Source of the DNA: a virus | Lineage: Duplodnaviria; Heunggongvirae; Uroviricota; Caudoviricetes | IMG/VR virus record: IMGVR_UViG_3300009502_000019 | Length of the DNA stretch: 33,514 nucleotides | Direction: 5' to 3' (one strand) | In this document: positions 1 to 33,514 of the stretch, one piece after another | Layout: the number at the start of each line of letters is the position of its first letter | Position numbering within the stretch: position 1 is the first letter of the stretch | Translations under genes and position numbers: made by a program | Notes under the pieces: generated by a model | Told to the model about the DNA's origin: nothing | The model's input: only the letters and a program-made list of their open reading frames with translations | The model's database searches: none

Positions 1-199
1 AGAAGCACCCAAGGATCGCTGACTCCGGAAGAGCCTCGATAGCATCAAGAACTTCCGGATCCTTTAGAGCATACTTCTCGTACATTGCAATAACCTCGTC
101 CCGGGTGCCGTCTTTGTCAATTACATACGGGTTTCCAAGGAGCGTGCCCCTTCCAATGTAATGCGTGTATCCTGCTTTGTACTTGTTTATGACTATCAT
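1..199 (-). CDS. DUF4326-like phage protein (C-terminus beyond window)
   Basis: Manual translation MIVINKYKAGYTHYIGRGTLLGNPYVIDKDGTRDEVIAMYEKY...LGCF; the YIGR..GNP..GTRDEVI..Y..LGC pattern is typical of DUF4326. Not in ORF track because it runs off the window. Confidence 0.75.
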   Translation of the reverse strand, partial: MIVINKYKAGYTHYIGRGTLLGNPYVIDKDGTRDEVIAMYEKYALKDPEVLDAIEALPESAILGCF

Positions 200-206
200 A
201 GATCCT

Positions 207-283
207 TGGTCTCCCCGGACCGGATCGAACGGTCGGCCTCCAGTGTAGGAAACTAGCGCTCTGTCCAACTGAGCTACGGGGAG
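207..283 (-). tRNA. trnR: tRNA-Arg(CCT)
   Basis: Cloverleaf CTCCCCG/CGGGGAG, anticodon loop TT-CCT-AC, T-loop TTCGATC, encoded CCA. Confidence 0.95.
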
Positions 284-284
284 T

Positions 285-361
285 TGGTGCCCTTGGGCAG
301 ATTCAAACTGCCAACCTCTTCCTTCGCAGGGAAGCGCTCTATTCAATTGAGCTACAGGGGC
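285..361 (-). tRNA. trnR: tRNA-Arg(GCG)
   Basis: Acceptor GCCCCTG/CAAGGGC (one mismatch), loop CT-GCG-AA, D-loop ..GA.., T-loop TTTGAAT, CCA. Confidence 0.9.
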
Positions 362-362
362 G

Positions 363-509
363 TTATTGTTCTTTTAAAGCTTTAATCAGATCCTTCTTGC
401 CCTTTGACCTAGAGAATGCCTTACCGCTAGGCACAACCCGAGTCTTTGGGTTGATCTCCCAACCGAACCTAGGTCGTACCTCAAGTAACTTCTTGTGCTG
501 CTTATTCAT
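363..509 (-). CDS. 48-aa basic hypothetical protein
   Basis: GGAGGAAG SD upstream; MNKQHKKLLEVRPRFGWEINPKTRVVPSGKAFSRSKGKKDLIKALKEQ* fills the gap between two tRNAs. Confidence 0.6.
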   Translation of the reverse strand: MNKQHKKLLEVRPRFGWEINPKTRVVPSGKAFSRSKGKKDLIKALKEQ

Positions 510-522
510 ACTTCCTCCGAAC

Positions 523-597
523 TGGTAGCGGAACCCGGAGCTGCCCCGGAACTTCTGGCTTATGAAACCAGCGCTCTTCTAGTTAAGCTATTCCGCC
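523..597 (-). tRNA. tRNA with CAT anticodon (elongator Met or Ile2)
   Basis: GGCGGAA/TTCCGCT, loop TT-CAT-AA, T-loop GGCAGCT, A73, CCA. Confidence 0.88.
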
Positions 598-601
598 ATA
601 T

Positions 602-680
602 TGGCTGGGCCTTCTTATTACAACCGTTTCGTCTCTGGTCGGCCTTTCAGAGCGTAATTTCACCCATTGCTACTCCTGCC
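602..680 (-). other. Unclassified CCA-terminated structured RNA candidate in tRNA array
   Basis: 79 nt ending GCCCAGCCA; possible helices TGGGT/GCCCA, ATTAC/GTAAT, CTCTG/CAGAG; no cloverleaf. Confidence 0.35.
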
Positions 681-702
681 AATTCGCTTTGGGCTTCGGA
701 TT

Positions 703-776
703 TGGTCCACCTGAGAGGTAATGCTCCTCCGTCGCCCGGTTATCGGCCGGGTGCTCTGCTATTGAGCTACAGGTGG
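703..776 (-). tRNA. trnI: tRNA-Ile(GAT)
   Basis: CCACCTG/CAGGTGG, loop CC-GAT-AA, T-loop AGCATTA, CCA. Confidence 0.9.
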
Positions 777-822
777 TAATGTCTACTCATCTCAAATGTC
801 CGGTCCACAACGGACGTTTCAT

Positions 823-917
823 TGGTACACGCGGAAGGACTTGAACCTTCATATTTAGCCAGTCCGGCCAATGACCCGGGTATAAACCGGGGGGTTTACC
901 AGTTAACCTACGCGTGC
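823..917 (-). tRNA. trnI: tRNA-Ile(TAT) with 24-nt variable region
   Basis: GCACGCG/CGCGTGT, stem CCCGG/CCGGG, loop TT-TAT-AC, V-arm TTGGCC-GGACT-GGCTAA, T-loop TTCAAGT, A73-CCA; 95 nt. Confidence 0.88.
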
Positions 918-1120
918 CTGTAACCACCTTCAAATTGTCTTACCGCTTCTCTTACTGCACGAACTGTTTGCTGACACATAACACAGCCAGCTATGTGCTG
1001 TTTCATTTTGATATGCCTGCTTTTGCTAAGCGAACCGTCTACGTATTCACCTAACGGCAGTCTACTGCACTTCTCTTCTTGAATGCAATACCACTTAAAC
1101 ACCACGTCCATATCGTCCAT
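908..1120 (-). CDS. Small zinc-finger protein, anti-sigma zf-HC2-like
   Basis: GGAGG SD; L.EYVDG.L...HIAGCVMC (H-x3-C-x2-C) motif. Confidence 0.65.
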   Translation of the reverse strand: MDDMDVVFKWYCIQEEKCSRLPLGEYVDGSLSKSRHIKMKQHIAGCVMCQQTVRAVREAVRQFEGGYRHA

Positions 1121-1277
1121 ACGACCCTCCTTTGGTTTTTATAGGTTACTGCTCTCACCTATATAGAGCCGCAAAGGGGGTACTTTATTACAAACTATTT
1201 TCAACTATTTTGTCGCAAATAGTAGCTACTTTTTCCGACAAACTTGTCACACTTCCGATGTGCTTTTCGTGACAAAC

Positions 1278-1353
1278 TGGTGGGAAGTGAAGGGCACGAT
1301 CCTTCAACCTTCTGCATGTCATACAGATGCTCTTCCAATTGAGCTAACTTCCC
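1278..1353 (-). tRNA. trnV: tRNA-Val(GAC)
   Basis: GGGAAGT/ACTTCCC, loop AT-GAC-AT, T-loop ATCGTGC, CCA. Confidence 0.9.
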
Positions 1354-1354
1354 C

Positions 1355-1430
1355 TGGTGCGTGATGAAGGACTCGAACCTTCGATATCCTGGATGTAGGC
1401 CAGGTGTCCTAGCCGCTGAACGAATCACGC
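1355..1430 (-). tRNA. trnV: tRNA-Val(TAC)
   Basis: GCGTGAT/ATCACGC, loop CC-TAC-AT, T-loop TTCGAGT, CCA. Confidence 0.93.
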
Positions 1431-1433
1431 GTA

Positions 1434-1511
1434 TGGCTGGGGAGGAAGGGATCGAACCTTCCTTATTCTCGGTTAACAGCCGAGCGCCTTCGCCCTGAAG
1501 ACTACTCCCCA
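1434..1511 (-). tRNA. trnN: tRNA-Asn(GTT)
   Basis: TGGGGAG/CTCCCCA, loop CT-GTT-AA, G73-CCA. Confidence 0.93.
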
Positions 1512-1512
1512 A

Positions 1513-1572
1513 TGGTGGACACCCTCAGAGTTGCACTGAGTTCTCCTGTGCTTCTATTACACCATAGCCGCC
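1513..1572 (-). pseudogene. Anticodon-arm-less tRNA remnant (60 nt)
   Basis: D-arm-like GTGT-AATAGA-AGCAC, perfect T-arm CTCAG-TGCAACT-CTGAG and ACCA end; anticodon arm missing, acceptor poorly paired. Confidence 0.7.
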
Positions 1573-1579
1573 ATAAAAC

Positions 1580-2086
1580 TTAACTCAAATACTTTTCCCA
1601 GAGATCCACTATTTCTCCGAGCTTAATTCTTACAATTTCACGAAATCCACGAGGCCTAGCTGGGGTCCTCATTAGCTTAAGCCCCGACTCAGCTAATGTT
1701 CTGTCATCCTTTGAGTAATTGCATGCTTTGCATGCAGTTACGGTGTTATCCCAGGAGTTTTTTCCACCCTTTGATTCCGGGATTACGTGGTCAATTGTCG
1801 TGTTCTTCGCGCCGCACTTTACACTACAGTATTGGCATTGATAATTATCTCGAAGATGCACGTTACGCTTTGTGTAAGAGACATAGCTGATCCTCTCGAA
1901 CACAACACGAACATATCTTTTGAGACGTATTACCGCCGGTACTTTCATAGTTTGACTAACTGAGTGTACTTCCTTATCGTATTCCTCAAGAACAACAGCC
2001 TTATCAGAGTATACAGCAGAGATTGCAGACTGCCAGTCACACACCCCAAGGAATTGGAAATCTAGGTTGAGCACTAAGCAGCGCAT
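1580..2086 (-). CDS. HNH endonuclease (McrA/HNH_5-like)
   Basis: RDNYQCQYC...TIDHVIPESKGGKNSWDNTVTACKACN. Confidence 0.9.
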   Translation of the reverse strand: MRCLVLNLDFQFLGVCDWQSAISAVYSDKAVVLEEYDKEVHSVSQTMKVPAVIRLKRYVRVVFERISYVSYTKRNVHLRDNYQCQYCSVKCGAKNTTIDHVIPESKGGKNSWDNTVTACKACNYSKDDRTLAESGLKLMRTPARPRGFREIVRIKLGEIVDLWEKYLS

Positions 2087-2763
2087 GTTGTTTTCTCCTT
2101 AAATTTATTAGTAAATAAATCTTTCCAATAGTTTCTGTTAAAGTTCGTTCGGCAATGACACTGTTTACAAAGACTAATTAGGTTACTTAATATGTTGTGC
2201 AACTTGTCATAATCAATGTGGTGCACATTCAAACTACAACCTAAAATAACTAAATGCTCTTCCTCTGTTAGACCACATAACTGGCACTGATAATTATCTC
2301 TTTTCCTAACAGACTCTTTTAGGGTGTTGTCAAATTCCGGTCCATATGGTAGGTTAAGCCCGCCAGTCCAATTAGGATTCTCAGGACCTATCCAACGCCC
2401 GTCATAGCACCCATTTTTCTTCTTAGTATCAACACTTTTCTGTACTGCTTCTTCTGATTTTCTCTTTCCAAGCTGTGCCTCTCGTACCCTTATTTTTTGG
2501 TATTCAGATCCATTTTTACCAAACATAGGGTTACTTGAGCCAACCAACTCTTTTCGTTTCGCACGACAAGCCGTGCACCCACAATCAAGTTTGTGTGTGC
2601 TCGTTCCGCCAGTCATTGTCTTTTCATAACAGGATCTGCATCTCTCCCAGGAACTTGTAACCTGAACTTCATGTCTCATACCACATCCTCCGAGGCACTC
2701 CCTGGTTTCTCGCAGCTTCCTGTCTTTTCTAATCTTACTTCGCTTATATACTCCCGTTGGCAT
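2074..2763 (-). CDS. HNH homing endonuclease with NUMOD-type DNA-binding region
   Basis: Likely start MPTGVYKR (AAGGA SD; the ORF-track extension overlaps a tRNA); NPMFGK motif; C-terminal CQLCG...LNVHHIDYDK..N..NLISLCKQCH. Confidence 0.85.
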   Translation of the reverse strand: MPTGVYKRSKIRKDRKLRETRECLGGCGMRHEVQVTSSWERCRSCYEKTMTGGTSTHKLDCGCTACRAKRKELVGSSNPMFGKNGSEYQKIRVREAQLGKRKSEEAVQKSVDTKKKNGCYDGRWIGPENPNWTGGLNLPYGPEFDNTLKESVRKRDNYQCQLCGLTEEEHLVILGCSLNVHHIDYDKLHNILSNLISLCKQCHCRTNFNRNYWKDLFTNKFKEKTTCAA

Positions 2764-2781
2764 AACAATCCTTTCGATCGT

Positions 2782-2856
2782 TGGTCGGAGTAGGGAATCT
2801 TGCAATCCCAACCTCTCGGTCCCGAACCGAGCGCTCTTCTTTTGAGCTACACTCCG
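2782..2856 (-). tRNA. trnP: tRNA-Pro(CGG)
   Basis: CGGAGTG/TACTCCG, loop TT-CGG-GA, T-loop TGCAAGA, CCA. Confidence 0.92.
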
Positions 2857-4208
2857 TTAAAAATATCCTGCTTTTCAGCGAGATACTTTAGATACACTTC
2901 TTTGTCTTCTCCGAGCTTTAGTTCCCCATTCGTCAGTGCCGCCATCACGAGATCCTTAAGCCTTCCAACCTCCTTACCTCCTGGAAGACTGAATCGCTCC
3001 ATGATAGACAGCCCGTCTAGTGGGCACTTAAGTTCTTTGTAGTTCTTTACTTCCTCGATCCTGTTCTTAAGGTGATCGATACGGGCTAGGTTCATTTGAA
3101 CCTTCTCTGGTCTATGGCTAGTAATATCAGCGGCACTCAGAGCGATCAGCTTGTCAAGATGGGCCCCGGTCTCGACAACGTACCTTCTTACCGCTGAATC
3201 TGACCAGTCTTCCTTGTACAGGTTCGTTCTCATGTGGTTCCGGACCAAGTACGTTACGTCCTCGATCACCTTCCGCGGCAGCCCGAGCCGACTCAAGATT
3301 GAATAAGCCATCAGAGCCGAAACCTCTTCGTGCCGGTAGAAGTGCACCCGTCCATCCCACTCAGTCTTAACGTAAGGCTTGCCGACGTCATGGAACAACG
3401 CTGCAAACCTTGAAGCTACTTCAGCCGGCGAGTTCTCAACTACTCCTACCGTATGAAGCCATACATTTTTGCTGTGGTACTTGCTGTCTTGGTCCACAGC
3501 ATTAAGTACCGTCAGCTCCGGGATGAAGTAATTGAGCAGCTTGTACTTCAGCAAGTCATTCAGAGCCTCACCAACGTACTTACCAAGCAGTATCTTGGTG
3601 AACTCGTCTAGGATTCGCTCCTTCGGCAGGAACAGAAGCCTGTGTGCTTCACTTGCTAAAGCCTCTCTTACTCCATCTGAATACAAAAACCCAAACCGCG
3701 ACTTGAACCGGATCGCCCTAAGCATCCTGAGCGGATCGTCGCTAAAGATCTCTGCCGCTTTCATAGGGGTCTCAAGGATCCCCTTTGCCAGGTGCTCCTT
3801 GCCTCCGAAGAGGTCTACTACCTCCCCATTTCGATCCATTGCCAGGGCATTGATCGTAAAGTCCCGGCGGATCAGGTCGTCCGCGATCGTTGTTCCCCAC
3901 TCCACAACCGGCCGGCGGTTATCCCTCTGGTACTTCTCGTTTTTTCTAAATGTAGTTGCTTGTATGATGTACCCATCCATAACAACTTCTATTGTTCCAA
4001 AGGCTTTTCCTACATCGTGTACTTTGTAACCTGCTTTTTGAAAGACCTTTTCAGTATCGTCTGGAAGAAGGTTAATAGCAAAATCCAGATCATCCGTGTC
4101 TTTTCCAAGCAGCTTGTCACGGACTGTGCCACCAACCAAGTATATGTCAGCGTCTTTGAATAGTGAAAATACCTTTTCTACTACCCTATCAGTGATAGTT
4201 TCAGGCAT
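2847..4208 (-). CDS. cca: CCA tRNA nucleotidyltransferase with HD domain
   Basis: YLVGGTVRD..DLDF, RRDFTINALA, DDPLRMLRAIRF, HT...FHDVGKP motifs of class II CCA/poly(A) polymerase family. Confidence 0.93.
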   Translation of the reverse strand: MPETITDRVVEKVFSLFKDADIYLVGGTVRDKLLGKDTDDLDFAINLLPDDTEKVFQKAGYKVHDVGKAFGTIEVVMDGYIIQATTFRKNEKYQRDNRRPVVEWGTTIADDLIRRDFTINALAMDRNGEVVDLFGGKEHLAKGILETPMKAAEIFSDDPLRMLRAIRFKSRFGFLYSDGVREALASEAHRLLFLPKERILDEFTKILLGKYVGEALNDLLKYKLLNYFIPELTVLNAVDQDSKYHSKNVWLHTVGVVENSPAEVASRFAALFHDVGKPYVKTEWDGRVHFYRHEEVSALMAYSILSRLGLPRKVIEDVTYLVRNHMRTNLYKEDWSDSAVRRYVVETGAHLDKLIALSAADITSHRPEKVQMNLARIDHLKNRIEEVKNYKELKCPLDGLSIMERFSLPGGKEVGRLKDLVMAALTNGELKLGEDKEVYLKYLAEKQDIFNGV

Positions 4209-4906
4209 CTTTTTACCGCTGCTTTCTGTAGTACTTGGTTAACTTCTGGACTTCTGCCTAATGTCCATCCGGTGCTTAAATAGTGCAATACTTGTTCTTT
4301 GCGTACGAGCCGGCTCTCTTTTGTTTTTAAATTATGTATGTGTTTCCGCCCAATATGTGCAAGCCTGTTCTTCTCTGTTTGATCTTGTGGCTTTGTTCGG
4401 CCACGTTGCACTTTGCTATTTTTGTTTCTTATTTCAACCGCCCTGTCCACCCCATACTTCTCTGAATAAGTTTTACCTTTGTACTCCCCACGCTTGTACA
4501 TGCAGAAACAACAGATGCAAGTGTCTTCATTGTGCCCGAGTGCTGATAGTGTTTTCCCGACCCGTGCTTCGGACACCCATGGTTTAGGGCCACTCTTTCT
4601 CAGCTTGGTTTCCTCTGAGTCAGGTCCCCATGCTCCGTTTCCGCCGACTGTAATATTGTAACCGGTAGCTCTATCTGTAGAATTAAATTCAGCAATATAC
4701 TTTCTTTCCAAGCGGTCTGCGTCCTCTTGGTTCTGTGCTGTTGCTAGTGTTTCTCGTGTAAAGCCACCTTTTCCATGTTCTTTTATTGCAATTTTTAACA
4801 GTTTTCCGCTTCCAAGATATCCAGGTCTTGCATAGCCAAATTTCTGACCAATGTACACTTTACCGTTAAATTTATTGGTTGTTTTATATATAATCCACTC
4901 ACTCAT
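4181..4906 (-). CDS. GIY-YIG homing endonuclease
   Basis: Likely start MSEWIIYKTTNKFNGKVYIGQ (AAGG SD); YLGSG, GYNIT motifs; NUMOD3-like SEETKLRKS. Confidence 0.88.
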   Translation of the reverse strand: MSEWIIYKTTNKFNGKVYIGQKFGYARPGYLGSGKLLKIAIKEHGKGGFTRETLATAQNQEDADRLERKYIAEFNSTDRATGYNITVGGNGAWGPDSEETKLRKSGPKPWVSEARVGKTLSALGHNEDTCICCFCMYKRGEYKGKTYSEKYGVDRAVEIRNKNSKVQRGRTKPQDQTEKNRLAHIGRKHIHNLKTKESRLVRKEQVLHYLSTGWTLGRSPEVNQVLQKAAVKRCLKLSLIG

Positions 4907-4920
4907 ATCATGCCTTTCAT

Positions 4921-4994
4921 TGGCTGACCTGCAGGGATTCGCACCCCAATTTTTCGGTTCAGAGCCGAACGTCCTACTGTTGGACGACAGGTCA
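4921..4994 (-). tRNA. trnQ: tRNA-Gln(CTG)
   Basis: TGACCTG/CAGGTCA, loop CT-CTG-AA, T-loop TGCGAAT, G73-CCA. Confidence 0.92.
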
Positions 4995-4998
4995 ATGT

Positions 4999-5073
4999 TG
5001 GTCGGGGTGGTGAATTTTGAAATCACGACCTCTCGCTCCCAAAGCGAGCGCTCTGCCTCTGAGCTACACCCCG
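4999..5073 (-). tRNA. trnP: tRNA-Pro(TGG)
   Basis: CGGGGTG/CACCCCG, loop TT-TGG-GA, CCA. Confidence 0.94.
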
Positions 5074-5084
5074 AAATTAACTAC

Positions 5085-5097
5085 ATTTTAAAGAACA
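5085..5097 (-). promoter_or_regulatory. boxA-like antitermination element
   Basis: TGTTCTTTAAAAT in spacer between tRNA-Gln(TTG) and tRNA-Pro(TGG). Confidence 0.55.
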
Positions 5098-5103
5098 ACA
5101 CAT

Positions 5104-5177
5104 TGGCTGGCGATGGAGGTACCGCCCCTCCGCCTCAAGGTTCAAAGCCTCGCACGCTGCTATTACGCCAATCGCCA
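5104..5177 (-). tRNA. trnQ: tRNA-Gln(TTG)
   Basis: TGGCGAT/ATCGCCA, loop CT-TTG-AA, T-loop GGCGGTA, CCA. Confidence 0.9.
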
Positions 5178-5178
5178 T

Positions 5179-5254
5179 TGGTGGGCTCGGCGGGCAATGA
5201 TCCCGCAACCTTCTCCTTAAGAGGGAGTTGCTCTGCCAATTGAGCTACGAACCC
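5179..5254 (-). tRNA. trnK: tRNA-Lys(CTT)
   Basis: GGGTTCG/CGAGCCC, loop CT-CTT-AA, T-loop ATCATTG, CCA. Confidence 0.92.
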
Positions 5255-5259
5255 AATAC

Positions 5260-5336
5260 TGGTGCGTCCGGCAGGAATCGAACCTACTCTTGGTCCTGGT
5301 TAAAAGCCAGGCGTCTACCCAGTCGACTTCGGACGC
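5260..5336 (-). tRNA. trnK: tRNA-Lys(TTT)
   Basis: GCGTCCG/CGGACGC, loop CT-TTT-AA, T-loop TTCGATT, CCA. Confidence 0.92.
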
Positions 5337-5341
5337 TTATG

Positions 5342-5773
5342 TTACGCAATTCTCATTACTCTAGTTGGTCTTCCTCTGCCTTTGTTTCTTGACCCATAAA
5401 ACTCTGTTAATGTGTGGCAGTTAGGGCAAAGTAGTTCTAGATTTTCTTCACGGTTGTTTTTCCAGTTACCGTCCTTATGCTCAATCTGCAAAGGAACTTT
5501 TCCTGTATAGATGTTAACCTCTGACCATTCGCATTTCGAGCACTTGCTTTTGTACTTCTCAAACAAATATTTTCTTACATGCCCAGAGATGGAGGAGACT
5601 CCTTTTCCACCATTCTCTAGCCCCTGCTTCCATCGACGTATGTACAAATCATATGCAGTCTTATTTTTAACTCTGACCACATGTCTGTTTCCACACATAC
5701 GAGAACAAAATAGCCGATGACATTTCCTAGAAGAAAACTCTTTTTTACATTCGTTACATACATATGTATGCAT
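5342..5773 (-). CDS. HNH endonuclease
   Basis: Likely start MHTYVCNEC (GAGG SD; the ORF-track extension overlaps tRNA-Cys); LQIEHKDGNWKNNREENLELLCPNCH. Confidence 0.87.
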   Translation of the reverse strand: MHTYVCNECKKEFSSRKCHRLFCSRMCGNRHVVRVKNKTAYDLYIRRWKQGLENGGKGVSSISGHVRKYLFEKYKSKCSKCEWSEVNIYTGKVPLQIEHKDGNWKNNREENLELLCPNCHTLTEFYGSRNKGRGRPTRVMRIA

Positions 5774-5787
5774 TATATTACCCTCAG

Positions 5788-5874
5788 TGGAGACGGCTGT
5801 CGGACTTGCACCGACGTGTGGATTGCTCCAACAGGTTTTGCAGACCTGCACATTCGCTGCTCTGTCAAGCCGTC
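5788..5874 (-). tRNA. trnC: tRNA-Cys(GCA) with long variable arm
   Basis: GACGGCT/AGCCGTC, loop CT-GCA-AA, U73, V-arm TGGA-GCAA-TCCA, T-loop TGCAAGT; 87 nt. Confidence 0.88.
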
Positions 5875-5875
5875 A

Positions 5876-5964
5876 TGGAAGCGGAGATGGGAGTTGCACC
5901 CATCAGCTGCTTTTGGCAGCTCCGGCTTATGAGACCGGTTAGCCCACTGGGGCTCGTCTCCGCA
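5876..5964 (-). tRNA. Non-canonical CAT-anticodon tRNA with long V-arm and 5-bp D-stem
   Basis: (T)GCGGAG/CTCCGC(T), D-arm AGCCC-CAGT-GGGCT, loop CT-CAT-AA, V-arm AGCTGC-CAAAA-GCAGCT, T-arm ATGGG-TGCAACT-CCCAT, U73-CCA. Confidence 0.8.
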
Positions 5965-5974
5965 ATGAATAATA

Positions 5975-5988
5975 CTTTTCAAAAAACA
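5975..5988 (-). promoter_or_regulatory. Degenerate boxA-like element
   Basis: TGTTTTTTGAAAAG, one core mismatch to TGTTCTTTGAAAA. Confidence 0.35.
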
Positions 5989-5991
5989 AAC

Positions 5992-6065
5992 TGGCGGGCC
6001 AGCAAGGTGACGCTCCCTGGTCTTCGGTTTTGGAGACCGACGTTCTACTGTTGAACTACTGACCC
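5992..6065 (-). tRNA. trnW: tRNA-Trp(CCA)
   Basis: GGGTCAG/CTGGCCC, loop CT-CCA-AA, T-loop AGCGTCA, G73-CCA. Confidence 0.9.
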
Positions 6066-6073
6066 ATAACTTT

Positions 6074-6164
6074 TGGCGGTGGGTAGACGAGTCGAACGCC
6101 TAAAGGGCTATTAACCCTTAACCGGGTTCAAGCCGGTCGGACCTGCCAATGTACCAAACCCACC
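6074..6164 (-). tRNA. trnS: tRNA-Ser(TGA)
   Basis: GGTGGGT/ACCCACC, loop CT-TGA-AC, long V-arm, G73-CCA. Confidence 0.9.
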
Positions 6165-6174
6165 ATTTTATTAC

Positions 6175-6247
6175 ATCGGCAAACATCGCCAACTTTCGAT
6201 CTTTGCCGATCTGCTACTGCACAATAACATATCTAATGTTATCGTGC
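6175..6247 (-). other. Tandem stable hairpins in tRNA spacer (possible small RNA or processing signal)
   Basis: 12-bp GCACGATAACAT/ATGTTATTGTGC hairpin, 8-nt linker, 9-bp ATCGGCAAA/TTTGCCGAT hairpin. Confidence 0.4.
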
Positions 6248-6252
6248 GTTAC

Positions 6253-6339
6253 TGGCGGAAGAGGTAGGTGCTGCCCCTACAAGCCTTTTACAGCTCCCGT
6301 TTTCGAGACGGGTGAGCTCTCTAACTGCTCAGCTCTTCC
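6253..6339 (-). tRNA. trnS: tRNA-Ser(CGA)
   Basis: GGAAGAG/CTCTTCC, loop CT-CGA-AA, V-arm, T-loop GGCAGCA, G73-CCA. Confidence 0.9.
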
Positions 6340-6340
6340 T

Positions 6341-6427
6341 TGGCGGAGGAGGTGGGGTACGATCCCACATGCCTTTTACAGCACCCGCGTTCCAGGCGGG
6401 CGAGCCACCAAATTGCTCAACTCCTCC
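6341..6427 (-). tRNA. trnS: tRNA-Ser(GGA)
   Basis: GGAGGAG/CTCCTCC, loop CT-GGA-AC, V-arm, T-loop ATCGTAC, CCA. Confidence 0.92.
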
Positions 6428-6429
6428 AT

Positions 6430-6520
6430 CGGCGGAAGACGTCGGTGCTGCCCCGACCAGACGTTTGCACGTCTCCAACTTAGCAGGTTGGCCCAGCTAA
6501 CTGATATCTGGCTGTCTTCC
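6430..6520 (-). tRNA. trnS: tRNA-Ser(GCT), genomic 3' end CCG
   Basis: GGAAGAC/GTCTTCC, loop CT-GCT-AA, V-arm AGACGT-GCAA-ACGTCT, T-loop GGCAGCA. Confidence 0.9.
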
Positions 6521-6528
6521 ATAAAAAT

Positions 6529-6813
6529 ATTTGAGAACTATAACCCGGGTTCTGTAGTTACCTTTCAGTAACTGCTAATCATCTGTCTAAGCTCCAAACC
6601 CGCTACTATTGACTGAGTAAGTCAGTAGCCTATTTTGGATTGCATCATGCAAGGATTGCCAACGTTTCACTCCCACTAAAGGGTTTCGTCACTGTGGCTC
6701 TATACTCTCAGTCTTTCAACTGGTCAAAGTTATTAGCTTTGATGCACTACTCTTGATGCCCGGAGTTTCCTCGAATATCCATTGCAGATACCCGCGATTA
6801 GCCGTTCTCAAAT
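6529..6813 (-). ncRNA. rnpB: RNase P RNA (compact bacterial-type)
   Basis: P1 ATTTGAGAAC/GTTCTCAAAT; P4 strands GAGGAAACTCCGGGC (6772-6758) and ACAGAACCCGGGTTA (6555-6541) with a compensatory C-G; GCCACAG, GTGAAAC, GGCAATCC, CAAAATAGG and AGACAGATGAT conserved blocks in the right order. Confidence 0.9.
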
Positions 6814-7490
6814 TTTACTTTAATGCATCCACAATTAAACATCCTACCTCGTATCCATCCTTCTTTCGTATAACCTTGAAGTGCGTCTTCTGTAACAAGT
6901 TTAGATTGGTGTAGTTTTACATTTGAAATCCACTTCTTACCCTTCCAGCTGTTCCGATTTTTTCCGTTAGTACAACCCCCCGATCCTGGAAAAAACTTTC
7001 TACCTCTTATCCAACCATTATTGATATAGTCTGAAAACTCTTCTTTATTAGCCCATCTAGATTGTTTTAATTGTAAGTTAGATATCCACTTGTGCTCTGC
7101 CGTTCGTCCAACTTTTCCAAACATTCCATTCTTTTTACCCGCATGATTTCCATGACTAGCACTTTCTTTCATCTTCTTTCTAGTTTCTTCTGAAGCTTTC
7201 CAACCAGGACAACCGTCTCCGCCATCAGCTAGGTTATATACGTTATCTTTTCCAATGTAATTTCTGCACTCAGCGACATACTTTATTTCTAGCATGTCTA
7301 ATGTAATTTTATCATTAGCATACTCTATTGCTTTTACACGAAAATTATGTTTACCGTACTTTTTGATGGCTTGCTTTAAGTAAGATCCACTACCAAAATA
7401 TTTAGGATTAAACTTACCTTTCTTTTGACCAACATACAGTTTACCATTGACCAAGTTAGTAGTCAGATAAACATATCCGTACATGTTCAT
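6798..7490 (-). CDS. GIY-YIG homing endonuclease
   Basis: Likely start MNMYGYVYLTTNLVNGKLYVGQ (GGAG SD); YFGSG, YNL..GG, SEETRKKM; two C-terminal KWISN...GWIRGR repeats. Confidence 0.88.
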   Translation of the reverse strand: MNMYGYVYLTTNLVNGKLYVGQKKGKFNPKYFGSGSYLKQAIKKYGKHNFRVKAIEYANDKITLDMLEIKYVAECRNYIGKDNVYNLADGGDGCPGWKASEETRKKMKESASHGNHAGKKNGMFGKVGRTAEHKWISNLQLKQSRWANKEEFSDYINNGWIRGRKFFPGSGGCTNGKNRNSWKGKKWISNVKLHQSKLVTEDALQGYTKEGWIRGRMFNCGCIKVKFENG

Positions 7491-7500
7491 AGCACACTCC

Positions 7501-7527
7501 AAAAAAAGAAGGGCACCTTTCGGGTGC
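7501..7527 (-). terminator. Intrinsic terminator-like hairpin in leader of GIY-YIG gene
   Basis: GCACC-CGAAA-GGTGC followed by CCTTCTTTTTTT. Confidence 0.5.
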
Positions 7528-7612
7528 TTGTAGGATATCCGGTTATGGCTATCCAACCCTACGGGTGCCCTAAAAATAGGCATAAAAATACCGAAGTCCT
7601 ACAAGCAACTGC

Positions 7613-7641
7613 ATTATACCGCGTTTTGGAGCAAAAGTCAA
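7613..7641 (-). promoter_or_regulatory. sigma70-type promoter P2
   Basis: TTGACT-17 bp-TATAAT. Confidence 0.85.
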
Positions 7642-7660
7642 GAACTATTTCAAATTAAAT

Positions 7661-7734
7661 TGGCGGTCCATGGGAGAATTAAACTCCCGCTTTAAGCGTG
7701 ACAAGCTTACGTGCTATCACTACACCAATGAACC
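7661..7734 (-). tRNA. trnD: tRNA-Asp(GTC)
   Basis: GGTTCAT/ATGGACC, loop TT-GTC-AC, T-loop TTTAATT, G73-CCA. Confidence 0.9.
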
Positions 7735-7748
7735 ATTTTCAAAGAACA
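7735..7748 (-). promoter_or_regulatory. boxA antitermination element
   Basis: TGTTCTTTGAAAAT, matching the rrn-type boxA seen in many bacterial rRNA leaders/spacers. Confidence 0.65.
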
Positions 7749-7821
7749 GGTAGCGCATAACGGTACTGCCCCGATGTCTCCTGGCTGAGAACCAGACGTC
7801 CTTCTTTTAGACGAATGCGCC
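7748..7821 (-). tRNA. trnE: tRNA-Glu(CTC), genomic 3' end CCT
   Basis: GGCGCAT/ATGCGCT, loop TT-CTC-AG, T-loop GGCAGTA. Confidence 0.88.
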
Positions 7822-7828
7822 ATACAAC

Positions 7829-7943
7829 GTGAGCGAGAGGTATTCTATAACTGGCGTGCTGCTGTTACACTAAACGGCCGAGGCCGCTGCGGAGTTGAAC
7901 CGCTCCTCCAGTTCCATGAGTGTTAGGAACCTCTTATGCCCAC
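7829..7943 (-). ncRNA. YrlA-like Y RNA (circularly permuted tRNA mimic)
   Basis: Order T-arm (GCGG-TTCAACT-CCGC), loop-closed acceptor-like stem (AGCGGC-CTCG-GCCGTT), D-arm (GTGT-AACAGCA-GCAC); closed by AACTGG/CCAGTT and terminal helices GTGGGC/GCTCAC, AGAGGT/ACCTCT with a bulged-C segment GGTTCCTA/TAGAATACC. Confidence 0.78.
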
Positions 7944-8017
7944 TGGTAGGGGTAGACGGTACTGACCCGTCGTTTCCTGGGTGAAAACCAGGTGACCTGC
8001 CTTTAGTCGATACCCCC
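7944..8017 (-). tRNA. trnE: tRNA-Glu(TTC)
   Basis: GGGGGTA/TACCCCT, loop TT-TTC-AC, T-loop GTCAGTA, CCA. Confidence 0.9.
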
Positions 8018-8021
8018 GTAT

Positions 8022-8126
8022 AAAAACAAAAAGACCGATCCTGTCTAACCGAGCCCGAGAACCGTTGTTTCTGGTCGCTTCGGGTTTGGTTAGATATTAT
8101 CGGTCTTATAACTACCCGAAGCGACC
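8022..8126 (-). terminator. Attenuator candidate: mutually exclusive terminator / antiterminator
   Basis: Terminator base AAGACCGAT(8107-8099)/ATCGGTCTT(8039-8031) plus TTTGTTTTT; competing 13-bp GGTCGCTTCGGGT(8126-8114)/ACCCGAAGCGACC(8085-8073). Confidence 0.6.
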
Positions 8127-8227
8127 TGTGAGCGTGTGCCCACGAGACAAAAGGATGGCGTCGCCCACAAGGGCATACGCCCTTGCCTGGCCAGCAATCC
8201 TAATATGCGTTCGTGTTTTAGCTTCAC
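8090..8227 (-). CDS. 45-aa putative leader peptide
   Basis: GGAG SD + GTG; MKLKHERILGLLARQGRMPLWATPSFCLVGTRSQVASGSYKTDNI*, ending inside the attenuator hairpins. Confidence 0.5.
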   Translation of the reverse strand: MKLKHERILGLLARQGRMPLWATPSFCLVGTRSQVASGSYKTDNI

Positions 8228-8282
8228 CTGTTGCTCCGTGTAGTGGAAATCTAAATTGTACTCTTTTTAACTTTGAGGCACT

Positions 8283-8311
8283 AGCCTAGCACAAAAAGCC
8301 CTGTGTGTCAA
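8283..8311 (-). promoter_or_regulatory. sigma70-type promoter P1 heading the tRNA array
   Basis: TTGACA-17 bp-TAGGCT; shares upstream AAATAGTTCTTGAC with P2. Confidence 0.75.
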
Positions 8312-8324
8312 GAACTATTTTAAA

Positions 8325-9275
8325 CTATTTTTTGATGCTCCGGATGATATCTAGGAGCTGACCTGTCCGCACGTCATTAGAGTGATGCTTACGTATATGG
8401 GCCATCCCATTAGCTGCAATGCCCCTAGCGAACTCTCTATCAGCTAATATCTTAGCCGCTAAGCTAACAAGATCCGACTGGTCCTTCTTAAACTTTACGC
8501 ACGTGCCATCTGGAAAAATCTCATCAATACCTGAGAACATGTCAGTGAGTAGAACTGCTCCTGATGACATTATCTCAAATGTCTTCGCAGCGGTTATATC
8601 ATAAATCGAGCTGCATGACAAGAACGCGATGTTTTTCTTTAGAACATTTATGTACCCCTCATCCACGATCATCCTGTAGTTAACGATGTAATCATAATTC
8701 GATAACGTCTGAATAGCCCTGTTTCTGTCCGGGTATGCTGTGTTAACAGAGCTGCCAACAAATGCTATTTTGTTAACTCTGTCGATCGATACTGGTGCAA
8801 ACACTTCGGTATCTACGGAGAATGGAAGCCACGCGTTTGGTACTTTTCCTTTGCGAAGGAACTGTGAGTGGTGACGCTGCAGCAGCAGATCAAACCCCTT
8901 CTCCTTATACCAGTCGTCGTTCTTTTCGTAGTGGTAGTCTTCCTCTATCATTATCTTCGGTTCTTTGATCTCTTCGAATCCGCTTGGTATCCAACAGTTC
9001 TTTTGAACACCGGTGTGTGGCGAATAAGACTCAAACATGCGGCTCTTTGTGTTGCATATGACTGCGTCATACGGAAACATGGCTTTTAAGTCGTACATGG
9101 TAATCTTACTGTCGTACGGGATCGTAGCTACGTCAGCGTACCCCTTCTCAAGGTCCATCCCGTATGCAAGCAGCTTTACTCCAGGGTACTTAGCGATGGT
9201 ACGTGCGTACTCCATGTGAAACCACTTGTCGAAGTTGTATTCGGGTATGTACTTATAGAACCAAAGTATGTTCAT
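8325..9275 (-). CDS. Glycosyltransferase, CgeB/Glyco_trans_1_2-like
   Basis: GT-B C-terminal AKTFEIMSSGAVLLTD...IRKHHSNDVR; paralogue of 14776..15756. Confidence 0.75.
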   Translation of the reverse strand: MNILWFYKYIPEYNFDKWFHMEYARTIAKYPGVKLLAYGMDLEKGYADVATIPYDSKITMYDLKAMFPYDAVICNTKSRMFESYSPHTGVQKNCWIPSGFEEIKEPKIMIEEDYHYEKNDDWYKEKGFDLLLQRHHSQFLRKGKVPNAWLPFSVDTEVFAPVSIDRVNKIAFVGSSVNTAYPDRNRAIQTLSNYDYIVNYRMIVDEGYINVLKKNIAFLSCSSIYDITAAKTFEIMSSGAVLLTDMFSGIDEIFPDGTCVKFKKDQSDLVSLAAKILADREFARGIAANGMAHIRKHHSNDVRTGQLLDIIRSIKK

Positions 9276-10153
9276 CGAAATGTCCCAAAGATGGCTTTGT
9301 GTACTTTCGGCCAGACCTGAACTTCATTTAGAAGGATGTGCCTGGCTTCTGACAGTTCTGGCAGGTGCTCTTCATAGAACCTGCTGTTTATGATATTTCT
9401 TACGTCGTCCCCGTGCCCGTTGATGTCGAGGTACTTAAACGAGGTAGCCGGTAGAACTTTGTGGACTCCGCGCCCTCCCCAGTAGATCGGCATAGCCCAG
9501 AGAAGCATGCAGTCAAGGATCCTCTCTGAGAAGTAGTGCTCGCCAACATTGTCAAACTCAAGCATGTATTTGTACTGCTCATACACAGGCTCTTTTCCGG
9601 ACCAGTAGTCTCCGGCATGCTGCACTGAGTACTGCCCGCAGGCCCCTTTGTAATGTGAAACAAGACTTCCGAATGGCCGTATTCGTCCGTAGATGTCTAG
9701 AATACCCGGGTTCTGTGAGCACATACGCTCCAAGAACTCTCTCCTGACTCTGTGGCTGTCGTCGCTAGAAGAGTTGCTTACGATCGTACCAAGTAGCTTC
9801 GTCTTTGGCATTGGCTGCAATTTAGACAGGTAATCGTAATCATAGGTAATCCACCACTCCAAAAACCCTAACGTATGTTTACAATCAAACTTTGCTAAGG
9901 CATTAAACCCATCCATGTCTTGGTAGTACTTGAGCGTCTCCGGGTGTGCTCCGAGAAACACACACTTGTTCTCCGGAATGTGGCTGTAGTCTGACGTTAG
10001 CTTGTCAATTACGGCGTAGCAGTCCGCTTCATCCAGATTACCCGTTCCAACAAGGTTCCCCCAGACGCCTGAGCGCCCGGGGGTCATCTTGCGAAAGGTA
10101 TCCAGGAGCTTTTGGGGCTGTTCACTGTTACCTATGAACGCCAGTTTTTTCAT
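9272..10153 (-). CDS. GT10 (alpha-1,3-fucosyltransferase)-like glycosyltransferase
   Basis: YKYMLEFDN...YFSERILD...AMPIYWG resembles the GT10 nucleotide-sugar motif. Confidence 0.7.
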   Translation of the reverse strand: MKKLAFIGNSEQPQKLLDTFRKMTPGRSGVWGNLVGTGNLDEADCYAVIDKLTSDYSHIPENKCVFLGAHPETLKYYQDMDGFNALAKFDCKHTLGFLEWWITYDYDYLSKLQPMPKTKLLGTIVSNSSSDDSHRVRREFLERMCSQNPGILDIYGRIRPFGSLVSHYKGACGQYSVQHAGDYWSGKEPVYEQYKYMLEFDNVGEHYFSERILDCMLLWAMPIYWGGRGVHKVLPATSFKYLDINGHGDDVRNIINSRFYEEHLPELSEARHILLNEVQVWPKVHKAIFGTFR

Positions 10154-10818
10154 GGGTTTTCCAGTTTTAGAAGTTTTCTGAAATACTTGTCCATAACCAA
10201 AAGTATTTTTACTTTTGGGTACAGTTTTTTAAATAGTTCGAACTTTTCCTTATCCGGTCCCCTCCAAAATCCTTTAAATTCTATATATGTACACATCATC
10301 GGAGTGTAAAAATCTGGGGTGTAGGTACTATCTCCCAAGTCAAATACCTTCGGTTCGTATTCCCATACTACCTTTTTACGGTCTAAGTATTCAGCAAAAG
10401 CTGCTTCTCGTTTTGATCGAAACCGTACTCCATTGTAGAATATACGCTTTCCGTGGTGAGCTATTTTACCAAACATGGGGTTGTTTTTTCCAGACATCCG
10501 TAGACTTTGGCTAGGATTTGGAACCCCAGCTCGACAGCATTTTCTACACTTTGAATACTTAACCTTCCCTTTTCTAAAAGCATACTTGCTTAAAAGAACA
10601 CCACATCCAGTGCAATGGACTTTTGGGTTCTTTCGTAGCAAGTACATATGATACCTGCAATGTTTTGCAATTTTGCTTTTTAAAGAGTCTCCGCAGACCC
10701 TACACTTTTTATGAATAGATTTTTTATACCCAGGGTGGTTCTTGCCAACATATAGACCGTTCTTCGCACTACAGATACAACAAGAACAGCCCTTCTTATG
10801 CGGATTTGAATTACCCAT
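10150..10818 (-). CDS. Free-standing PD-(D/E)xK endonuclease with Cys-rich/NUMOD N-terminus
   Basis: Likely start MGNSNPHKK (coupled to licD stop); FRSKREAAFAEYLD...WEYEP...YTPDFY..IEFKG. Confidence 0.75.
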   Translation of the reverse strand: MGNSNPHKKGCSCCICSAKNGLYVGKNHPGYKKSIHKKCRVCGDSLKSKIAKHCRYHMYLLRKNPKVHCTGCGVLLSKYAFRKGKVKYSKCRKCCRAGVPNPSQSLRMSGKNNPMFGKIAHHGKRIFYNGVRFRSKREAAFAEYLDRKKVVWEYEPKVFDLGDSTYTPDFYTPMMCTYIEFKGFWRGPDKEKFELFKKLYPKVKILLVMDKYFRKLLKLENP

Positions 10819-11425
10819 TGTTAATATTGTACTTTTTATTCTTATTAGGAGTACGCCAGTTTTTGTCATACATAAGTTCAAGCCACTCCTCGATGTGGTT
10901 CGGGATCTTGAACGTGACACCCCGGAATACGAAGTCTTGAAGCTCATCGTAGTACCTCGCCGGGTGCTTCAGCTGATACCCGCAACGCGGCTTATCATAG
11001 ACGTAATAGTCACCTTCCTTCTCAAACCACCATCCCTCGATCTTCTCCCCGTTACGAATGAAATTCGTGTCGTAATAAGGGGCGTTGTCGTTTGTGATCG
11101 GCTTTGTTGGATCCCCCTCGGTGACGATGTACCCGGCAGCCCGCATTTCGTCGATAACGGGGTAGATACGTGTCCTTTGTGAGAAGTCGAGAGCAATGTC
11201 CACGTCATCGTCCCAGGCGATGAAATTCTGGTCCCGGTAGGCGCCAAGCATCGTTCCGTGCGACAGCCAATGCTTGATTCCGTGCTTGGTCAAGCAGGCG
11301 CTGACCTCGCAAAGGTTGTTAAACAGAGCATCCCTATCGATAGGGCGGGTACGGCCCCCTGCCTGACCTCGTTCCCATATCGGTAAATGTTTGCTCCAAA
11401 TATCTAAATTGGGGTTCAGATCCAT
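10811..11425 (-). CDS. licD: LicD-family nucleotidyl/phosphotransferase
   Basis: WLSHGTMLGAYRDQNFIAWDDDVDI motif. Confidence 0.85.
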   Translation of the reverse strand: MDLNPNLDIWSKHLPIWERGQAGGRTRPIDRDALFNNLCEVSACLTKHGIKHWLSHGTMLGAYRDQNFIAWDDDVDIALDFSQRTRIYPVIDEMRAAGYIVTEGDPTKPITNDNAPYYDTNFIRNGEKIEGWWFEKEGDYYVYDKPRCGYQLKHPARYYDELQDFVFRGVTFKIPNHIEEWLELMYDKNWRTPNKNKKYNINNG

Positions 11426-11964
11426 TACGCGCCTCGCTTCCTTTCTGAGAAAACTACACCTTCCAGTTCAAGCACCGACACGTTCAATCCCTCGCAGATA
11501 TCGCGTACGTGCTGAACACACTTGAAGAACTCATCGTTGTCCTTCTTAACGTTTAGATACAAGTCTTCCTTGTCGAGCATGAGCATCTTTATACCACAAT
11601 CATAGATGATTTCACCAAGCCTTTTGATGCCCATTTTGGTCTCGATCTTGGGAACGAACTGCACGGTGGGCGGGAGCTTCGCCTGGATCTCCTTCACAAT
11701 GCTGACCTTCTCGATGTTCGATACCGCGAAGTACTTTACGTTCTTCCACTTCGCACATAGGTCGTAGGCTGTTTCCATAGCAATAACAGGGGTCGGGGGC
11801 TTTGTCCTGCCCTGGGGGTAGTCAAGAAAGACATCCTTGTCCTCGTTAGTCTTTAGAATCTGCTCCAGTTCCTCGACAGTATTAACCCAAGCCATGTTGA
11901 TACGAATGACAGAGTCGTTTGGAAGTGCCATGTATTTCTGTAGGTTATTTGATACGATTATCAT
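11425..11964 (-). CDS. Minimal pyruvate-kinase-barrel / HpcH-like protein
   Basis: IRINMAW, FLDYPQGRTK, FVPKIET, LMLDKEDL align by eye to PK barrel motifs (RLNFSH, LDTKGP, KIE, MVARGDL); no B/C domains. Confidence 0.55.
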   Translation of the reverse strand: MIIVSNNLQKYMALPNDSVIRINMAWVNTVEELEQILKTNEDKDVFLDYPQGRTKPPTPVIAMETAYDLCAKWKNVKYFAVSNIEKVSIVKEIQAKLPPTVQFVPKIETKMGIKRLGEIIYDCGIKMLMLDKEDLYLNVKKDNDEFFKCVQHVRDICEGLNVSVLELEGVVFSERKRGA

Positions 11965-12220
11965 TTTTCTTTACCCTTATGTAGAGAGTTATGTAAAAGA
12001 CAGTTGTTAAAATTGCGATCACGTACTTTATTACGAGAGGGTTTTGCCGGATGAGGATGGCATACCAAAGGGCGATTACGTTGCCGACCAGGTACATAAC
12101 GTACAGGAGTAGACTCACGCCATCGACGCACTTGGTTTTCACCGTCTTTATGATCTGAGGCACAATCACCACAGAGAATATTACAGTTGCCGTCCATCCA
12201 AGAATATCAGGTAGGCTCAT
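11945..12220 (-). CDS. PQ-loop (SemiSWEET-like) membrane protein
   Basis: Three hydrophobic helices, PQIIKTVKTKCVDGVS. Confidence 0.8.
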   Translation of the reverse strand: MSLPDILGWTATVIFSVVIVPQIIKTVKTKCVDGVSLLLYVMYLVGNVIALWYAILIRQNPLVIKYVIAILTTVFYITLYIRVKKNDNRIK

Positions 12221-12611
12221 TTTTTATCCGCTCAATTATTTTAGATGTTGATGTGCCGTCATACCTGGACAAGTTTAGGCGCTTTGATTCCGGTATTTCA
12301 TAAAGATTTGCTATGTGATGCTGGTCTTCTCCGACTACGATCAGGTCGCACGTATCGAGAATGTCTTTAGGTATGCGAAACTCGTCCACTCCAACGGTCT
12401 CTCGGACACATCCGAGAGCGCTTATGATAGCCATGCGTTCGTCAAAAGGAACTATGGGACGCGATGGCCCTTTCTGGCGCTTTACGGCTTCATCAGTAAC
12501 AACTCCGACAATAAGCCACCCTTCTCCGCTCCCCTGGTAGGCATTATACAGTAGGTTCAAGTGGCCGAAGTGGAACAGATCCCATACCCCCAAGCAAAAT
12601 ACTTTTTTCAT
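12207..12611 (-). CDS. HxGH cytidylyltransferase (TagD/RfaE-II-like)
   Basis: GVWDLFHFGHLNLL, KGPSRPIVPFDER, GTSTSKII. Confidence 0.88.
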   Translation of the reverse strand: MKKVFCLGVWDLFHFGHLNLLYNAYQGSGEGWLIVGVVTDEAVKRQKGPSRPIVPFDERMAIISALGCVRETVGVDEFRIPKDILDTCDLIVVGEDQHHIANLYEIPESKRLNLSRYDGTSTSKIIERIKNEPT

Positions 12612-12612
12612 G

Positions 12613-13569
12613 TTACAAGCTCCTTAGTTTGTTGTAGATGAACGGCCACGTTTGAAGTTCGTTTAGAAGAATATGCCTGGCTGCTGCAATGTCCTTTATG
12701 TGGCTCTCGCGAAATGTGCTGTTAACAATATTGACGGCCCGCTCAGCTTCTTTTGTTACACCTTCCAACGGCCCATCTATCCTAACATACGCGAAAGAGT
12801 CCTTCGGGACAAACTCGTGTACATTGTCACCACCAAAGTAAATAGGCATGGTCCACAGAAGCATGCTGTCGTAAAATCTCTCTGATAGATAATTATGCAC
12901 TGGCCTTCCGGTAAACATCACTCCAACATCAAAGTCTAGCGCGTACCGGTAGTCTACTTCTATGTCTTTGCCTACAAAGTGGTCTCCGACAGACACATCC
13001 ATGGTGGATGCAGGTATGCCGGCTACCCCACGATAGAACTTGTTTATAACTGGATTACTCATGAACTTCGAGTCTTGCCTTCCAAAGATGTCTATGTTGT
13101 CTGACTTCTTAACGTATTCCTCCAGGAACCTGATACGCTGGCCGTAGGTCGGGCGGTCGATGCTGTCTTCCTGATAGGTAGTGATGCTTATAACGTCCTT
13201 GCTCTTCTTTGGAGGAGTCATTGCCATAAGTGCATCATAGTCATGGCTAATCCACCACTCGCCAGGGTTGAGGCATGTATCGTTCGGAAACACTGCAATA
13301 GCTCCAGGCACGTTTGTCATCGCATGGTAGGACCTGACACCTTTCGGATGCTGCGCAAAGCACACTACCCTGTCCCTTGGAATAGGGTGAGCATCCAGGG
13401 GAAGAGGACCGTCCATGCAAACAACATAGTCAGCCGCGAAAGGATCGGTTACAGCCTCCATACTTTCCCAGCGACCAGACTTTTTTGGTGTCATTTTTAT
13501 AAGTGTTCTCAGAAGAGCCGTCGGATCTTTAAAATGCTGCGACACGAAACACACTTTAAACTGCTTCAT
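12613..13569 (-). CDS. GT10-like glycosyltransferase (paralogue of 9272..10153)
   Basis: YRYALDFD...YLSERFYDSMLLWTMPIYFG; shared EWWI..DYD.L motif. Confidence 0.7.
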   Translation of the reverse strand: MKQFKVCFVSQHFKDPTALLRTLIKMTPKKSGRWESMEAVTDPFAADYVVCMDGPLPLDAHPIPRDRVVCFAQHPKGVRSYHAMTNVPGAIAVFPNDTCLNPGEWWISHDYDALMAMTPPKKSKDVISITTYQEDSIDRPTYGQRIRFLEEYVKKSDNIDIFGRQDSKFMSNPVINKFYRGVAGIPASTMDVSVGDHFVGKDIEVDYRYALDFDVGVMFTGRPVHNYLSERFYDSMLLWTMPIYFGGDNVHEFVPKDSFAYVRIDGPLEGVTKEAERAVNIVNSTFRESHIKDIAAARHILLNELQTWPFIYNKLRSL

Positions 13570-14133
13570 TTAGATACTCTCTCTATACACTTGTTCAAGC
13601 CGGAGTCTTATTTTTGTTGCTTGGCGAAGTATTCGGTCTTTGTTTCTGTCCTTTATCTTCTTAATAGGAACACCCGCGTATACGGACCACGGGTCAAGTT
13701 TCGAGAATGCCGGAACCCAACTAAGCCCTCCAATAACTGTTCCCTCAGGTATCACCGTTCCTGGCATTATGACGGAGTTAGTTCCTACACCACAGTAGTC
13801 TCCGATAGTCACATCTCCAGAGCACATCTCCATACCAATGTCGTAGTCTGGCGCTAATATAACAAGGTCATTAACGAAGTCGTTACTGCCACAATAGATC
13901 TTCACGCCGGATGCGATCGACCCGAAGTCACCCATTGTAAACTGCCTGTCTTTTCCTCCAGCGATAACGCAGGATGCCGCTACGTGAGACATCATCCCGA
14001 TCTTTACCTTAGTAGAGAAGTAACAAAAGTCGTCCACTACGGAGTGGTCTCCAACGACAAAGAACTCCGGATGTCTGATACGCGTGTTACTAGATACAAT
14101 GTTCCTGATGCGCATACCGTTAGATAGCATCAT
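13570..14133 (-). CDS. Hexapeptide-repeat (left-handed beta-helix) acyltransferase
   Basis: Likely start MMLSNG (GGAG SD); VTIGDYCGVGTNSVIMPGTVI, VYAGVP. Confidence 0.85.
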   Translation of the reverse strand: MMLSNGMRIRNIVSSNTRIRHPEFFVVGDHSVVDDFCYFSTKVKIGMMSHVAASCVIAGGKDRQFTMGDFGSIASGVKIYCGSNDFVNDLVILAPDYDIGMEMCSGDVTIGDYCGVGTNSVIMPGTVIPEGTVIGGLSWVPAFSKLDPWSVYAGVPIKKIKDRNKDRILRQATKIRLRLEQVYRESI

Positions 14134-14779
14134 TGGGGTTCTCCGAACGGGGAACAGCAAGCCCCTCTTTTTCGATGTAGCTTTTAGCGTCCTCAGTCCA
14201 CACACCTTTAGTAATGGGGTTCTTCTGCCATATGGATATAAGCGGCTCCTTCATAGAGAAGTTCTTAGCACCTGGGATAGTCCTCGTGTGAGCGTTCTGC
14301 TCAAACTGCCACACGTTCTCATCAGGTCTTACAAAGTTCTTGAAGTAGTCCCTACGCCAAAGAGACGGCTGAAGAGACGCCACGTAGTAAGCCGTGTCTG
14401 GTATTACGTCTAGCATACTCTCTTCTTTAGCAGCTTCCGCAGATACATTTAGCCGTATCTGGTCGGCGAGTCCTTGGCGAACTAAATTAACCAGAACATC
14501 CATAAGGAACACATTGACCGATTTACAGATCCAGTAGTCTTCGACCATCATAAGTAGAATAGGTTCGGGTATCCTGTCGAGAGCCACAAGCATACCGTTT
14601 GACCATCCCGTATCAGGGCCTACCTTTACCGACTCCCCGGCTGGTGCATCCTTAAAATTAGTAACGAAGTATAACTTGCAGGAGCACTCCGGCCAGTACT
14701 TACGAAGTCCGTGCATGAAAACAGGCCACGCCCGCGAATATTTGTCACAGCTTGTCACTACTAAGGCAACGTCGTTCAT
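14120..14779 (-). CDS. Putative GT-A glycosyltransferase
   Basis: LVVTSCDKY..W, LMMVEDY acidic motif; cluster context. Confidence 0.5.
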   Translation of the reverse strand: MNDVALVVTSCDKYSRAWPVFMHGLRKYWPECSCKLYFVTNFKDAPAGESVKVGPDTGWSNGMLVALDRIPEPILLMMVEDYWICKSVNVFLMDVLVNLVRQGLADQIRLNVSAEAAKEESMLDVIPDTAYYVASLQPSLWRRDYFKNFVRPDENVWQFEQNAHTRTIPGAKNFSMKEPLISIWQKNPITKGVWTEDAKSYIEKEGLAVPRSENPNDAI

Positions 14780-15756
14780 CGGTACTTCTCTATAAAAGCT
14801 AAGAGCTCCTTGATTCGTATCTCATGGGTATGCCTGGTGTTTATGCAGTGAATAGCTCTGTCAACAACACTCTTACGCAAGGACTCATCTCGCAATATCT
14901 GATTTGCTTTATCGCTAAGATCCCGCCAGTCGTTTTCGTATGTTATATAGCTTCCTTCATCTAAGACAGTCTCTATCCCGGTGAACTTGTTTGTGAATAG
15001 CACTGAGCCGCACGCCATGATCTCAAACGTTTTGGCGGACGTCAGGTTGTATTTAGACCCACAGGATACATGGCTAACATACTCATGCATACACTTGATG
15101 TAATCGTCAAACACGCGCTCTCTGCTTCTAAACACGTCTATAATGTTGCTTCGCTGAAGCATTGTGTGGGCTACAAACCTCTGTGGGTAGCAGTCAGGGC
15201 TTGACGCGCCCACAAAGCAGAACTTGTTCTTTCGCGCCCCGTAGTACGGTGTAAATATGCTCGTATCCACGGAGAACGGAAAGAACTCAACTGGAACTGT
15301 TTGCATCCTAAGGGACTGGCTAAAGTGCTTCTGAAGAACCACTGTTATCCCCATGCTCCTGTGCCAGTCGTAGCTAGCCTCGTAGTGAAAGTCTTCTTCA
15401 ATACATATCTTACGAATCGGGTACGTGGCGAAGTCAAGTGGAAGCCAGCAGTACCCAACGTCTCCGTTTCTGTCCGGAAACAGCGACACCGGGAAGTAGT
15501 TTGGGTGATATGCGGCGGCACGCGTGTTTAGGATGATCACATCTATTTTTAGTTTGTCTATGATGTACTCCATGGTAAGAGAGAAGTTGAACGGGATCGG
15601 CACAATCGACTTATCCCCTTTAAACATCTCATACATGTTTGGACCGTAGATAAACAGGTCGTCAACGTACTTTTTCACCTCAAGCGCGAAATCCGTGTGG
15701 AGCCACTTATCACACTTGTTGACCCTACTGAAGTGATCTATCCAGAGTATTCTCAT
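14776..15756 (-). CDS. Glycosyltransferase, CgeB/Glyco_trans_1_2-like
   Basis: AKTFEIMACGSVLFTN...RHTHEIR; IEEDFHYE shared with 8325..9275. Confidence 0.75.
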   Translation of the reverse strand: MRILWIDHFSRVNKCDKWLHTDFALEVKKYVDDLFIYGPNMYEMFKGDKSIVPIPFNFSLTMEYIIDKLKIDVIILNTRAAAYHPNYFPVSLFPDRNGDVGYCWLPLDFATYPIRKICIEEDFHYEASYDWHRSMGITVVLQKHFSQSLRMQTVPVEFFPFSVDTSIFTPYYGARKNKFCFVGASSPDCYPQRFVAHTMLQRSNIIDVFRSRERVFDDYIKCMHEYVSHVSCGSKYNLTSAKTFEIMACGSVLFTNKFTGIETVLDEGSYITYENDWRDLSDKANQILRDESLRKSVVDRAIHCINTRHTHEIRIKELLAFIEKYR

Positions 15757-16487
15757 GTCAGATCTCCATAGTACACAGGGACAGGACCCTGCGGGTTTCC
15801 AACTAAGCCACCGATAAGAGCTAGACGACGCTCCATTTCAGCTTTGTTCCTTAAAAACACACCCATAAGGTGAGTGTTGTTAACAAACAAAGTGTCTTGA
15901 GTGTACTTATGGAACTGGTGAGTTACTGTATATGGCATGTTCTCTTTGTTGTGCTTGTGCCTCTCGCAGATCTCGCGATCCTCACAGCCGTACCCATCAA
16001 ACCCCTCGCACATCCCACCAGACTTGAAGAACTCCGCTTTCTTTATGCAGAATCCTATGCCAAATATGTCCTCTTTGTAATACTCAAGGCGGTCTGCTCC
16101 TCCCTTTTCTGTCTCTCTGAGTACAATGTTAAATGGGACAAACACATAATTTTTTGTGCTATTCATGTACTCAAACACTGTCTTTAGGTAATCTCTGTCC
16201 GTAATGATGTCTGCATCCATGACAAACAGCCACTCGGCTGATGAGTTCCTTGCCGCGACATTAATGAACCAGGATTTGCAGAACAGATCACGGTGTGGGA
16301 GCGTCACCACCTTATCCGCCAACTTTTCAAGGCTTGGGTGGCTGGCGTCCATGTCTCGCACGATTATGAGCTCGAACATGTCTCTTGGAAGTGACTGAGC
16401 TGATATAGATTGCAGCGTGGCGTTAAACAGTCTTAGCCGGTCCTCCTGCTTGCCGTACCAGCAGAATATGAGCGAAAACTTAGGCAT
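15753..16487 (-). CDS. GT2/GT7-like glycosyltransferase
   Basis: FVMDADII (DxD), GGMCEGFDGYGCEDREI. Confidence 0.8.
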   Translation of the reverse strand: MPKFSLIFCWYGKQEDRLRLFNATLQSISAQSLPRDMFELIIVRDMDASHPSLEKLADKVVTLPHRDLFCKSWFINVAARNSSAEWLFVMDADIITDRDYLKTVFEYMNSTKNYVFVPFNIVLRETEKGGADRLEYYKEDIFGIGFCIKKAEFFKSGGMCEGFDGYGCEDREICERHKHNKENMPYTVTHQFHKYTQDTLFVNNTHLMGVFLRNKAEMERRLALIGGLVGNPQGPVPVYYGDLT

Positions 16488-17565
16488 AGAACTCCTTAAT
16501 TTTACTGCACACAGCTATTAGTTGATCATTTGTAAGCCCCGGAGATGAGGGAAGCCACAGACCCATGGAGGACATCTTGGTCGCTACAGGGAAGTCCATT
16601 CCGTAAAAGCTGTATATCTTTTGGCTGTGGATCGCGGGGTAGATAGGACGTGTTTTAATACCAGCGTCGAGCAGGAACTTCGCTAGATCTTCGCGATTCT
16701 CAACATAGATGTCAATAAACCACGGTGTGACATAGCTTAGATCCATGTCAAGCATGGTAACCTGCGAAACTTCTCTTAGAGCACACTCATACATGAGGTA
16801 CATCTCTCGTTTCCTAGCTATCCTTGTGTGAATGTCTCTGAACTGGCTTAGCCCAACTATTGCCTGAAGCTCTGTGAACTTGCAGTTTACTCCGAACTCG
16901 TCATGAATATCGAGCCCGCCTCCGGTGCGTCCAAAGTCCTTAAGTTTTTTGATCTTGTCGGCAACTTTATCATCATTGGTTACAAGGCACCCACCCTGCC
17001 CCGTAGTGATTATTTTAGGCATAGAGAAGGAAAATGACGACACGTCACCATACCTCCCGATGCGTTCTCCGTTGGAGTAGCGCGACCCTAGAGACTGGGC
17101 GTCGTCAGATATGTACGCCAAGTTGTGGAGGAAGCAGAACTCCTTAATTAGGCTTGGATCTACGTGGCTTCTGCCGTGTAGCGTTACATAGATTATTGCC
17201 TTAGTCTTGGGTGTAATCTTGTCCCGGGCCTTGTCTAAGTTCATGCATAGCGTGGTAGCGCTTACGTCAACAAGCACTGGAGTAGCTCCGATGAACCTCA
17301 CTGCGTTTGGAGTCGCGATCATGGTTATATCAGGGACAAGTACCTCGTCTCCTGGCCCAACACCCATCGCGAGCAGAGCTAGGGACAGGCTGATAGTACC
17401 GTTATTGACCATAAAGCAATGTTTTACCTCGAGAAACTCTTTGATCTTGTTCTCAAACTCGGCAGTCTTTTTGTACTCAGTTATGTACCCACCGGAGTCA
17501 AAGTACTCGCTAAATCGTGCTTTCAGGTCGGCTGTGTCAAGCAAAGGCTCAAATTGGTTGATCAT
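16480..17565 (-). CDS. DegT/DnrJ/EryC1/StrS PLP-dependent sugar aminotransferase (perosamine synthase-like)
   Basis: NNGTISL, DDAQSLG, FSFSMPKIITTGQGG. Confidence 0.92.
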   Translation of the reverse strand: MINQFEPLLDTADLKARFSEYFDSGGYITEYKKTAEFENKIKEFLEVKHCFMVNNGTISLSLALLAMGVGPGDEVLVPDITMIATPNAVRFIGATPVLVDVSATTLCMNLDKARDKITPKTKAIIYVTLHGRSHVDPSLIKEFCFLHNLAYISDDAQSLGSRYSNGERIGRYGDVSSFSFSMPKIITTGQGGCLVTNDDKVADKIKKLKDFGRTGGGLDIHDEFGVNCKFTELQAIVGLSQFRDIHTRIARKREMYLMYECALREVSQVTMLDMDLSYVTPWFIDIYVENREDLAKFLLDAGIKTRPIYPAIHSQKIYSFYGMDFPVATKMSSMGLWLPSSPGLTNDQLIAVCSKIKEFYA

Positions 17566-18134
17566 AGCTTCCTTGCCACTACCCCTATCATTGGGTAGTC
17601 GTGTTTTACGACAGTTTTAAACTGCACCTTCCAGGAGTCCCCAAGAAGTTCTTTAATTGTTTTACGCGTGTACCCCCACTTGTGTGTTGAGTACTCGTTC
17701 TTTTGGTTACAGTAGATAAGCTCCATCAACCATTCAGGGTCTGTCTTGTAGTGCTTGCGAACGTCTTCGTGTATGTCTGGAAAGTCAAAAATAAACCTTC
17801 CTCCAGACACAAGTACTCGCCTGGCTTCCCCTACGATGTGAGCAGCGTCCCGCTTCGTAAAATGCTCAATGGCAGAGATCATTACTATCTCATCAACCGA
17901 GTTGTTGCTGAAGTCCATCCAGTTCTCAGTGAGGTTCATTTTCTTATCGACAATACACTCTCCGCGTGTTCTCTTAGAAAACTCCGTAGAAAATGGTCTC
18001 GTGAAGTACCTGTCTAGTGTAGTGAGGTTTGGATTGGCTTCCCCCTTGCGCAGCTTCCTTCCGCCGATATCGACGTTAATGTGCCCGCTAAGGTATACGT
18101 CTCCACAGCAAAGATGAACCTTCATGCTTCCCAC
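17562..18134 (-). CDS. Class I SAM-dependent methyltransferase-like protein
   Basis: VHLCCGDVYL, SVDEIVMISAIEHF, RRVLVSGG. Confidence 0.7.
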   Translation of the reverse strand: MGSMKVHLCCGDVYLSGHINVDIGGRKLRKGEANPNLTTLDRYFTRPFSTEFSKRTRGECIVDKKMNLTENWMDFSNNSVDEIVMISAIEHFTKRDAAHIVGEARRVLVSGGRFIFDFPDIHEDVRKHYKTDPEWLMELIYCNQKNEYSTHKWGYTRKTIKELLGDSWKVQFKTVVKHDYPMIGVVARKL

Positions 18135-18880
18135 CTCTTTAGTTTATCTCTGAACTCCTCGAACTTGTCCTTCCTGCACCACACATTGGCCATGCGATCG
18201 GAGTCTTTGCAAAGAAACACGTACCCTAGTGGGGACAGCCTGGCATCAGCCTCGTCCTCCCACACGTTGTTGCAGTAAAAGCATATGAGCTCTGTGTTTG
18301 ATAAGTTTCTCTTGAGAGTTGCATACGTGGCGTAGTCCCACTCAGGGTTGCTTTTAAACACCTCGGAAACAGGCCCAATCCCAGGTGAGATGAAGCAAAA
18401 CCTGGGTGCGGAGCAGTTATGTATGATAACTGGGTTGGCAGCGAAGTTGTTAACTTGGCACGTAGCACCGGCGGCTACCATCATGTCGTCAAACAGCTGC
18501 CGCGGACACTCACACCATGCGTCTATCGTGTGAAAGTTAGTAAACCCAGACTTTGCCAGGAAATAGATAAAGCTTCCTGATCCGGCGCCAACATCTTCTA
18601 TTAGGATATCTTTCCTGTCTTTATATAGCTCCCGGATAACAAACAGCGGCAGGTAGTGTGATATGTTAAATGGAAGCTTGTACTCGGGCCTAAAGTTTAT
18701 GACAGGATCTAGTTTTGGGTACGTTCTAGAGGGCGGTATTAGCCTGTAAAACCCTGGATCAAAGTAGGCGTCGTGCTCAGTTCTTACATTCGGGTACGTG
18801 TAGTGGACATCGATTAGCTTTGCGACATGTGGCGCAAGCTCGTCAATCCAGTTTATGTCTTTGAGTATGTTCAGTATCAT
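18122..18880 (-). CDS. Putative methyltransferase-fold protein
   Basis: LIEDVGAGSG motif I only. Confidence 0.45.
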   Translation of the reverse strand: MILNILKDINWIDELAPHVAKLIDVHYTYPNVRTEHDAYFDPGFYRLIPPSRTYPKLDPVINFRPEYKLPFNISHYLPLFVIRELYKDRKDILIEDVGAGSGSFIYFLAKSGFTNFHTIDAWCECPRQLFDDMMVAAGATCQVNNFAANPVIIHNCSAPRFCFISPGIGPVSEVFKSNPEWDYATYATLKRNLSNTELICFYCNNVWEDEADARLSPLGYVFLCKDSDRMANVWCRKDKFEEFRDKLKRWEA

Positions 18881-19476
18881 TTTAAGATGGCTCCCATCTC
18901 ATATCCAATGTGAACTCGCGGAAGATCCATCTTCTTGTATCCCTCAAGACTTCTCCACCACTTAAAGGCCTGTGGGTAGTGCTGCTCTGACAAAATGTCA
19001 TCCAGGAACATGTACCCGCCATCTTTAAGCTTAGGGTAGTACAACGCTAATTGGTTGTTTAGAAGATCTATGTCTCTGTCTGTATCAACGAAAATTACCC
19101 CCAAGTCGTTAGGTATTTTTTCCGCAATACGCTTATCCAGCACATCACCAAAGATGAACTCTATGTTTGACACCCCTTGTGTATATTGTGCTGAGTTTTG
19201 GATTTGACACATGTTGTTATCTATCGTGTATATCTTAGTACTGGGGCAGGCCTTAGACATAAATAGTGCAGACACCCCGGAATGTGTTCCAAGCTCTAGC
19301 ACTGTCTTAGGCTTTAGCCTTCGCAGTACCTCGTACAGGAACTCATAATGGTTTGACGGTACCCCAGGCCAGTCTTTGTACAGTTCAGTCTTTACTGCCG
19401 TAAGCTCCGGGTCGTCTACAGCAAAAGTTTGAACGTAGTCTTGGACTTCCAGTAGAAACGGGTCGGATACTGTCAC
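18877..19476 (-). CDS. Class I SAM-dependent O-methyltransferase-like (Methyltransf_24 type)
   Basis: VLELGTHSGVS, IFVDTD, LKDGGYMFLDD. Confidence 0.8.
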   Translation of the reverse strand: MTVSDPFLLEVQDYVQTFAVDDPELTAVKTELYKDWPGVPSNHYEFLYEVLRRLKPKTVLELGTHSGVSALFMSKACPSTKIYTIDNNMCQIQNSAQYTQGVSNIEFIFGDVLDKRIAEKIPNDLGVIFVDTDRDIDLLNNQLALYYPKLKDGGYMFLDDILSEQHYPQAFKWWRSLEGYKKMDLPRVHIGYEMGAILK

Positions 19477-19859
19477 AGCATGTCGCTCGCTATCTTTGTA
19501 CTATTAAAGTCATCAACGATCTTACGAAACTCAGCGTGCTTGTTTTTCTTTTCCTCTGGGTCAGCTCCCCACTCAAGCACCACTGAGCTATTTATGGACA
19601 GGAAGTAGTGCGGAGTTCCTCGCGGGATCCTGAGTGTGTCTCCGGCACCCATAATAAACACTTCCTTACTTTTACCGAGAACATACTCAATCTCTCCCTC
19701 AACTACACAAGCAAACTCATCATGAATGTCGTGTTGACACCCACCTCGTGCAAATCCGGCGTTTGTCTTAAAGACAGTAACCTCTTTAAACATGTTTAAA
19801 TCGCCGAGCAGAAGACTTATAGATCCGCGGGCATCCGAGTGAATAGTCTGTAGCTCCAT
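19473..19859 (-). CDS. Cupin-fold protein (sugar epimerase/isomerase-like)
   Basis: DARGSI, RGGCQH...E, IPRGTPHYF. Confidence 0.7.
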   Translation of the reverse strand: MELQTIHSDARGSISLLLGDLNMFKEVTVFKTNAGFARGGCQHDIHDEFACVVEGEIEYVLGKSKEVFIMGAGDTLRIPRGTPHYFLSINSSVVLEWGADPEEKKNKHAEFRKIVDDFNSTKIASDML

Positions 19860-19945
19860 TGTTTGCTCCTCTCCTCATGTAATCTTCCGAGCAGGTACAT
19901 CAAAGCCAGAAGAAGTAAAAGACGAAATTCACTTATCTCAGCCAT
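19817..19945 (-). CDS. Possible 42-aa hydrophobic peptide
   Basis: ATG just after gmd stop: MAEISEFRLLLLLALMYLLGRLHEERSKQW...; overlaps cupin start, no clear SD. Confidence 0.25.
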   Translation of the reverse strand: MAEISEFRLLLLLALMYLLGRLHEERSKQWSYRLFTRMPADL

Positions 19946-19948
19946 ATG

Positions 19949-20935
19949 TTACAACTTTTCCACTACTTGCTTGGCCGTCTCCTTAAGATCGGAGTCGACC
20001 ATAAGCTTCACAAGCTGCTTGAAGGTTACTTCGGGCTTCCACCCGAGAACCGTCTGGATCTTAGTGGAATCACCAAGAAGCGCCGGAACCTCATTCGGCC
20101 TGCGGTAGGAGTCGTCAATAATGACATGCTTCTCGATAGGTATCTCGAGGTAGTTGAACACCTCGTCCAGAAACTCGCGTACCGTGTGTGTCTCACCGGT
20201 AGATACTACCCAGTCATCCGGAACGTCATGCTGCATAATCATATGGATAGCTCGCATGTAGTCCTTAGAGTGTCCCCAGTCACGTTTAGCGTCCAGGTTT
20301 CCGAGCCGCATGGTGCTCTGAAGACCGAGCTTGATTCTACATGCCGCTTGGGTAATCTTCCTTGTGACAAAGTTTACTCCGCGTCTCTCGGACTCATGGT
20401 TAAATAAAATCCCATTAGCAGCAAACATCCCATAACCGGTTCTGTAGGACTTCGTGATGTGGTAGCTATAAAGCTTTGCACATCCGTAGGGGCTTACTGG
20501 GTTAAATGGGCTTGTCTCGCTCTGAGGCGGCGGCGTTATGCCGAACATCTCAGAAGAGCTTGCCTGATAGAACCGCGTCTTCTTTGTCAGGCCAAGTTTT
20601 CTTATGCCCTCAAGTATTCGGCATACTCCAACAGAGTTAATATCTGCGGTATAGATCGGTATGTCGAAGCTGATCTTCACATGACTCATTGCAGCCAGGT
20701 TGTAGATCTCATCCGGCTGCAAGCTGTACAGGAGGTCGTCTATCCCGTCAGCTAGGTCACCATAATGTATAAATTGCTTGGACTCAGGATCGAACTTGTC
20801 ATCAATTCTTCCGGTGTTAGGCCAGCTGGTCCTGCGGATTACTCCATGAACTTCGTATCCCTTGCTCAGTAAAAGTTCCGACATGTAACTTCCATCTTGG
20901 CCGGTTATTCCAGTTATTAAAGCTACCTTAGGCAC
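19949..20935 (-). CDS. gmd: GDP-mannose 4,6-dehydratase
   Basis: ALITGITGQDGSY, FYQASSSEMFG, SPYGCAK, NGILFNHES, RDWGH. Confidence 0.96.
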   Translation of the reverse strand: MPKVALITGITGQDGSYMSELLLSKGYEVHGVIRRTSWPNTGRIDDKFDPESKQFIHYGDLADGIDDLLYSLQPDEIYNLAAMSHVKISFDIPIYTADINSVGVCRILEGIRKLGLTKKTRFYQASSSEMFGITPPPQSETSPFNPVSPYGCAKLYSYHITKSYRTGYGMFAANGILFNHESERRGVNFVTRKITQAACRIKLGLQSTMRLGNLDAKRDWGHSKDYMRAIHMIMQHDVPDDWVVSTGETHTVREFLDEVFNYLEIPIEKHVIIDDSYRRPNEVPALLGDSTKIQTVLGWKPEVTFKQLVKLMVDSDLKETAKQVVEKL

Positions 20936-21710
20936 GGGTACCCCCTTGTATTGTTGGCATTGTTTTGAATGTGTCCGCTAGGCGGGCGATGAAATGGTCA
21001 TAGTTTCGCTTGTACTGAGCGCCATTAGTATTACGGCTTTCATGATACATATGATACCATACGTCATTAACACTCTCCTTCCGAAGCATCCGTTTGTCAC
21101 TTAGAAACATCGACTTAAAAGATACATCGGAATCTTCTGCTCCCCACCCTTCATAGAACTCGTCATAAAGCGGACTTCCAAACGAGCTGATGAAGAGATT
21201 GTAAGCCGCTTTAGTCATGGAGATCTGAGACGGTCCTACCCGGAACTCCTCCTTATCGGTTGCTGACATAACATACTCAATCGCGGGGTAACTAGCCATA
21301 ACATGGCCCGACACGCTGCTTCCAAGCTTATACCCATGTGATACAACGTAGTCGGCGCCAAGATTGATTTTCCTGAGAATGTCATTTAGAAACGAGTGAG
21401 TATACACCATGTCAACGTCCACGATGCTGAACCAGTCAAAGTCGTCCATCCTCGACAGAGCATTATTAATAAGCCTGGACTTGTTGAACAATCCGGAGTT
21501 TGGAAAGCGCAGGTGCATCAACTTGAAGTTTTTATAGTGGCCAAGAGGAGGCGTTTCGTTAACGGAGTCGTCTGAGACGTAGACAGTTACTTTGAATCCT
21601 GGATTAGCGCACGCTAGATTCAAATAGTGCAGGCACGTTGCCAAGAACTCGTGGCGGTCTCGTTTCGGTATTATTATATTAACTCGTTTTACAGCTTGCT
21701 TTGGATCCAC
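20928..21710 (-). CDS. GT2/GT7-like glycosyltransferase
   Basis: IIIPKRDR, VDVDM (DxD), YDEFYEGWGAEDSD, YHMYH. Confidence 0.78.
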   Translation of the reverse strand: MDPKQAVKRVNIIIPKRDRHEFLATCLHYLNLACANPGFKVTVYVSDDSVNETPPLGHYKNFKLMHLRFPNSGLFNKSRLINNALSRMDDFDWFSIVDVDMVYTHSFLNDILRKINLGADYVVSHGYKLGSSVSGHVMASYPAIEYVMSATDKEEFRVGPSQISMTKAAYNLFISSFGSPLYDEFYEGWGAEDSDVSFKSMFLSDKRMLRKESVNDVWYHMYHESRNTNGAQYKRNYDHFIARLADTFKTMPTIQGGTRA

Positions 21711-22558
21711 TTGCCCACGGCCTCCGGCGTACAGGTTTCTTTAAATAATGTCTTCGCATTCTCGCTGATCTGTATAAACGGGTGAACAAACGAGTGGATC
21801 CCCTTCCACATTACAATGCTTATGACGTCGGAGTAGTCGTCCTTGCACTTTAGGTAGTGGCAGTTAGTCTCCTGTGGCATCAGGTTTGGGAACTTGTCGT
21901 GCCCAAGCAGTCTCTTTCCAAACGGAAGGACCTCTGGAATGTTAGGCGATACTGTCAAGCATCCAAATGCAAGGTATTGCAGGTGGGCCCGGTCAAGCAT
22001 GTTATTGCAGTATCCTGGGGCGAACACCGCCATATCAACATCATTGATCTCTTTCCAGTAGTCTTCTTGTCCGATAATTCCAGTAAGGATCTTGTGCCGG
22101 CTCTTGTCATCGACGTCCCATCCATGTTCTGCGTTCAGCTTGTCTGAGTCGTCTGCCAGCCTCTTAAGGGTCTTCTGTACTTTAATGCGCCTCTCTGTGG
22201 CGTCCCCGTATGGGCGCTGTCGTGAGCTTATCCAGAAACTTCGCAGAGGGTTGTACTGGATCTCTTTTTCGAGCGCATAGTACCGGTCCCAGTCGTAGAA
22301 GCTAACTGGGGGAAAGCAAAATATGCCAGCAGTCTCCTCGACACAGTGAAACTTAAAGACGGGGAGACTGCTGGTGGGGGGATCGCTTGTGTCACGGTAG
22401 TCAAACAGGAAGTCTCTACCGTTTATGGTTACAACAAAGTCTGTACGAACTTCGTAGGAGATCTTGCACTTTAAGTACTTAAAGATATTAAGTACGTATA
22501 GGAAGTGGATATCATAGTAGTGCTGGCCTGTGTTCTCGGGGAATATTATCTCAAACAT
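21689..22558 (-). CDS. Hypothetical, possibly GT-B glycosyltransferase
   Basis: C-terminal YLAFGCLTVSP resembles Glyco_trans_1_2; cluster context. Confidence 0.4.
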   Translation of the reverse strand: MFEIIFPENTGQHYYDIHFLYVLNIFKYLKCKISYEVRTDFVVTINGRDFLFDYRDTSDPPTSSLPVFKFHCVEETAGIFCFPPVSFYDWDRYYALEKEIQYNPLRSFWISSRQRPYGDATERRIKVQKTLKRLADDSDKLNAEHGWDVDDKSRHKILTGIIGQEDYWKEINDVDMAVFAPGYCNNMLDRAHLQYLAFGCLTVSPNIPEVLPFGKRLLGHDKFPNLMPQETNCHYLKCKDDYSDVISIVMWKGIHSFVHPFIQISENAKTLFKETCTPEAVGKWIQSKL

Positions 22559-22560
22559 TG

Positions 22561-22893
22561 TTACGCGCTAAATGGTCGATAGACAGCTTCTGGGAGAACA
22601 GCCAGCATGTTCTTAGCCCCAGTAGGATTCCAGCTGTGTACCACGATTTGCCCTTTCACGTTCTTGTTGCTGAGAAACTCCGCCACTCTATATCCGGAGT
22701 TCTCAAGTTCAGAGCTGCAGAACACTTGCCCGCCAAGGTCATGATCTAGTGAGTATAAATCGTAATCAAGCCCTTGTTCGAGTATTGCAATAGCTTCGTT
22801 TGCTGTTGTAGCTATGGTAAGGCTCTCAGACGCGTACCGCCTCTTAAATGCGCTTATACGAACTTCCATGTCTTCCAGGACGAATATCCGCAC
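22561..22893 (-). CDS. Stand-alone receiver-like protein (cyclic-phosphate-processing REC type)
   Basis: IFVLED, SLDHDLGG, SGYRVAEFL, VHSWNPTGAKNM. Confidence 0.7.
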   Translation of the reverse strand: MRIFVLEDMEVRISAFKRRYASESLTIATTANEAIAILEQGLDYDLYSLDHDLGGQVFCSSELENSGYRVAEFLSNKNVKGQIVVHSWNPTGAKNMLAVLPEAVYRPFSA

Positions 22894-22942
22894 AGTGGCC
22901 TCACTCTATATTACGGCTGTTTCAAGAAAAAATTATGAAATA

Positions 22943-23386
22943 TTATCGAATTAGCAGCATTATACTTGCAAACCCCAAGCCTATGATCGGGTCACCCTCG
23001 TCCTGCGGCAAGCTTTTTAAAAGGTTTTCTAAAGTAAAAGACACTGCTAGGTACGGTATAAACCAGTAAAGTTGGAGGTGTCCTGCCATACATAGCCCTA
23101 ATGAGGCTGCAATGCCCACTAGAAGCCCCCAAACACCTCTACCACATCCATCCCCGAAAAGATAGTAAAACTCGCTCTTAGGGCCATATCCAAGCGAAAG
23201 AAACAAGCTCATTGGCGGAAGCATGAGTAATAGAGCCCACCACCAATGCGTTATGATCACGGTAGTCACTGTTATGACCGACGGCATTATAAACCTACGC
23301 GCCGGCAGCCAGTTGTATCCTCCCCACCAGAATAAAACAGCACTAACGATCAACGTAATTAGTTTTAATATCATAGCATACCTCAT
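22943..23386 (-). CDS. Multi-pass membrane hypothetical protein
   Basis: Several hydrophobic helices; ATG at 23386 or GTG at 23398. Confidence 0.65.
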   Translation of the reverse strand: MRYAMILKLITLIVSAVLFWWGGYNWLPARRFIMPSVITVTTVIITHWWWALLLMLPPMSLFLSLGYGPKSEFYYLFGDGCGRGVWGLLVGIAASLGLCMAGHLQLYWFIPYLAVSFTLENLLKSLPQDEGDPIIGLGFASIMLLIR

Positions 23387-23432
23387 TGGCCTTACCACCC
23401 CCTCCGAAGTGGAGGGGGTGTATCTAAACTAC

Positions 23433-24107
23433 TTACCTGTTCTTTAGAGTACTTACTAACGCCTTGGTGCTTCCGTCTTGTATTTTCGACATCGACGTTA
23501 AAAAGTCCTGCTTCATATCAAGAAGCGCTTTCGCTATTGTAGTGTATGAGGTCTTAACGGTCGGATCCAGCGTTGCACTAGCCATTGCATTAGCTGCGTT
23601 AATATTGGAGTCAATCGCCACAAGACCATGATCAATGCTAAGAACTATCTTCCTGGCCTCCTGTGTAAGAGCATCGTGGTCCTCAGTTACCGCGGCAGTA
23701 GCCGCCTCAGCCGCAGCTATTTTAGCTTTCAACGGAGCTACAATAAACTTGTAGATAAGTGGCCATGCTCCTAAGTACGAGATCAGTGCAATGACAGGAA
23801 TGATCATTATTCCTAAATGCAGGAACTTCTGCCACAACGTCTCCGGCGGTTGCTGCGCGTCTGAGTTCTCGAACTCTTCTTTGTAAGTCTCCTTCACAGG
23901 AATAAGCCTATCCGGATGTTTTGGATCTATCTGATAGACAATTCTGGTTGAATCGATGGTATGCACTTGCTTCTTCTGGTTCTTGCTACCACCGTGAAAC
24001 ACGTCACCAAGTGAGCTTATGATCCTAGGCCCCTGCCATATCATCACTCCGAGGGCAGCCAAAGCAAACACTAGCACAATATCCGCGAATCCTTTTCTGT
24101 TACGCAT
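23433..24107 (-). CDS. Membrane-anchored hypothetical protein
   Basis: GGAG SD, N-terminal and central hydrophobic segments, coiled C-terminus. Confidence 0.65.
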   Translation of the reverse strand: MRNRKGFADIVLVFALAALGVMIWQGPRIISSLGDVFHGGSKNQKKQVHTIDSTRIVYQIDPKHPDRLIPVKETYKEEFENSDAQQPPETLWQKFLHLGIMIIPVIALISYLGAWPLIYKFIVAPLKAKIAAAEAATAAVTEDHDALTQEARKIVLSIDHGLVAIDSNINAANAMASATLDPTVKTSYTTIAKALLDMKQDFLTSMSKIQDGSTKALVSTLKNR

Positions 24108-24120
24108 TGTTGTTTCTCCT

Positions 24121-24363
24121 TTATTTTGTCTGGTACGTTTCTATTGACCAAAAGTTCTTGAACCATTGAACAATCCTACTCCAGCTACTTAGCCCGGGAG
24201 TCTGGCTGAGCTGGTACCACGCCTCAACACAGCGAGCTACTGCGGAAAACGCTGTAGCAATACCAGCAACAAGCCCCACTATCATTGTGAGAGCCTGAAA
24301 TATCGCTGTTATTAGCTTCCAGTCTATAGCCTGTAGTACTGCTAGTATCGATTTCCAATCCAT
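24121..24363 (-). CDS. Small membrane protein
   Basis: GGAGG SD before MDWKSIL; one hydrophobic helix. Confidence 0.6.
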   Translation of the reverse strand: MDWKSILAVLQAIDWKLITAIFQALTMIVGLVAGIATAFSAVARCVEAWYQLSQTPGLSSWSRIVQWFKNFWSIETYQTK

Positions 24364-24394
24364 ACTTCCTCCTTTCACAGGTTGTATAAAAGCT

Positions 24395-24730
24395 TTATAT
24401 CCCGCGTACGCAAGCGTACACAGTCCAACGATCTATGTAACTTCCAAAAGCAATAGTGTTGCAGTCAAGAAGGACACGTAGATGGGATCCGCTGGTACCA
24501 AGGACGTCGAATACGACCCTGTCTTTCCAGTAGTCACTATAAGACATCATTGCAACAGCTTCCTTCCATCCGTTTAAGTAGTACTCAGGAGCATGATAGA
24601 GGTTTCGTTCTGCAGCCATGGCCATACAGTGAAGTCTGCAATAATCTGATACGGCCAAATCAACACTGGTTATGTCATTCTTTCCATGCCACCTTCTGAA
24701 TCGGTTTATGGAGTCAAGCATCATACCCAC
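24395..24730 (-). CDS. CAP/SCP-like domain protein
   Basis: INRFRRWHG...HCMAMA...H...SGSHL.VLL..IAFG pattern. Confidence 0.55.
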   Translation of the reverse strand: MGMMLDSINRFRRWHGKNDITSVDLAVSDYCRLHCMAMAAERNLYHAPEYYLNGWKEAVAMMSYSDYWKDRVVFDVLGTSGSHLRVLLDCNTIAFGSYIDRWTVYACVRGI

Positions 24731-24735
24731 CCATC

Positions 24736-25170
24736 TTAGAGCTTCTCCAGGATGATCCAGAGCTCAAATTTGTCAGTAATGCCCTTCACAAGTATTCTGT
24801 CTATGTTTCGTTCGAATACGCGGTCATTCCATCTTGCATCCTCGTAGAGAAGAGTCGCCGGAAGATTGTCTTCGGAGTTATACCTTATGTCTACAGACCC
24901 CTCTTTGACATGAAAGTGTATAGCAAACTTGGTGACCCTGGTGCCAAGGTTGTCCACCTCAGGTATCTTTACAACAGTAGGCCTCGTAACTACAATCGAG
25001 AGCAGTGTCTTGTTGTAGTACGGCTTGTCGCTTACCTTAAGCAGTTGGATTGAGTTTTCGTCGTAATACGCCAAAGAGCACACCTCTTTACCGGGCTCAA
25101 CCACCTTGCCATTAAACTCCCTACTATGAAGAGAAACATTCTTATAAGTTGGACTCATGTTTGGCTCCAA
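24736..25170 (-). CDS. Hypothetical protein
   Basis: 144-aa ORF co-directional and coupled to neighbours. Confidence 0.6.
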   Translation of the reverse strand: MEPNMSPTYKNVSLHSREFNGKVVEPGKEVCSLAYYDENSIQLLKVSDKPYYNKTLLSIVVTRPTVVKIPEVDNLGTRVTKFAIHFHVKEGSVDIRYNSEDNLPATLLYEDARWNDRVFERNIDRILVKGITDKFELWIILEKL

Positions 25171-25924
25171 TTATCGAATCTATGTCTCCGAACGGGAAGC
25201 ACCTTAGCCCACTGCTCCTATTCAGGTTAACGACCGTTATTCCGGCCTGCGCCAGCAGCGGGGATATCTTCTCTATGTCTTGACGGTACTCGTCAAGCTT
25301 CCTGCTAAACTCTGTAAGGTCCCTTTTCTCATACCCCTCGTGCCAATGCGTTGACGTGGAGGCTGCCATATCGTATCCAAGGAGGTAGATTGGGCTGGCA
25401 CCAAGTGCCGCGGCGAGCGTGAGTGCACCAGTACCCGAGTTAGTTCCTGGATGTATACCTTGCTCAAGATTTTCGCGATTAACGGACGGATCAATATTCC
25501 TGCGTACCAAAAGAACATCTCCATTAAACTGCCGGCGCTCCATTGGCGTTATAAACACCCTAGTTCCGCCGTACTTCTTCCAGTATTCAATGAGCGGGAC
25601 TTCTCCAGGTTTGTCAAACTCTCCCCTGTGCATTTGGTCGTAAAACACAGAGTCCATACAGTAGTTAATCGTTGAGTTTGGGTAGTGCTTAAATGCCTTG
25701 TTTATCCCTATGGTGAGCTCACCGTTAAGCCTACTAAAGTCAAACCCTCTGAGGCTCTCCCCACCGCCTATTATGAAGCATCGTCGGCCAAGCCAGCTGT
25801 TTGTGTTAAGGACCTCCGTGATCTTTCTGTTCATACAGTAGGAGTGGTTGCTCTTACCCATGATGATGTTGTCGCGGTACTCGGCACTTACGTTGTTTAC
25901 ACGTTTTATTGCATAGATGGGCAC
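25142..25924 (-). CDS. MptE/MAF-flag10 (DUF115)-like transferase
   Basis: CFIIGGGESL..FDF..IGIN, TNSG..AL..A..LGASPIYLLGYDM; start may be 25861. Confidence 0.7.
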   Translation of the reverse strand: MPIYAIKRVNNVSAEYRDNIIMGKSNHSYCMNRKITEVLNTNSWLGRRCFIIGGGESLRGFDFSRLNGELTIGINKAFKHYPNSTINYCMDSVFYDQMHRGEFDKPGEVPLIEYWKKYGGTRVFITPMERRQFNGDVLLVRRNIDPSVNRENLEQGIHPGTNSGTGALTLAAALGASPIYLLGYDMAASTSTHWHEGYEKRDLTEFSRKLDEYRQDIEKISPLLAQAGITVVNLNRSSGLRCFPFGDIDSIIGAKHESNL

Positions 25925-26547
25925 TGGTTCACCGTGTTCCTAAATTTGCGAGATACCTGGTTATGCACAATAACAGGTGCTTCACACCTGACTTTGGGAG
26001 CACTTCCGTCCGGCATGGACTTTATGTAGCAGTAGGAGATTGGAAGCTCGTAGATCTTAATGCCATTTTTTTTAAGGACCTCATCCAGTACTCTCTGCTC
26101 CCACAAGCTGGAGATGTGACATGCCATATTCCACTCATGAACGATCCTCCTACTCTCAGCGTTGTTCCTTACGAACAGGGTTCCGCTAAGGAGCTCCTTA
26201 GACTGCCCTTCCCCAAACTGCATCCCATACCATTCATTCCTATCAAGTATGTGACACGCAAAGTTGTACTCCTCAGGAATGGTGTCAAAGAGACCCGGGT
26301 ACTGCAGGATCTCAGCGTCGCAGTCAAGAAATACGACGTTTTCCTTGTGGTGCTCGAGTTTGTTAGCAATAAAGTGTGGCTTGTAGCCAGTGTTCTTATG
26401 CCAGCTTCCGAGGCTCTGAACACCAGCTATATCGGCTTTGATCCGTCCGTCCATACGTCTTACAGAGTTCATTAGGTACTCGTGAGCAACTGCATGATAC
26501 GGGGTACCGATCGTATAATATGAGGTGACCACAAAGTTGTGCTCCAT
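25906..26547 (-). CDS. Nucleotide-diphospho-sugar transferase (GT-A)
   Basis: KPHFI, VVFLDCDA (DxD), WEQRVL, IVHNQVSR. Confidence 0.7.
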   Translation of the reverse strand: MEHNFVVTSYYTIGTPYHAVAHEYLMNSVRRMDGRIKADIAGVQSLGSWHKNTGYKPHFIANKLEHHKENVVFLDCDAEILQYPGLFDTIPEEYNFACHILDRNEWYGMQFGEGQSKELLSGTLFVRNNAESRRIVHEWNMACHISSLWEQRVLDEVLKKNGIKIYELPISYCYIKSMPDGSAPKVRCEAPVIVHNQVSRKFRNTVNQCPSMQ

Positions 26548-26605
26548 GTTCCCTCCAAGCTGCTATTTAGCCAAATGTGTGCATCATACCACACGCCTTG
26601 CGCGG

Positions 26606-26929
26606 CTATGCTTGTGTGTAAACTGCTGACCCATCTGGATTGAACGATATAGACACACCATCCGGAATATTAAGTGGAACATAGGCATTGTTTACAGAAT
26701 ATAGGAGCGTTTGAATGCTGGCACTATTGGCAAACAGAGCCGCAGCATCTGTTCCAAAAGCTTCTACAATCTGTTTCGGTGTAAATGTTTTGTCATTCCA
26801 TACGGCTTGGAAAACCTGTGTATGAAGTGTCAGGATCTGCTGGTAAAGGCGAAAGTTCATTCTCTTGATCTGTTCTACCTTGTTCGCTACAGTATTTGTA
26901 TTTGCTTGCGGTAATTCAATAATACTCAT
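26606..26929 (-). CDS. Hypothetical protein (possible fibre accessory)
   Basis: 107-aa ORF with GGAG SD downstream of fibre genes. Confidence 0.55.
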   Translation of the reverse strand: MSIIELPQANTNTVANKVEQIKRMNFRLYQQILTLHTQVFQAVWNDKTFTPKQIVEAFGTDAAALFANSASIQTLLYSVNNAYVPLNIPDGVSISFNPDGSAVYTQA

Positions 26930-26931
26930 CG

Positions 26932-27174
26932 TTATTCTCCTTGTACCGTTAGAATATCTAGCTGTTGTTTTATGATCTGATTCCTCTGTGCTACCTCGAG
27001 CTTATCAGCCTCCGACTGCCCGCGATTTTCTATGTTTTCTATCACGTCACATGCATTCTCAGGCTGAAAGTGTGACACTCTTATGAGTTGCACTGAGCCG
27101 TCATCAAATGTGTACTCAACATCGGTGTTGATTGTGTCTCCCATGATTTCTACTAACTTTACTGTGTATGTCAT
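26932..27174 (-). CDS. Hypothetical protein
   Basis: Likely start MTYTVKL with AGGAG SD. Confidence 0.55.
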   Translation of the reverse strand: MTYTVKLVEIMGDTINTDVEYTFDDGSVQLIRVSHFQPENACDVIENIENRGQSEADKLEVAQRNQIIKQQLDILTVQGE

Positions 27175-27181
27175 ACGACTC

Positions 27182-29137
27182 CTATATGTTGATGATGGTA
27201 TAACCTGCGCCCCTAATGTCTTTATTCGACACCGTATAAACACGCGTGCAGTTATTTGTGCCGTTGCCGTTCCAATTGTAGATAGGGATTACCGAGGCGC
27301 TGGCGTTGATGTTTGCAAGATTTGCCCTATAAATAGCACAGTTCGCGTACGTTCCTCGGTAATTCAACCCCATCACACCAGATAGCGCTCGGAGCCCTGG
27401 CACAGTAGATGCACCCATGAGCATCGAGATACTCGTATTAACCTTCAATGTCTGACCGCCAAGAATATAGACAGATCCATTTGAAGTAATTGTAAGCGCA
27501 TTACACTCCACGTCGTACGCACCTGTGGCAAAGTTGAAGAAGTAGGCACCCAGACAGTTCATCGCATTGCACACCAACTTACTAAGCAGCGTTACTCCAA
27601 CAGATGCTGTTGAAGTAAAGCTGGGGGGAGTCGGTATAGTGGCGAGATCAAGGCTAATATTCTCCGTGCACGTGATGACCGATGTGCCGGAGATTGTGCC
27701 TGCCACATACTTTAAGACAGCCCCGGCACCCAGGTTAAAATTACCCAGTGTTATTGTTCCTGCGGTATTGATGGTTAACTTACCGGCCACAGTAAGAGAC
27801 GCATTACTCACCGACCCGGTCCCGTTCAATATAAATTCCGTAGTGCCGGTTCCGATACCACACGTACCTGACGTGGGCAATCCGCCTCCGATCGTCCAAG
27901 TATACCCATTCGCTGTTACCGTGTAAGCGCCGGACAAGCTACCGGTCTGAACGAGGGCAGAAGAGAGCGTGATTGTCGCGTTACCGCCCATAGCTATGTT
28001 AGCGAATGTGATACCAGAGCAATTCATTGTCGCAGCGCTAATGAACGTGATCGTGCTCCCGGTCGTGGTTATAGTCCCACTCGTATACGTCATCACACCA
28101 GACCCACCGTAAGACACGTTCCCGCTTATGGTAACGTTACCGTTGAACGTAAATGGGCAGCTTGACCCGCCAGCGCCCCCGGTTAAATTAGCGCCAGTCT
28201 GAAACTCAAACACAGTTGTCCCAGACACTCCTGCAGCCGTATTAAAAACACCTTTAATAATGAACTTAAACCCGTTAAAAGTTGACGCCGATGTTAAAGC
28301 CGTAAACTGGTTCGTGTGCGGAACAGTCCAATTATCGAGCAATGTCTTTATCGAACTTGTGTTAAACGACAAATCGTACGGCAACTGAACCCCATTAGAG
28401 GTCATATTATACCCAGAAGCCCCGGCGAAACGCATGGAAGCGCCTGTCCCGCCAGAAACATATGTTGCAGAAGCATTCAACACTGTTGTGCCAGTAACAA
28501 TCGGCATCACACCAGTATTTACAGTAAATGTTCCTGTATAGGAGGTGTGGTCAAAACTTGTGTAAGTAATACTCCCTGTGACATTGATAGCACCGTTTCC
28601 AGACCAATTGACGGAGCAGGACATTACGGAAGTTCCAGAATGCGTCCCCGCAGTTCCAAACTGCACCGTGGTCGTTCCCGCAAGCGTAGACATCAGCGAA
28701 ATATTGCTCACGGTTAATGTGTATAGTCCGTTATGAGTTGTAGCGGAGTTCACATTCAGGGTTGCAATCGTGGAGTTTCCTGTGATGGTCTTTGTCCCAG
28801 CAGTGCCGTAAGTTAAAGTCGGAATGGCCTTACCATTGGTGGTAAGAGCGTTTGTTCCATTGAGAATCAATGCTCCAGTTCCAGTAAGCTGACCCGATGC
28901 TCCAGAAGGTAACGTGCAAGTCCCACCCGTTGCCATCGTGAGCGTTGAAGTCATTACGAGGTTGGTGTTATAGCCAGTAGCGGTAAGCGTGAGACAAGTC
29001 GAGGGAACGTCCACCGTCACCGATCCAGATGTTCCGTTTAGGATTGCTGTGTCAGCGGCCCCCGGAAATCCCGCCCCTCCCCAAGTGGCCGCCGAAGACC
29101 AGTTACCTCCAGCCCCTATCGCTGTATATGTAGCCAT
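27182..29137 (-). CDS. 651-aa Gly/Ser/Thr-rich beta-strand-repeat protein, putative virion fibre/decoration
   Basis: Repetitive G.LT.T/G.I...G strands; N-terminal NWSSAATW..PGAADTA motif; paralogous to 29137..31182. Confidence 0.6.
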   Translation of the reverse strand: MATYTAIGAGGNWSSAATWGGAGFPGAADTAILNGTSGSVTVDVPSTCLTLTATGYNTNLVMTSTLTMATGGTCTLPSGASGQLTGTGALILNGTNALTTNGKAIPTLTYGTAGTKTITGNSTIATLNVNSATTHNGLYTLTVSNISLMSTLAGTTTVQFGTAGTHSGTSVMSCSVNWSGNGAINVTGSITYTSFDHTSYTGTFTVNTGVMPIVTGTTVLNASATYVSGGTGASMRFAGASGYNMTSNGVQLPYDLSFNTSSIKTLLDNWTVPHTNQFTALTSASTFNGFKFIIKGVFNTAAGVSGTTVFEFQTGANLTGGAGGSSCPFTFNGNVTISGNVSYGGSGVMTYTSGTITTTGSTITFISAATMNCSGITFANIAMGGNATITLSSALVQTGSLSGAYTVTANGYTWTIGGGLPTSGTCGIGTGTTEFILNGTGSVSNASLTVAGKLTINTAGTITLGNFNLGAGAVLKYVAGTISGTSVITCTENISLDLATIPTPPSFTSTASVGVTLLSKLVCNAMNCLGAYFFNFATGAYDVECNALTITSNGSVYILGGQTLKVNTSISMLMGASTVPGLRALSGVMGLNYRGTYANCAIYRANLANINASASVIPIYNWNGNGTNNCTRVYTVSNKDIRGAGYTIINI

Positions 29138-31182
29138 CAGTTCACCACCATTTTAAGACCACCACCACCGATATCAGCACCGGTAACACCACGGGCATTG
29201 ACACAACGGGTCGCGGAACCGTTAATAGAGTACAATGGGGCACCACCACTCGCGTCAATATCGACGAACGCGGTCCGCCCGTTAAATAAGTTGTTAAGCG
29301 TCGTCCCTGTGTACTTTATATATGTTTTTGAGGACGGCGTTGCTGAGTTAATTGTGTTCGTGGATCCCACCTGAGCCTGGAAGTTAATGCCGGCACTTAT
29401 GTTCAACGTTCTCCCCGCTACAAGACTAAGCGTGCTTCCGCCTGTTCCGGCAGCCACGGAGCTTAGATATAAACAATAGATATCATAGGCACCAGAGAAT
29501 ATAACAGCGTATGACGATACGAATTGCATAGTGTTACAGTGAAAGTCGGAAGCTAGGGTATAGGTCCCGGCATTAGAAAAATACAAAATATTCCAGAAGG
29601 CAGGGATTCCGTTCACATCAAGGGTCGTTCCTGCGTAAAGATTTATGTAGTTCGAACCGGAGTTATTAACGATGGATCCGGCACCTGCAACATACTTGAG
29701 GTACCCACCGCTCTGCATCACGCAGTTACCAAGAGTGACTGTCCCAACCGGATTGATGGTCAGTTTTCCATTAAATGCTAGCGACGAATTGTGGTAGGTT
29801 CCACCTTTGAAGACGACGGTTGCTGCAGAGCCGGAAACCAGAGTACCGGAACCAGATGTGGGGAATCCACCACTAACGTTGACGTTGTACGCGCCGTTAA
29901 TGGTGAGAGTGGAAGCTAGATTGAACAGACCTGAAATATTGATGTCGGAGTTGAGCGTAAGAGTTGCCGTTGCATTGCTTCCGAAGTTGTTGAATGTAGT
30001 AGCATTCCATCCGGAGCTGAGGGTAGCGTTACCGCCGATAGTCAGCGAGTTTGTTGTCCCAATTGCCCCCATCGTGACTGTTCCACTCGTATATGTCAGC
30101 GTGGGAGGTAATGCACCGCCAAAAGCGAATGACGAGGCGCCACTTCCAAAAGTAACATTCCCTGCAACGGATGTATTGATGTTAAGAGCAGACCCGTAGA
30201 AAGTTCCTCCCGATAACTTAAGGGCGGCGCTGCTCGCTCCAGTAACAACAGAGGAGAGGGTGGCCCCTCCTGAAAGTTCCACGATATAATTTCCACTGAA
30301 GGTCGTTACAGTTCCTGGTGTAAATAGACCTGCGATCTTGGGACCGCTTGAAAGTGTTATCGTCGGACTGCCACTTATAGTTACCTTTCCCCAAGCAACG
30401 CTTGCGGCTGGGGTGTTAAGCGTCATCGAACCTTGAATAAATAGTGTCGACGTCACATCAATACTTACCGTCCCTGCAGTGTATTTCAGTATCCCAGTTT
30501 TGTACCCTACGGACGCTCCTGCTGCTATTGAAAACGTCCCCGCGGTGTTTATCTCGATGTTATTTGAATAATATACGGTCGCTGAACCTGCAGACCAAGT
30601 CCCAGTTCCATTCATTACGATGTTCGTAGTACCAGTTAAATTACAACTCGCAAAATGAGTTAGACTTCCTGCTACATAAATTGTGTTTCCATTAAGCACA
30701 TGTGTGGCTGCAGAGCCCGACGAACCCGGAGCTAAATTACCCGAAATATAAAGATTTCCACCAAGCGTGACTGTTAGAGCTGAGGTAGAGTTGTACGCAA
30801 AACCGCCAGAGAACGGGGTCAAAGAACTAGAGTGATTACCAGGATTAATGGTACAACTACCGGCGATATAGAGGTACGCAGTACCAGCGAAACCACCGCC
30901 AACACCGGTAGCAAAGTAATGTGTTGTAGAGAGAGTGGAAAGCGTCAGAGACTGCGTTAGCGTAACTGTATTGGTATAATTACGCATATCAAGAACGCCA
31001 GTGGTCGATCCAGTATTGACTGTTATGCTGCTTGAACCGGCGTCAAATATTGCCGAATCCCCGGAACCGGTTGGATAGGTTCCAGAGTTCGTGGAAGAAG
31101 CAGAGGATACAGTTGACCAATTGTCGGCCTGATTCCAGTTAGTATTGGTCGGATTGGTATTGCGTTTGTAATAAACAGTCAT
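29137..31182 (-). CDS. 681-aa Gly/Ser/Thr-rich beta-strand-repeat protein, putative virion fibre/decoration
   Basis: NWNQADNW..P..GDSA N-terminus; C-terminus DIDASGGAPLY..RC resembles its paralogue. Confidence 0.6.
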   Translation of the reverse strand: MTVYYKRNTNPTNTNWNQADNWSTVSSASSTNSGTYPTGSGDSAIFDAGSSSITVNTGSTTGVLDMRNYTNTVTLTQSLTLSTLSTTHYFATGVGGGFAGTAYLYIAGSCTINPGNHSSSLTPFSGGFAYNSTSALTVTLGGNLYISGNLAPGSSGSAATHVLNGNTIYVAGSLTHFASCNLTGTTNIVMNGTGTWSAGSATVYYSNNIEINTAGTFSIAAGASVGYKTGILKYTAGTVSIDVTSTLFIQGSMTLNTPAASVAWGKVTISGSPTITLSSGPKIAGLFTPGTVTTFSGNYIVELSGGATLSSVVTGASSAALKLSGGTFYGSALNINTSVAGNVTFGSGASSFAFGGALPPTLTYTSGTVTMGAIGTTNSLTIGGNATLSSGWNATTFNNFGSNATATLTLNSDINISGLFNLASTLTINGAYNVNVSGGFPTSGSGTLVSGSAATVVFKGGTYHNSSLAFNGKLTINPVGTVTLGNCVMQSGGYLKYVAGAGSIVNNSGSNYINLYAGTTLDVNGIPAFWNILYFSNAGTYTLASDFHCNTMQFVSSYAVIFSGAYDIYCLYLSSVAAGTGGSTLSLVAGRTLNISAGINFQAQVGSTNTINSATPSSKTYIKYTGTTLNNLFNGRTAFVDIDASGGAPLYSINGSATRCVNARGVTGADIGGGGLKMVVN

Positions 31183-31183
31183 C

Positions 31184-33514
31184 CTAGTTCACCGTATAGG
31201 TAATCACTATAGTCCAAAACGCATTGAAGTCAATAGGATCCGCAGTCATCTCCAAGTAGATGATCTTACCAGCGGCCACAGATGTGGTAAGAGCACCACT
31301 GCTGAAGTAGCCGGCTGTTGTGTTGATGGTAGCTATCGTGACTGGGTTAGCACCAGGAAATGCGCCGCTTGTACCTTGGCCATCACAATAGCGGATTGTT
31401 CCTGCCAGCTGTGTGGTAGGTGATGCGAGGGAAGACTTAACTACGATGCTAGTAATAGTTATGCCGCTGGGATACGTTGTCGCAGCCAGCTCCATGTTCA
31501 GGAGCAACACGTGAGCGTCGTTTACATAAGCGCCCCTAAGATCGCCGGCCAACTGCAGAGTATACGGGATCTTGAGGTTCTTTGACGTGAGGTTACCGGA
31601 GATTGTTACGTTTCCCGAACCATCGGTATATATAAGACCGCCATCAAGTGACGTAGTTCCAGAAGCCGACAGTCCCGCCGACCCCTGACAAATATAAACC
31701 GTTGTACCTATACTGTTATTAAAAAAACCAGCCGCTTGATAAGTCACATCACATAAATTACCGGTAAAACCCATTCCTGTGTTCGAATCCTGGCAAGTTG
31801 AGGACACAGCCGTTCCAAAATACCCAAGATATGTCGTCGCATAATACGGATAGCTAGAATAGCCGAATGCGCCGGCGTAGCCGCCACCTCCATTCAAGTA
31901 CGCATAGGATTGGCCGCTTGTGTCCGAAAAAGTTGCCCCGCCTGTTGCTGTTAACTGCGTGTACGCGTTCGCAAACGACGCCGAACCGTCTCCATTTAAC
32001 GCGGATACAGCAGCGTAATAATAGCCATTAGACAGCGAAAACACCGGAGATCCAGTGCCTATGCTGTTGGCGTCAAACGCAACAAAACTGGTGCTGCCGC
32101 CGTACTGACCTAGCCAGATCGTTCCGGAATTTCCACCAATATTAATGTCTTTTCCACCGTAGCCCTTAAGGTAAATTGACCCGCTGTGAACTGGGTCCGG
32201 GGAGGCAATGTCCATGATTGAAACCGCATAATCCGTGGGAGTTATGTTGACCCCCGTCCCAATATAAATGCTGCTGTCCGCCCAAAGGGAAGTACCGTGA
32301 ATATCCCCCGCCACACCTATCGATGCCGTTATCGTAGTACTCAAGCCGGCACTGTACAAATAATTCTGGGAACTGCTATTAAAGACTCCGATGTGACCCA
32401 AGCTATCCACCACAAGCATTGCGGTGCTCGTGCTCGGATTTGGACTTGTGTAGATAATATTCGGTGCCGAAAGGTTACTCATGTCGACAATAGTCAAAGA
32501 CGAGTTGGCCCCCGTGATGTAGAGCAAGTTATCTCTGAAATAGAGGGCGTGGCCATTGACGTTTCCACCAGTAGTAGACTGGAACGCTCCCACTAATGTC
32601 GGTATTACCCCGGACACGTCGACGATGTATATATACCCGTTGCTGTAATTAGTGTCACCTAAAATATAGGCGATGTTCCCATCTAAAACGTGATCGAAAC
32701 AATTCCCATACAGGTTCAACGTTCCAGATAATGTCGGTACCCCCGACGATATCGTAAACTTCTGGATAAACCCTGTCTGCGAAACTACAGTCACGAATCC
32801 ACCACTGCTATACCTGACAGTACACGGACCGCTCGACGTACCAACTGTCGAAACAAGTGACGGTGTCACCTTGTTGCTAACGTTGTATGAAAGTAAGTTG
32901 TTATTGTTGTAGTCAGAAAAGAACGCATACGTGCCAGAGGGATCAACAGCTAGACCCTCACCCCACCCAGCAGTCGCGGTAGAACTCTTTAACGACGGCG
33001 CCAAGGGGTTCGCTAAGTCATAGATGAGAAACCGCCTTGAGCCAACAGCTGCTACCACATACATGTAACTACCAACAACAGCAACTCCCTCAAAGTCTGA
33101 GTTTGCACTGAATGCTGTAACGAGATTAAGCGTTGAGGCAGACGTATCGAAGATGTGCACATCCCCTGCACTGGCATCTTGGACGTACATGTAATTGCTG
33201 TAACTCGCTATACCGGCATTAACAGATACAGTGATGTTCGTACCCAGGACAGTAACCACAACTCCAGATGAGCCGCCACTTTGTATACCCTGATCAAATA
33301 TGGGAGCACCGTTGATAACGTGCTGTACCGGAGTTTGATCGAGATACATAACCCCCGCGGGCGTTGTGCCACTAAACCCGGAAAATCCCGAAAATCCGGA
33401 AAACCCACTCCAGGAAGAGTAACCACTGAACCCAGACCATGAAGAATATCCGCTAAATCCGGAAAACCCACTCCAGGAAGAGTAACCACTGAACCCAGAC
33501 CATGAAGAATATCC
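31184..33514 (-). CDS. Large fibre-like protein: SG[FY] collagen-like repeat, LVIVD beta-propeller, G/S-rich stalk (5' end beyond window)
   Basis: Frame stays open for 55 codons upstream of the track ATG to the window edge (GYSSWSGFSG...); LVIVD repeats e.g. FLIYDLANPLAPSL, LTIVDMSNLSAP. Confidence 0.75.
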   Translation of the reverse strand, partial: GYSSWSGFSGYSSWSGFSGFSGYSSWSGFSGYSSWSGFSGFSGFSGFSGTTPAGVMYLDQTPVQHVINGAPIFDQGIQSGGSSGVVVTVLGTNITVSVNAGIASYSNYMYVQDASAGDVHIFDTSASTLNLVTAFSANSDFEGVAVVGSYMYVVAAVGSRRFLIYDLANPLAPSLKSSTATAGWGEGLAVDPSGTYAFFSDYNNNNLLSYNVSNKVTPSLVSTVGTSSGPCTVRYSSGGFVTVVSQTGFIQKFTISSGVPTLSGTLNLYGNCFDHVLDGNIAYILGDTNYSNGYIYIVDVSGVIPTLVGAFQSTTGGNVNGHALYFRDNLLYITGANSSLTIVDMSNLSAPNIIYTSPNPSTSTAMLVVDSLGHIGVFNSSSQNYLYSAGLSTTITASIGVAGDIHGTSLWADSSIYIGTGVNITPTDYAVSIMDIASPDPVHSGSIYLKGYGGKDINIGGNSGTIWLGQYGGSTSFVAFDANSIGTGSPVFSLSNGYYYAAVSALNGDGSASFANAYTQLTATGGATFSDTSGQSYAYLNGGGGYAGAFGYSSYPYYATTYLGYFGTAVSSTCQDSNTGMGFTGNLCDVTYQAAGFFNNSIGTTVYICQGSAGLSASGTTSLDGGLIYTDGSGNVTISGNLTSKNLKIPYTLQLAGDLRGAYVNDAHVLLLNMELAATTYPSGITITSIVVKSSLASPTTQLAGTIRYCDGQGTSGAFPGANPVTIATINTTAGYFSSGALTTSVAAGKIIYLEMTADPIDFNAFWTIVITYTVN
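33392..33514. repeat. Coding tandem repeat, 60-bp perfect unit at 63-bp period
   Basis: 33392-33451 is identical to 33455-33514; encodes GYSSWSGFSGYSSWSGFSGF. Confidence 0.9.

Follow-up and report, generated by a model that had tools for sequence, protein, structure and literature searches.

The window, by which we mean the whole 33,514-nucleotide stretch of DNA analysed here, carries most of what is probably the single tRNA array of a clade of phages with genomes of about 200 kb and T4-like capsids. We consider it probable, taking all parts of the explanation together, that this array serves as a cluster for tRNA supply and maturation, in which supplementary tRNAs would be combined with a bacterial-type RNase P RNA (rnpB) working with the host protein RnpA, with CCA repair and with a protein-bound tRNA mimic. 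The identity of these parts, their phage context, the conserved gene order and the structural selection acting on rnpB were all established. A narrower proposal has, in our judgement, an even chance of being correct: that an active, minimised RNase P ribozyme is produced from the phage's own tRNA operon and joined by the host protein, alongside a mimic bound by a non-Ro60, TerD-fused protein. The initial annotation had described an unusual kit for tRNA supply and maturation; the idea of such a cluster is supported, and what proved unusual is the RNase P RNA within it, and not the complete kit.

Phage origin and related genomes

The DNA comes from an uncultured lake phage with a genome of roughly 200 kb. 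In IMG/VR it is a virus record of 46.8 kb, classed as a provirus and 40% complete; no capsid or terminase gene was found in this record, and the terminase family PF03237 had no match in three relatives. The CCA protein of the window was found identical on contigs of up to 202,599 bases, and its nearest homologues sit on contigs of 175-216 kb. A complete relative of 215 kb possesses a T4-type major capsid gene and has every tRNA in a single array, ordered as in the window; baseplate-region and glycosylation genes are common to both phages (42-61% identical). The tRNA order is conserved among the related phages of 175-216 kb. The genome thus has the size of about 200 kb expected for a jumbo-phage tRNA array, the hallmark genes being those of the colinear relative and not of the 46.8-kb record.

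The initial annotation had named, as the finding that would overturn it, an ordinary cellular chromosome with these genes as housekeeping copies. The window is instead colinear with a complete, capsid-encoding phage, and the phage origin stands. That the array belongs to a cellular chromosome or plasmid is highly improbable: the capsid and terminase genes missing from the record, its provirus class and 40% completeness, and one CCA homologue (L006) close to relaxase and HipA genes would fit such an origin, but the colinearity, the length of the contigs with the closest CCA homologues, and contig scans in which no rRNA or ribosomal-protein context appeared all speak against it.

The tRNA genes and a deletion scar

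Between 207 and 8017 we located 24 tRNA genes, all on the minus strand, as are the other features given with coordinates below. ARAGORN at default settings called 15, further genes were recovered with Rfam, and the acceptor stem forms 6-7 of 7 pairs in all 24. The set confirms the earlier count of 24; it covers all four Ser anticodons and has two isoacceptors each for Glu, Lys, Gln, Pro, Val, Ile and Arg. From high to low coordinates, it comprises Glu(TTC) at 7944-8017 (tRNA search, acceptor pairing), Glu(CTC) at 7748-7821, Asp(GTC) at 7661-7734, and four Ser genes spanning 6074-6520 (GCT 6430-6520, GGA 6341-6427, CGA 6253-6339, TGA 6074-6164). Then follow, within 5788-6065, Trp (5992-6065), a Met(CAT) with a 1:72 mismatch and a long variable arm (5876-5964) and Cys, also with a long variable arm (5788-5874). 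Lys(TTT), Lys(CTT), Gln(TTG), Pro(TGG) and Gln(CTG) occupy 4921-5336, Pro(CGG) at 2782-2856 overlaps the stop codon of the CCA gene, and Asn(GTT), Val(TAC) and Val(GAC) lie at 1278-1511. Within 523-917 are Ile(TAT) with a long variable arm (823-917), Ile(GAT) (703-776) and a second Met(CAT) (523-597), before Arg(GCG) and Arg(CCT) at 207-361, from where the array goes on past base 1 of the window. A standard T loop was seen in 12 of the 27 tRNAs scored in this array, in 8 of 19 in L098 and in 18 of 26 in L006; a tie between rnpB and odd T loops was rejected, as the latter two arrays have such loops and no rnpB.

The suggested search for missing isoacceptors returned seven more tRNAs outside the window (Arg-TCG, Arg-TCT and five Leu), bringing the array to 31, and left six amino acids unserved: tRNAs for His, Tyr, Ala, Gly, Thr and Phe, together with tmRNA, are absent from the array including its extension past the window. 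In 28 genes of the window, 33.7% of the codons specify these amino acids. At 1513-1572 we found an anticodon-less chimera of 60 bases, its 5' part from tRNA-His and its 3' part from tRNA-Phe. The 5' half is identical to the tRNA-His of L199 at 27 of 30 bases and begins 7 bases past the stop of an HNH gene, the same spacing as for the tRNA-His of the sister phage. Against the L185 tRNAs alone the 3' half is ambiguous (Ala 20, Phe 19 of 34 bases), and its assignment to Phe follows from position and from shared ends, the end of the scar resembling that of the sister's tRNA-Phe. The scar was bridged without differences in two studies. Compared with sister phages, whose arrays have tRNAs for all 20 amino acids and in some cases include tmRNA and an RNA ligase, one deletion of about 2.8 kb took all six tRNAs. 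Because the lineage persists after this loss, the tRNA pool would supplement host tRNAs and would not replace them.

The RNase P RNA

A reduced bacterial type A RNase P RNA of 289 nt lies at 6525-6813. It matches Rfam RF00010 with 134.2 bits (cut-off 100, E 3e-41), above the gathering threshold, which bears out the rnpB claim of the initial annotation. Helices P1-P11, a short P12, P15-P17 and P19 are kept, and P13, P14 and P18 are gone, with 43 and 24 model positions reduced to 2 and 0 bases. In all seven phage copies P4 keeps the bulged U69 and forms 8 of 8 pairs, several of them through compensation, among which is a pair that we take to be C68-G358 of the E. coli numbering. The L15 GGU, which pairs with the tRNA 3'-RCC, and CR-IV are intact in all seven, and the P6 pseudoknot, P16 and P17 are present along with CR-I and CR-V. 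None of the phage copies agrees with the Rfam consensus in CR-II, and the S domain is a reduced one.

Covariation was assessed in an alignment of five related sequences with a column identity of about 69%. Changes on both sides were observed in 37 of 66 pairs, P4 among them, and 94.7% of cells pair; none of 500 shuffles matched this, and slid controls gave at most 9 two-sided pairs; in this comparison the structure was derived from the window copy and so has an advantage over the controls. These compensatory changes show that the fold of rnpB is under selection. RnpA (PF00825) had no match in the 40%-complete record, nor in either of two complete relatives, so that rnpB probably uses host RnpA.

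Seven of nine lineages (the window, L185, L005, L007, L188, L189 and L199) have rnpB in the same slot between tRNA-Asp and tRNA-Ser(GCT). The arrays of L006 and L098 lack it, so that it is dispensable for some relatives. A blastn search with rnpB against 50,697 GenBank phages gave no match, and no paper describing an RNase P RNA from a phage or another virus was found in full-text literature, a corpus to which most subscription journals do not belong. Two P4-spanning patterns were blank in viral contigs, where at least one relative surfaced by other means. In a genome collection the only pattern match was to a cellular rnpB, that of Ca. Actinomarina, a longer RNA that keeps P13/P14-type helices.

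The CCA enzyme and repair genes

The gene at 2847-4208, reported earlier as a CCA/HD gene and confirmed as intact, encodes a class II CCA-type tRNA nucleotidyltransferase of 453 aa with an HD domain. The catalytic DxD, the RRDFT motif, the templating motif and the flexible loop are intact, with no poly(A) polymerase signature, and the catalytic aspartates and HD residues (H252, H273, D274, D361) are invariant in 33 homologues. Its best family match is TIGR02692 (E 1.6e-100), at 337 bits below the equivalog cut-off of 438.8. Those of the closest homologues (50-75% identity) that were looked up are mostly in phage-type tRNA arrays; a single-sequence CCA scan gave no match, and a metagenome scan returned only distant CCA enzymes (31-40%).

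CCA is encoded in 22 of the 24 tRNA genes, so de novo addition would rarely be needed in this genome. The ends read earlier as defective, CCG in Ser-GCT and CCT in Glu-CTC, are real, but do not indicate defective genes: in relatives that have the same enzyme, as few as 1 of 31 tRNA genes encodes CCA. The suggested search for RtcB did find the gene, albeit about 8 kb past the array and on the opposite strand. No aminoacyl-tRNA synthetase or modification enzyme was present among the contig proteins scanned.

Endonucleases, promoters and leader RNA

Five endonuclease genes inside the span (two GIY-YIG, three HNH) had gone unmentioned in the initial annotation. A GIY-YIG gene at 6798-7490, its start inferred from a ribosome-binding site, stands between tRNA-Asp and rnpB, has its stop codon in the first 16 bases of rnpB, and is missing at this slot in relatives. 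The other, at 4181-4908 (start inferred), overlaps the start of the CCA gene. Two HNH genes are lineage-specific insertions: at 5342-5773, where tRNA-Cys adjoins tRNA-Lys in the sister L185, and at 2074-2811, skipped in a sister contig with the joint at 2086-2781. The HNH protein at 1580-2086, 67% identical to G001, has a slot conserved in most relatives.

The array had been described as one co-directional unit, which is true of the strand; it has, besides the upstream promoter near 8311, a strong internal sigma70-type site (7641-7613, 11 of 12 positions) ahead of the GIY-YIG gene and rnpB. The upstream site, read from sequence at 8283-8311, is a probable sigma70-type promoter for the array, with a perfect -35 hexamer and a weak -10; it falls below the promoter-scan threshold, and the same slot is near-consensus in L005 and L185. 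Directly before tRNA-Glu(TTC), at 8018-8260, lies a conserved two-hairpin RNA ending in a U-tract (fold z -6.5), possibly an attenuator-type leader. Homologues occupy the same slot in L005, L006, L007, L098, L185, L188 and L189, and an alternative pairing beats shuffles in most of them, though not all; the consensus fold from five sequences is poor. The RNA has no Rfam match, and candidate identities as 6S or SRP RNA were without Rfam support.

A permuted tRNA-like RNA

Folding and comparison revealed at 7829-7942 a circularly permuted tRNA mimic with YrlA-like topology: T arm, loop-capped acceptor hairpin and D arm, in this order, closed by a conserved bulged terminal handle. T, acceptor and anticodon-side pairs are compensated across three copies. 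Of its earlier designation as a Y RNA, the permuted YrlA topology was confirmed, and the rest was not: RF02553 had no match at 7829-7942 even at E<=10 (its matches in the genome overlap tandem tRNAs), the Ro60-binding motif GNCGAAN0-1G has two core mismatches in each of the three copies, and Ro60/TROVE (PF05731), which for a YrlA RNA should be encoded within 4 kb and on the same strand, had no match in the window contig or three relatives. That the RNA comes from a permuted tRNA gene of the splicing type, or is a substrate of RNase P, was considered and rejected, since the acceptor hairpin has 6 pairs and is capped by a tetraloop (in the sister, UUCG), and an anticodon loop cannot form.

The handle is associated with a phage protein of about 630 aa, helical and TerD-like, which would be encoded elsewhere and which the handle, judging by this association, probably binds. 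Its gene was not found in the 46.8-kb record and is present on a sister contig. The protein had no sequence match in Pfam, PHROG or PDB. The C-terminal part of the protein (P0168) is TerD-like (Z 10.9, rmsd 3.1, 146 aligned); the helical part, which in Foldseek had no match at E<=0.001, compares with Ro60 of phage phiLo at Z 5.4 and rmsd 7.3 over 202 of 266 residues, within background.

Proposed function and alternative explanations

We propose that the array would be transcribed polycistronically from host-type promoters and that the rnpB RNA would be excised from the same transcript and assemble with host RnpA. It could thereby raise the capacity for 5' processing while the host enzyme has about 30 additional tRNA genes to serve or while host RNA is being destroyed, and the CCA/HD enzyme, to judge by its family, would finish or repair 3' ends. 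It should be added that every host already owns RNase P and a CCA enzyme, which counts against this explanation.

Among the alternatives, the folded rnpB RNA might be a decoy or modulator that titrates host RnpA or biases its specificity towards phage tRNAs with non-standard T loops. The altered CR-II, the reduced S domain (rewritten in the L188 copy) and the scarcity of standard T loops in the array are in line with such a role; catalytic-core pairs, U69 and the L15 GGU are nevertheless kept with compensation, beyond the needs of a decoy, and the odd T loops of arrays without rnpB leave no clean link, so we regard it as unlikely. A neutral hitch-hiker, acquired with host tRNA genes and now decaying, would be expected to be lost at times, as in two of nine lineages, to shed helices (three here) and to tolerate a GIY-YIG gene overlapping its 5' end. 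It is nonetheless quite improbable, given dense compensatory change at this level of divergence and a constant slot in seven lineages; moreover, P13, P14 and P18 are likewise lost from the sole RNase P RNA that some CPR bacteria possess (Lui 2021, PMC8172020).

We give similarly little credence to a replacement kit that by itself makes and repairs a full tRNA pool. Sister arrays with their complete amino-acid coverage, tmRNA and ligase lend themselves to this idea, which for the window island is largely refuted: the tRNAs of six amino acids and tmRNA are missing, RnpA was not found, RtcB is off the array, and synthetases and modification enzymes did not appear in the scan. The term "self-contained" used in the initial annotation must therefore be abandoned. 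Supplementary supply and maturation remains our preferred reading of the array. As a natural experiment, the His-to-Phe deletion bears on the reasons for which phages carry tRNAs: the lineage persists with a third of its codons lacking a phage tRNA, and this accords better with topping up, or with evasion of host tRNA cleavage (PMC10264068), than with wholesale replacement.

Comparison with known systems

For jumbo phages, arrays combining tRNAs with CCA enzymes and ligases are already known: published arrays of jumbo and huge phages hold dozens of tRNAs, a CCA-adding enzyme, RtcB and other ligases, tmRNA and PTH2 (Al-Shayeb 2020, PMC7162821; Iyer 2021, PMC7824862), and the main text of neither paper mentions RNase P. 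The clade of the window differs from these in a fixed, amino-acid-sorted order and in having rnpB in a fixed slot. Its CCA enzyme resembles class II enzymes with HD (the actinobacterial type TIGR02692; Bacillus CCA, PDB 1miv) in its intact nucleotidyltransferase motifs and HD residues, and differs from the TIGR02692 class in its lower score. The tRNA region of phage T4 carries the GIY-YIG homing endonuclease SegB; free-standing GIY-YIG genes, in the window also HNH genes, likewise lie between the tRNAs here and vary among sister phages, whereas the window array is much larger and includes rnpB.

YrlA RNAs, which work with Rsr/Ro60, occur in 22 phages (Chen 2014, PMC4201824). The mimic is like them in placing T arm, acceptor hairpin and D arm within a terminal bulged helix, and unlike them in its handle and in co-occurring with the helical and TerD-like protein; if the handle binds this partner, the Y RNA principle would extend to a second protein family. 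The phage rnpB shares with E. coli M1 RNA and RF00010 the P4 with its bulged U, the P6 pseudoknot, P15-P17 and the L15 GGU. Unlike cellular type A RNA it is viral, embedded in a tRNA array, has swapped bases in P4 beside the bulged U and an altered CR-II, and comes from phages in which rnpA was not found. RNase P RNA counts as a hallmark of cells, and the completeness of bacterial genomes is even checked by its presence (PMC8172020); should the viral copy be active, phages would provide the ribozyme that matures tRNAs in addition to the tRNAs themselves and the repair enzymes. The natural variants of 263-290 nt, with pairs swapped beside the catalytic U, offer a way to find out which elements of the ribozyme are indispensable.

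Phage origin of the locus

The analysed stretch corresponds to the minus strand, positions 8187-41700, of one 46,801-base record, which IMG/VR lists among its virus records at about 40% completeness. Sequencing runs containing half or more of it were freshwater or lake metagenomes. Its CCA protein was recorded in identical form on contigs of up to 202,599 bases, and the complete 215-kb relative G001 carries a T4-type major capsid gene (E 3.7e-33) together with baseplate-region and glycosylation genes that are 42-61% identical to those of the window genome and share their layout. Because of these large contigs and of the colinear, capsid-bearing relative, the possibility that the locus is an ordinary cellular chromosome with housekeeping copies fails, and the DNA is that of a phage, as the initial annotation had assumed. 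A long series of glycosyltransferase, LicD, cytidylyltransferase, aminotransferase, epimerase and methyltransferase genes extends over 8325-26547 (minus strand); homologues of several of them were found in G001, and the run probably serves virion glycosylation.

Content and order of the tRNA array

With default settings ARAGORN predicted 15 tRNAs in the window, and Rfam added others. Checking the acceptor stem of every candidate left 24 tRNA genes between 207 and 8017, all of which form 6-7 of the 7 acceptor pairs, in agreement with the number first annotated; the isoacceptors had likewise been listed correctly. Seven further tRNAs (2 Arg, 5 Leu) lie beyond window base 1, bringing the array to 31, and five endonuclease genes, of a kind gained and lost between sister phages, fall within its span. 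The order Glu, Asp, Ser, Trp, Cys, Lys, Gln, Pro, His, Tyr, Ala, Gly, Thr, Phe, Asn, Val, Ile, Arg, Leu was nearly constant across the contigs and genomes of relatives (L005/G001, L006, L007/G002, L098/G003, L185, L188, L189 and L199), and on this comparison the array is a clade feature. A tmRNA follows tRNA-Asn in three relatives and is absent from the array of the window genome. The 57-kb contig L006 has the same tRNA order and the CCA gene without rnpB, adjoining relaxase, primase-helicase and HipA genes; the array was possibly transferred there to a conjugative element.

Several tRNAs (all minus strand) are unusual. tRNA-Met(CAT) at 5876-5964, with a 1:72 mismatch, and tRNA-Cys at 5788-5874 both have a long variable arm; the same slots of the sister L185 hold short-armed forms, and in L005 and L188 the initiator-slot tRNA-Met is long. 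tRNA-Ile at 823-917, common to most relatives, combines a long variable arm with a UAU anticodon, which would bypass lysidine modification; ATA makes up 35% of Ile codons in the window genes. tRNA-Arg at 285-361 has a GCG anticodon, rare in bacteria, which is also present in L005 and L006, with ACG in other relatives.

Loss of six tRNA sets

The array was initially described as self-contained, which did not hold: tRNAs for His, Tyr, Ala, Gly, Thr and Phe, serving 33.7% of codons in the 28 window genes, are missing. A search for absent isoacceptors beyond base 1 recovered the Leu and two Arg genes and none for these six amino acids; no second tRNA cluster was found in the 9.7 kb upstream of the record or in G001, where all tRNAs lie within a single array. 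The closest sister, whose CCA protein is about 75% identical, has precisely these six in the 2.86 kb from a conserved HNH gene (1580-2086 in the window) to tRNA-Asn. The corresponding window slot is a 60-base remnant (1513-1572) with a D arm, a T arm, a mismatched acceptor and no anticodon arm. It begins 7 bases past the HNH stop, as does the sister's tRNA-His; its first 30 bases match tRNA-His of L199 at 27 positions, its last nine are those of the sister's tRNA-Phe, and the three-base overlap at the His/Phe junction suggests microhomology. An assembly error was ruled out, since contigs of two studies bridge the scar with zero differences.

Phage-encoded RNase P RNA

The annotated rnpB was confirmed by a match of 6525-6813 to RF00010 (134.2 bits). 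The RNA is without P13, P14 and P18, and only a short hairpin represents P12; comparable reduction is known in CPR bacteria (PMC8172020). Its slot, between tRNA-Asp and tRNA-Ser(GCT), is shared by seven of nine lineages; in the window an inserted GIY-YIG gene, which has a promoter of its own, precedes rnpB. Pairing holds in 94.7% of the cells of a five-copy alignment, and both sides have changed in 37 of 66 pairs, a value reached by none of 500 shuffles, while slid partners gave at most 9 such pairs; the sample of related copies is small, so that this strong result is not convertible to a probability. Common to all seven phage copies are eight P4 pairs, the bulged U, L15 GGU (present in the window copy by the Rfam alignment) and CR-IV, with five of the P4 pairs differing in bases among the copies. 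In L188 a copy at 7940-8315 (71 bits, below cut-off) has an intact catalytic domain and a longer, unrecognisable specificity domain. A search for RnpA in the partial record and in two complete relatives gave no match, and the simplest inference is therefore that the phage RNA would use host RnpA.

CCA/HD enzyme and tRNA 3' ends

The assignment of the CCA/HD enzyme (453 aa) was supported by its closest family, actinobacterial CCA (E 1.6e-100, below the equivalog cut-off), and by catalytic and HD residues invariant in 33 homologues; the closest solved structure is Bacillus CCA. The genomic ends of tRNA-Ser-GCT (CCG) and tRNA-Glu-CTC (CCT) are real, the remaining 22 genes encoding CCA. In relatives the proportion encoding CCA ranges from 1/31 (L007) to 27/28 (L189), and these ends therefore represent normal variation and not the defects initially proposed. 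RtcB, suggested as a search target, was found with a HAD_SAK_2 protein ~8 and ~6.5 kb past the last tRNA, respectively, on the opposite strand, and occurs in both complete relatives. Its length of 719 aa (ENA ERZ1426631 gene list) versus about 415-437 aa in relatives suggests an intein or fusion. On contig L001, 4294-4596 (minus, opposite to the array) weakly matches PTH2 peptidyl-tRNA hydrolase (E 6.7e-4).

Permuted tRNA-like RNA and possible leader RNAs

Between two tRNA-Glu genes, 7829-7942 folds into a T arm, a tetraloop-capped acceptor hairpin and a D arm, all within a terminal helix, with compensated pairs in the L185 and L199 copies. The Y RNA label was right as to topology, the arrangement being that of YrlA (PMC4201824), and wrong as to family, with no RF02553 match, Ro60-binding motif or nearby TROVE gene; the RNA may function like a Y RNA without being YrlA itself. 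Its bulged terminal helix, the handle, recurs in short hairpins arranged in tandem immediately before a ~630-aa gene of G001 and G003, and in L199 and L200 the last such unit is a permuted tRNA. The gene is present in 9 of 24 handle-pattern viral contigs within the stretches examined; in the complete relative G002 it is missing, with no handle RNA found in the stretch examined. The protein family has >2,300 members, one of them on a 216-kb sister contig. In the model (pLDDT 89) the C-terminal domain is TerD-like (Z 10.9), and a helical part aligns to Ro60 at a level within background (Z 5.4, rmsd 7.3, 202 residues). From co-location only, we infer putative handle binding by this protein. In L005 (6612-6731) and L188 (7664-7778) the same slot holds a different, pseudoknot-type RNA without an Rfam match.

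Ahead of tRNA-Glu(TTC), 8018-8260 (minus) contains a two-hairpin RNA conserved in eight lineages, with no Rfam match. Two pairings are open to the 3' strand of hairpin 1, one with the hairpin's own 5' end and one within terminator-like hairpin 2, an alternative equalled by 0, 2, 26, 35, 48, 65 and 216 of 1000 shuffles; the layout is attenuator-like. A stable hairpin with U-tract at 7500-7600 (minus, z -2.9) separates the internal promoter from the GIY-YIG start and may reduce expression of the endonuclease. Two further unannotated structured RNAs precede the array in L005, an end-paired one of 220 nt (5345-5567) and one whose tRNA-like ends flank an insert of ~100 nt (5650-5830).

Proposed mechanism and comparison with known systems

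In the most likely mechanism, which we consider probable as a whole, the phage would transcribe the array from host-type promoters, tRNAs and RNase P RNA would be released out of shared precursors, an enzyme of phage RNA and host protein would add 5'-processing capacity, and the phage CCA/HD enzyme would complete or heal 3' ends. The main rival, in which the RNase P RNA acts as a decoy or specificity shifter, appears unlikely.

The initial annotation regarded the full processing kit as unusual. As such, it is already known in jumbo phages, for which CCA enzymes, RtcB, tmRNA and PTH2 have been published (Al-Shayeb 2020, PMC7162821; Iyer 2021, PMC7824862). No report of a virus-encoded RNase P RNA was found in the literature searched, and this RNA is the part of the array that a specialist would notice.

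Follow-up and report, generated by a model that had tools for sequence, protein, structure and literature searches.

Covarying elbow nucleotides in a phage tRNA gene array suggest alternative, mutually compensated D-loop/T-loop contacts

In the phage tRNA gene array described here, the nucleotides at D-loop positions 18/19 and T-loop positions 55/56 change together, and the pair 54/58 switches as well. The replaced nucleotides are near-universal and lock the corner of the tRNA L-shape. The variants are probably (about 0.72 by our estimate) working phage tRNAs whose three elbow-building tertiary contacts are made in other, mutually compensated ways. As the other tRNA invariants are kept and the anticodons are not duplicated, the variant tRNAs are most likely functional.

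The window, i.e. the whole stretch of 33,514 nucleotides that was analysed, comes from an uncultured lake phage with about 30 tRNA genes, the elbow being altered in about half of them. All tRNA genes of the window fall within 207-8017 and are on the minus strand, and canonical and rewired tRNAs are interleaved within the same presumed transcripts. The features are as follows (D-loop 18/19, T-loop letters, 54/58 pair):

207..283, minus: tRNA-Arg(CCT), canonical GG/TTC, 54/58 T/A, CCA encoded
285..361, minus: tRNA-Arg(GCG), G18 A19/T55 T56 (A19-U56 for G19-C56), T/A
523..597, minus: tRNA-Met(CAT), A18 G19/G55 C56, 54/58 G/G, cloverleaf fold; missed by ARAGORN at default settings
703..776, minus: tRNA-Ile(GAT), A18/G55, 54/58 A/T
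823..917, minus: tRNA with anticodon TAT, 24-nt variable arm, canonical GG/TTC
1278..1353, minus: tRNA-Val(GAC), GG/ATC, 54/58 A/T
1355..1430, minus: tRNA-Val(TAC), canonical
1434..1511, minus: tRNA-Asn(GTT), canonical
1513..1607, minus: evident tRNA 3′ remnant, T loop TGCAACT, ACCA; previously counted as a gene
1580..2086, minus: HNH homing endonuclease (PF14279, 1.8e-15)
2074..2811, minus: HNH-like ORF (weak match)
2782..2856, minus: tRNA-Pro(CGG), A18/G55, T/A; paralogue of Pro-TGG, 86% core identity
2847..4208, minus: CCA-adding enzyme with nucleotidyltransferase head, RNA-binding and HD domains (PF01743 4.5e-32, PF12627, PF01966)
4921..4994, minus: tRNA-Gln(CTG), A18/G55, T/A
4999..5073, minus: tRNA-Pro(TGG), canonical GG/TTC
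5104..5177, minus: tRNA-Gln(TTG), A18/G55, G/G
5179..5254, minus: tRNA-Lys(CTT), GG/ATC, A/T
5260..5336, minus: tRNA-Lys(TTT), canonical
5342..5851, minus: HNH-type endonuclease ORF (weak match)
5788..5874, minus: tRNA-Cys(GCA), 16-nt variable arm, A18/G55, T/A
5876..5964, minus: tRNA with anticodon CAT, Sec/allo-like D arm, long variable arm, G55
5992..6065, minus: tRNA-Trp(CCA), A18/G55, A/T
6074..6164, minus: tRNA-Ser(TGA), canonical
6253..6339, minus: tRNA-Ser(CGA), A18/G55, G/G; paralogue of Ser-GGA, 82% core identity
6341..6427, minus: tRNA-Ser(GGA), GG/ATC, A/T
6430..6520, minus: tRNA-Ser(GCT), A18/G55, G/G; starts 4 nt past the RNase P RNA
6525..6813, minus: reduced class-A RNase P RNA, 289 nt (134 bits; gathering score 100)
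6798..7583, minus: GIY-YIG (SegE-like) homing endonuclease
7661..7734, minus: tRNA-Asp(GTC), G18 A19/T55 T56, T/A
7748..7821, minus: tRNA-Glu(CTC), A18/G55, G/G; tail ACCT; weakest Rfam score
7944..8017, minus: tRNA-Glu(TTC), GG/GTC, G/G; paralogue of Glu-CTC

The tRNA island runs past the window start with seven further tRNAs (G000:C1 42001-43475), giving 31 tRNA genes when the remnant is left aside. They comprise 30 distinct anticodons, CAT alone occurring twice, and thus rewired and canonical genes complement each other without duplication. Their stems are whole: nearly all genes have 7/7 acceptor pairs, the anticodon stem has 5/5, and the cloverleaf was the unconstrained minimum-energy fold in eight of the eleven rewired genes folded.

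A cloverleaf parse that started from the 3′ end (7-bp acceptor, 5-bp T stem, 7-nt T loop) divided the 25 window genes into 11 with GG and xTC, 12 with AG and xGC and two with GA and TTT, whereas 54/58 was T/A in 14, A/T in five and G/G in six. Hence, 18/55 or 19/56 is altered in 14/25 genes and 54/58 in 11/25. These counts, obtained by our own parse and with the Rfam tRNA model, match those of the preliminary description exactly. In the RF00005 alignment of the same genes, A stands at the model's G18 column and G at its U55 column, and tRNA-Asp has A19/U56. Since these columns agree with the 3′-anchored parse, the positions are reproduced without misnumbering and the numbering is no artefact. 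Free of any numbering, the rule reads that the D-loop has GG if and only if 55-56 is TC. The seven tRNAs outside the window obey it too, leaving zero exceptions in 31 island genes, and the elbow covariation is confirmed. TTC is kept in only 12/31 island tRNAs; all three letters of UUC vary, each of them compensated. The covariation had been called exception-free, which holds for the island; outside it, about 1-2% of tRNAs are exceptions. Likewise, the 25 tRNA-like genes counted earlier are 24 tRNAs plus the region 1513-1607, evidently a remnant, which combines a good T arm with ACCA and a weak acceptor-like stem; neither a D arm nor an anticodon arm is credible in it, and folding yields no cloverleaf. 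Its 5′ portion falls within the HNH gene, and homology to a peat relative stops at 1572.

For 31 genes split 16/15 with none off the diagonal, the hand-computed chance is 1/C(31,15) = 3e-9, assuming independent genes. Island genes are not independent, so that paralogue pairs and outside samples are needed beside this figure. In five pairs of same-family paralogues, the double change separates the two members, at core identities of 86% (Pro), 82% (Ser), 68% (Glu), 66% (Ile) and 66% (Leu). Between Glu-CTC and Glu-TTC, the T-loops differ only at 55 and the D-loops at 18 and 20. Judged from the sequences, common descent does not explain the covariation.

Among IMG/VR tRNAs baited by the D-arm only, A18 was combined with G55 in 71 cases and with U55 in one, and G18 with U55 in 100, with C55 in one and with G55 in none, gene counts being inflated by shared ancestry in this as in every other sample. 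The three elbow classes hold at ~98% over 1175 distinct non-bait phage tRNAs (GG-TC 925, AG-GC 166, GA-TT 20, ~10 off-diagonal), and intermediates are almost absent (~7). G55 tRNAs cover 43 anticodons and keep R57 (99.6%), G53-C61 (95%), A14 (88%) and encoded CCA (73%) much like U55 tRNAs; non-T/A 54/58 pairs are concentrated among them. The A18/G55 design is conserved across hundreds of contigs, and in prokaryotic genomes 64 of 72 A18 baits had G55. Thus, the proposal that compensation reflects selection for folded tRNA rather than decay gains support from its independent recurrence in paralogue pairs, IMG/VR and further phage tRNAs. In roughly unbiased G18-bait phage loci, G55 is rare (7/559, 1.3%), and its share in particular arrays forms a continuum from 1/32 up to 24/24. 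G55 enrichment is lineage-specific.

The exchange of G18/U55 for A18/G55 would replace the UUCRA loop and its intercalating G by a UGNRA loop with adenosine as intercalator, the general T-loop design of riboswitches and rRNA, and A18 presumably intercalates there and makes contact with G55 in the manner of other T-loops. Outside tRNA, 89% of T-loops are UGNRA and the intercalator is almost exclusively adenosine; the rRNA T-loop GGAAG also exists (10.1101/2022.12.26.521914). The phage T54-G55-N-R57-A58 with A18 fits the UGNRA plus adenosine of FMN and cobalamin riboswitches, RNase P and rRNA, and phage GGCAG is similar to GGAAG, a likeness drawn from sequence alone. In contrast to those motifs, it sits in a tRNA elbow, where UUCRA plus G is regarded as obligatory, and position 3 (C56) is still Watson-Crick paired with G19. 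The outer Watson-Crick pair would change from G19-C56 to A19-U56 and the loop-closing pair from U54/A58 to A54/U58 or G54/G58. As the three switches are found in different combinations, they appear to be separable modules. A54/U58 is no obvious isostere of the U54/A58 reverse-Hoogsteen pair, which counts against our explanation. Because the flat outer 19:56 pair persists along with R57, G53-C61, the stems and the encoded CCA, the L-shape that these tRNAs present to the ribosome, EF-Tu, RNase P and the CCA-adding enzyme should be preserved. The variant tRNAs are presumably expressed, charged and used. The locus was found in no RNA run.

Some members are irregular. Encoded CCA is missing in Ser-GCT (3′ tail GCCG) and Glu-CTC, the latter with one T-stem mismatch and the lowest Rfam score (34.5 bits). 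The minimum-energy fold of Cys and Gln-TTG is not the cloverleaf, and the CAT tRNA at 5876-5964 has a 5-bp D stem, the 4-nt loop CAGT, a T1/T72 mismatch, the T-loop TGCAACT and a fold z of −4.5. The two genes without CCA, the remnant, the odd CAT, long-arm Cys and long-arm TAT tRNAs as well as irregular peat tRNA polycistrons unused for translation in E. coli (PMC5389517) would suit decaying pseudogenes or tRNA-like RNAs in a non-translational role (decoys, regulators). We regard this as very unlikely, given intact stems, changes that are compensated rather than random, non-redundant anticodons and conservation over hundreds of contigs. Very unlikely, too, is that the rewired elbow marks tRNAs for a co-evolved phage RNase P RNA and CCA-adding enzyme. 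Both lie inside the array, the RNase P RNA being reduced (P13/P14 and P18 absent, P12 short), and a second rewired array, L086 (G55 in 8/12 tRNAs), also includes an RNase P RNA that is reduced (122 bits). However, no RNase P was seen in most rewired arrays sampled, and L130 and L202 have 0/27 and 0/25 G55 despite RNase P-like CR-I/CR-V pairs (motif scan only). The phage RNA retains CR-I, CR-V and the J11/12-J12/13 module, which stacks on the 19:56 pair (PMC4810234), unchanged in kind, and canonical and rewired tRNAs share presumed transcripts. The two components thus seem not specifically tied to rewiring.

U55 is missing in 12/25 and U54 in 11/25 genes, which, as previously pointed out, precludes Psi55 and m5U54 on chemical grounds; the A18 genes likewise cannot bear Gm18. 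If our reading holds, the rewired tRNAs would be out of reach for host enzymes that recognise the usual T-psi-C loop. Of the interpretation offered before, real compensation and missing modification targets stand, whereas evasion as their purpose did not gain equal support. Evasion of T-loop-reading host factors is plausible, as a published nuclease requires U54 and U55: the type III CRISPR-associated Schlafen nuclease CbCash cleaves the T-loop UUC 5′ of U55, and a single U54 or U55 substitution abolishes this; the authors do not decide whether it acts on phage tRNAs (PMC13462974). In T-box sensing, stacking takes place on the outer 19:56 pair (PMC4810234), which stays G-C or A-U in all, so the changes are not obviously suited to T-box evasion.

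A T-loop under diversifying selection to escape host nucleases or enzymes recognising U54-U55-C56, with the partners following the fold, is a possible but doubtful cause, and one compatible with alternative elbows. Besides the CbCash precedent, the variation at every letter of UUC, the lineage-specific G55 enrichment (1.3% overall versus up to 24/24), the 54/58 changes concentrated in G55 tRNAs and a repair-capable CCA-adding enzyme within the array speak for it. Against it, no T-loop nuclease is linked to the phage's host, and 12 fully canonical tRNAs, including all four long-arm Leu, would stay vulnerable; both Lys were also counted as canonical, although Lys(CTT) is GG/ATC, A/T. Moreover, bacterial chromosomes encode this design as well, and there a need to evade the cell's own defences is harder to see; compensated drift alone could also yield the same pattern. 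Such near-neutral drift of equivalent solutions into accessory tRNA sets freed from host TruB/TrmA/TrmH, with no specific benefit, is a tentative option falling somewhat short of even odds. TruB and TrmA are dispensable in E. coli, the variants match the common general T-loop design, arrays range continuously from one rewired tRNA to all, and both phages and cellular genomes have them. The scarcity of intermediates, however, implies that each switch must pass through a deleterious single mutant, a point against easy drift, and the strong lineage enrichment needs explaining.

The canonical bacterial and phage elongator elbow (G18-Psi55, G19-C56, T54-A58) shares with these genes the cloverleaf, 7/5 stems, 7-nt T-loop, R57, G53-C61, Watson-Crick 19:56 and encoded CCA, and differs at 18/55 or 19/56 and at 54/58 in the fractions given above. 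Reviews describe elbow nucleotides as conserved or universal and leave the A18/G55 class unmentioned (PMC4810234, PMC7912444); we found no publication in the literature describing this tRNA design. The L-array paper (PMC8421152) is silent on the T-loop, G18, U55 and the elbow. Bacterial L-arrays (Anabaena trn operon, PMC8421152) and mycobacterial tRNA array units (PMC5966550) are likewise large, mobile, accessory tRNA sets, but the present array sits on a phage. The HNH-like ORF 2074..2811 is missing from a related peat contig (joint 2086-2781), as expected of a mobile gene. The T4-type phage tRNA cluster carries Seg homing endonucleases. SegB is also found in PMC13096335. The T4-type cluster resembles the present one in its tandem tRNA genes a few bases apart with GIY-YIG and HNH genes between them, in a T4-related phage; the present array, in contrast, is much larger (31 genes), includes RNase P RNA and a CCA-adding enzyme, and has a non-canonical elbow in about half of its tRNAs. 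Departures from tRNA invariants are also known from tRNA-Sec, allo-tRNA, tRNA-Pyl and mitochondrial tRNAs (PMC7609411, PMC5389517), and the CAT tRNA at 5876-5964 has a D arm and long variable arm similar to those of tRNA-Sec and allo-tRNA. Whereas stem lengths are changed or the D/T-loop contact is lost in those tRNAs, the phage genes keep the 7/5 cloverleaf and the lock, written in other letters.

The tRNA island of the phage occupies positions 207-8017 of the minus strand, with genes often separated by only 1 to 9 bases and CCA encoded by nearly all of them; Ser-GCT and Glu-CTC lack it. Five endonuclease ORFs are found between the tRNA genes, three of the HNH type (PF14279/PF01844) and two of the SegE-like GIY-YIG type (PF19835), the arrangement of T4-type clusters, in which tandem tRNA genes are interspersed with GIY-YIG/HNH endonucleases. 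The window represents the minus strand of G000:C1:8187-41700, part of a 46.8-kb IMG/VR record that is about 40% complete according to CheckV. Seven further tRNA genes were located past the start of the window. Besides the tRNA genes in the window, the island and its extension contain the following features, elbows being written as D-loop 18/19 followed by T-loop 54-56.

2847-4208, within the tRNA island: CCA-adding enzyme
6525-6813, minus strand: reduced class-A RNase P RNA of 289 nt (RF00010, 134.2 bits at a gathering threshold of 100, model positions 1-367)
G000:C1 42001-43475: Arg-TCG, GA/TTT elbow
G000:C1 42001-43475: Arg-TCT and four long-arm Leu tRNAs, GG/TTC elbow
G000:C1 42001-43475: class-I Leu-TAA, AG/TGC elbow

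Lake metagenomes from 2016, 2017 and 2020 contain the phage at 100% identity. A related contig of 7.7 kb, from a peat metagenome, shows the array in collinear order, including the RNase P RNA and the CCA-adding enzyme. It is devoid of the HNH-like ORF at 2086-2781, as expected for a mobile homing endonuclease. A search of IMG/VR with the CCA-adding enzyme returned no close relative.

With default settings, ARAGORN reported 15 tRNA genes in the window. In Rfam, 18 window genes matched RF00005 over its full length and reached the gathering threshold of 29 bits, and further ones appeared at the E-value threshold. Class-II genes were recovered only at that E-value threshold, by ARAGORN or by our own parse, and a 3′-anchored cloverleaf scan added Ser-CGA, Ser-GCT and a CAT tRNA at 5876-5964. 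For numbering, each gene was read back from its 3′ end as an acceptor strand of 7 nt, a T-stem strand of 5 nt and a T-loop of 7 nt, and the D arm was set by best pairing. A cloverleaf with 6-7 of 7 acceptor, 4-5 of 5 anticodon-stem and 4-5 of 5 T-stem pairs was formed by 24 of the 25 genes. The exception, at 1513-1607, has ACCA, a weak acceptor stem and a T arm but no D arm and no anticodon arm, and its fold is not a cloverleaf. Its 5′ portion falls within an HNH gene; at 1572, homology to a related contig stops. We read it as the 3′ remnant of a tRNA; its interpretation as a split or intron-containing tRNA was rejected, as a search for a 5′ acceptor partner gave chance-level matches only.

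The preliminary description had claimed that D-loop positions 18/19 and T-loop positions 55/56 co-vary without exception. Our parse reproduced its table exactly, with GG/xTC in 11 genes, AG/xGC in 12 and GA/TTT in 2 (Arg-GCG and Asp), and likewise the concerted switch at 54/58 (T/A in 14, A/T in 5, G/G in 6). In an independent Infernal alignment to RF00005, the same genes showed A in the column of G18 and G in that of U55, and tRNA-Asp showed A19/U56. Since both procedures agree, misnumbering does not explain the pattern. Expressed without any numbering, a D-loop GG is present in every gene with TC at 55-56 and in no other gene. The 31 credible island genes fall into 16 GG-TC, 12 AG-GC and 3 GA-TT types with no exceptions. 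Calculated by hand from these counts, the perfect 16/15 split has a p of about 3e-9 if genes were independent, which they are not. A18 and G55 occur together, with G19-C56 kept, in 12 window genes and in Leu-TAA beyond the window. The fully canonical elbow (GG with TTC..A) is found in just 7 of 25 window and 12 of 31 island genes. As the three switches (18/55, 19/56 and 54/58) appear in differing combinations, they are separable.

Five pairs of the same tRNA family differ in elbow state. In all of them both elbow partner positions are changed, indicating that the switch occurred repeatedly. In the tRNA-Glu pair, the T-loops differ at position 55 alone and the D-loops at 18 and 20.

Table. Same-family pairs differing in elbow state, with identity over 50 core positions (without D-loop, T-loop, anticodon and variable region).
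Pro-CGG and Pro-TGG: 86%
Ser-CGA and Ser-GGA: 82%
Glu-CTC and Glu-TTC: 68%
Ile-GAT and the TAT tRNA: 66%
Leu-TAA and Leu-CAA: 66%

The 31 tRNAs carry 30 different anticodons, CAT alone occurring twice. Because anticodons are barely repeated, rewired and canonical genes constitute a single complementary decoding set for 14 amino acids. Detection of the two types is uneven. In the window, default ARAGORN recovered 10 of the 11 genes with GG/xTC and the two with GA/TTT but only 3 of the 12 with A18/G55. Rfam scores were 34-56 bits for rewired genes versus mostly 53-63 bits otherwise, and the seven A18/G55 genes among the 18 gathering matches scored 34.5-56 bits. Phage tRNA censuses and standard annotation therefore probably under-count the A18/G55 class.

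The rule extends to other genomes. IMG/VR was searched with a bait confined to the D arm (TA-GCTC-AANxGNA-GAGC, with x being A or G), and distinct, well-formed tRNAs were counted. A18 baits retrieved 71 tRNAs with G55 and one with U55; G18 baits retrieved 100 with U55, one with C55 and none with G55. A wider sample comprised all cloverleaves in the 234 fetched loci (2.0 Mb), from which removal of the baits left 1175 distinct tRNAs.

Table. D-loop 18/19 and T-loop 55-56 in the sample of 1175 phage tRNAs.
GG with TC: 925
AG with GC: 166
GA with TT: 20
GG with CC: 19
GG with GC: 4
AG with TC: 3
GG with TT: 2
GA with TC: 1

According to these counts the rule is general for phage tRNAs at about 98-99%, so that the claimed absence of exceptions applies within the island and not beyond it. 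The 19 tRNAs with C55 (T-C-C at 54-56) and a GG D-loop represent a minor T-loop class in the fetched loci (L002-L235). At 54/58, tRNAs of the wide sample with U55 had T/A in 914, A/T in 21, A/A in 15 and G/G in 6 cases, and those with G55 had T/A in 111, G/G in 37, A/T in 20 and C/A in 9. G55 accounted for 7 of 559 tRNAs (1.3%) in loci fetched with canonical baits, a roughly unbiased sample. In A18-bait loci its share per array ranged from 1/32 up to 24/24, the present island lying at about 40%. On prokaryotic contigs (one genome per species), the A18 bait found G55 in 64 of 72 cases, and many of these A18-bait records were genomes of Verrucomicrobiota, cyanobacteria and candidate phyla. The closest matches to the rewired tRNA-Ile(GAT) at 703-776 (minus strand) among the prokaryotic loci were A18/G55 tRNAs from Verrucomicrobiota genome bins with 80-86% identity, a weak hint that this lineage may be the host or share a gene pool with the phage. 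Against cultured phages, blastn with this tRNA-Ile matched only positions 3-51 to mycobacteriophage tRNA-Asn genes and did not cover the T-loop.

The covariation from which we derive a structural reading resembles a solution used by other RNAs. In the canonical elbow, G18 intercalates between positions 57 and 58 and forms a single hydrogen bond to Psi55, and G19-C56 provides the flat outer face (PMC4810234). T-loops of FMN and cobalamin riboswitches are 89% UGNRA, with an intercalating base opposite position 2 that is almost exclusively adenosine; the same study cites an rRNA T-loop GGAAG and treats the tRNA type UUCRA separately (10.1101/2022.12.26.521914). All 12 A18/G55 genes have T-loops of the form TGCRA, AGCRT or GGCRG, with G at position 2, a purine at position 4 and bases at positions 1 and 5 that can pair non-canonically, and thus agree in sequence with the general T-loop motif of UGNRA plus an intercalating A. 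By analogy, A18 would reach in from the distant strand and intercalate between T-loop positions 4 and 5, opposite position 2. TGCRA or GGCRG combined with A18 would then be the general T-loop solution set into a tRNA, and A19-U56 would be a simple Watson-Crick swap of the outer pair.

Hallmarks outside the switched positions are kept in the variants. In the wide sample, R57 was found in 99.6% of both G55 and U55 tRNAs, G53-C61 in 95% versus 97%, A14 in 88% versus 90% and encoded CCA in 73% versus 69%, respectively. The G55 tRNAs span 43 anticodons, and the unconstrained minimum-energy fold was a cloverleaf for 8 of the 11 rewired window genes folded. The interpretation given in the preliminary description is supported in part: that compensation reflects selection for functional tRNAs is made likely by the covariation, the paralogue pairs, the kept hallmarks and the folds. 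Overall, we put the probability that the island variants are working tRNAs with an alternative elbow at roughly 70%. The description was also correct that genes without U55 or U54 cannot bear Psi55 or m5U54, respectively, and by the same chemistry those without G18 cannot carry Gm18 (PMC7912444). The rewired genes thus predict tRNAs that function without Psi55, m5U54 or Gm18.

Cytoplasmic tRNA is taught to have an invariant G18, U55 (as Psi55), G19-C56 and T54-A58, and these are embedded in tRNA finders, modification maps and structural models. Older in vivo selection experiments on T-loop variants exist. Our full-text literature search found nothing describing a tRNA T-loop design with A18 and G55, and it is unmentioned in reviews of the elbow (PMC4810234), T-loop modification (PMC7912444) and non-canonical tRNAs (PMC7609411) and in the papers on allo-tRNAs (PMC5389517) and the L-array (PMC8421152). 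A strictly co-varying natural alternative would amount to a second way of building the elbow, with a T-loop design borrowed from other RNA. The window contributes three compensated pairs side by side and clean paralogue pairs differing by the switch, and its study adds a one-loop bait test of the rule and a negative result on a link to RNase P. The natural matched pairs for Pro, Ser and Glu are suited to a clean double-mutant test of elbow energetics.

As to the purpose of the design, large phages might encode "stealth" tRNAs whose T-psi-C signature is rewritten at 54, 55 and 56 and matched at 58, 18 and 19 as a counter-defence, which we regard as possible but rather unlikely. The signature would be the target of T-loop-cutting nucleases of the Schlafen/Cash type and of host modification enzymes, and phage translation would continue once host tRNAs are destroyed or marked. 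In support of this, all three letters of UUC vary and each is compensated separately, TTC being kept in just 12 of 31 genes, and certain phage lineages are strongly enriched in the rewired class. Moreover, CbCash, a Schlafen nuclease associated with type III CRISPR, cleaves the T-loops of tRNAs at UUC on the 5′ side of U55, and a single substitution of U54 or U55 prevents cleavage; the study does not settle what happens to phage tRNAs (PMC13462974). The rewired elbow offers a concrete candidate, open to testing, for how tRNAs might resist defence nucleases that cut T-loops and, if the assumption is true, would be a general, sequence-readable sign of phage counter-defence against T-loop-directed immunity. 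However, twelve tRNAs remain canonical, and the A18/G55 design is found in bacterial chromosomes too.

Compensated drift within accessory tRNA sets could give an identical result; intermediates, however, are nearly absent, which speaks against easy drift. Among the ideas of the preliminary description, evasion of T-box sensing is the least likely, as the tRNAs keep the 19:56 pair on which T-boxes stack. Finally, a more frequent encoding of CCA by rewired tRNAs as a bypass of the host CCA enzyme was not supported in the overall sample (73% versus 69%, p = 0.35); in mixed arrays only, the difference (83% of rewired tRNAs versus 70%, p = 0.013) lends this idea weak support.

The RNase P RNA of the array retains P1-P5, P7-P11, a short P12, P15, CR-I and CR-V together with the J11/12 and J12/13 strands, which form the elbow-stacking module (named in PMC4810234). 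P13/P14 are reduced from 43 model positions to 2 and P18 from 24 to 0. The RNA ends 4 nt ahead of tRNA-Ser(GCT), suggesting that it probably releases itself from the common transcript. In a second rewired array, L086, a 281-nt relative at 11916-12196 scores 122 bits. The hypothesis that phage RNase P RNA goes exclusively with the rewired elbow was nevertheless rejected, because two arrays that contain no G55 tRNAs, L130 and L202, showed RNase P-like CR-I/CR-V pairs in a motif scan. Thus, the ribozyme appears to accompany large phage tRNA arrays in general and not the rewiring. In cultured phages, blastn found no match to the phage RNase P RNA, and a literature search yielded no paper on a phage-encoded RNase P RNA.

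Several island members deviate in other respects. The CAT tRNA at 5876-5964 (minus strand) has a Sec/allo-like D arm (5 bp with a CAGT loop), a long variable arm of 6 bp and U73. The allo-tRNA/tRNA-Sec class is characterized by a 12-bp acceptor branch (8/4 or 9/3), an extended D stem closed by a 4-nt loop and a long variable arm; the acceptor/T branch of the CAT tRNA can be read either as 8/4 or, if a T1/T72 mismatch is accepted, as 7/5. This tRNA scored 34.6 bits with Rfam tRNA-Sec, below the gathering threshold of 47, and no other member of the set had a stronger fold z-score (−4.5). Long variable arms not called for by the anticodon were observed in the TAT tRNA (Ile by code; 823-917, minus strand; 24 nt) and in the Cys(GCA) tRNA (5788-5874, minus strand; 16 nt with a GCAA closing loop). 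UAU is the commonest anticodon of allo-tRNAs (PMC5389517). In both tRNA-Pro genes (2782-2856 and 4999-5073, minus strand), T53/T61 replaces the conserved G53-C61, so that the T stem is in effect 4 bp long and its loop 9 nt. The spacer between the tRNA-Glu genes (7822-7943, minus strand) gave no YrlA match in an Rfam search. It folds into an outer stem around three hairpins (fold z −2.4), one of them T-arm-like with the loop UUCAACU and another D-arm-like with the loop AACAGCA, an A18-type D-loop. If these two loops were to dock in a tRNA-like manner, they would combine A18 with U55 and break the rule obeyed by the tRNA genes.

Follow-up and report, generated by a model that had tools for sequence, protein, structure and literature searches.

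A phage class I tRNA-Ile(UAU) with a second anticodon-arm-sized hairpin, a likely decoder of AUA

The window analysed here is a 33,514-nucleotide stretch of a 46.8-kb IMG/VR record, which is estimated to be about 40% complete and comes from a large uncultured phage. The genes of the record lie on one strand, and the first 8 kb hold about 30 tRNA genes together with a reduced RNase P RNA, a CCA-adding enzyme and homing endonucleases. The tRNA array is grouped by amino acid, with the transcription order Asn, Val, Val, Ile(UAU), Ile(GAU), a CAU tRNA, four Arg and five Leu (Table 1). No sigma-70-type promoter or intrinsic terminator was found within 1.7 kb, which is consistent with co-transcription of the array. 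A 70-residue ORF (908-1120, minus strand) lies between tRNA-Val and tRNA-Ile(UAU), and its stop overlaps the first bases of the latter. This ORF gave a weak match to zf-HC2, an anti-sigma zinc finger (E = 3.5e-4; 21 bits, below the cut-off of 22.2), with the motif H-x3-C-x2-C.

The RNase P RNA inside the array (6525-6813, minus strand; 134 bits) is a shortened bacterial type A RNA. Six tRNAs on the minus strand were seen by Rfam and missed by ARAGORN with default settings (526-597, 706-776, 2785-2856, 5107-5177, 7751-7821 and 7947-8017), several of them with non-canonical D and T loops. In the tRNA-Ile(GAU), the universal U33 is replaced by C33 (loop CCGAUAA), the D loop lacks GG and the T loop is AGCAUUA. 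Its orthologue in a related phage (L072:15710-15784) carries the anticodon loop CCGAUUA (C33, U37), the same heptamer as some of the second-arm loops described below. An 87-nt tRNA-Cys(GCA) with U73 (5788-5874, minus strand) has an extra variable-region hairpin, UGGA-GCAA-UCCA, capped by a GNRA tetraloop, whereas the Cys tRNAs of relatives are ordinary (74-76 nt). Leu tRNAs are normally class II; a 76-nt Leu(UAA) without a long variable arm lies outside the window in the same phage (G000:C1:43032-43107), and a related phage has four Leu tRNAs of 75-77 nt that also lack it (L069:18305-18624). The CCA-adding enzyme gene (2847-4208, minus strand) uses ATC 16 times and ATA 4 times, whereas the rest of the record is ATA-led, and this codon bias may reflect a more recent acquisition.

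Table 1. Features of the tRNA-Ile(UAU) locus and syntenic Ile(UAU) genes of related phages
Feature	Position	Strand	Length	Basis or second arm
tRNA gene, anticodon UAU	823-917	-		ARAGORN; Rfam RF00005; cloverleaf fold
Anticodon arm, tRNA positions 27-43, CCCGG/UUUAUAC/CCGGG; anticodon UAU at 882-884	875-891	-		sequence
Second arm, tRNA positions 47-63, stem UUGGC(C)/(G)GCUAA, loop CGGACUG	855-871	-		fold; family covariation; recurrence of the loop class
AUAU, 4-nt spacer between second arm and T stem, equivalent to the class I variable loop	851-854	-		arm-less orthologue L069; family spacer lengths
tRNA-Ile(GAU), next gene downstream of Ile(UAU)	703-776	-		Rfam, 51 bits; ARAGORN at lowered threshold
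CAU tRNA, Met-type by anticodon; G4-C69, so not Ile-like	523-597	-		Rfam, 46.7 bits; ARAGORN
Two tRNA-Val genes (GAC, UAC), upstream of Ile(UAU)	1278-1430	-		ARAGORN; order kept in related phages
Ile(UAU) of L068			90 nt	second arm GGCC-CAGAUUA-GGCC
Ile(UAU) of L072			92 nt	second arm GCUC-CAGAUUA-GAGC
Ile(UAU) of L074			91 nt	second arm GCUC-CCGAUUA-GAGC
Ile(UAU) of L069			76 nt	no second arm; variable loop AAUAU, then the same GAAGG T stem

The locus at 823-917 is a real, intact phage tRNA gene. ARAGORN called a 95-nt tRNA-Ile(tat) with an encoded CCA, and Rfam RF00005 gave it 56.4 bits, where the gathering score is 29. The minimum free energy fold of the RNA is a cloverleaf with one extra hairpin (-34 kcal/mol, z = -2.2). 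Read from the sequence, the acceptor stem has 7 bp and opens with G1.U72, the D stem has 4 bp (GGUU/AACC) with the D loop AACUGGUA, and the T arm is GAAGG/UUCAAGU/CCUUC, with discriminator A73 ahead of the CCA. The anticodon loop is a canonical 7-nt loop with U33 and A37 that presents UAU. It is followed by a 24-nt insert, UCA-UUGGCC-GGACU-GGCUAA-AUAU. Every stem is perfectly paired, including the 6-bp second stem, and the identical sequence occurs in three assemblies, the IMG/VR record and two metagenome assemblies. The original prediction of a tRNA-Ile(UAU) with a 24-nt extra arm was thus borne out by both tRNA searches and by the fold. The opening G1.U72 pair is also found in the CAU tRNA and Leu(UAA) of the same phage, and in 14 of 26 aligned two-armed Ile(UAU) tRNAs (alignment A2).

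The extra arm had been taken for a class II variable arm on a tRNA with otherwise canonical loops. The anticodon loop is indeed canonical, but the class II label did not hold, because the body belongs to class I, with a D stem of 4 bp; the closest relatives are UAU tRNAs, and the extra hairpin has the size of an anticodon arm and is followed by a variable loop of 4-5 nt, here the four unpaired bases AUAU. When the arm was removed and the body was compared with about 300 phage tRNAs, the 16 best-scoring sequences were all UAU tRNAs (72-79% identity) and none was a Leu or Ser tRNA; the best Leu tRNA reached 72% and the best Ser tRNA 69%. The tRNA is therefore not derived from tRNA-Leu or tRNA-Ser, unlike the nematode nev-tRNA-Ile(UAU), and it does not combine a Leu or Ser body with a foreign anticodon as nev-tRNAs and allo-tRNAs do. 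Other long tRNAs of these phages (Cys, Asn and CAU) carry short hairpins with GNRA tetraloop caps, so that the second arm of tRNA-Ile(UAU) is a different thing; a long Thr tRNA with an extra segment also occurs in these phages. The best description of the molecule is that of a class I tRNA carrying two tandem anticodon-arm-sized hairpins.

The codon usage of the record, proposed as a check in the original prediction, agrees with a need for AUA decoding. ATA is the commonest isoleucine codon, accounting for 304 of 793 (38%), or 22.7 per 1000 codons. The meaning of these codons was assessed in three conserved proteins (the CCA-adding enzyme, a GDP-mannose dehydratase-type epimerase and a DegT-type aminotransferase), to each of which 119 homologues were aligned. 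Across their 22 ATA codons, the majority residue in the homologues was Ile at 14, Leu at 5 and Val at 1. With profiles built from the phage's own codons, the log-likelihood of the ATA columns was -31.7 for Ile (ATT/ATC), compared with -48.1 for Val, -51.8 for Leu, -59.4 for Met and -102 for Ser. High ATA usage and Ile-like ATA columns together suggest that the phage genes expect isoleucine at AUA and require much AUA decoding, and this makes the decoding of AUA as isoleucine the likeliest job of the UAU tRNA. No candidate for a lysidine-type tRNA-Ile2 was seen in the array, where both CAU tRNAs lack C4-G69, so the UAU tRNA would be the sole evident AUA reader that the phage brings. No TilS-type domain was found in the 46.8-kb record, an absence that says nothing for a record about 40% complete.

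The isoleucine identity elements known from E. coli beyond the anticodon, A73, C4-G69, U12-A23 and C29-G41 (PMC9976931), are all present in the tRNA; G16 is absent and replaced by C16. The E. coli isoleucyl-tRNA synthetase (IleRS) prefers the lysidine-containing anticodon LAU to UAU 360-fold, and E. coli ribosomes let an unmodified UAU anticodon read AUG as well (PMC3575796), so the problem of AUG misreading is real. As the original prediction proposed, the arm may limit such misreading or alter identity. As judged from codon usage and alignments, tRNA-Ile(UAU) is most likely the AUA-to-Ile decoder of the phage, and AUA decoding independent of TilS is plausible.

Homologues of the gene were sought through related phages, which were reached by way of CCA-adding enzyme homologues (55-68% identity) and their contigs; a related-locus search with the CCA-adding enzyme alone returned no loci. 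The contigs of the closest relatives of the enzyme (63-75% identity) stop short of the Ile gene. The order Asn-Val-Ile(UAU)-Ile(GAU) is kept in four related phage lineages, three of which have a two-armed Ile(UAU) and one of which, L069, has an Ile(UAU) that lacks the second arm (Table 1). IMG/VR scans with the anticodon arm alone recovered about 27 distinct tRNAs, nearly all with the same two-armed layout. The homologue search that had been suggested thus yielded both syntenic orthologues and a wider phage family, the design being common to hundreds of phage tRNA-Ile(UAU) genes. Among cultured Lactobacillus phages, the layout occurs in 3-521 and ENFP1, where the gene is annotated simply as tRNA-Ile, and in LpeD and Lpa804, where it is unannotated. 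Closer relatives of this exact tRNA lineage were not found by anticodon-arm pattern in IMG/VR and metagenomes: the exact pattern with G43 had no match in IMG/VR and only a chance non-tRNA match in metagenomes. A scan of bacterial genomes returned mostly chance matches; the handful of genuine tRNAs among them belonged to the GAU-class two-armed tRNAs or to rewired types in which no GAY loop could be recognised. The literature searched did not mention a phage UAU tRNA that carries a second arm, and the family is apparently unpublished.

An alignment of 26 family members revealed a conserved architecture. A73 is invariant, C29-G41 is present in 24 and C4-G69 in 22. In the second arm, a core of four Watson-Crick pairs, to which a fifth, non-canonical layer is often added, carries a loop of 7 nt; each of the four core pairs shows compensatory changes, and 99% of cells are paired. 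On the 3' side of the arm lie 5-6 nt, made up of the fifth layer and a spacer of 4-5 nt, which is the size of a class I variable loop. The tRNA at 823-917 has the same sequence of parts: UAU arm, second hairpin, spacer and T arm. ARAGORN also called UAU tRNAs of 75-88 nt with unusual layouts, in which the D-arm region looks rearranged, in five contigs (L040, L045, L084, L151 and L189). In five others (L014, L027, L028, L029 and L032), the 16-mer of the UAU anticodon arm stands in a non-tRNA context, and a conserved GGCGAUCAACCCG motif precedes such copies in several viral contigs.

Most second loops of two-armed tRNAs show GAU, the ordinary isoleucine anticodon. The loop of the present tRNA is CGGACUG and does not display GAU; if the inner C-G pair closes, it is reduced to GGACU (861-865), with the GGAC core at 862-865. 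A context scan with CGGACNG found further genuine UAU tRNAs on the unrelated stems GCUC/GAGC, CAGC/GCUG, CACC/GGUG, GCAC/GUGU, GCAG/CUGU and UCC/GGA, the exact heptamer CGGACUG recurring in the unrelated bodies L204, L232, L215 and L224. A scan blind to the loop added the GGAC-class loop UGGACGA. The GGAC class thus comprises 10 distinct tRNAs on at least 8 stems, a minority of about 3-7%. Among 182 distinct two-armed tRNAs, a sample drawn in large part from loop-targeted scans, the loop core was AGAU in 166, GGAC in 10, UGAU in 3 and CGAU in 3, and GGAU and AGAC did not occur. The loop-blind samples, with 99 distinct UAU tRNAs, gave 75 AGAU, 3 GGAC, 3 UGAU, 3 CGAU and again no GGAU or AGAC, the remainder being 7 other arms and 8 tRNAs without an arm. 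In these loop-blind samples, G at position 33' of the second loop goes with C at 36' (Fisher p = 1e-5, in a test that ignores kinship). Six of the 182 loops (UGAU and CGAU) break the 33'-36' pairing rule.

Each of the ten GGAC tRNAs has its nearest body relatives in the GAU class, for example L204 with L036 (84%) and L207 with L303 (91%), indicating that the double change from AGAU to GGAC arose repeatedly. The tRNAs of the cultured phages 3-521 (GGAC) and ENFP1 (AGAU) are 99% identical outside the arm, and three of their four differences lie in the loop. Judged from ten GGAC sequences, the outer bases of the second loop change together, as the partners of a Watson-Crick pair would, on either side of a G-A that never varies. 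Both this 33'/36' covariation and the GGAC class are new for the two-armed tRNA family.

We consider the best explanation to be that the gene encodes a working phage tRNA that is charged with isoleucine by the host IleRS and reads AUA, and whose second arm acts through RNA base pairing; we give this joint reading a probability of about 0.55. The first hairpin, with U33, UAU and A37, would decode the most-used isoleucine codon of the phage. The second hairpin, placed after the first and ahead of an ordinary 4-nt variable loop, is part of an inherited design that syntenic orthologues and hundreds of other phage tRNA-Ile(UAU) genes also have, and its loop, with the invariant G-A and covarying flanks, may work in either of two ways. 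Bases 33' and 36' may pair across the loop and close a G-A turn, or two copies may form a self-complementary loop-loop contact with tandem G.A pairs. tRNA dimers joined anticodon to anticodon are known, for example the GUC/GUC dimer of yeast tRNA-Asp. Both 5'-AGAU-3' and 5'-GGAC-3' are self-complementary, each forming two Watson-Crick pairs around a central tandem G.A. Symmetric (GA)2 loops with A-U or G-C closing pairs, (GGAC)2 among them, are well established as motifs in RNA (PMC5900564); the covariation in the phage arms is what a self-pairing loop requires, but these motifs were shown in duplexes and loop-loop pairing of the phage arms is only predicted. A pair within the loop would explain the covariation equally well, and the inner C-G pair, which may cut the loop of this copy to 5 nt, would disfavour kissing.

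A bolder version, to which we give a slender chance, takes the RGAY core as a pairing module through which tRNA copies, or the tRNA and another RNA with the same palindrome, kiss by their loops, AGAU and GGAC being mutually exclusive 'mating types' that arose repeatedly. If true, this would be a natural tRNA whose function requires loops other than the anticodon loop to pair with each other, for instance to control its charging, stability or ribosome use. Two other partners of the second loop were considered and rejected. Pairing with the T loop or T stem has a GGAC-GUCC match here and fails in L204, L232, 3-521 and ENFP1, and the UAU anticodon loop offers no complementarity.

An alternative that we regard as unlikely is that the second arm is a handle for IleRS, displaying GAU so that an enzyme with a poor acceptance of UAU can charge the tRNA all the same, and that the handle drifted to GAC and was lost or weakened in this copy. 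About 90% of the family show GAU in a loop of anticodon size on a stem of anticodon size, the arm has the true 3' context of an anticodon arm, with a variable loop of 4-5 nt coming next, and the 360-fold discrimination of the E. coli enzyme against UAU (PMC3575796) would provide a reason for such a device. However, a mimic predicts U33', a purine at 37' and an invariant U36', whereas the family prefers A33' (166 of 182 loops, with U in only 3) and mostly U37', so that the family retains neither the base of the U-turn nor A37 (the t6A site). C36' is tolerated only with G33', and the GGAC form is not drift, as it is found on at least eight different stems, among GAU-class nearest relatives and always with G33'. 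C36 is moreover a determinant for valine and not for isoleucine (PMC9976931). An arm at the variable-arm position would probably not reach the anticodon-binding domain unless the tRNA refolds, and the L069 orthologue manages without an arm. The covariation of the outer bases weakens the idea of a copied anticodon, and a literal copy of GAU is less likely than a pairing role.

It is far less probable that another synthetase charges the tRNA, LeuRS or SerRS through the long arm or ValRS through the GAC loop, and that AUA is decoded in part as Leu, Ser or Val. In favour of this, neither LeuRS nor SerRS reads the anticodon, A73 is compatible with Leu, GAC is the Val anticodon and a long-armed nematode tRNA-Ile(UAU) is charged only with leucine in vitro (PMC3333845). 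Against it, the class I body with its 4-bp D stem groups with UAU tRNAs, its D loop is unlike those of the phage's Leu and Ser tRNAs, and the ATA positions of the phage are Ile-like rather than Leu-, Val- or Ser-like. Class II tRNAs have a 3-bp D stem, and their variable arms leave one or two unpaired bases before the T stem, compared with 4-5 after the arm here. The phage tRNA also lacks G73 and has C2-G71, an antideterminant for E. coli SerRS (PMC9976931). It is likewise scarcely credible that the gene is a decaying copy, its arm a relic and its loop change neutral damage. The GAC loop departs from the majority GAU and the L069 lineage lost its arm altogether, but all stems are perfectly paired, even the 6-bp second stem, the exact loop recurs in four unrelated bodies and the sequence is identical in three assemblies. 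One-off decay of the GAC loop in particular was overturned by its recurrence on unrelated stems and by the GAU-class nearest relatives. Phage tRNA arrays have been linked to counter-defence, and the RNA could be mainly non-decoding, either a decoy or spare against a host tRNA-cleaving defence or a regulator that pairs through its second loop. The reduced RNase P RNA and a tRNA-shaped RNA in the same array, as well as the conserved and partly self-complementary loop, would fit such a role. We nevertheless find it improbable, since the decoding arm, elbow, acceptor end and CCA show no departure from the canonical form, the demand for AUA decoding is high and the gene keeps its place among isoacceptors.

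Several known tRNAs resemble the present one in part. Lactobacillus tRNA-Ile(UAU) was reportedly treated in papers by Tomikawa in 2018 and by Uesugi in 2022, and Mukai in 2017 is said to have described allo-tRNAs with UAU that are derived from Ser or Sec tRNAs and charged accordingly. Documented cases of tRNA-Ile(UAU) come from a few bacteria and archaea (PMC3575796; tRNAscan-SE 2.0 paper) and from a B. subtilis suppressor strain (PMC3919564). The bacterial 'tRNA-Ile3' (Mycoplasma mobile, Bifidobacterium, Neorickettsia and lactic acid bacteria) shares with the phage tRNA a genomic UAU, A73 and Ile-type stem pairs, and both are expected to read AUA without lysidine. The described ones, however, are ordinary class I tRNAs of 76-77 nt in cells with an adapted IleRS or ribosome (PMC3575796; tRNAscan-SE 2.0 paper), whereas the present tRNA is phage-borne and has a second arm. 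The nematode nev-tRNA-Ile(UAU) is also long-armed with an isoleucine anticodon, but it is Leu-derived and Leu-accepting (PMC3333845), in contrast to the Ile-type phage tRNA, for which ATA codons mean isoleucine. Class II tRNAs (Leu, Ser, bacterial Tyr and Sec) similarly have a stem-loop between the anticodon arm and the T arm, but differ from the 4-bp D stem, the 7-nt arm loop and the 4-5 unpaired bases after the arm seen here. The closest resemblance in layout, spacing and covarying second stem is to the GAU-class two-armed phage tRNA-Ile genes, to which the syntenic orthologues belong; they differ in having the core AGAU where this copy has GGAC.

In the textbook view, extra arms are reserved for Leu, Ser, Tyr and Sec tRNAs, and bacteria read AUA by means of lysidine. 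A large phage tRNA family that appears to use a plain UAU for AUA and carries a second, conserved hairpin of anticodon-arm size departs from both. The cultured Lactobacillus brevis phages 3-521 (GGAC) and ENFP1 (AGAU) provide a ready experimental pair. The two loop forms AGAU and GGAC, which never mix, count against the simplest idea, that the isoleucine anticodon was copied for the synthetase, and represent the first sequence-level clue to the mechanism of the arm.

Follow-up and report, generated by a model that had tools for sequence, protein, structure and literature searches.

The stretch of phage DNA analysed here (the window, 33,514 nt) belongs to a 46.8-kb IMG/VR record, which is itself a fragment of an uncultured freshwater phage of approximately 200 kb, as the same CCA-adding enzyme occurs on contigs of up to 202 kb. 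In the window, ARAGORN detected 15 tRNA genes, each of them on the minus strand, and the tRNA island of the phage, taken over the 46.8-kb record, comprises about 30. Within this island lies a gene for tRNA-Cys(GCA) with an enlarged variable region, the sole tRNA-Cys in the array as covered by the 46.8-kb record (genome about 200 kb). The original prediction had placed a CAU tRNA next to it, and such a gene does end one base upstream; the two are presumably co-transcribed (Table 1).

On the other side, an ORF for a homing endonuclease of the HNH type begins 14 nt after the CCA of tRNA-Cys. In the syntenic islands of related phages this ORF is absent between the Cys and Lys genes of L004, L005 and L169, and L170, L171 and L172 have unannotated gaps of approximately 230-330 nt at this place. 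The island also harbours a gene for RNase P RNA, which may be the 5'-processing ribozyme for the tRNA array, and further homing endonuclease genes. A 281-aa ORF (4181-5026, minus strand) has been predicted as a gene on public contigs. Both tRNA-Gln (4921-4994) and tRNA-Pro (4999-5073) overlap with its 5' part, however, and the true start of the ORF probably lies further downstream.

Table 1. The tRNA-Cys gene, its parts and neighbouring features (window positions unless a contig is named)
Feature	Position	Strand	Remarks
tRNA-Cys(GCA), 87 nt	5788-5874	minus	ARAGORN; Rfam RF00005, 47.8 bits
Encoded CCA of tRNA-Cys	5788-5790	minus	
Discriminator U73 of tRNA-Cys	5791	minus	
T arm of tRNA-Cys	5799-5815	minus	unusual loop UGCAAGU (G at position 55)
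Variable region of tRNA-Cys, 16 nt, UUGGAGCAAUCCACAC	5816-5831	minus	ARAGORN structure
V hairpin UGGA-GCAA-UCCA of tRNA-Cys	5819-5830	minus	4-bp stem
Anticodon GCA of tRNA-Cys	5839-5841	minus	inside loop CUGCAAA
CAU tRNA (Met according to ARAGORN)	5876-5964	minus	also with long V-arm; ends one base before G1 of tRNA-Cys
HNH homing-endonuclease ORF, 143 aa	5342-5773	minus	CxxC zinc motifs; weak Pfam HNH_3 and HNH matches, below curated cut-offs
HNH gene	1580-2086		clear Pfam matches
HNH candidate, weaker	2074-2811		below Pfam cut-offs
GIY-YIG homing endonuclease	6798-7583		
Phage CCA-adding enzyme	2847-4208	minus	PolyA_pol head, RNA-binding and HD domains
RNase P RNA, reduced type A	6525-6813	minus	inside tRNA island; Rfam RF00010, 134 bits
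tRNA-Ile(UAU), 90-95 nt	823-917	minus	long variable arm, A73; also L004:12853-12942 and L090:10747-10837

Structure of the tRNA-Cys gene

The original prediction, made from the letters alone, described a class II-shaped tRNA-Cys that combines the cysteine identity set of GCA and U73 with a 16-nt variable region containing a GCAA-capped stem. ARAGORN and Rfam agree with this description, and the hairpin is confirmed to the base. With permissive filters the gene scores well above the gathering score of the Rfam tRNA model (47.8 versus 29 bits), the extra bases being aligned as an insert within the variable region. In the ARAGORN structure, an acceptor stem of 7 bp (GACGGCU/AGCCGUC) and a T stem of 5 bp (GUCGG/CCGAC) give a 7/5 branch; the D stem has 3 bp, and the anticodon stem has 5 bp (CAGGU/ACCUG) plus G26-U44. 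The acceptor, anticodon and T stems have standard pairs at 17 of 17 positions. The V hairpin, followed by CAC and then the T stem, is seen in the MFE fold and the centroid fold alike. The anticodon and discriminator represent the major identity elements for CysRS, whereas the variable region is not the 4-5 nt loop of a class I tRNA. The gene is not an assembly artefact, since it recurs unchanged on contigs of two other samples (L002 and L003; three samples in all). It is important to note that an Rfam scan of the whole window with fast filters overlooked the gene, and annotation pipelines can miss long-arm tRNA-Cys.

The elbow of the tRNA also deviates from the norm. The D-loop (region 5850-5865) has AG in place of GG, matching the G at position 55 of the T-loop. 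When 1,129 distinct tRNAs from the collected loci were compared, G55 was paired with an AG D-loop in 21 of 24 cases, as against 25 of 1,081 for T55. Because of this association, the elbow represents a coherent alternative contact between A18 and G55 rather than decay. The same A18/G55 elbow is present in tRNA-Trp (5992-6065) and tRNA-Gln (4921-4994) of the window.

Sister phages and the origin of the variable arm

Sister phages were retrieved with the CCA-adding enzyme as anchor, using a protein search and a profile (54-75% protein identity). Neither the CCA-enzyme protein alone nor the exact tRNA pattern revealed close relatives in IMG/VR, and a profile scan of metagenomes yielded distant homologues only (31-40% identity) and added no syntenic arrays. 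The islands of the sister phages are syntenic, with the order Ser-Ser-(Ser)-Trp-(Met)-Cys-Lys-Lys-Gln followed by the CCA enzyme. Their syntenic tRNA-Cys genes are 74-75 nt long with variable loops of 4-6 nt (L004, L005/L089, L090-L092, L093, L169, L170/L171 and L172), which makes the 16-nt region here a net increase of 10-12 nt.

As MAFFT wrongly put the insertion within the anticodon stem, the sequences were re-segmented by structure with a script. Across eight orthologues the stems diverge widely yet always pair, with many compensatory changes; the acceptor stem begins with GAC in five of them. Since the stems are kept and U73 and CUGCAAA are invariant, the gene family is under tRNA-type selection, and the copy of this phage is otherwise free of defects. 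Three of the sister genes lack an encoded CCA (L172:1610-1684, L090:5053-5127 and L093:4725-4799), which fits the retention of a CCA-adding enzyme in every island; this phage and four others encode the CCA.

Given that the syntenic orthologues in seven sister phages are class I, the V-arm is a recent, lineage-specific gain within this phage lineage. The long-arm stem is found in one lineage of the clade only and shows no covariation of its own. Outside the V region, identity amounts to 31-37 of 49 positions, alike for the syntenic class I orthologues and for unrelated long-arm genes. The tRNA-Cys of L172 has a short variable loop and a T-loop of the sequence UGCAAUU (UGCAAGU here), and both genes have a D-loop without GG. 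Because this syntenic short-loop gene has the same A18/G55 elbow and a similar D-loop, the comparison favours an arm inserted in place over one imported with a foreign gene. A tRNA-Tyr origin, through changes of GUA to GCA and A73 to U73, was ruled out by the orthology to class I tRNA-Cys. The ordinary form at the same position in sister phages dates the gain of the arm and supplies matched controls.

Arms are not confined to tRNA-Cys in this clade. The CAU tRNA is long-armed in this phage and in L005/L089; tRNA-Ile(UAU), a further class II-like tRNA whose anticodon is not that of Ser, Leu or Tyr, in this phage, L004 and L090/L091, but 76 nt long in L005; tRNA-Asn in L007 and L093; tRNA-His in L172 (L172:5336-5423, an 88-nt tRNA-His(GUG) with a GUAA-capped arm); and tRNA-Lys in L090-L092. 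Class I forms of the CAU, Ile, Asn, His and Lys tRNAs occur in sister phages, and the hairpin arms are sporadic. Conversely, several phage tRNA-Leu are merely 75-77 nt long and lack the usual long arm (L005:18305-18624; G000:C1:43032-43107, outside the window). As arms have been gained sporadically on several tRNAs and are missing from several tRNA-Leu, arm presence is evolutionarily labile in these phages.

Two further observations concern the sister islands. L172 encodes an 89-nt tRNA with a CUA anticodon (L172:105-193), which ARAGORN designates 'Pyl' and which may be an amber suppressor. A 114-aa ORF with an RF-1 (peptide-chain release factor) domain is located inside the tRNA island of L005 (13630-13974) and L006 (4513-4857).

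Long-arm tRNA-Cys in phages and cells

Textbooks and current reviews confine long variable arms in bacteria to the tRNAs for Ser, Leu, Tyr and Sec, and they regard the arm as the hallmark by which SerRS recognises its tRNA. The survey pattern for GCA tRNAs with long V-arms began with CTGCAAA and ended with a canonical T-loop and TCCA; the gap between CTGCAAA and the T-loop restricted the variable region to 13-22 nt. Genes whose CCA is not encoded or whose T-loop departs from the canonical form, among them the gene at 5788-5874, escape this pattern, and the counts are lower bounds. In IMG/VR, ARAGORN confirmed a long-arm tRNA-Cys(GCA) of at least 82 nt in 101 of 118 loci among the matches listed; in the 80 tabulated loci the genes are 84-93 nt long. 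At least 81 distinct phage sequences, which form at least 52 clusters at 80% identity, were obtained, and U73 is present in 81 of 81 among the matches listed. Most stems comprise 3-4 bp, and GNRA loops cap 47 of the 77 V-arm hairpins (61%) among the matches listed. The tRNA-Cys of the window matches the modal design of these 81 sequences: a 7/5 branch, GCA, U73, a variable region of 13-21 nt and a 3-4-bp stem that is often GNRA-capped. To estimate the frequency, we refer to a sample obtained with a wider gap and unbiased by arm length, in which 7 of approximately 117 confirmed phage tRNA-Cys (about 6%) are at least 82 nt long.

Cellular genomes give a different picture. Among the matches listed from 185,579 species genomes, 20 of 120 loci contain a real long-arm tRNA-Cys; 11 of these stand alone and nine lie in dense arrays with 6-27 tRNA genes per 8 kb. 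Eight of the first 80 cellular loci inspected by sequence are 92-93-nt genes of the selC* type from Desulfobacterota-like bacteria. The rarity of such arms outside Ser, Leu, Tyr and Sec tRNAs, as implied by the original prediction, is thus borne out in cellular genomes. It does not extend to phages, where the design recurs in at least 52 clusters and is also present in cultured phages. A BLAST search of the gene at 5788-5874 against GenBank phages gave one partial tRNA-Cys match only. A Xanthomonas phage match to another long-arm Cys query proved to be a true tRNA-Ser(UGA). Contigs L180, L240, L254 and L260 each have two kinds of tRNA-Cys within a few kb, one of ordinary length (71-77 nt) and one with a long arm (88-92 nt).

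Function of the long-arm tRNA-Cys and comparison with known tRNAs

The gene at 5788-5874 probably encodes a cysteine decoder. A search for synthetase domains in the 46.8-kb record revealed neither a CysRS nor a class II (SerRS-type) enzyme, and CysRS is likewise missing from the three records of sister phages examined, of which two are complete. This gives no sign of a dedicated phage synthetase; the CysRS of the host is therefore the presumed charging enzyme. Synthetases of class I, to which CysRS belongs, bind the tRNA such that its variable region points into the solvent, and the arm should therefore be tolerated. On the other hand, CysRS of the E. coli type responds to the tRNA core, namely the G15:G48 pair; here, the arm and G15:C48 alter that core, which counts against the reading as a cysteine decoder. 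Cys codons (UGU and UGC) make up 1.9% of 9,676 phage codons, and the phage genes use all three standard stop codons. The gene is no evidence of a changed genetic code, and none of the observations points to removal of the extra segment by splicing or to charging by SerRS.

The main determinants for CysRS are U73 and GCA, and in minihelices U73 is sufficient by itself to confer cysteine identity (PMC9976931). SerRS recognises the presence and size of the long arm and not the anticodon (PMC9976931, PMC7609411), and it relies on arm size together with G73 (PMC7609411). Long-arm allo-tRNAs with G73 or U73 have been proposed as possible Ser acceptors (Mukai et al., PMC5389517). From this angle, the long arm could turn the tRNA into a SerRS substrate that places serine at cysteine codons, by deliberate mistranslation or recoding. 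We consider this very unlikely, as U73 was found in 96 of 96 long-arm tRNA-Cys examined, whereas 57 of 81 Ser tRNAs of the same loci have G73. These Ser tRNAs mostly have arms of 4-7 bp and one unpaired 3' base; the arms of the long-arm Cys tRNAs have 3-4 bp, in many cases flanked by three or four unpaired bases, and are nearer to tRNA-Tyr in geometry. In the same data set, the arm of the gene at 5788-5874 resembles the Tyr type and not the Ser type (4 bp, three unpaired 3' bases); together with U73, this argues against its assignment as a tRNA-Ser. Moreover, the arm is borne by an orthologue of ordinary tRNA-Cys genes, and Ser-for-Cys substitution would be costly because Cys codons encode zinc-binding CxxC motifs in phage ORFs, among them those of the adjacent HNH protein. 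It is slightly less improbable, albeit still highly unlikely, that the gene is decaying or has a role outside translation, for example as a processing spacer or decoy, and that the insertion is a neutral scar tied to the adjacent homing endonuclease. The proximity of the HNH gene in an island riddled with homing endonucleases, the non-canonical D-loop and T-loop, and the failure of the fast Rfam scan to detect the gene would be in line with such a scenario. However, its stems are perfect, the CCA, U73 and anticodon loop are conserved, the elbow variant covaries, and the insertion folds into a clean GNRA hairpin, as it does in many other phage long-arm tRNA-Cys among the matches listed; the gene is also the only tRNA-Cys of the array within the 46.8-kb record.

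A different question is whether the arm is adaptive, with cysteine still being carried. The arm could provide escape from a host nuclease or toxin that cleaves tRNAs, or it could be a mark for the tRNA machinery of the phage. The repeated independent gains in a single clade on Cys, CAU, Ile-UAU, Asn, His and Lys tRNAs, the enrichment in phages (101 of 118 viral versus 20 of 120 cellular pattern loci being real, among the matches listed) and the GNRA caps, which suggest a selected shape, together hint at selection on the arm. Furthermore, phage tRNAs are known to counteract defences directed at tRNAs, among them PARIS and retron effectors, yet the published escape cases rest on changes in the anticodon loop and not on V-arms (PMC11464382, PMC11555353, PMC10264068). 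In addition, the host is not known to have a nuclease that specifically targets tRNA-Cys, and sister phages do with a class I tRNA-Cys. An escape or marking function is thus conceivable but, in our estimation, rather unlikely, and the broader proposal that short GNRA-capped arms are a selected, repeatedly gained phage feature that sets phage tRNAs apart from those of the host is likewise rather unlikely. If it were true, the arms on Cys, CAU, Ile, Asn, His and Lys tRNAs would help to evade host defences that cleave tRNAs or, alternatively, would favour handling by the phage-encoded RNase P RNA, CCA-adding or repair enzymes. The window would then capture a recent arm gain for which the class I sister genes are natural controls, and the arm would add to the ways in which the tRNAs of phages diverge from those of their hosts a new one that does not involve the anticodon loop.

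Taking all this into account, the gene is likely to encode a functional elongator tRNA-Cys of a large phage, the extra arm being a tolerated add-on that is repeatedly gained and lost. In this scenario, the starting point would be an ordinary phage tRNA-Cys of class I, whose variable loop acquired a small GNRA-capped hairpin. The tRNA would be transcribed with its island neighbours, probably trimmed at its 5' end by RNase P, and probably charged with cysteine by the host CysRS by way of U73 and the GCA anticodon, so as to read UGU and UGC in phage mRNAs. The arm is probably no obstacle for CysRS, EF-Tu and the ribosome, and it may have been retained for changing how host or phage factors see the tRNA.

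The phage long-arm tRNA-Cys design is recurrent and not a one-off, and it appears to be undescribed: in the literature open to search we found no paper describing a class II-like tRNA-Cys with a 7/5 branch in phages. A cysteine tRNA of this kind shows that the Ser/Leu/Tyr/Sec rule is looser in viruses. The present analysis contributes a dated gain with class I sisters, a frequency estimate of roughly 6%, the GNRA preference and the A18/G55 covariation.

The nearest published case is the selC* tRNA-Cys (Mukai et al. 2017, NAR, PMC5389517), which shares the long V-arm, U73 and the GCA anticodon with the phage tRNA-Cys. It is the precedent for a long-armed tRNA with Cys identity elements that works in translation; a UCA form of selC*, together with an engineered CysRS variant, is reported to have allowed an opal codon to be read as Cys (or Sec) in E. 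coli (PMC5389517). However, the selC* tRNAs are 92-93 nt long and have a Sec-like 8/4 branch, a long D stem and a V stem of 6 bp, in contrast to the 7/5 branch and 4-bp arm observed here. A Sec-like 8/4 reading of the gene at 5788-5874 was ruled out by its 7 + 5 bp, its 3-bp D stem and the inability of U8 to pair with C76. The settings differ as well: selC* genes stand alone in anaerobic bacteria of the Desulfobacterota and allies, beside selB*, whereas the tRNA-Cys of the window is neither stand-alone nor linked to selB* or Sec and lies in a phage tRNA array among homing endonucleases and a CCA-adding enzyme.

Among cultured phages, Caulobacter phage CcrPW (MH588545, 140602-140686) has a long-arm tRNA-Cys of 85 nt, and Brevundimonas phage vB_BpoS-Kabachok (ON529852, 194767-194853) one of 87 nt, both annotated simply as 'tRNA-Cys'. 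Five Brevundimonas phages carry the 87-nt form, with GAAA-capped arms as in CcrPW. Like the gene at 5788-5874, these tRNAs combine GCA, U73 and an encoded CCA with a short GNRA-capped V hairpin, but they have canonical GG and TTCGA elbows, and their caps are GAAA instead of GCAA. They belong to other phage groups, with no kinship to the present gene beyond similarity at the tRNA level.

The closest counterparts by position are the class I tRNA-Cys(GCA) genes of the sister phages (L004, L005, L090, L093, L169, L170 and L172), which, like class I tRNA-Cys in general, have the same CUGCAAA loop, U73 and 7/5 branch. The sister genes also occupy an identical slot of the array, Trp-(Met)-Cys-Lys-Lys. 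They differ in having 4-6 nt where the window has a 16-nt hairpin region, and the A18/G55 elbow is common to L172 only. With the bacterial class II tRNAs (Ser, Leu and Tyr) the gene shares the variable arm, whose size and flanks are akin to those of tRNA-Tyr (3-4-bp stem, two to three unpaired 3' bases), whereas its anticodon and discriminator are those of Cys. The class II tRNAs are not its source; it descends from a class I tRNA-Cys.

Follow-up and report, generated by a model that had tools for sequence, protein, structure and literature searches.

RNase P RNA is the ribozyme that trims the 5' ends of newly made tRNAs. To our knowledge it has been regarded as a cellular and organellar molecule, and in the textbook picture phages supply substrates for this enzyme, not the enzyme itself. 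Several reduced forms are known. Archaeal type-A RNase P RNAs lack P13, P14, and P18 and are more dependent on protein. The minimal bacterial RNase P RNAs include that of Mycoplasma fermentans (~276 nt) and the deletion constructs Micro P and Min 1; RNAs stripped of peripheral helices in this way still cleave pre-tRNA, usually with more salt or protein. Those of organelles (red-algal plastids and the glaucophyte cyanelle) are reduced type-A molecules, typically weak or inactive without protein.

Phages are known to encode HDV-like theta ribozymes, which adjoin tRNA genes and have been proposed to free phages from the tRNA-processing enzymes of the host (PMC10879173). The same paper treats RNase P as a host function (PMC10879173), and a 2024 review of the field, which speaks of tRNAs encoded by phages, names no RNase P RNA of phage origin (PMC11143913). 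Our search of the full-text literature, most subscription journals being outside its reach, found no description of a phage-encoded RNase P RNA.

The DNA analyzed here (the window) is 33,514 nucleotides long. It corresponds to bases 8187-41700, read on the reverse strand, of a 46,801-base IMG/VR record that is classed as 'provirus' and is ~40% complete. The window encodes a reduced bacterial type-A RNase P RNA. The ribozyme is a known one, but its carrier is new; it is naturally reduced, and a base pair in P4 is flipped in a lineage-specific manner. We consider it likely that the RNA is functional and phage-borne, that it is excised from the transcript of a tRNA array, and that it works with the RnpA protein of the host. 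Coordinates are collected in Table 1.

An Rfam scan of the whole window returned a single strong match other than tRNAs, to RNaseP_bact_a (RF00010). The score of 134.2 bits (E 3e-41; curated gathering cut-off 100 bits) covers model positions 1-367 and is far beyond chance. At the same site the archaeal model (RF00373; cut-off 84) reached 64.4 bits and the type-B model (cut-off 97) 90 bits. Because the bacterial type-A score exceeds its cut-off and the other two fall below theirs, we assign the RNA to the bacterial type A. The original prediction, made by eye from the sequence, had called an RNase P RNA of ~285 nt at 6529-6813 without stating the strand. The identification stands, and the gene is now refined to 289 nt on the minus strand, ending at 6525.

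A Python check of the Rfam alignment gave 17 helices with 88 pairs, each of them canonical, counting those of the two pseudoknots P4 and P6. The core helices P1-P5, P7-P11, and P15-P17 are kept. The 43-nt block of RF00010 that holds P13/P14 is reduced to 2 nt, and the 24-nt block of P18 to 0 nt. P12 is a 3-bp stub, wholly missing from the closest relatives, and a 5-bp hairpin occupies the position of P19; inserts like it occur in some other phage RNase P RNAs. The by-eye reading of this architecture (no P13, P14, or P18, a very short P12, and a P19) was thus correct. The window RNA does not have the full set of P12, P13, P14, and P18, which are typical of type A and not universal. The missing elements are struts rather than core, and the RNA is a reduced variant. 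With residues numbered from an alignment to the annotated E. coli rnpB, A65-A67, U69, A248, G292-U294, and G350-A352 are unchanged.

Compared with E. coli M1 RNA (rnpB, 377 nt), the phage RNA has the same P1-P5, P7-P11, P15-P17, P4/P6, L15 GGU, A248 in J5/15, and J11/12-J12/13 platform. It is 88 nt shorter, lacks P13/P14 and P18, has only 3 bp of P12, carries an extra hairpin at the P19 position, and has the C-G flip; its gene lies inside a tRNA array, whereas the E. coli gene is a solitary chromosomal one. In outline it resembles archaeal type-A RNAs, but its sequence signatures are bacterial (64.4 bits for the archaeal model versus 134 bits), so the likeness reflects convergent reduction. 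The minimal RNAs noted above are cellular or artificial, and the Mycoplasma one is type B, whereas the phage RNA is a natural viral derivative of type A. Organelle RNAs were inherited vertically from a cyanobacterial ancestor, whereas this RNA sits among the virus's own tRNA genes. Theta ribozymes are small self-cleavers with a proposed role in 3'-trailer removal, in contrast to RNase P RNA, a trans-acting, multiple-turnover enzyme of tRNA 5' ends.

The Rfam consensus structure used here does not show the P4 pseudoknot as pairs. In the window RNA its strands form eight pairs around the bulged U50, and the equivalents of A65-A67 and G350-A352 are conserved. The E. coli pair G68-C358 is C49-G270 in the window RNA, a true two-sided flip, as proposed from the sequence when a compensatory change in P4 was first noted. 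The pair covaries within the clade, being C-G in 6 of 10 sequences and G-C in the other 4. The P6 pseudoknot (GAGUA with UACUC) has 5 bp and is also changed in a compensatory way in relatives (GAGCA with UGCUC). The P15-P16-P17 arm, a type-A feature, is present.

In E. coli, G292, G293, and U294 of L15 pair with the 3'-RCCA of tRNA (PMC11143913). We identified the equivalent GGU in the 3' strand of L15, which reads C-GGGU-U (GGGUU) and supplies G214, G215, and U216. The original prediction had L15 reading AAU in place of GGU, and this was a misassignment: the AAAUAG concerned is the ordinary conserved 5' strand of the L15 (P15/P16) internal loop and agrees with the Rfam consensus. Retention of the GGU fits the array, as CCA is encoded by all 22 tRNAs that ARAGORN called in the 46.8-kb record. 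The elbow-binding platform consists of two interleaved T-loops, J11/12 and J12/13, in which the equivalents of E. coli A130/C131 and A180/A181 have an elbow-binding role (PMC11143913). Both segments are at consensus in the window RNA. At the level of sequence, the preservation of GGU and platform together would argue for canonical substrate docking.

Evidence for selection on the structure comes from related RNAs. We projected the window structure by pairwise alignment onto four relatives (L075, L134, L092, and L102) that are 74-80% identical to the window RNA. The projected structure pairs at 91-97%, compared with 29-39% after the 3' partners are shifted by 1-3 nt. Among the pairs that changed on both sides, 14-17 per relative are still paired, and pairing was lost in 0-1 (binomial p about 1e-6 to 1e-7 versus a chance pairing of 0.375; the four relatives are not independent of one another, and each spans its divergence from the window). 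The two-sided changes include two pairs of P4 as well as P6. RNAalifold, applied to ten clade sequences, recovered P1, P3, P4, P5, P8, P15, and P16, and 25 of the 40 pairs show compensatory changes. The covariation analysis of homologues that had been suggested as a check therefore came out in favor of a maintained fold. The CCA-adding enzymes encoded in the window and in L092 are only 28% identical, compared with about 75% for the RNAs, so the RNA is held far tighter than the neighboring protein.

To place the RNA among its relatives, IMG/VR was scanned with a two-block P4 pattern that allowed any base at the flipped pair and a gap of 160-250 nt. Both P4 strands were found in 20 contigs of up to 463 kb, 17 of which carry 3-35 co-oriented tRNAs in the fetched locus. 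A cruder search of IMG/VR, with a 15-mer carrying the P4 variant, gave 65 matches; none had the partner strand downstream, and all were rejected as chance. A second pattern, derived from the window's J18/2-P2-P4 region, was used on metagenome contigs and on one genome per prokaryotic species, and its matches form two groups. Full-size RNAs (n = 60; 30 from named cellular genomes, including Lentisphaerota, Saccharibacteria, Bacillota, and Spirochaetia, and 30 from metagenomes) have at least 247 nt between the P4 strands and carry G-C at 68/358, with 0-2 tRNAs in the vicinity. Reduced RNAs (n = 8) have a core of 172-201 nt, and those on contigs long enough for context are accompanied by 15-27 tRNAs. 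The C-G flip occurs in five of these eight; in two of the five (L096 and L117, very small array RNAs) the adjacent P4 pair is flipped with it (GAGGAACCUCC with CCGGGGUA). Overall, the core between the P4 strands measures 228 nt in the window, 172-271 nt in array loci, and 247-386 nt in sampled cellular RNAs. Within one bacterial phylum (401 genomes), 88 genomes had the two-block pattern in its canonical form and none had the flipped form. Because the flip is absent from the sampled cellular RNAs, it marks the array-embedded lineage in everything sampled.

Members of the window's clade score above the Rfam threshold (L092, 143 bits; L134, 141 bits; L075, 136 bits). More stripped array lineages fall below it (62-85 bits, with the L117 RNA at 62), yet they align over the full length with E values of 1e-16 or better. 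These RNAs form a reduction series, with the window RNA at its mild end. Identity to cellular RNAs is 0.64-0.76 across Saccharibacteria, Lentisphaerota, Bacillota, and others, singling out no donor or host. A blastn search with the window RNA and two other phage variants gave no phage match among 50,697 GenBank phage records; the lone match was a Salmonella chromosome contig filed there. No relative was returned from viral contigs with the CCA-adding enzyme as query, tblastn with a structural protein gave no match, and Terminase_6N had no match in five related records.

The surroundings of the RNA are conserved as well. In all six clade members that bear a specificity domain (L075, L119, L134, L092, L102, and L123) the ribozyme lies between tRNA-Asp(GUC) and tRNA-Ser(GCU). 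The window has the same neighbors, the sole difference being a GIY-YIG endonuclease gene inserted after tRNA-Asp. In the relatives the RNA starts a few nucleotides past the CCA of tRNA-Asp, and the distance from the P4 3' strand to the start of the next tRNA is 18-27 nt in 19 of 28 loci, which corresponds to P1 plus a few nucleotides. Clade contigs encode tail tube, baseplate hub, DNA ligase, endolysin, and another CCA-adding enzyme right by the array. In the sampled sequences, the clade is confined to phage-type tRNA arrays. No RnpA was found in three near-complete phage genomes that carry such RNAs (463, 203, and 202 kb). In the closest relatives a gene for a 492-aa 'RNA-binding protein' (phrog_850) adjoins the tRNA array (L119 1261-2739 and L075 389-1867, minus strand).

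In the window, the ribozyme is embedded in, and co-oriented with, an array of ~28-30 tRNA genes on a phage-type record, in agreement with its first description as lying inside a tRNA array. Gaps of just 1-5 nt are common between the tRNAs, which end in CCA. Five homing endonuclease genes, three of the HNH and two of the GIY-YIG type, and one gene for a CCA-adding enzyme break up the array. As the ARAGORN-called tRNAs all encode CCA, the presence of this enzyme suggests 3'-end repair, not synthesis. The UAA stop codon of the endonuclease gene next to the ribozyme is formed by RNA nucleotides 14-16, within the P2 strand, and the insertion leaves the ribozyme intact. On the other side, 4 nt past the Rfam end of the ribozyme and 8 nt past P1, begins a tRNA-Ser(GCU)-like gene that both ARAGORN and Rfam missed. 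Its cloverleaf combines an acceptor stem of 7 bp with a long variable arm and the T-loop GGCAGCA; its 3' end is GCCG, not CCA, and lies 2 nt before the next tRNA. Directly upstream of the ribozyme no convincing promoter was found, and counts of promoter-like and terminator-like sites were not above those in shuffles. The promoter-like site upstream of the endonuclease gene, a consensus match, would read through into the ribozyme and the downstream tRNAs.

The remainder of the window is given over to a block of genes on one strand, for sugar-modifying enzymes and for proteins without an assigned family, and the flank of the record has collagen-like tail-fiber genes. No capsid or terminase genes, housekeeping genes, or RnpA gene were found in the 46.8 kb. 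The sugar block (8325-26547, minus strand) includes several glycosyltransferases, a DegT-type aminotransferase, a nucleotide-sugar epimerase, and a sialyltransferase-like protein; after it come three proteins of 651-721 aa that match no PHROG. The search of sequencing runs listed no RNA run containing the gene. In a wastewater run whose library is recorded as RNA-Seq, with 6% of words present, contigs cover only the tRNA-like stretch 5900-6160 and leave the ribozyme uncovered.

Table 1. Features of the RNase P RNA locus (window coordinates unless a locus is named; RNA positions count from the 5' end of the ribozyme).
Feature	Position	Strand	Basis
RNase P RNA gene, bacterial type A, reduced, 289 nt	6525..6813	-	RF00010 134.2 bits over full model; 17 helices, 88 pairs canonical
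P4 5' strand, RNA 47-55; bulged U50 (E. coli U69), C49 replacing G68	6759..6767	-	Rfam and rnpB alignment, pair check
P6 pseudoknot, J5/7 strand GAGUA, RNA 62-66	6748..6752	-	Pairs with P17-loop UACUC
J11/12, RNA 119-130, first half of elbow-binding platform; A119/C120 = E. coli A130/C131	6684..6695	-	Rfam alignment
P12 stub CCC-UUUAGU-GGG, 3 bp, 6-nt loop	6672..6683	-	Rfam alignment and pair check
J12/13 GUGAAA, RNA 144-149; A147/A148 = E. coli A180/A181	6665..6670	-	Rfam and rnpB alignment
P6 pseudoknot, P17-loop strand UACUC, RNA 195-199	6615..6619	-	Pair check, relatives
L15 GGU, RNA 214-216 = E. coli G292 G293 U294, site pairing with tRNA 3'-RCCA	6598..6600	-	Rfam and rnpB alignment
P19-position hairpin GUUAC-UGAAAG-GUAAC, perfect 5 bp, between P2' and P4'	6557..6572	-	Pair check
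P4 3' strand, RNA 265-272; G270 replacing C358	6542..6549	-	Rfam and rnpB alignment, pair check
tRNA-Asp(GUC), conserved upstream neighbor of the ribozyme in the clade	7661..7734	-	
Promoter-like site TTGACT-17-TATAAT upstream of endonuclease gene	7613..7641	-	11/12 consensus match only
GIY-YIG homing endonuclease gene, between tRNA-Asp and ribozyme	6798..7583	-	phrog_314 7.6e-30, PF19835
Class-II tRNA-Ser(GCU)-like cloverleaf	6433..6520	-	Fold -37.1 kcal/mol, z -2.7; clade synteny
tRNA-Ser(GGA), next array gene	6341..6427	-	
CCA-adding enzyme (tRNA nucleotidyltransferase with HD domain), within array	2847..4208	-	phrog_2244 1e-70; PF01743, PF12627, PF01966
Free-standing homing endonuclease genes in array (five)	1580-2086, 2074-2811, 5342-5851, 6798-7583; L003 491-1174	- (window genes)	
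Example tRNAs with odd T-loops	5179-5254, 1278-1353, 6341-6427	-	

The original prediction also suggested that the ribozyme is tuned to altered elbows in its tRNA substrates. The elbows are altered: T-loops deviate from the canonical TTCRANN in 10 of the 22 tRNAs of the record (three with an A54/U58 swap, three with G55 (TGCRA), three with U56 (TTTRA), and one AGCGUCA). Clade relatives are similarly odd, with a canonical fraction of 0.33-0.46, and the trait is common to the arrays of L075 and L092; in the L081 lineage 14 of 14 tRNAs have canonical T-loops. The tuning itself is unsupported, since the elbow platform is at consensus and the size of the specificity domain does not correlate with T-loop deviance across 19 phage arrays (Spearman rho -0.26, p 0.29). 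The A54-U58 swap occurs in Lys(CUU), Val(GAC), and Ser(GGA), whose T-loops read ATC.T.., an apparent swap of the T54-A58 reverse-Hoogsteen pair.

Other readings of the RNA were weighed. The tRNAs with odd T-loops could be poor substrates for the RNase P of the host, and the reduced ribozyme could be adapted to them. Such T-loops are shared by the clade relatives but not by other phage lineages, and the lost P13/P14 and P12 are braces of the specificity domain. We nevertheless find this reading doubtful: the elbow-stacking residues match the consensus, canonical T-loops make up 93-100% in phages whose ribozymes are far smaller and lack most of the specificity domain, and co-occurrence of the two traits in a single clade amounts to a single evolutionary event. 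It is likewise rather unlikely that the strut-less, P4-flipped RNA co-evolved with private tRNAs so that their maturation became partly orthogonal to host RNase P. The RNA might also have some other role, as a decoy that titrates host RnpA or competes with the RNase P RNA of the host, or as a structured spacer for array processing. With no phage RnpA found, it must share or take the host protein, and the loss of P18 suggests weak intrinsic catalysis. Such roles would leave the catalytic and substrate-binding residues (bulged U69, A248, L15 GGU, elbow platform, and P6 pseudoknot) needlessly preserved, and we regard them as improbable.

Two further readings, a decaying relic and a cellular gene, have still less in their favor. 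A captured host rnpB in decay would account for the ~80 nt lost relative to cellular type-A RNAs and for the sub-threshold scores of related lineages (62-85 bits). Decay is very improbable, however, for an RNA with all 88 pairs intact, 14-17 compensatory double changes versus 0-1 breaks, and far better conservation than a neighboring protein, and from which whole peripheral helices have been cleanly removed. The 'provirus' class of the record and the many sugar-metabolism genes of the window could instead point to a cellular gene, either host rnpB in the flank of a mis-bounded provirus or the gene of a small-genome bacterium. We consider this extremely unlikely, as the RNA sits in a co-oriented array of 28-30 tRNAs with five homing endonucleases, its synteny is common to contigs with tail genes, reduction, array embedding, and the C-G flip are all absent from the sampled cellular RNAs, and the 46.8 kb contain no housekeeping genes.

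For a functional phage RNase P RNA working with host RnpA, we propose the following pathway. The ribozyme would be transcribed together with the tRNA array, in the window probably from the promoter of the inserted endonuclease gene. It could be released like a tRNA unit, the RNase P cut at +1 of tRNA-Ser(GCU) also making the 3' end of the ribozyme; these two ends are 4-8 nt apart, so that one RNase P cut may serve both. Because the 5' end of the window ribozyme abuts an mRNA, not a tRNA, its 5' maturation would need a further cut. The RNA would most likely assemble with host RnpA, which we assume to be the likeliest partner because no RnpA is encoded in the record or in the three near-complete phage genomes. 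Deletion of P18 from E. coli RNase P RNA reduces the rate of RNA-alone cleavage >3000-fold and leaves binding unchanged (PMC11143913). By analogy, the window RNA is probably protein-dependent and may be a poor catalyst alone. The assembled enzyme would then cut the short (1-5 nt) leaders between the CCA-ending phage tRNAs, whose close spacing may be likened to that of the dimeric T4 tRNA precursors discussed previously (PMC11143913).

During infection, the phage may benefit from additional RNase P capacity or from not having to rely on the host enzyme. Possible reasons for a phage copy include the capacity required for ~30 tRNAs, a host enzyme that is shut off or targeted, and private substrates. 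Why a phage duplicates an essential host ribozyme (capacity, host shut-off, evasion of defense, or private substrates) is a testable question. A viral, naturally minimized type-A RNA would extend the list of translation-related functions of large phages. The array lineages provide a natural deletion series, from the mild form to RNAs with no specificity domain, in which the role of the peripheral helices can be asked. The flipped P4 pair and the fixed Asp-ribozyme-Ser synteny are simple markers for finding further members of the clade.

Other RNA features were noted in these arrays. In the window, tRNA-Ile(UAU) (823-917, minus strand) is 95 nt long with an insertion of ~20 nt in the variable region, and tRNA-Cys (5788-5874) is also long, at 87 nt. 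A sub-threshold tRNA-Sec-like match (34.6 bits) lies at 5881-5963, and a weak Y-RNA-like match (24.6 bits, well below the cut-off) at 5230-5287. The tRNA arrays of two other large phages with RNase P RNAs have matches to tmRNA, one in L077 (1-209; 55.8 bits, cut at the locus end) and one in L081 (4494-4569; 41.3 bits, below the cut-off).

Follow-up and report, generated by a model that had tools for sequence, protein, structure and literature searches.

The window analysed is a 33,514-nucleotide stretch of a 46.8-kb IMG/VR virus record (IMGVR_UViG_3300009502_000019) that derives from an uncultured lake phage. Proteins identical to those encoded here occur on contigs of up to 202.6 kb, hence the phage is a large one. 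The minus strand of the window carries a tRNA island with at least 27 typed tRNA genes (the record is partial), and on the same strand a reduced RNase P RNA (rnpB), a CCA-adding enzyme and GIY-YIG endonucleases are encoded. The stretch 8022-8311, which is the subject of this report, is the gap between the last gene of a glycan cluster (8325-9275, Glyco_trans_1_2 domain) and the first tRNA gene, tRNA-Glu(TTC) (8017-7947, minus strand).

All elements of the leader are on the minus strand, which also bears the tRNA array. Promoter P1 (8283-8311) consists of the -35 hexamer TTGACA (8311-8306), a 17-nt spacer and the extended -10 element TG-c-TAGGCT (8291-8283). It was absent from the list produced by a consensus scan because its -10 hexamer is weak, matching in three of six positions. 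A 14-nt sequence around the -35 hexamer of P1, AAATAGTTCTTGAC, recurs exactly (7647-7634) at a second promoter, P2. TACAAT at 8260-8255 is a possible alternative -10 element for P1; the reading of the downstream sequence would not be affected by the choice.

The leader ORF (8090-8227) starts with GTG and comprises 45 codons and a TAA stop codon (8092-8090). Its Shine-Dalgarno sequence, GGAG (8234-8237), is located 6 nt 5′ of the start codon; in a rough check a Shine-Dalgarno-like motif was seen in front of 17 of 30 of the phage's own genes. The predicted peptide has no Pfam match.

Several segments of the leader can pair with each other. Region 1 (8222-8244, the anti-antiterminator) includes the Shine-Dalgarno sequence, the start codon and the first two codons, and pairs with 8132-8111 to form 18 bp interrupted by bulges (MFE structure and pair list). 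Region 2 (8114-8126), the 5′ arm of the antiterminator, corresponds to codons 34-38 of the ORF, and region 3 (8073-8085) is the 3′ arm. The two arms constitute a perfect 13-bp inverted repeat (8126-8114 with 8085-8073, -25.0 kcal/mol). The same bases of region 3 also build both apical stems of the terminator hairpin (8031-8107, 77 nt, -33.6 kcal/mol), whose activity is predicted only. The terminator arms, 8080-8107 and 8031-8058, are 82% complementary across 28 nt. The basal stem is AAGACCGAU/AUCGGUCUU, followed by UUUGUUUUU, and the 5′ arm is made up of the final six codons of the ORF and the stop codon. The U-tract UUUGUUUUUA (8021-8030) follows directly 3′ of the hairpin and ends 4 nt before the tRNA gene, the sequence between hairpin and tRNA being UUUGUUUUUAUAC.

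Within the ORF, codons 9-26 form a central hairpin (hairpin H, 8152-8201), which is followed by UUUUGU. Hairpin H might be a pause hairpin, and UUUUGU resembles a pause signal; pausing itself is inferred, and nothing ties these elements to nucleotide pools.

There is no space for a promoter between the U-tract and the first tRNA gene. Thus four RNAs encoded on the minus strand can be reached solely by read-through from P1: tRNA-Glu(TTC), a Y-like RNA of putative identity (7943-7829), tRNA-Glu(CTC) (7821-7751) and tRNA-Asp (7734-7661). The near-consensus promoter P2 (7613-7641, minus strand, TTGACT-17-TATAAT) serves the GIY-YIG gene, rnpB and the remaining array genes without need of the leader. 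A search of Rfam 15, including T-boxes, riboswitches and other families, gave no match on 8018-8311 at E-values up to 10, apart from noise.

An earlier, sequence-only reading of this stretch had described P1, a 45-codon ORF, a perfect 13-bp stem and a terminator-like hairpin with a U-tract just before the first tRNA, and all of these were confirmed. Its statement that the 3′ end of the ORF covers one arm of the stem also held: the arm is codons 34-38, and the ORF continues beyond it into the 5′ arm of the terminator. It had claimed that the stem and the hairpin are mutually exclusive; this holds in the sense that the two helices cross and cannot coexist as nested structures. The extension of the ORF into the terminator and the third helix, which hides the Shine-Dalgarno sequence and the start codon, had been missed. 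The claim that the leader gates the supply of tRNAs, rnpB and Y RNA held in part, as only the four RNAs listed above depend solely on read-through, and in this phage rnpB and the later tRNAs are also served by P2.

Codon composition of the leader ORF

Forty-one of the 45 codons of the leader ORF are distinct, and all 20 amino acids are represented. Under a model of 61 equiprobable codons, which is the null kindest to diversity, the exact probability of finding at least 41 distinct codons in 45 is 2.9e-5. In 45-codon windows of the phage's own genes the number of distinct codons was 29.0 ± 2.6 (maximum 38), and among the 5,121 open 45-codon windows in all six frames of the window there was none with as many as 41. 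When the same 135 nt are read in the other two frames, they contain 33 and 31 distinct triplets, with three stops in each. The codon effect thus belongs to this one frame and does not follow from the RNA sequence as such.

The result was similar when codons were pooled according to wobble decoding (NNY together, NNA and NNG separately, 45 groups). The ORF covers 38 of the 45 groups, whereas the null gave 27.6 ± 2.2, and not one of 200,000 simulations reached 38. Just 20 NNY codons suffice for coverage of all 16 NNY boxes (P = 3.9e-4), and for 13 of the 20 codons that are missing the ORF contains the pyrimidine partner. At the sequence level, therefore, the leader ORF includes about one codon for almost all tRNA species. 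No codon occurs in a run, codon use being maximally flat. No comparable small ORF was found among 4,098 (390 kb) and 16,593 (1.4 Mb) small ORFs in other phage tRNA-island loci.

We considered whether the leader is tuned to the phage's own anticodons and rejected the idea: a Watson-Crick codon is present for 20 of the 27, while 18.1 are expected from the coverage. The ORF also contains codons for Gly, Ala, Thr, His, Phe and Tyr, for which no tRNA was seen in the partial record.

Alternative folds and the position of the ribosome

The leader is strongly structured by prediction (z = -6.8 relative to shuffles; z = -5.5 for its 5′ domain). The perfect 13-bp helix is longer than the longest helix in any of 300 dinucleotide shuffles (maximum 10). 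As predicted by the folding model, the layout of the three helices is the classical 1:2 / 2:3 / 3:4 arrangement.

Growing transcripts were folded step by step, and the ribosome was modelled as a masked footprint of 30 nt. The first structure to appear in the nascent transcript is hairpin H. Helix 1:2 (8244-8222 with 8132-8111), which buries the Shine-Dalgarno sequence and the GUG codon, appears once the transcript reaches ~8112. When the 3′ end of the transcript lies at 8073-8059, the 13-bp antiterminator prevails at equilibrium (P = 1.0). The full-length leader folds into helix 1:2 plus terminator (-94.8 kcal/mol), and the best fold that keeps the antiterminator has -82.8 kcal/mol. Since the terminator always wins at equilibrium in the full-length RNA, a switch must be kinetic; equilibrium folding is unable to reveal it, and it becomes visible only at nascent transcript lengths.

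The outcome in silico depended on where the ribosome was placed. With the A-site at codons 2-31 the antiterminator was able to form. It was lost only when the A-site was at codon 33 or beyond: at codons 33-36 the antiterminator was blocked and the terminator permitted, and from codon 37 onwards, stop codon included, the 5′ arm of the terminator was itself masked.

The antiterminator ties up only the apical stems of the terminator. The 5′ strands of the basal stem are enclosed in its 28-nt loop without being paired by it, thus the exclusion of the basal stem is topological. It is conceivable that the 9-bp basal stem could form alongside the antiterminator as a pseudoknot.

Ribosomes have been shown to repress terminators near stop codons in vivo (Li et al. 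2015, PMC4824070). As the stop codon of the leader lies inside the terminator 5′ arm, the outcome for an unstalled ribosome cannot be predicted from its sequence. A ribosome completing the ORF in the usual way would obstruct the terminator up to its release, and it is therefore uncertain that efficient translation results in an 'off' state. We infer that termination under unimpeded translation would be a race between ribosome release and polymerase escape, whose level cannot be predicted.

A related leader and the search for others

A relative of the leader was found in a locus, designated L079, on a 175-kb IMG/VR contig. The GC content is 32% there and 47% in the phage described here, and the CCA-adding enzymes are 55% identical. 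The tRNA islands are syntenic. In L079 the order is leader, Glu(TTC), Asp, RNase P RNA, Ser, Cys, Lys, Lys, Gln, Gln, CCA enzyme, and further on Asn, Val, Ile, Ile, Arg, Arg, Leu. The L079 leader sits between tRNA-Met and tRNA-Glu, 3′ of two tRNA-like genes, and does not directly follow a promoter. RNase P RNA starts 8 nt after tRNA-Asp in L079, and so is located directly behind the attenuator.

Directly 5′ of its tRNA-Glu(TTC), L079 has a 44-codon ORF (7428-7562) with an ATG start; a clear Shine-Dalgarno site was not visible before it. This ORF likewise encodes all 20 amino acids and covers 16 of 16 NNY boxes. It contains 36 distinct codons and 33 wobble groups, whereas 988 windows of L079's own genes had 25.3 ± 2.6 distinct codons (maximum 33) and 23.2 ± 2.3 wobble groups (maximum 29). 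With matched composition the probabilities were 0.0096 for distinct codons and 0.0019 for wobble groups.

The RNA architecture is also present. The L079 leader has a fold z of -7.2. Its predicted antiterminator is a perfect 12-bp helix formed by codons 28-31 with 7585-7596, longer than any helix in 300 shuffles (maximum 11), and the 5′ arm of its predicted terminator, which is followed by U7, overlaps the antiterminator by 10 nt. The terminator has two forms. In the long form the 5′ arm coincides with the last codons of the ORF, giving the same stop-in-hairpin geometry; the second, short form would not be covered by a ribosome positioned at the stop codon. The start region of L079 pairs with the region-2 zone as a helix. 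The loop of the central hairpin falls on codon 17 (CGU), the same codon as in the phage studied here, and the apical helix of this hairpin is kept through six base differences by a register slip of one nucleotide.

The peptides share ~30% identity, a marginal similarity (E = 0.045). The residues common to both, LW, C, SGS[YF] and TDNI, coincide with shared RNA motifs (UUCGGGUAG, GAUAAUAU, ACCGAU), which for SGS[YF] and TDNI are conserved RNA arms (UUCGGGUAG, GAUAAUAU/ACCGAU). Three differences between the two antiterminators looked compensatory at first sight. They were discarded, since the helices are offset by ~7 nt relative to the conserved UUCGGGUAG and the pairs are not homologous. As the antiterminators are not positionally homologous, there is no true covariation.

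In the two DNA sequences it is the design that has been conserved and not the sequence of the peptide. Common to both are the length of the ORF, the exhaustive sampling of amino acids and codons, an ORF end that falls in the terminator, a long perfect antiterminator and a location in front of tRNA-Glu.

A closer relative was recognised at the protein level. P0121, a predicted protein of 44 residues encoded on contigs of up to 215,958 bp, is 80% identical to the leader peptide. It has all 20 amino acids, the single-copy residues F26 and Y40 being swapped reciprocally; the retention of all 20 is weak support when taken alone (P = 0.18). A frame of 44-45 codons is thus kept in three phages. The comparison of DNA within the family rests on two members only (this phage and L079), and P0121 was compared as protein. 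Membership of the family was judged by an ORF with all 20 amino acids 5′ of Glu(TTC), a Glu-Asp-rnpB...CCA island, an ORF end in the terminator and a perfect antiterminator of at least 12 bp, and the leader studied here fulfils these criteria.

Other searches yielded no further members. The leader had no blastn match in 50,697 GenBank phages. Its DNA was not found in the source records of five relatives (L002-L006), and neither was the back-translated leader peptide in viral contigs. An exact 18-mer of region 2 had no match in viral contigs, and in genome contigs there were only chance matches of 18-21 nt. A profile search of 1.84 billion representative proteins returned P0121 only, plus one spurious match of 936 residues. 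In loci related through the adjacent glycosyltransferase (L002-L011, L025-L064) no tRNAs were found beside that gene, thus the glycosyltransferase/tRNA junction is not conserved.

The possibility that pan-codon leaders are universal in phage tRNA arrays was rejected, as they are absent 5′ of the arrays in L019-L022, L065-L068 and most loci containing a CCA enzyme. On a separate 419-kb contig (L083) a 26-tRNA array is preceded by GGAGG, by an ORF whose 45 codons represent all 20 amino acids, and by a hairpin of 14 bp. This may be an analogue; its codon diversity is not significant.

The attenuator model and its rivals

The analysis shows which sequence elements are present, what their statistics are, how they can fold alternatively and that they recur in a relative. 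That the ORF is translated, that transcription terminates at the hairpin, that polymerase pauses and that the leader switches are inferences, as are the direction of the response and its biological trigger; there is no experimental evidence for any of them. On this in silico basis we favour, with moderate confidence, the interpretation that the leader is a ribosome-mediated transcription attenuator that samples the whole decoding system and not one amino acid.

In the proposed mechanism RNA polymerase would initiate at P1. If the start region is free of ribosomes, region 1 would pair with region 2 immediately after synthesis of the latter, leaving region 3 and region 4 to build the terminator, and transcription would stop at ~8022, just before tRNA-Glu. 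If a ribosome is delayed in roughly codons 2-31, region 2 would be free when region 3 emerges; the 13-bp antiterminator would form first and the polymerase would continue into the tRNA genes. A ribosome retained further on, at the stop codon or within the last 9-10 codons, would cover the 5′ arm of the terminator, and this too would lead to read-through. Only a ribosome moving in step (A-site near codons 33-36 at the time of decision), or one already released, would permit the terminator. Because the ORF has about one codon per tRNA species, shortage of or damage to almost any tRNA or amino acid would raise read-through. The trigger is inferred to be amino-acid or tRNA shortage, or attack by anticodon nucleases.

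A bolder reading is that the leader is a general 'decoding-health' sensor. According to this idea loss, cleavage or non-charging of almost any tRNA, caused for example by host anticodon-nuclease defences or by phage-induced decay of host tRNAs, would switch on the phage tRNAs and the Y-like RNA, and in L079 also the RNase P RNA. If so, it would be the first known attenuator controlling tRNA genes, and the first leader selected for diversity of codons over a run of one codon. We regard this extension as no more likely to be right than wrong.

The sequence-only reading had recognised in the stretch the geometry of ribosome-mediated attenuation. This was supported, as every requirement that can be assessed in silico at the sequence level is present. 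It had proposed cotranscriptional folding and a comparison of sequences 5′ of related arrays as checks. The folding check showed the antiterminator in nascent RNA and the terminator in the full-length leader, and the comparison showed that the layout of ORF, antiterminator and terminator recurs in the diverged, syntenic L079. Two results that strengthen the case go beyond that reading, namely the frame-specific sampling of codons and this recurrence. It had also supposed that the RNAs are switched on when translation stalls. This is the best-supported sign of the response but is still inferred, and the partly pyrBI-like geometry leaves the unstalled outcome uncertain. The suggested connection with cleavage of host tRNAs remains inference.

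The leader resembles the attenuators of enterobacterial amino-acid operons (trpL, hisL, pheL, thrL, ilvL, leuL) in having a short ORF after the promoter, which is translated in those systems and inferred to be translated here. The four RNA regions with helix 1:2, a 2:3 antiterminator and a 3:4 terminator followed by a U-tract are also common to them, as is, by prediction in our case, the selection of the fold by ribosome position with helix 1:2 plus terminator as the untranslated default. There are four differences. Here the genes under control specify tRNAs and further stable RNAs of a phage, where the operons have biosynthetic enzymes. About one codon for each tRNA species takes the place of a run for a single amino acid in the ORF, so that one hallmark of attenuators, control codons enriched for the sensed amino acid, is not met. 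Region 1 is the Shine-Dalgarno/start region. Finally, region 2 and the 5′ arm of the terminator are within the ORF, with the stop codon inside the terminator.

In the pyrBI attenuator of E. coli the leader, pyrL, has 44 codons; the system responds to UTP by way of polymerase pausing and lacks a strong antiterminator. The phage leader is similar to it in the length of the ORF, which reaches into the terminator hairpin, and in that a closely following ribosome blocks termination, here by prediction. It differs from pyrBI by its perfect 13-bp antiterminator and by codon diversity as the notable feature. T-box riboswitches also choose between terminator and antiterminator in response to the state of tRNA, but they bind uncharged tRNA directly, are untranslated and control genes for aminoacyl-tRNA synthetases or amino-acid metabolism. 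Our searches of full-text literature retrieved no description of pan-codon leaders, nor of tRNA genes controlled by leader-peptide attenuation.

The strongest competing explanation is a coupling sensor of the pyrBI type with the opposite sign. In that case only a closely following ribosome would mask the 5′ arm and allow read-through, whereas slow decoding would cause termination and less tRNA; this would amount to a cis-encoded, stringent-like control. In favour of this explanation are the position of the stop codon within the terminator 5′ arm, with abolition of the terminator in the model by a ribosome at codon 37 or beyond, and the same stop-in-hairpin geometry in the long terminator form of L079. 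The reported repression of terminators by ribosomes near stop codons in vivo (PMC4824070) also fits, and a pan-codon ORF would suit a sensor of total transit time. However, the explanation assigns no role to the perfect 12-13-bp antiterminators of both phages. These have P ~1 when the ribosome lags upstream of region 2, so that stalling predicts read-through, and the short terminator form of L079 is beyond the reach of a ribosome at the stop codon. We consider the opposite sign unlikely.

A second rival takes the leader as an untranslated, structured RNA. The P1 transcript of ~255 nt would be a stable non-coding RNA, or a substrate for processing or RNases, and the ORF would be incidental; in a variant of this view the hairpin merely ends the upstream glycan operon. 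The very strong predicted fold (z = -6.8), the sequestration of the Shine-Dalgarno sequence and start codon in the MFE structure, and the lack of a Shine-Dalgarno site before the L079 ORF can be cited in support. Stable RNAs without an assigned role are known from phage tRNA clusters, the species 1 and 2 RNAs of T4 being examples, and this also favours the view. Against it, the diversity of codons and wobble groups is extreme, frame-specific and recurs in L079; three phages share the frame together with its length and the position of its end in the terminator; and no Rfam family matched at E-values up to 10. Both versions taken together appear very unlikely.

An ordinary small-protein gene, with the 45-residue peptide as product and the hairpin as its terminator, is also very unlikely. 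The peptide is 80% conserved in the sister phage, where it was called as a gene. However, its similarity to the peptide of the syntenic L079 is marginal (E = 0.045) while composition and RNA architecture are kept, and the conserved residues coincide with conserved RNA arms. The absence of a Pfam match and of space for a promoter between hairpin and tRNA also argues against it. A known riboswitch or T-box was rejected, there being no Rfam match.

We return to the favoured interpretation, the attenuator that samples the whole decoding system. It is not known how phages control the timing and dosage of large tRNA arrays, and whether phage tRNAs serve to match codon usage, to replace degraded host tRNAs or to evade anticodon nucleases is currently debated. 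If the interpretation is correct, a cis-acting sensor of the whole tRNA pool would provide a direct mechanistic link between translation stress and the supply of phage tRNAs. Leader-peptide attenuation, a textbook mechanism of amino-acid operons, would extend to genes for stable RNAs, with flat and exhaustive codon sampling as a new design principle. The element is ~290 nt long and self-contained, hence it can be tested in reporter constructs, and it might find use as a compact sensor of decoding capacity in synthetic biology.

Extent of the tRNA array

The tRNA array does not end at window position 1. In L023, the locus that continues it, positions 19-2076 carry tRNA-Arg(TCG), tRNA-Arg(TCT) and five Leu tRNAs (anticodons CAG, CAA, TAA, TAG and GAG). 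For each of these five Leu tRNAs, the Watson-Crick codon is present in the 45-codon leader. Within the window, the gap between tRNA-Ser(GGA) and tRNA-Ser(TGA) (6165-6340) has room for two further class II tRNAs; that two such genes lie there, missed by the detectors, is a possibility resting on gap length only. The tRNA found by Rfam at 2785-2856 was left untyped by ARAGORN.

Leader-like regions and profile matches elsewhere

A similar arrangement was found in L083, a locus on a 419-kb phage contig that shows no relatedness to the window at the sequence level. There, a promoter-like site, a GGAGG, a 45-codon ORF and a hairpin (16130-16447) precede a 26-tRNA array. The ORF (16217-16354) contains all 20 amino acids, and the 14-bp hairpin (16379-16410) lies approximately 40 nt upstream of the first tRNA. 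The codon diversity of the ORF (35 distinct codons) was not significant (P = 0.13). This region might be an independent analogue of the window leader.

In a search of 1.84 billion representative proteins, the only match of the leader-peptide profile besides the 44-residue predicted peptide P0121 was P0242, a protein of 936 aa (residues 731-759, E = 1.9e-7, 6 stretches). This match is probably an artefact of composition or of repeats.

The tRNA island of the syntenic locus L079

L079, the syntenic relative, also encodes an RNase P RNA of reduced form (112 bits), located immediately 3′ of tRNA-Asp, and ARAGORN called a tmRNA within its tRNA island; the coordinates of these two RNAs, given jointly, are 7794-8056 and 14266-14658. 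On the 5′ side of tRNA-Met and the leader, the segment 6995-7330 contains a perfect consensus promoter (TTGACA-16-TGnTATAAT) upstream of a 10-codon ORF, which is followed by a terminator-like hairpin (7118-7137) and by a tRNA-like element (about 7195-7275) ending in CCACCA. Neither ARAGORN nor Rfam made a call for this element.

Promoter region of the window

The 14-nt block AAATAGTTCTTGAC is identical at promoters P2 (7634-7647) and P1 (8304-8317), and extends 5′ of the -35 element. It could represent a phage-specific promoter or UP-element signature. Behind P2 lies a GIY-YIG endonuclease gene. An AT-rich 17-nt palindrome (8308-8335, 82% complementary) overlaps the P1 -35 region and the glycosyltransferase stop codon; its role is unexplained, an operator or a weak terminator being conceivable.

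Follow-up and report, generated by a model that had tools for sequence, protein, structure and literature searches.

Four overlapping genes on the minus strand of a viral DNA stretch of 33,514 nucleotides, the whole of which is referred to here as the window, probably make a CDP-activated small molecule (CDP-X) and attach it via phosphate to a glycan. They encode a cytidylyltransferase (CT), a PQ-loop membrane protein, a minimal pyruvate-kinase-like protein (mini-PK) and a LicD-family protein (Table 1). The preliminary description had presented these genes as a translationally coupled quartet, and we located all four open reading frames where it had placed them. As read from the sequence, the CT and PQ-loop genes overlap by 14 nt, the PQ-loop and mini-PK genes overlap by 20 nt, and the mini-PK and LicD genes have a TAATG in common at their junction, an arrangement that is compatible with translational coupling. 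A DNA search with window positions 10000-14000 gave no match among INPHARED phages.

Table 1. Genes of the predicted glycan-decoration cassette in the window
Product	Position	Strand	Length	Family or basis
CT, HIGH-type (HxGH) cytidylyltransferase, ECT/TagD/RfaE-II-like	12207-12611	minus	134 aa	PF01467
SemiSWEET-like PQ-loop membrane protein	11945-12220	minus	91 aa	PF04193; three hydrophobic segments
Mini-PK, minimal pyruvate-kinase-like TIM barrel	11425-11964	minus	179 aa	profile and AF2 model
LicD-family phosphotransferase	10811-11425	minus	204 aa	PF04991

Three of the four products were assigned by Pfam profiles. The CT matches its family with 50.6 bits (E 2.9e-13; cutoff 21) and carries the motifs HFGH and RYDGTSTS, which represent the HxGH and RTxGxST(S/T) signatures. 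It scores below the equivalog cutoffs for both TagD (TIGR01518; 31.8 vs 165.4) and RfaE domain II (TIGR02199; 63.4 vs 181.5), and its nearest solved relative is the human ethanolamine-phosphate cytidylyltransferase, PCYT2 (E 1.2e-19; TagD, E 4.9e-9). The PQ-loop protein (56.4 bits, E 2.5e-15; cutoff 22) also matches MtN3_slv (E 1.9e-6) and is below the cutoff of NCBIfam SemiSWEET_2 (43.5 bits vs 80); it consists of a single PQ-loop unit in which the PQ motif is visible. The LicD protein (66.7 bits, E 4.2e-18; cutoff 22.6) covers both ends of its profile (positions 3-77 and 189-226), and contains the acidic motif WDDDVD (AWDDDVDIAL), which aligns to WDYDVD of fukutin-related protein (FKRP), its nearest solved relative (E 1.4e-4). 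On the strength of these sequence matches, we propose that the CT makes the CDP-activated donor and that LicD transfers phospho-X from CDP-X onto a glycan.

The mini-PK required other tools. Its Pfam matches are weak, both to pyruvate kinase (PK; PF00224, E 0.01, 15.4 bits vs cutoff 30) and to HpcH_HpaI (PF03328, E 0.027, 14.2 bits vs cutoff 25), and for several family members the HpcH_HpaI score equals that for PK. Profile searches found no Pfam, NCBIfam or PHROG family that covers the protein, and in the literature searched we found no description of the family, which comprises about 200 sequence clusters (50% identity), nearly all of them standalone proteins of 165-190 aa, typically about 175 aa. 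When a profile of this family was compared with the PDB, the 60 matches listed were all pyruvate kinases (best E 1.4e-5, residues 54-151). The AF2 model (pLDDT 96.6, pTM 0.90) is a single barrel with seven strands assigned, and its best structural match is again a pyruvate kinase (VIA Z 15.7, 164 residues, rmsd 2.5), in near tie with HpcH/CitE folds (Z 13.6-15.6). Both the B (lid) domain and the C (allosteric) domain of PK are absent. The claim that this 179-aa protein has a PEP/pyruvate-binding type of fold thus held up, as profile, model and structural match all give a PK-type barrel.

Alignment of the mini-PK to E. coli PykF with hhalign matched the S, K-I-E and D motifs, with K106-I-E108 and D134, which are invariant in 63 sequences, aligning to the K-I-E and G-D-L of PykF. 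R21-x-N23 and L47-D48 are likewise invariant and stand in PK order; for this N-terminal third no sequence alignment to E. coli PykF was obtained, with or without the B domain, and R-x-N and L-D are equated with the PK sites from the stretch covered when the structures were superposed (model residues 1..174 on PK 22..338, skipping the B domain). The overall order of motifs (R-x-N, L-D, S, K-I-E, D) is PK-like. The RGDLG loop of PK reads DKEDL in the mini-PK, which has additional invariant acidic residues (E85, D131 and E133, with E166 at 86%). As modelled, the mini-PK keeps the PK-type K-I-E and Mg-Asp motifs on a stripped-down barrel, and the family appears to be a natural minimal pyruvate-kinase barrel that is as yet uncharacterised.

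That these genes would be found together elsewhere was borne out by a neighbourhood census of 62 related loci with mini-PK homologues 36-66% identical. A HIGH-type nucleotidyltransferase is directly beside the mini-PK in 41 of them, often with overlapping codons, and the loci with this pair span CPR phyla, DPANN archaea, Omnitrophota, Planctomycetota and viruses. After the pair comes either a sulfotransferase or an enzyme that transfers from CDP-alcohols, which is LicD in viruses and TagF-like in genomes. LicD immediately follows the mini-PK in eight viral loci and occupies the transferase slot in 10 viral loci. At 17 loci, most of them from genomes, the slot holds a TagF-like CDP-glycerol-type enzyme, and the gene order is TagF-like, CT, mini-PK, GT4, UDP-GlcNAc 2-epimerase. 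One locus (L032) repeats the CT-PQ-mini-PK order and overlaps, with LicD about 0.5 kb downstream. Not every copy of the module includes the PQ-loop gene, an optional component that lies near the mini-PK in only seven of the 62 loci. Natural fusions join the mini-PK to each of its partners: to CT (L005:5557-6531), to the PQ-loop protein (P0122) and to LicD (P0264), each being one metagenomic gene call in which an assembly error is possible. Recurrence in independent loci, together with these fusions, indicates that the genes form a genuine, recurring module and are not grouped by chance. An apparent HNH::mini-PK fusion (P0168) was discounted as a likely artefact of gene calling or the likely result of a homing endonuclease having inserted there.

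The nucleotidyltransferases paired with the mini-PK belong to four classes: TagD/ECT-like; NMNAT-like (116 aa, with a GRFQPFHxGH motif); ATP sulfurylase, a bona fide member of which directly precedes the mini-PK in L025; and GT-A NTP_transferase, which does so in L062. The loci also hold many further enzymes of decoration, namely sulfo-, carbamoyl- and methyl-transferases. Residue 26 of the mini-PK is the only otherwise invariant residue that switches. The 43 sequences that lie outside one viral clade all have W here, and almost all of them have TagD-like partners; of the 20 sequences in the clade, 19 have H and one has Y. The partners of the H26 clade are an NMNAT-like enzyme and an APS-kinase-like protein, with a sulfotransferase-fold protein also in the gene set. 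The PK residue equivalent to position 26 is the His of the motif R-x-N-x-S-H, situated between the Asn and those residues of the A-alpha-2 helix with which the nucleotide base is in contact (bioRxiv 10.1101/2024.06.25.600556).

The mini-PK family is mostly viral and occurs sporadically in CPR/DPANN genomes; only two of 401 sampled Patescibacteria genomes carry it, both of them previously known carriers. Such a distribution fits a self-sufficient accessory cassette that has to make an unusual precursor. A role for the mini-PK as a replacement of the housekeeping PK in CPR was rejected in view of its rarity (2/401), of the canonical PK that coexists with it in one carrier (G003), and of the NDK present in four of five carrier genomes. 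As a pyrophosphatase gap-filler the mini-PK is unsupported, the PPase-I found in two of the five being uninformative. Enolase was found in two and a PPDK-like gene in three of these five genomes, and enolase, PK and PPDK were all missing from two, where the supply of PEP is therefore uncertain, although as MAGs these genomes may be incomplete.

With the gene identities, fold, recurrence and fusions in hand, we infer the catalytic steps, above all the acceptor of the mini-PK. An ECT/TagD-type CT would join CTP to a phospho-monoester X-P to give CDP-X, and LicD would attach phospho-X to a glycan hydroxyl, the glycan presumably being the product of the surrounding glycosyltransferase cluster, with release of CMP. 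The alternation of LicD with TagF-like enzymes fits this assignment, together with the families themselves, both of which use CDP-alcohol donors (PMC8587909; PMC12275187). The mini-PK would retain the PEP/Mg2+ phosphoryl-transfer centre of PK, having lost its nucleotide lid, and in the slot of the precursor enzymes LicA and TarJ would phosphorylate X with PEP, or with NTP in the reverse direction of PK. Where present, the SemiSWEET-like protein may bring X across the membrane or anchor the complex. X could be ethanolamine, glycerol or some other polyol, a sugar, or an alpha-hydroxy acid. The preliminary description had ascribed a lic-like logic to the quartet; CDP-X formation followed by phospho-X transfer fits the gene families, while phosphorylation of X by the PK barrel stays inferential. 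We favour, with somewhat less than even confidence, the reading that the quartet serves a large phage as an accessory cassette for glycan decoration in which the mini-PK makes X-P from PEP. We are more doubtful about an extended version, in which the mini-PK would be a new family and the smallest phosphotransferase of the PK superfamily, using PEP directly to phosphorylate, independently of PTS, a small non-nucleotide acceptor delivered by the SemiSWEET and so feeding CDP-activation and LicD/TagF decoration, in a cassette mobile among phages, CPR and DPANN.

Decoration pathways that use CDP-alcohols (lic, tag/tar, fukutin) influence phage receptors, recognition by the immune system and the charge of the cell envelope. 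What would be new here is a recurrent, mobile pathway of this kind in which an undescribed family of about 175 aa performs the precursor or energy step. Knowing the mini-PK reaction, which is possibly a new PEP-dependent kinase chemistry or else that of a partner enzyme dedicated to regenerating CTP/ATP during glycan decoration, would annotate about 200 'hypothetical' clusters in viruses and ultra-small prokaryotes, and would show the limits of paring down the PK scaffold.

Next to LicD, a TagF-like enzyme or a sulfotransferase alike, the mini-PK active site stays the same, and the residues that match the phosphate-binding Arg/Lys of PK are, like the catalytic ones, invariant in every context. 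Such constancy is unexpected in a kinase whose substrate X varies, and neither the ATP sulfurylase of L025 nor the GT-A NTP_transferase of L062 needs such a kinase. Since the nucleotidyltransferase neighbours are varied and the active site is independent of context, NTP regeneration has to be taken as a serious rival, even though we rate it as rather unlikely. The mini-PK would then be a true minimal PK that passes the phosphate of PEP to the NDP of its partner, from CDP to CTP beside cytidylyltransferases and from ADP to ATP beside adenylyl-type enzymes and APS kinase, with X-P coming from ordinary metabolism. Pyruvate kinases are the nearest relatives of the mini-PK by sequence and structure, and the W26/H switch tracks the type of partner. 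However, the switch, being confined to one clade, is a single evolutionary event, and L025 pairs a W26 mini-PK with ATP sulfurylase. Furthermore, the missing B domain is the part of PK that provides the ribose and beta-phosphate contacts (bioRxiv 10.1101/2024.06.25.600556). LicD and TagF release CMP rather than CDP, so that a CMP kinase would still be required, and the NDK and canonical PK already noted in carriers leave no gap in NTP regeneration for the mini-PK to fill. The fusions to the PQ-loop protein and LicD would also go unexplained.

There are two further readings. In one, which we consider very unlikely, X-P would be a phospho-hydroxy-acid: the mini-PK, running in the reverse direction of PK, would phosphorylate glycerate, lactate or glycolate from NTP, or would merely bind PEP. 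The product of the CT would be either CDP-enolpyruvate or CDP-glycerate, from which LicD would pass on an acidic phospho-group. In favour of this proposal, the Mg2+ of PK-type sites binds an alpha-oxy-carboxylate by chelation, PK is known to phosphorylate glycolate, and the Mg ligands (E108, D134) and catalytic K106 of the mini-PK are invariant. A precedent exists in CDP-glycerate, which CpgD is documented to make from 2- or 3-phosphoglycerate, although CpgD is from a different nucleotidyltransferase class, COG1213 (PMC12275187). Moreover, no dedicated enzyme is needed to supply metabolites as common as phosphoglycerate and PEP, and the CT is nearest to ethanolamine-phosphate and glycerol-phosphate enzymes. 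The other reading, also improbable in our view, makes the mini-PK a PEP- or pyruvate-using glycan modifier (a pyruvyl transferase or HpcH-like aldolase), or an enzyme that removes or uses the pyrophosphate of the nucleotidyltransferase, standing beside the CT merely through shared decoration islands. It would be in keeping with the tie between PK and HpcH/CitE lyase folds (about Z 14-15.7), the matching Pfam scores, the abundance of other decorating transferases in the loci, and the extra invariant acidic residues, which could bind more metal ions. Against it stand the CT::mini-PK fusion and the immediate adjacency of the two genes in 41 of the 62 loci, widely divergent as these are, as well as the placement of R-x-N before L-D and of Lys before I-E, which is PK-like and unlike CitE/HpcH. 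A PEP mutase/phosphonate route was set aside, the ICL/PEPM fold scoring lower (Z 10.6); a general Pfam scan of the neighbours, rather than a targeted search, detected no phosphonopyruvate decarboxylase.

Among known systems, the favoured CDP-X cassette resembles licABCD, the phosphocholine operon of Haemophilus and Streptococcus pneumoniae, in its logic of permease, kinase, cytidylyltransferase and LicD. However, LicD, of the same Pfam family in both, is the only shared component: in place of the APH-fold choline kinase LicA, the DMT permease LicB and the GT-A nucleotidyltransferase LicC, the window has a PK-like barrel, a SemiSWEET-like protein and a HIGH-type CT, respectively, and profile searches detected no LicA, LicB or LicC family in the four genes or their neighbours. 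The wall teichoic acid modules TagD/TagF (CDP-glycerol) and TarI/TarJ/TarL (CDP-ribitol) include a small HIGH-type CT, TagD, that resembles the window CT, and in CPR the CT-mini-PK pair adjoins TagF-like Glyphos_transf genes and a UDP-GlcNAc 2-epimerase. The mini-PK sits where the precursor enzyme TarJ does, and the transferase is TagF there and LicD in the window; we know of no PK-like enzyme in the Tag/Tar pathways. Pyruvate kinase itself (PF00224) is much larger, at about 470 aa compared with 179 aa. In mammals, according to the review PMC8587909, PCYT2 and fukutin/FKRP make CDP-polyol (CDP-glycerol, CDP-ribitol) and transfer polyol-phosphate to O-mannosyl glycans. PCYT2 and FKRP are distant relatives of the window CT and LicD, a kinship that does not imply the same substrate. 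To our knowledge, the mammalian PCYT2/FKRP pathway has no PK-like or PQ-loop partner. In the O-methyl-phosphoramidate pathway of Campylobacter jejuni, a kinase of the PEP-utiliser superfamily (Cj1418), a CT (Cj1416) and an APS-kinase homologue (Cj1415, a 3'-kinase) lead to a PAPS-like donor. While the window module, unlike that pathway, has no adjoining APS-kinase-like or sulfotransferase gene, the gene set of the H26 clade (nucleotidyltransferase, APS-kinase-like protein, mini-PK and sulfotransferase-fold protein) appears similar to it.

All four genes of the proposed module, a cytidylyltransferase (CT), a PQ-loop protein (PQ), a 179-residue pyruvate kinase-like barrel (mini-PK) and LicD, were found exactly where the preliminary description had placed them, and every gene of the region, part of a 46.8 kb IMG/VR record, is on the minus strand. 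Neighboring genes overlap by 14 nt (CT/PQ), 20 nt (PQ/mini-PK) and 1 nt (mini-PK/LicD, TAATG), which fits translational coupling. The module is enclosed by a long glycan cluster encoding GDP-mannose 4,6-dehydratase, a DegT/LegC-type aminotransferase and a hexapeptide acyltransferase, along with several glycosyltransferase-like genes and methyltransferases. Directly after LicD, at the module end, lies what looks to be a mobile insertion, a homing-endonuclease-like ORF whose likely internal start at 10816 and the LicD stop overlap (ATGGGTAA).

Features of the module and of other parts of the window
Feature	Coordinates	Strand	Characteristics
CT, HIGH-type	12207-12611	-	134 aa; PF01467, 50.6 bits (cutoff 21); HFGH and RYDGTSTS signatures
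PQ, SemiSWEET-like, single PQ-loop	11945-12220	-	91 aa; PF04193, 56.4 bits
mini-PK	11425-11964	-	179 aa; only weak matches: PK barrel, E 0.01; HpcH/HpaI, E 0.027
LicD	10811-11425	-	204 aa; PF04991, 66.7 bits; WDDDVD motif
Homing-endonuclease-like ORF	10150-10947	-	Phage_endo_I, NUMOD3
tRNA genes	207-7734	-	15 genes
tRNA nucleotidyltransferase	2847-4208	-	
GIY-YIG and HNH endonuclease-like ORFs	4181-5026, 6798-7583, 2074-2811	-	
Consecutive large ORFs	27182-33349	-	651, 681 and 721 aa

The ORFs of 62 loci encoding a mini-PK homologue (24 genome and 38 viral loci; 36–66% identity) were searched with the proteins of the window and afterwards with family HMMs. In 50 of these loci, mini-PK has a HIGH-type nucleotidyltransferase gene no more than 6 kb away; in 41 the two are direct neighbors, and their codons often overlap. 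The following transferase is of three nearly exclusive types: LicD, in 10 viral loci (in eight as the direct neighbor of mini-PK); a TagF-like Glyphos_transf protein, in 17 loci, mostly of CPR genomes, with the gene order TagF-like, CT, mini-PK, GT4, UDP-GlcNAc 2-epimerase; and a sulfotransferase, in 16 viral loci and the genome loci L013 and L021. The PQ-loop gene is present in 7/62 loci; in one, L032, CT, PQ and mini-PK are ordered as in the window, with overlaps, and LicD follows about 0.5 kb downstream. Natural fusions join mini-PK to CT (L005:5557-6531), to a preceding PQ-loop (protein P0122) and to a following LicD (P0264), although each is one metagenomic gene call and calls for caution. 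Genes of the quartet thus co-occur outside the window, and the fusions and adjacency together mark the module as a genuine functional unit. We regard the mini-PK family, with its near-obligate pairing with nucleotidyltransferases, as the main novelty.

This family, compact and well conserved, comprises about 200 clusters across two very large collections of proteins. Almost all homologues are standalone proteins of 165–190 residues, labeled unnamed or 'hypothetical'; most derive from viral contigs and from MAGs of CPR (Patescibacteria) and DPANN; comparison with PHROG and NCBIfam matched no family. Twenty-five columns are invariant in an alignment of 40 sequences (S5, R21, N23, A25, W26, L47, D48, P50, R53, P57, A80, S82, N83, P105, K106, I107, E108, G112, D131, E133, D134, E166, L167, V170 and F172). 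The family profile had 104 matches among PDB sequences; every one of the 60 listed is a pyruvate kinase (best E 1.4e-5), with S82 aligned on the PK serine, K106-I-E108 on the catalytic Lys-Ile-Glu and D134 on the Mg-binding aspartate. The putative R-x-N and L-D equivalences are based on motif order and superposition range; sequence alignment of the N-terminal part with PykF yielded none. AlphaFold2 predicts, with very high confidence, a single-domain barrel (pLDDT 96.6, pTM 0.90, seven strands assigned). In structural comparison it matches pyruvate kinases best (Z 15.7 over 164 residues, rmsd 2.5, B domain skipped), with HpcH/CitE-type lyases effectively level (Z 14–15.6). Judged by this model, mini-PK has a barrel of the PEP/pyruvate type, with PK as its nearest counterpart, in agreement with the original assignment. 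While it shares the catalytic core of pyruvate kinase (PF00224), it lacks the B and C domains and scores below the PF00224 cutoff, and we class it as a new family of the PK-like superfamily.

The closest solved relative of CT is human ethanolamine-phosphate cytidylyltransferase (E 1.2e-19), ahead of PDB 5x9q, a putative cytidylyltransferase (E 1.2e-10), and TagD (E 4.9e-9); scores against the TagD and RfaE-II equivalog models were far below their cutoffs. LicD is nearest, among solved structures, to FKRP, a CDP-ribitol-dependent ribitol-phosphate transferase. Donors of the LicD and TagF families alike are CDP-activated alcohols, and the alternation of LicD and TagF-like proteins beside the same CT–mini-PK pair is our chief reason for thinking that this pair supplies a CDP-X donor, X being the small molecule to be activated. 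By analogy, the cassette would work like licABCD, TagD/TagF or PCYT2/FKRP, yet it belongs to none of these: what it has in common with them is limited to LicD and the broad CT family, and non-homologous proteins take the places of kinase and permease.

Classical cassettes combine a precursor-forming enzyme (LicA, TarJ) with a cytidylyltransferase and a transferase. We tentatively prefer to place mini-PK in the first slot of this triad, where its PK-type center would make the phospho-monoester X-P, with PEP as the phosphate donor for X, or an NTP as that for an alpha-hydroxy-acid. A sporadic accessory distribution (2 of 401 sampled Patescibacteria genomes have a match, both already known carriers) fits a self-contained cassette obliged to make an unusual X-P, and the PQ-loop::mini-PK fusion fits import coupled to phosphorylation. 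A nucleotide-centered role, e.g., PEP + CDP to CTP, is a serious, somewhat less probable alternative to which several partners point. In L062, mini-PK directly follows a GT-A NTP_transferase (5291-6001), with which a 364-residue protein with a C-terminal HAD phosphatase, encoded after mini-PK at L030:6518-7612, clusters. In L025 (Omnitrophota, 3786-6546), mini-PK comes directly after a bona fide ATP sulfurylase (PUA_2 and ATP-sulfurylase, E 8e-81), itself directly preceded by a TagF-like gene; a CT was looked for within 6 kb and not detected, and the arrangement fits none of the models considered. L013 (Kaiserbacteria, 5502-10705) encodes, in order, PQ-loop, mini-PK, sulfotransferase, a Sat-CysC PAPS synthase fusion, a CysQ-like phosphatase and a CT::cupin fusion, a complete sulfation island beside the module. 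In a viral clade (L047:5217-7172, and likewise L049, L053, L031, L050, L051 and L055), a 116-residue NMNAT-like nucleotidyltransferase (GRFQPFHxGH), a 141-residue APS-kinase-like P-loop protein, mini-PK with H26 and a sulfotransferase are consecutive, which could constitute a minimal PAPS pathway or one to a PAPS-like 3'-phospho-NDP-X donor.

In none of these contexts do the active-site residues vary, with the exception of position 26, which alone among them tracks partner type: it is W in 43/43 sequences from outside the viral clade, of which nearly all have TagD-like partners, and H in 19 of the 20 members of this clade (Y in the other), whose partners are adenylyl-type. Position 132, where K otherwise predominates, switches with it to A, S or G. 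Position 26 is probably the counterpart of the histidine of the PK R-x-N-x-S-H motif, which lies between Asn and A-alpha-2 helix residues contacting the nucleotide base (bioRxiv 10.1101/2024.06.25.600556); the switch therefore suggests that mini-PK recognizes its partner's nucleotide. However, the switch is a single evolutionary event, and mini-PK lacks the lid domain that provides ribose and beta-phosphate contacts in PK. Moreover, LicD and TagF release CMP rather than CDP, four of five carrier genomes encode NDK, and one has a canonical PK alongside mini-PK. What probability remains is divided between two further readings: a CDP-glycerate-like variant with a phospho-hydroxy-acid (PMC12275187), and a separate role for mini-PK connected with PEP/pyruvate or PPi. 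Hence the initial interpretation holds in part: recurrence and fold were borne out, while the role of mini-PK is divided between precursor formation and nucleotide chemistry.

Elsewhere in the window, three consecutive large ORFs matched no PHROG family and hardly anything in Pfam: a weak LVIVD repeat and DUF7099 were the sole hits, and the 721-residue ORF has both. The 15 tRNA genes and the tRNA nucleotidyltransferase, with endonuclease-like ORFs interspersed, make this look like a large lytic phage, in contrast to its IMG/VR class, 'provirus'.
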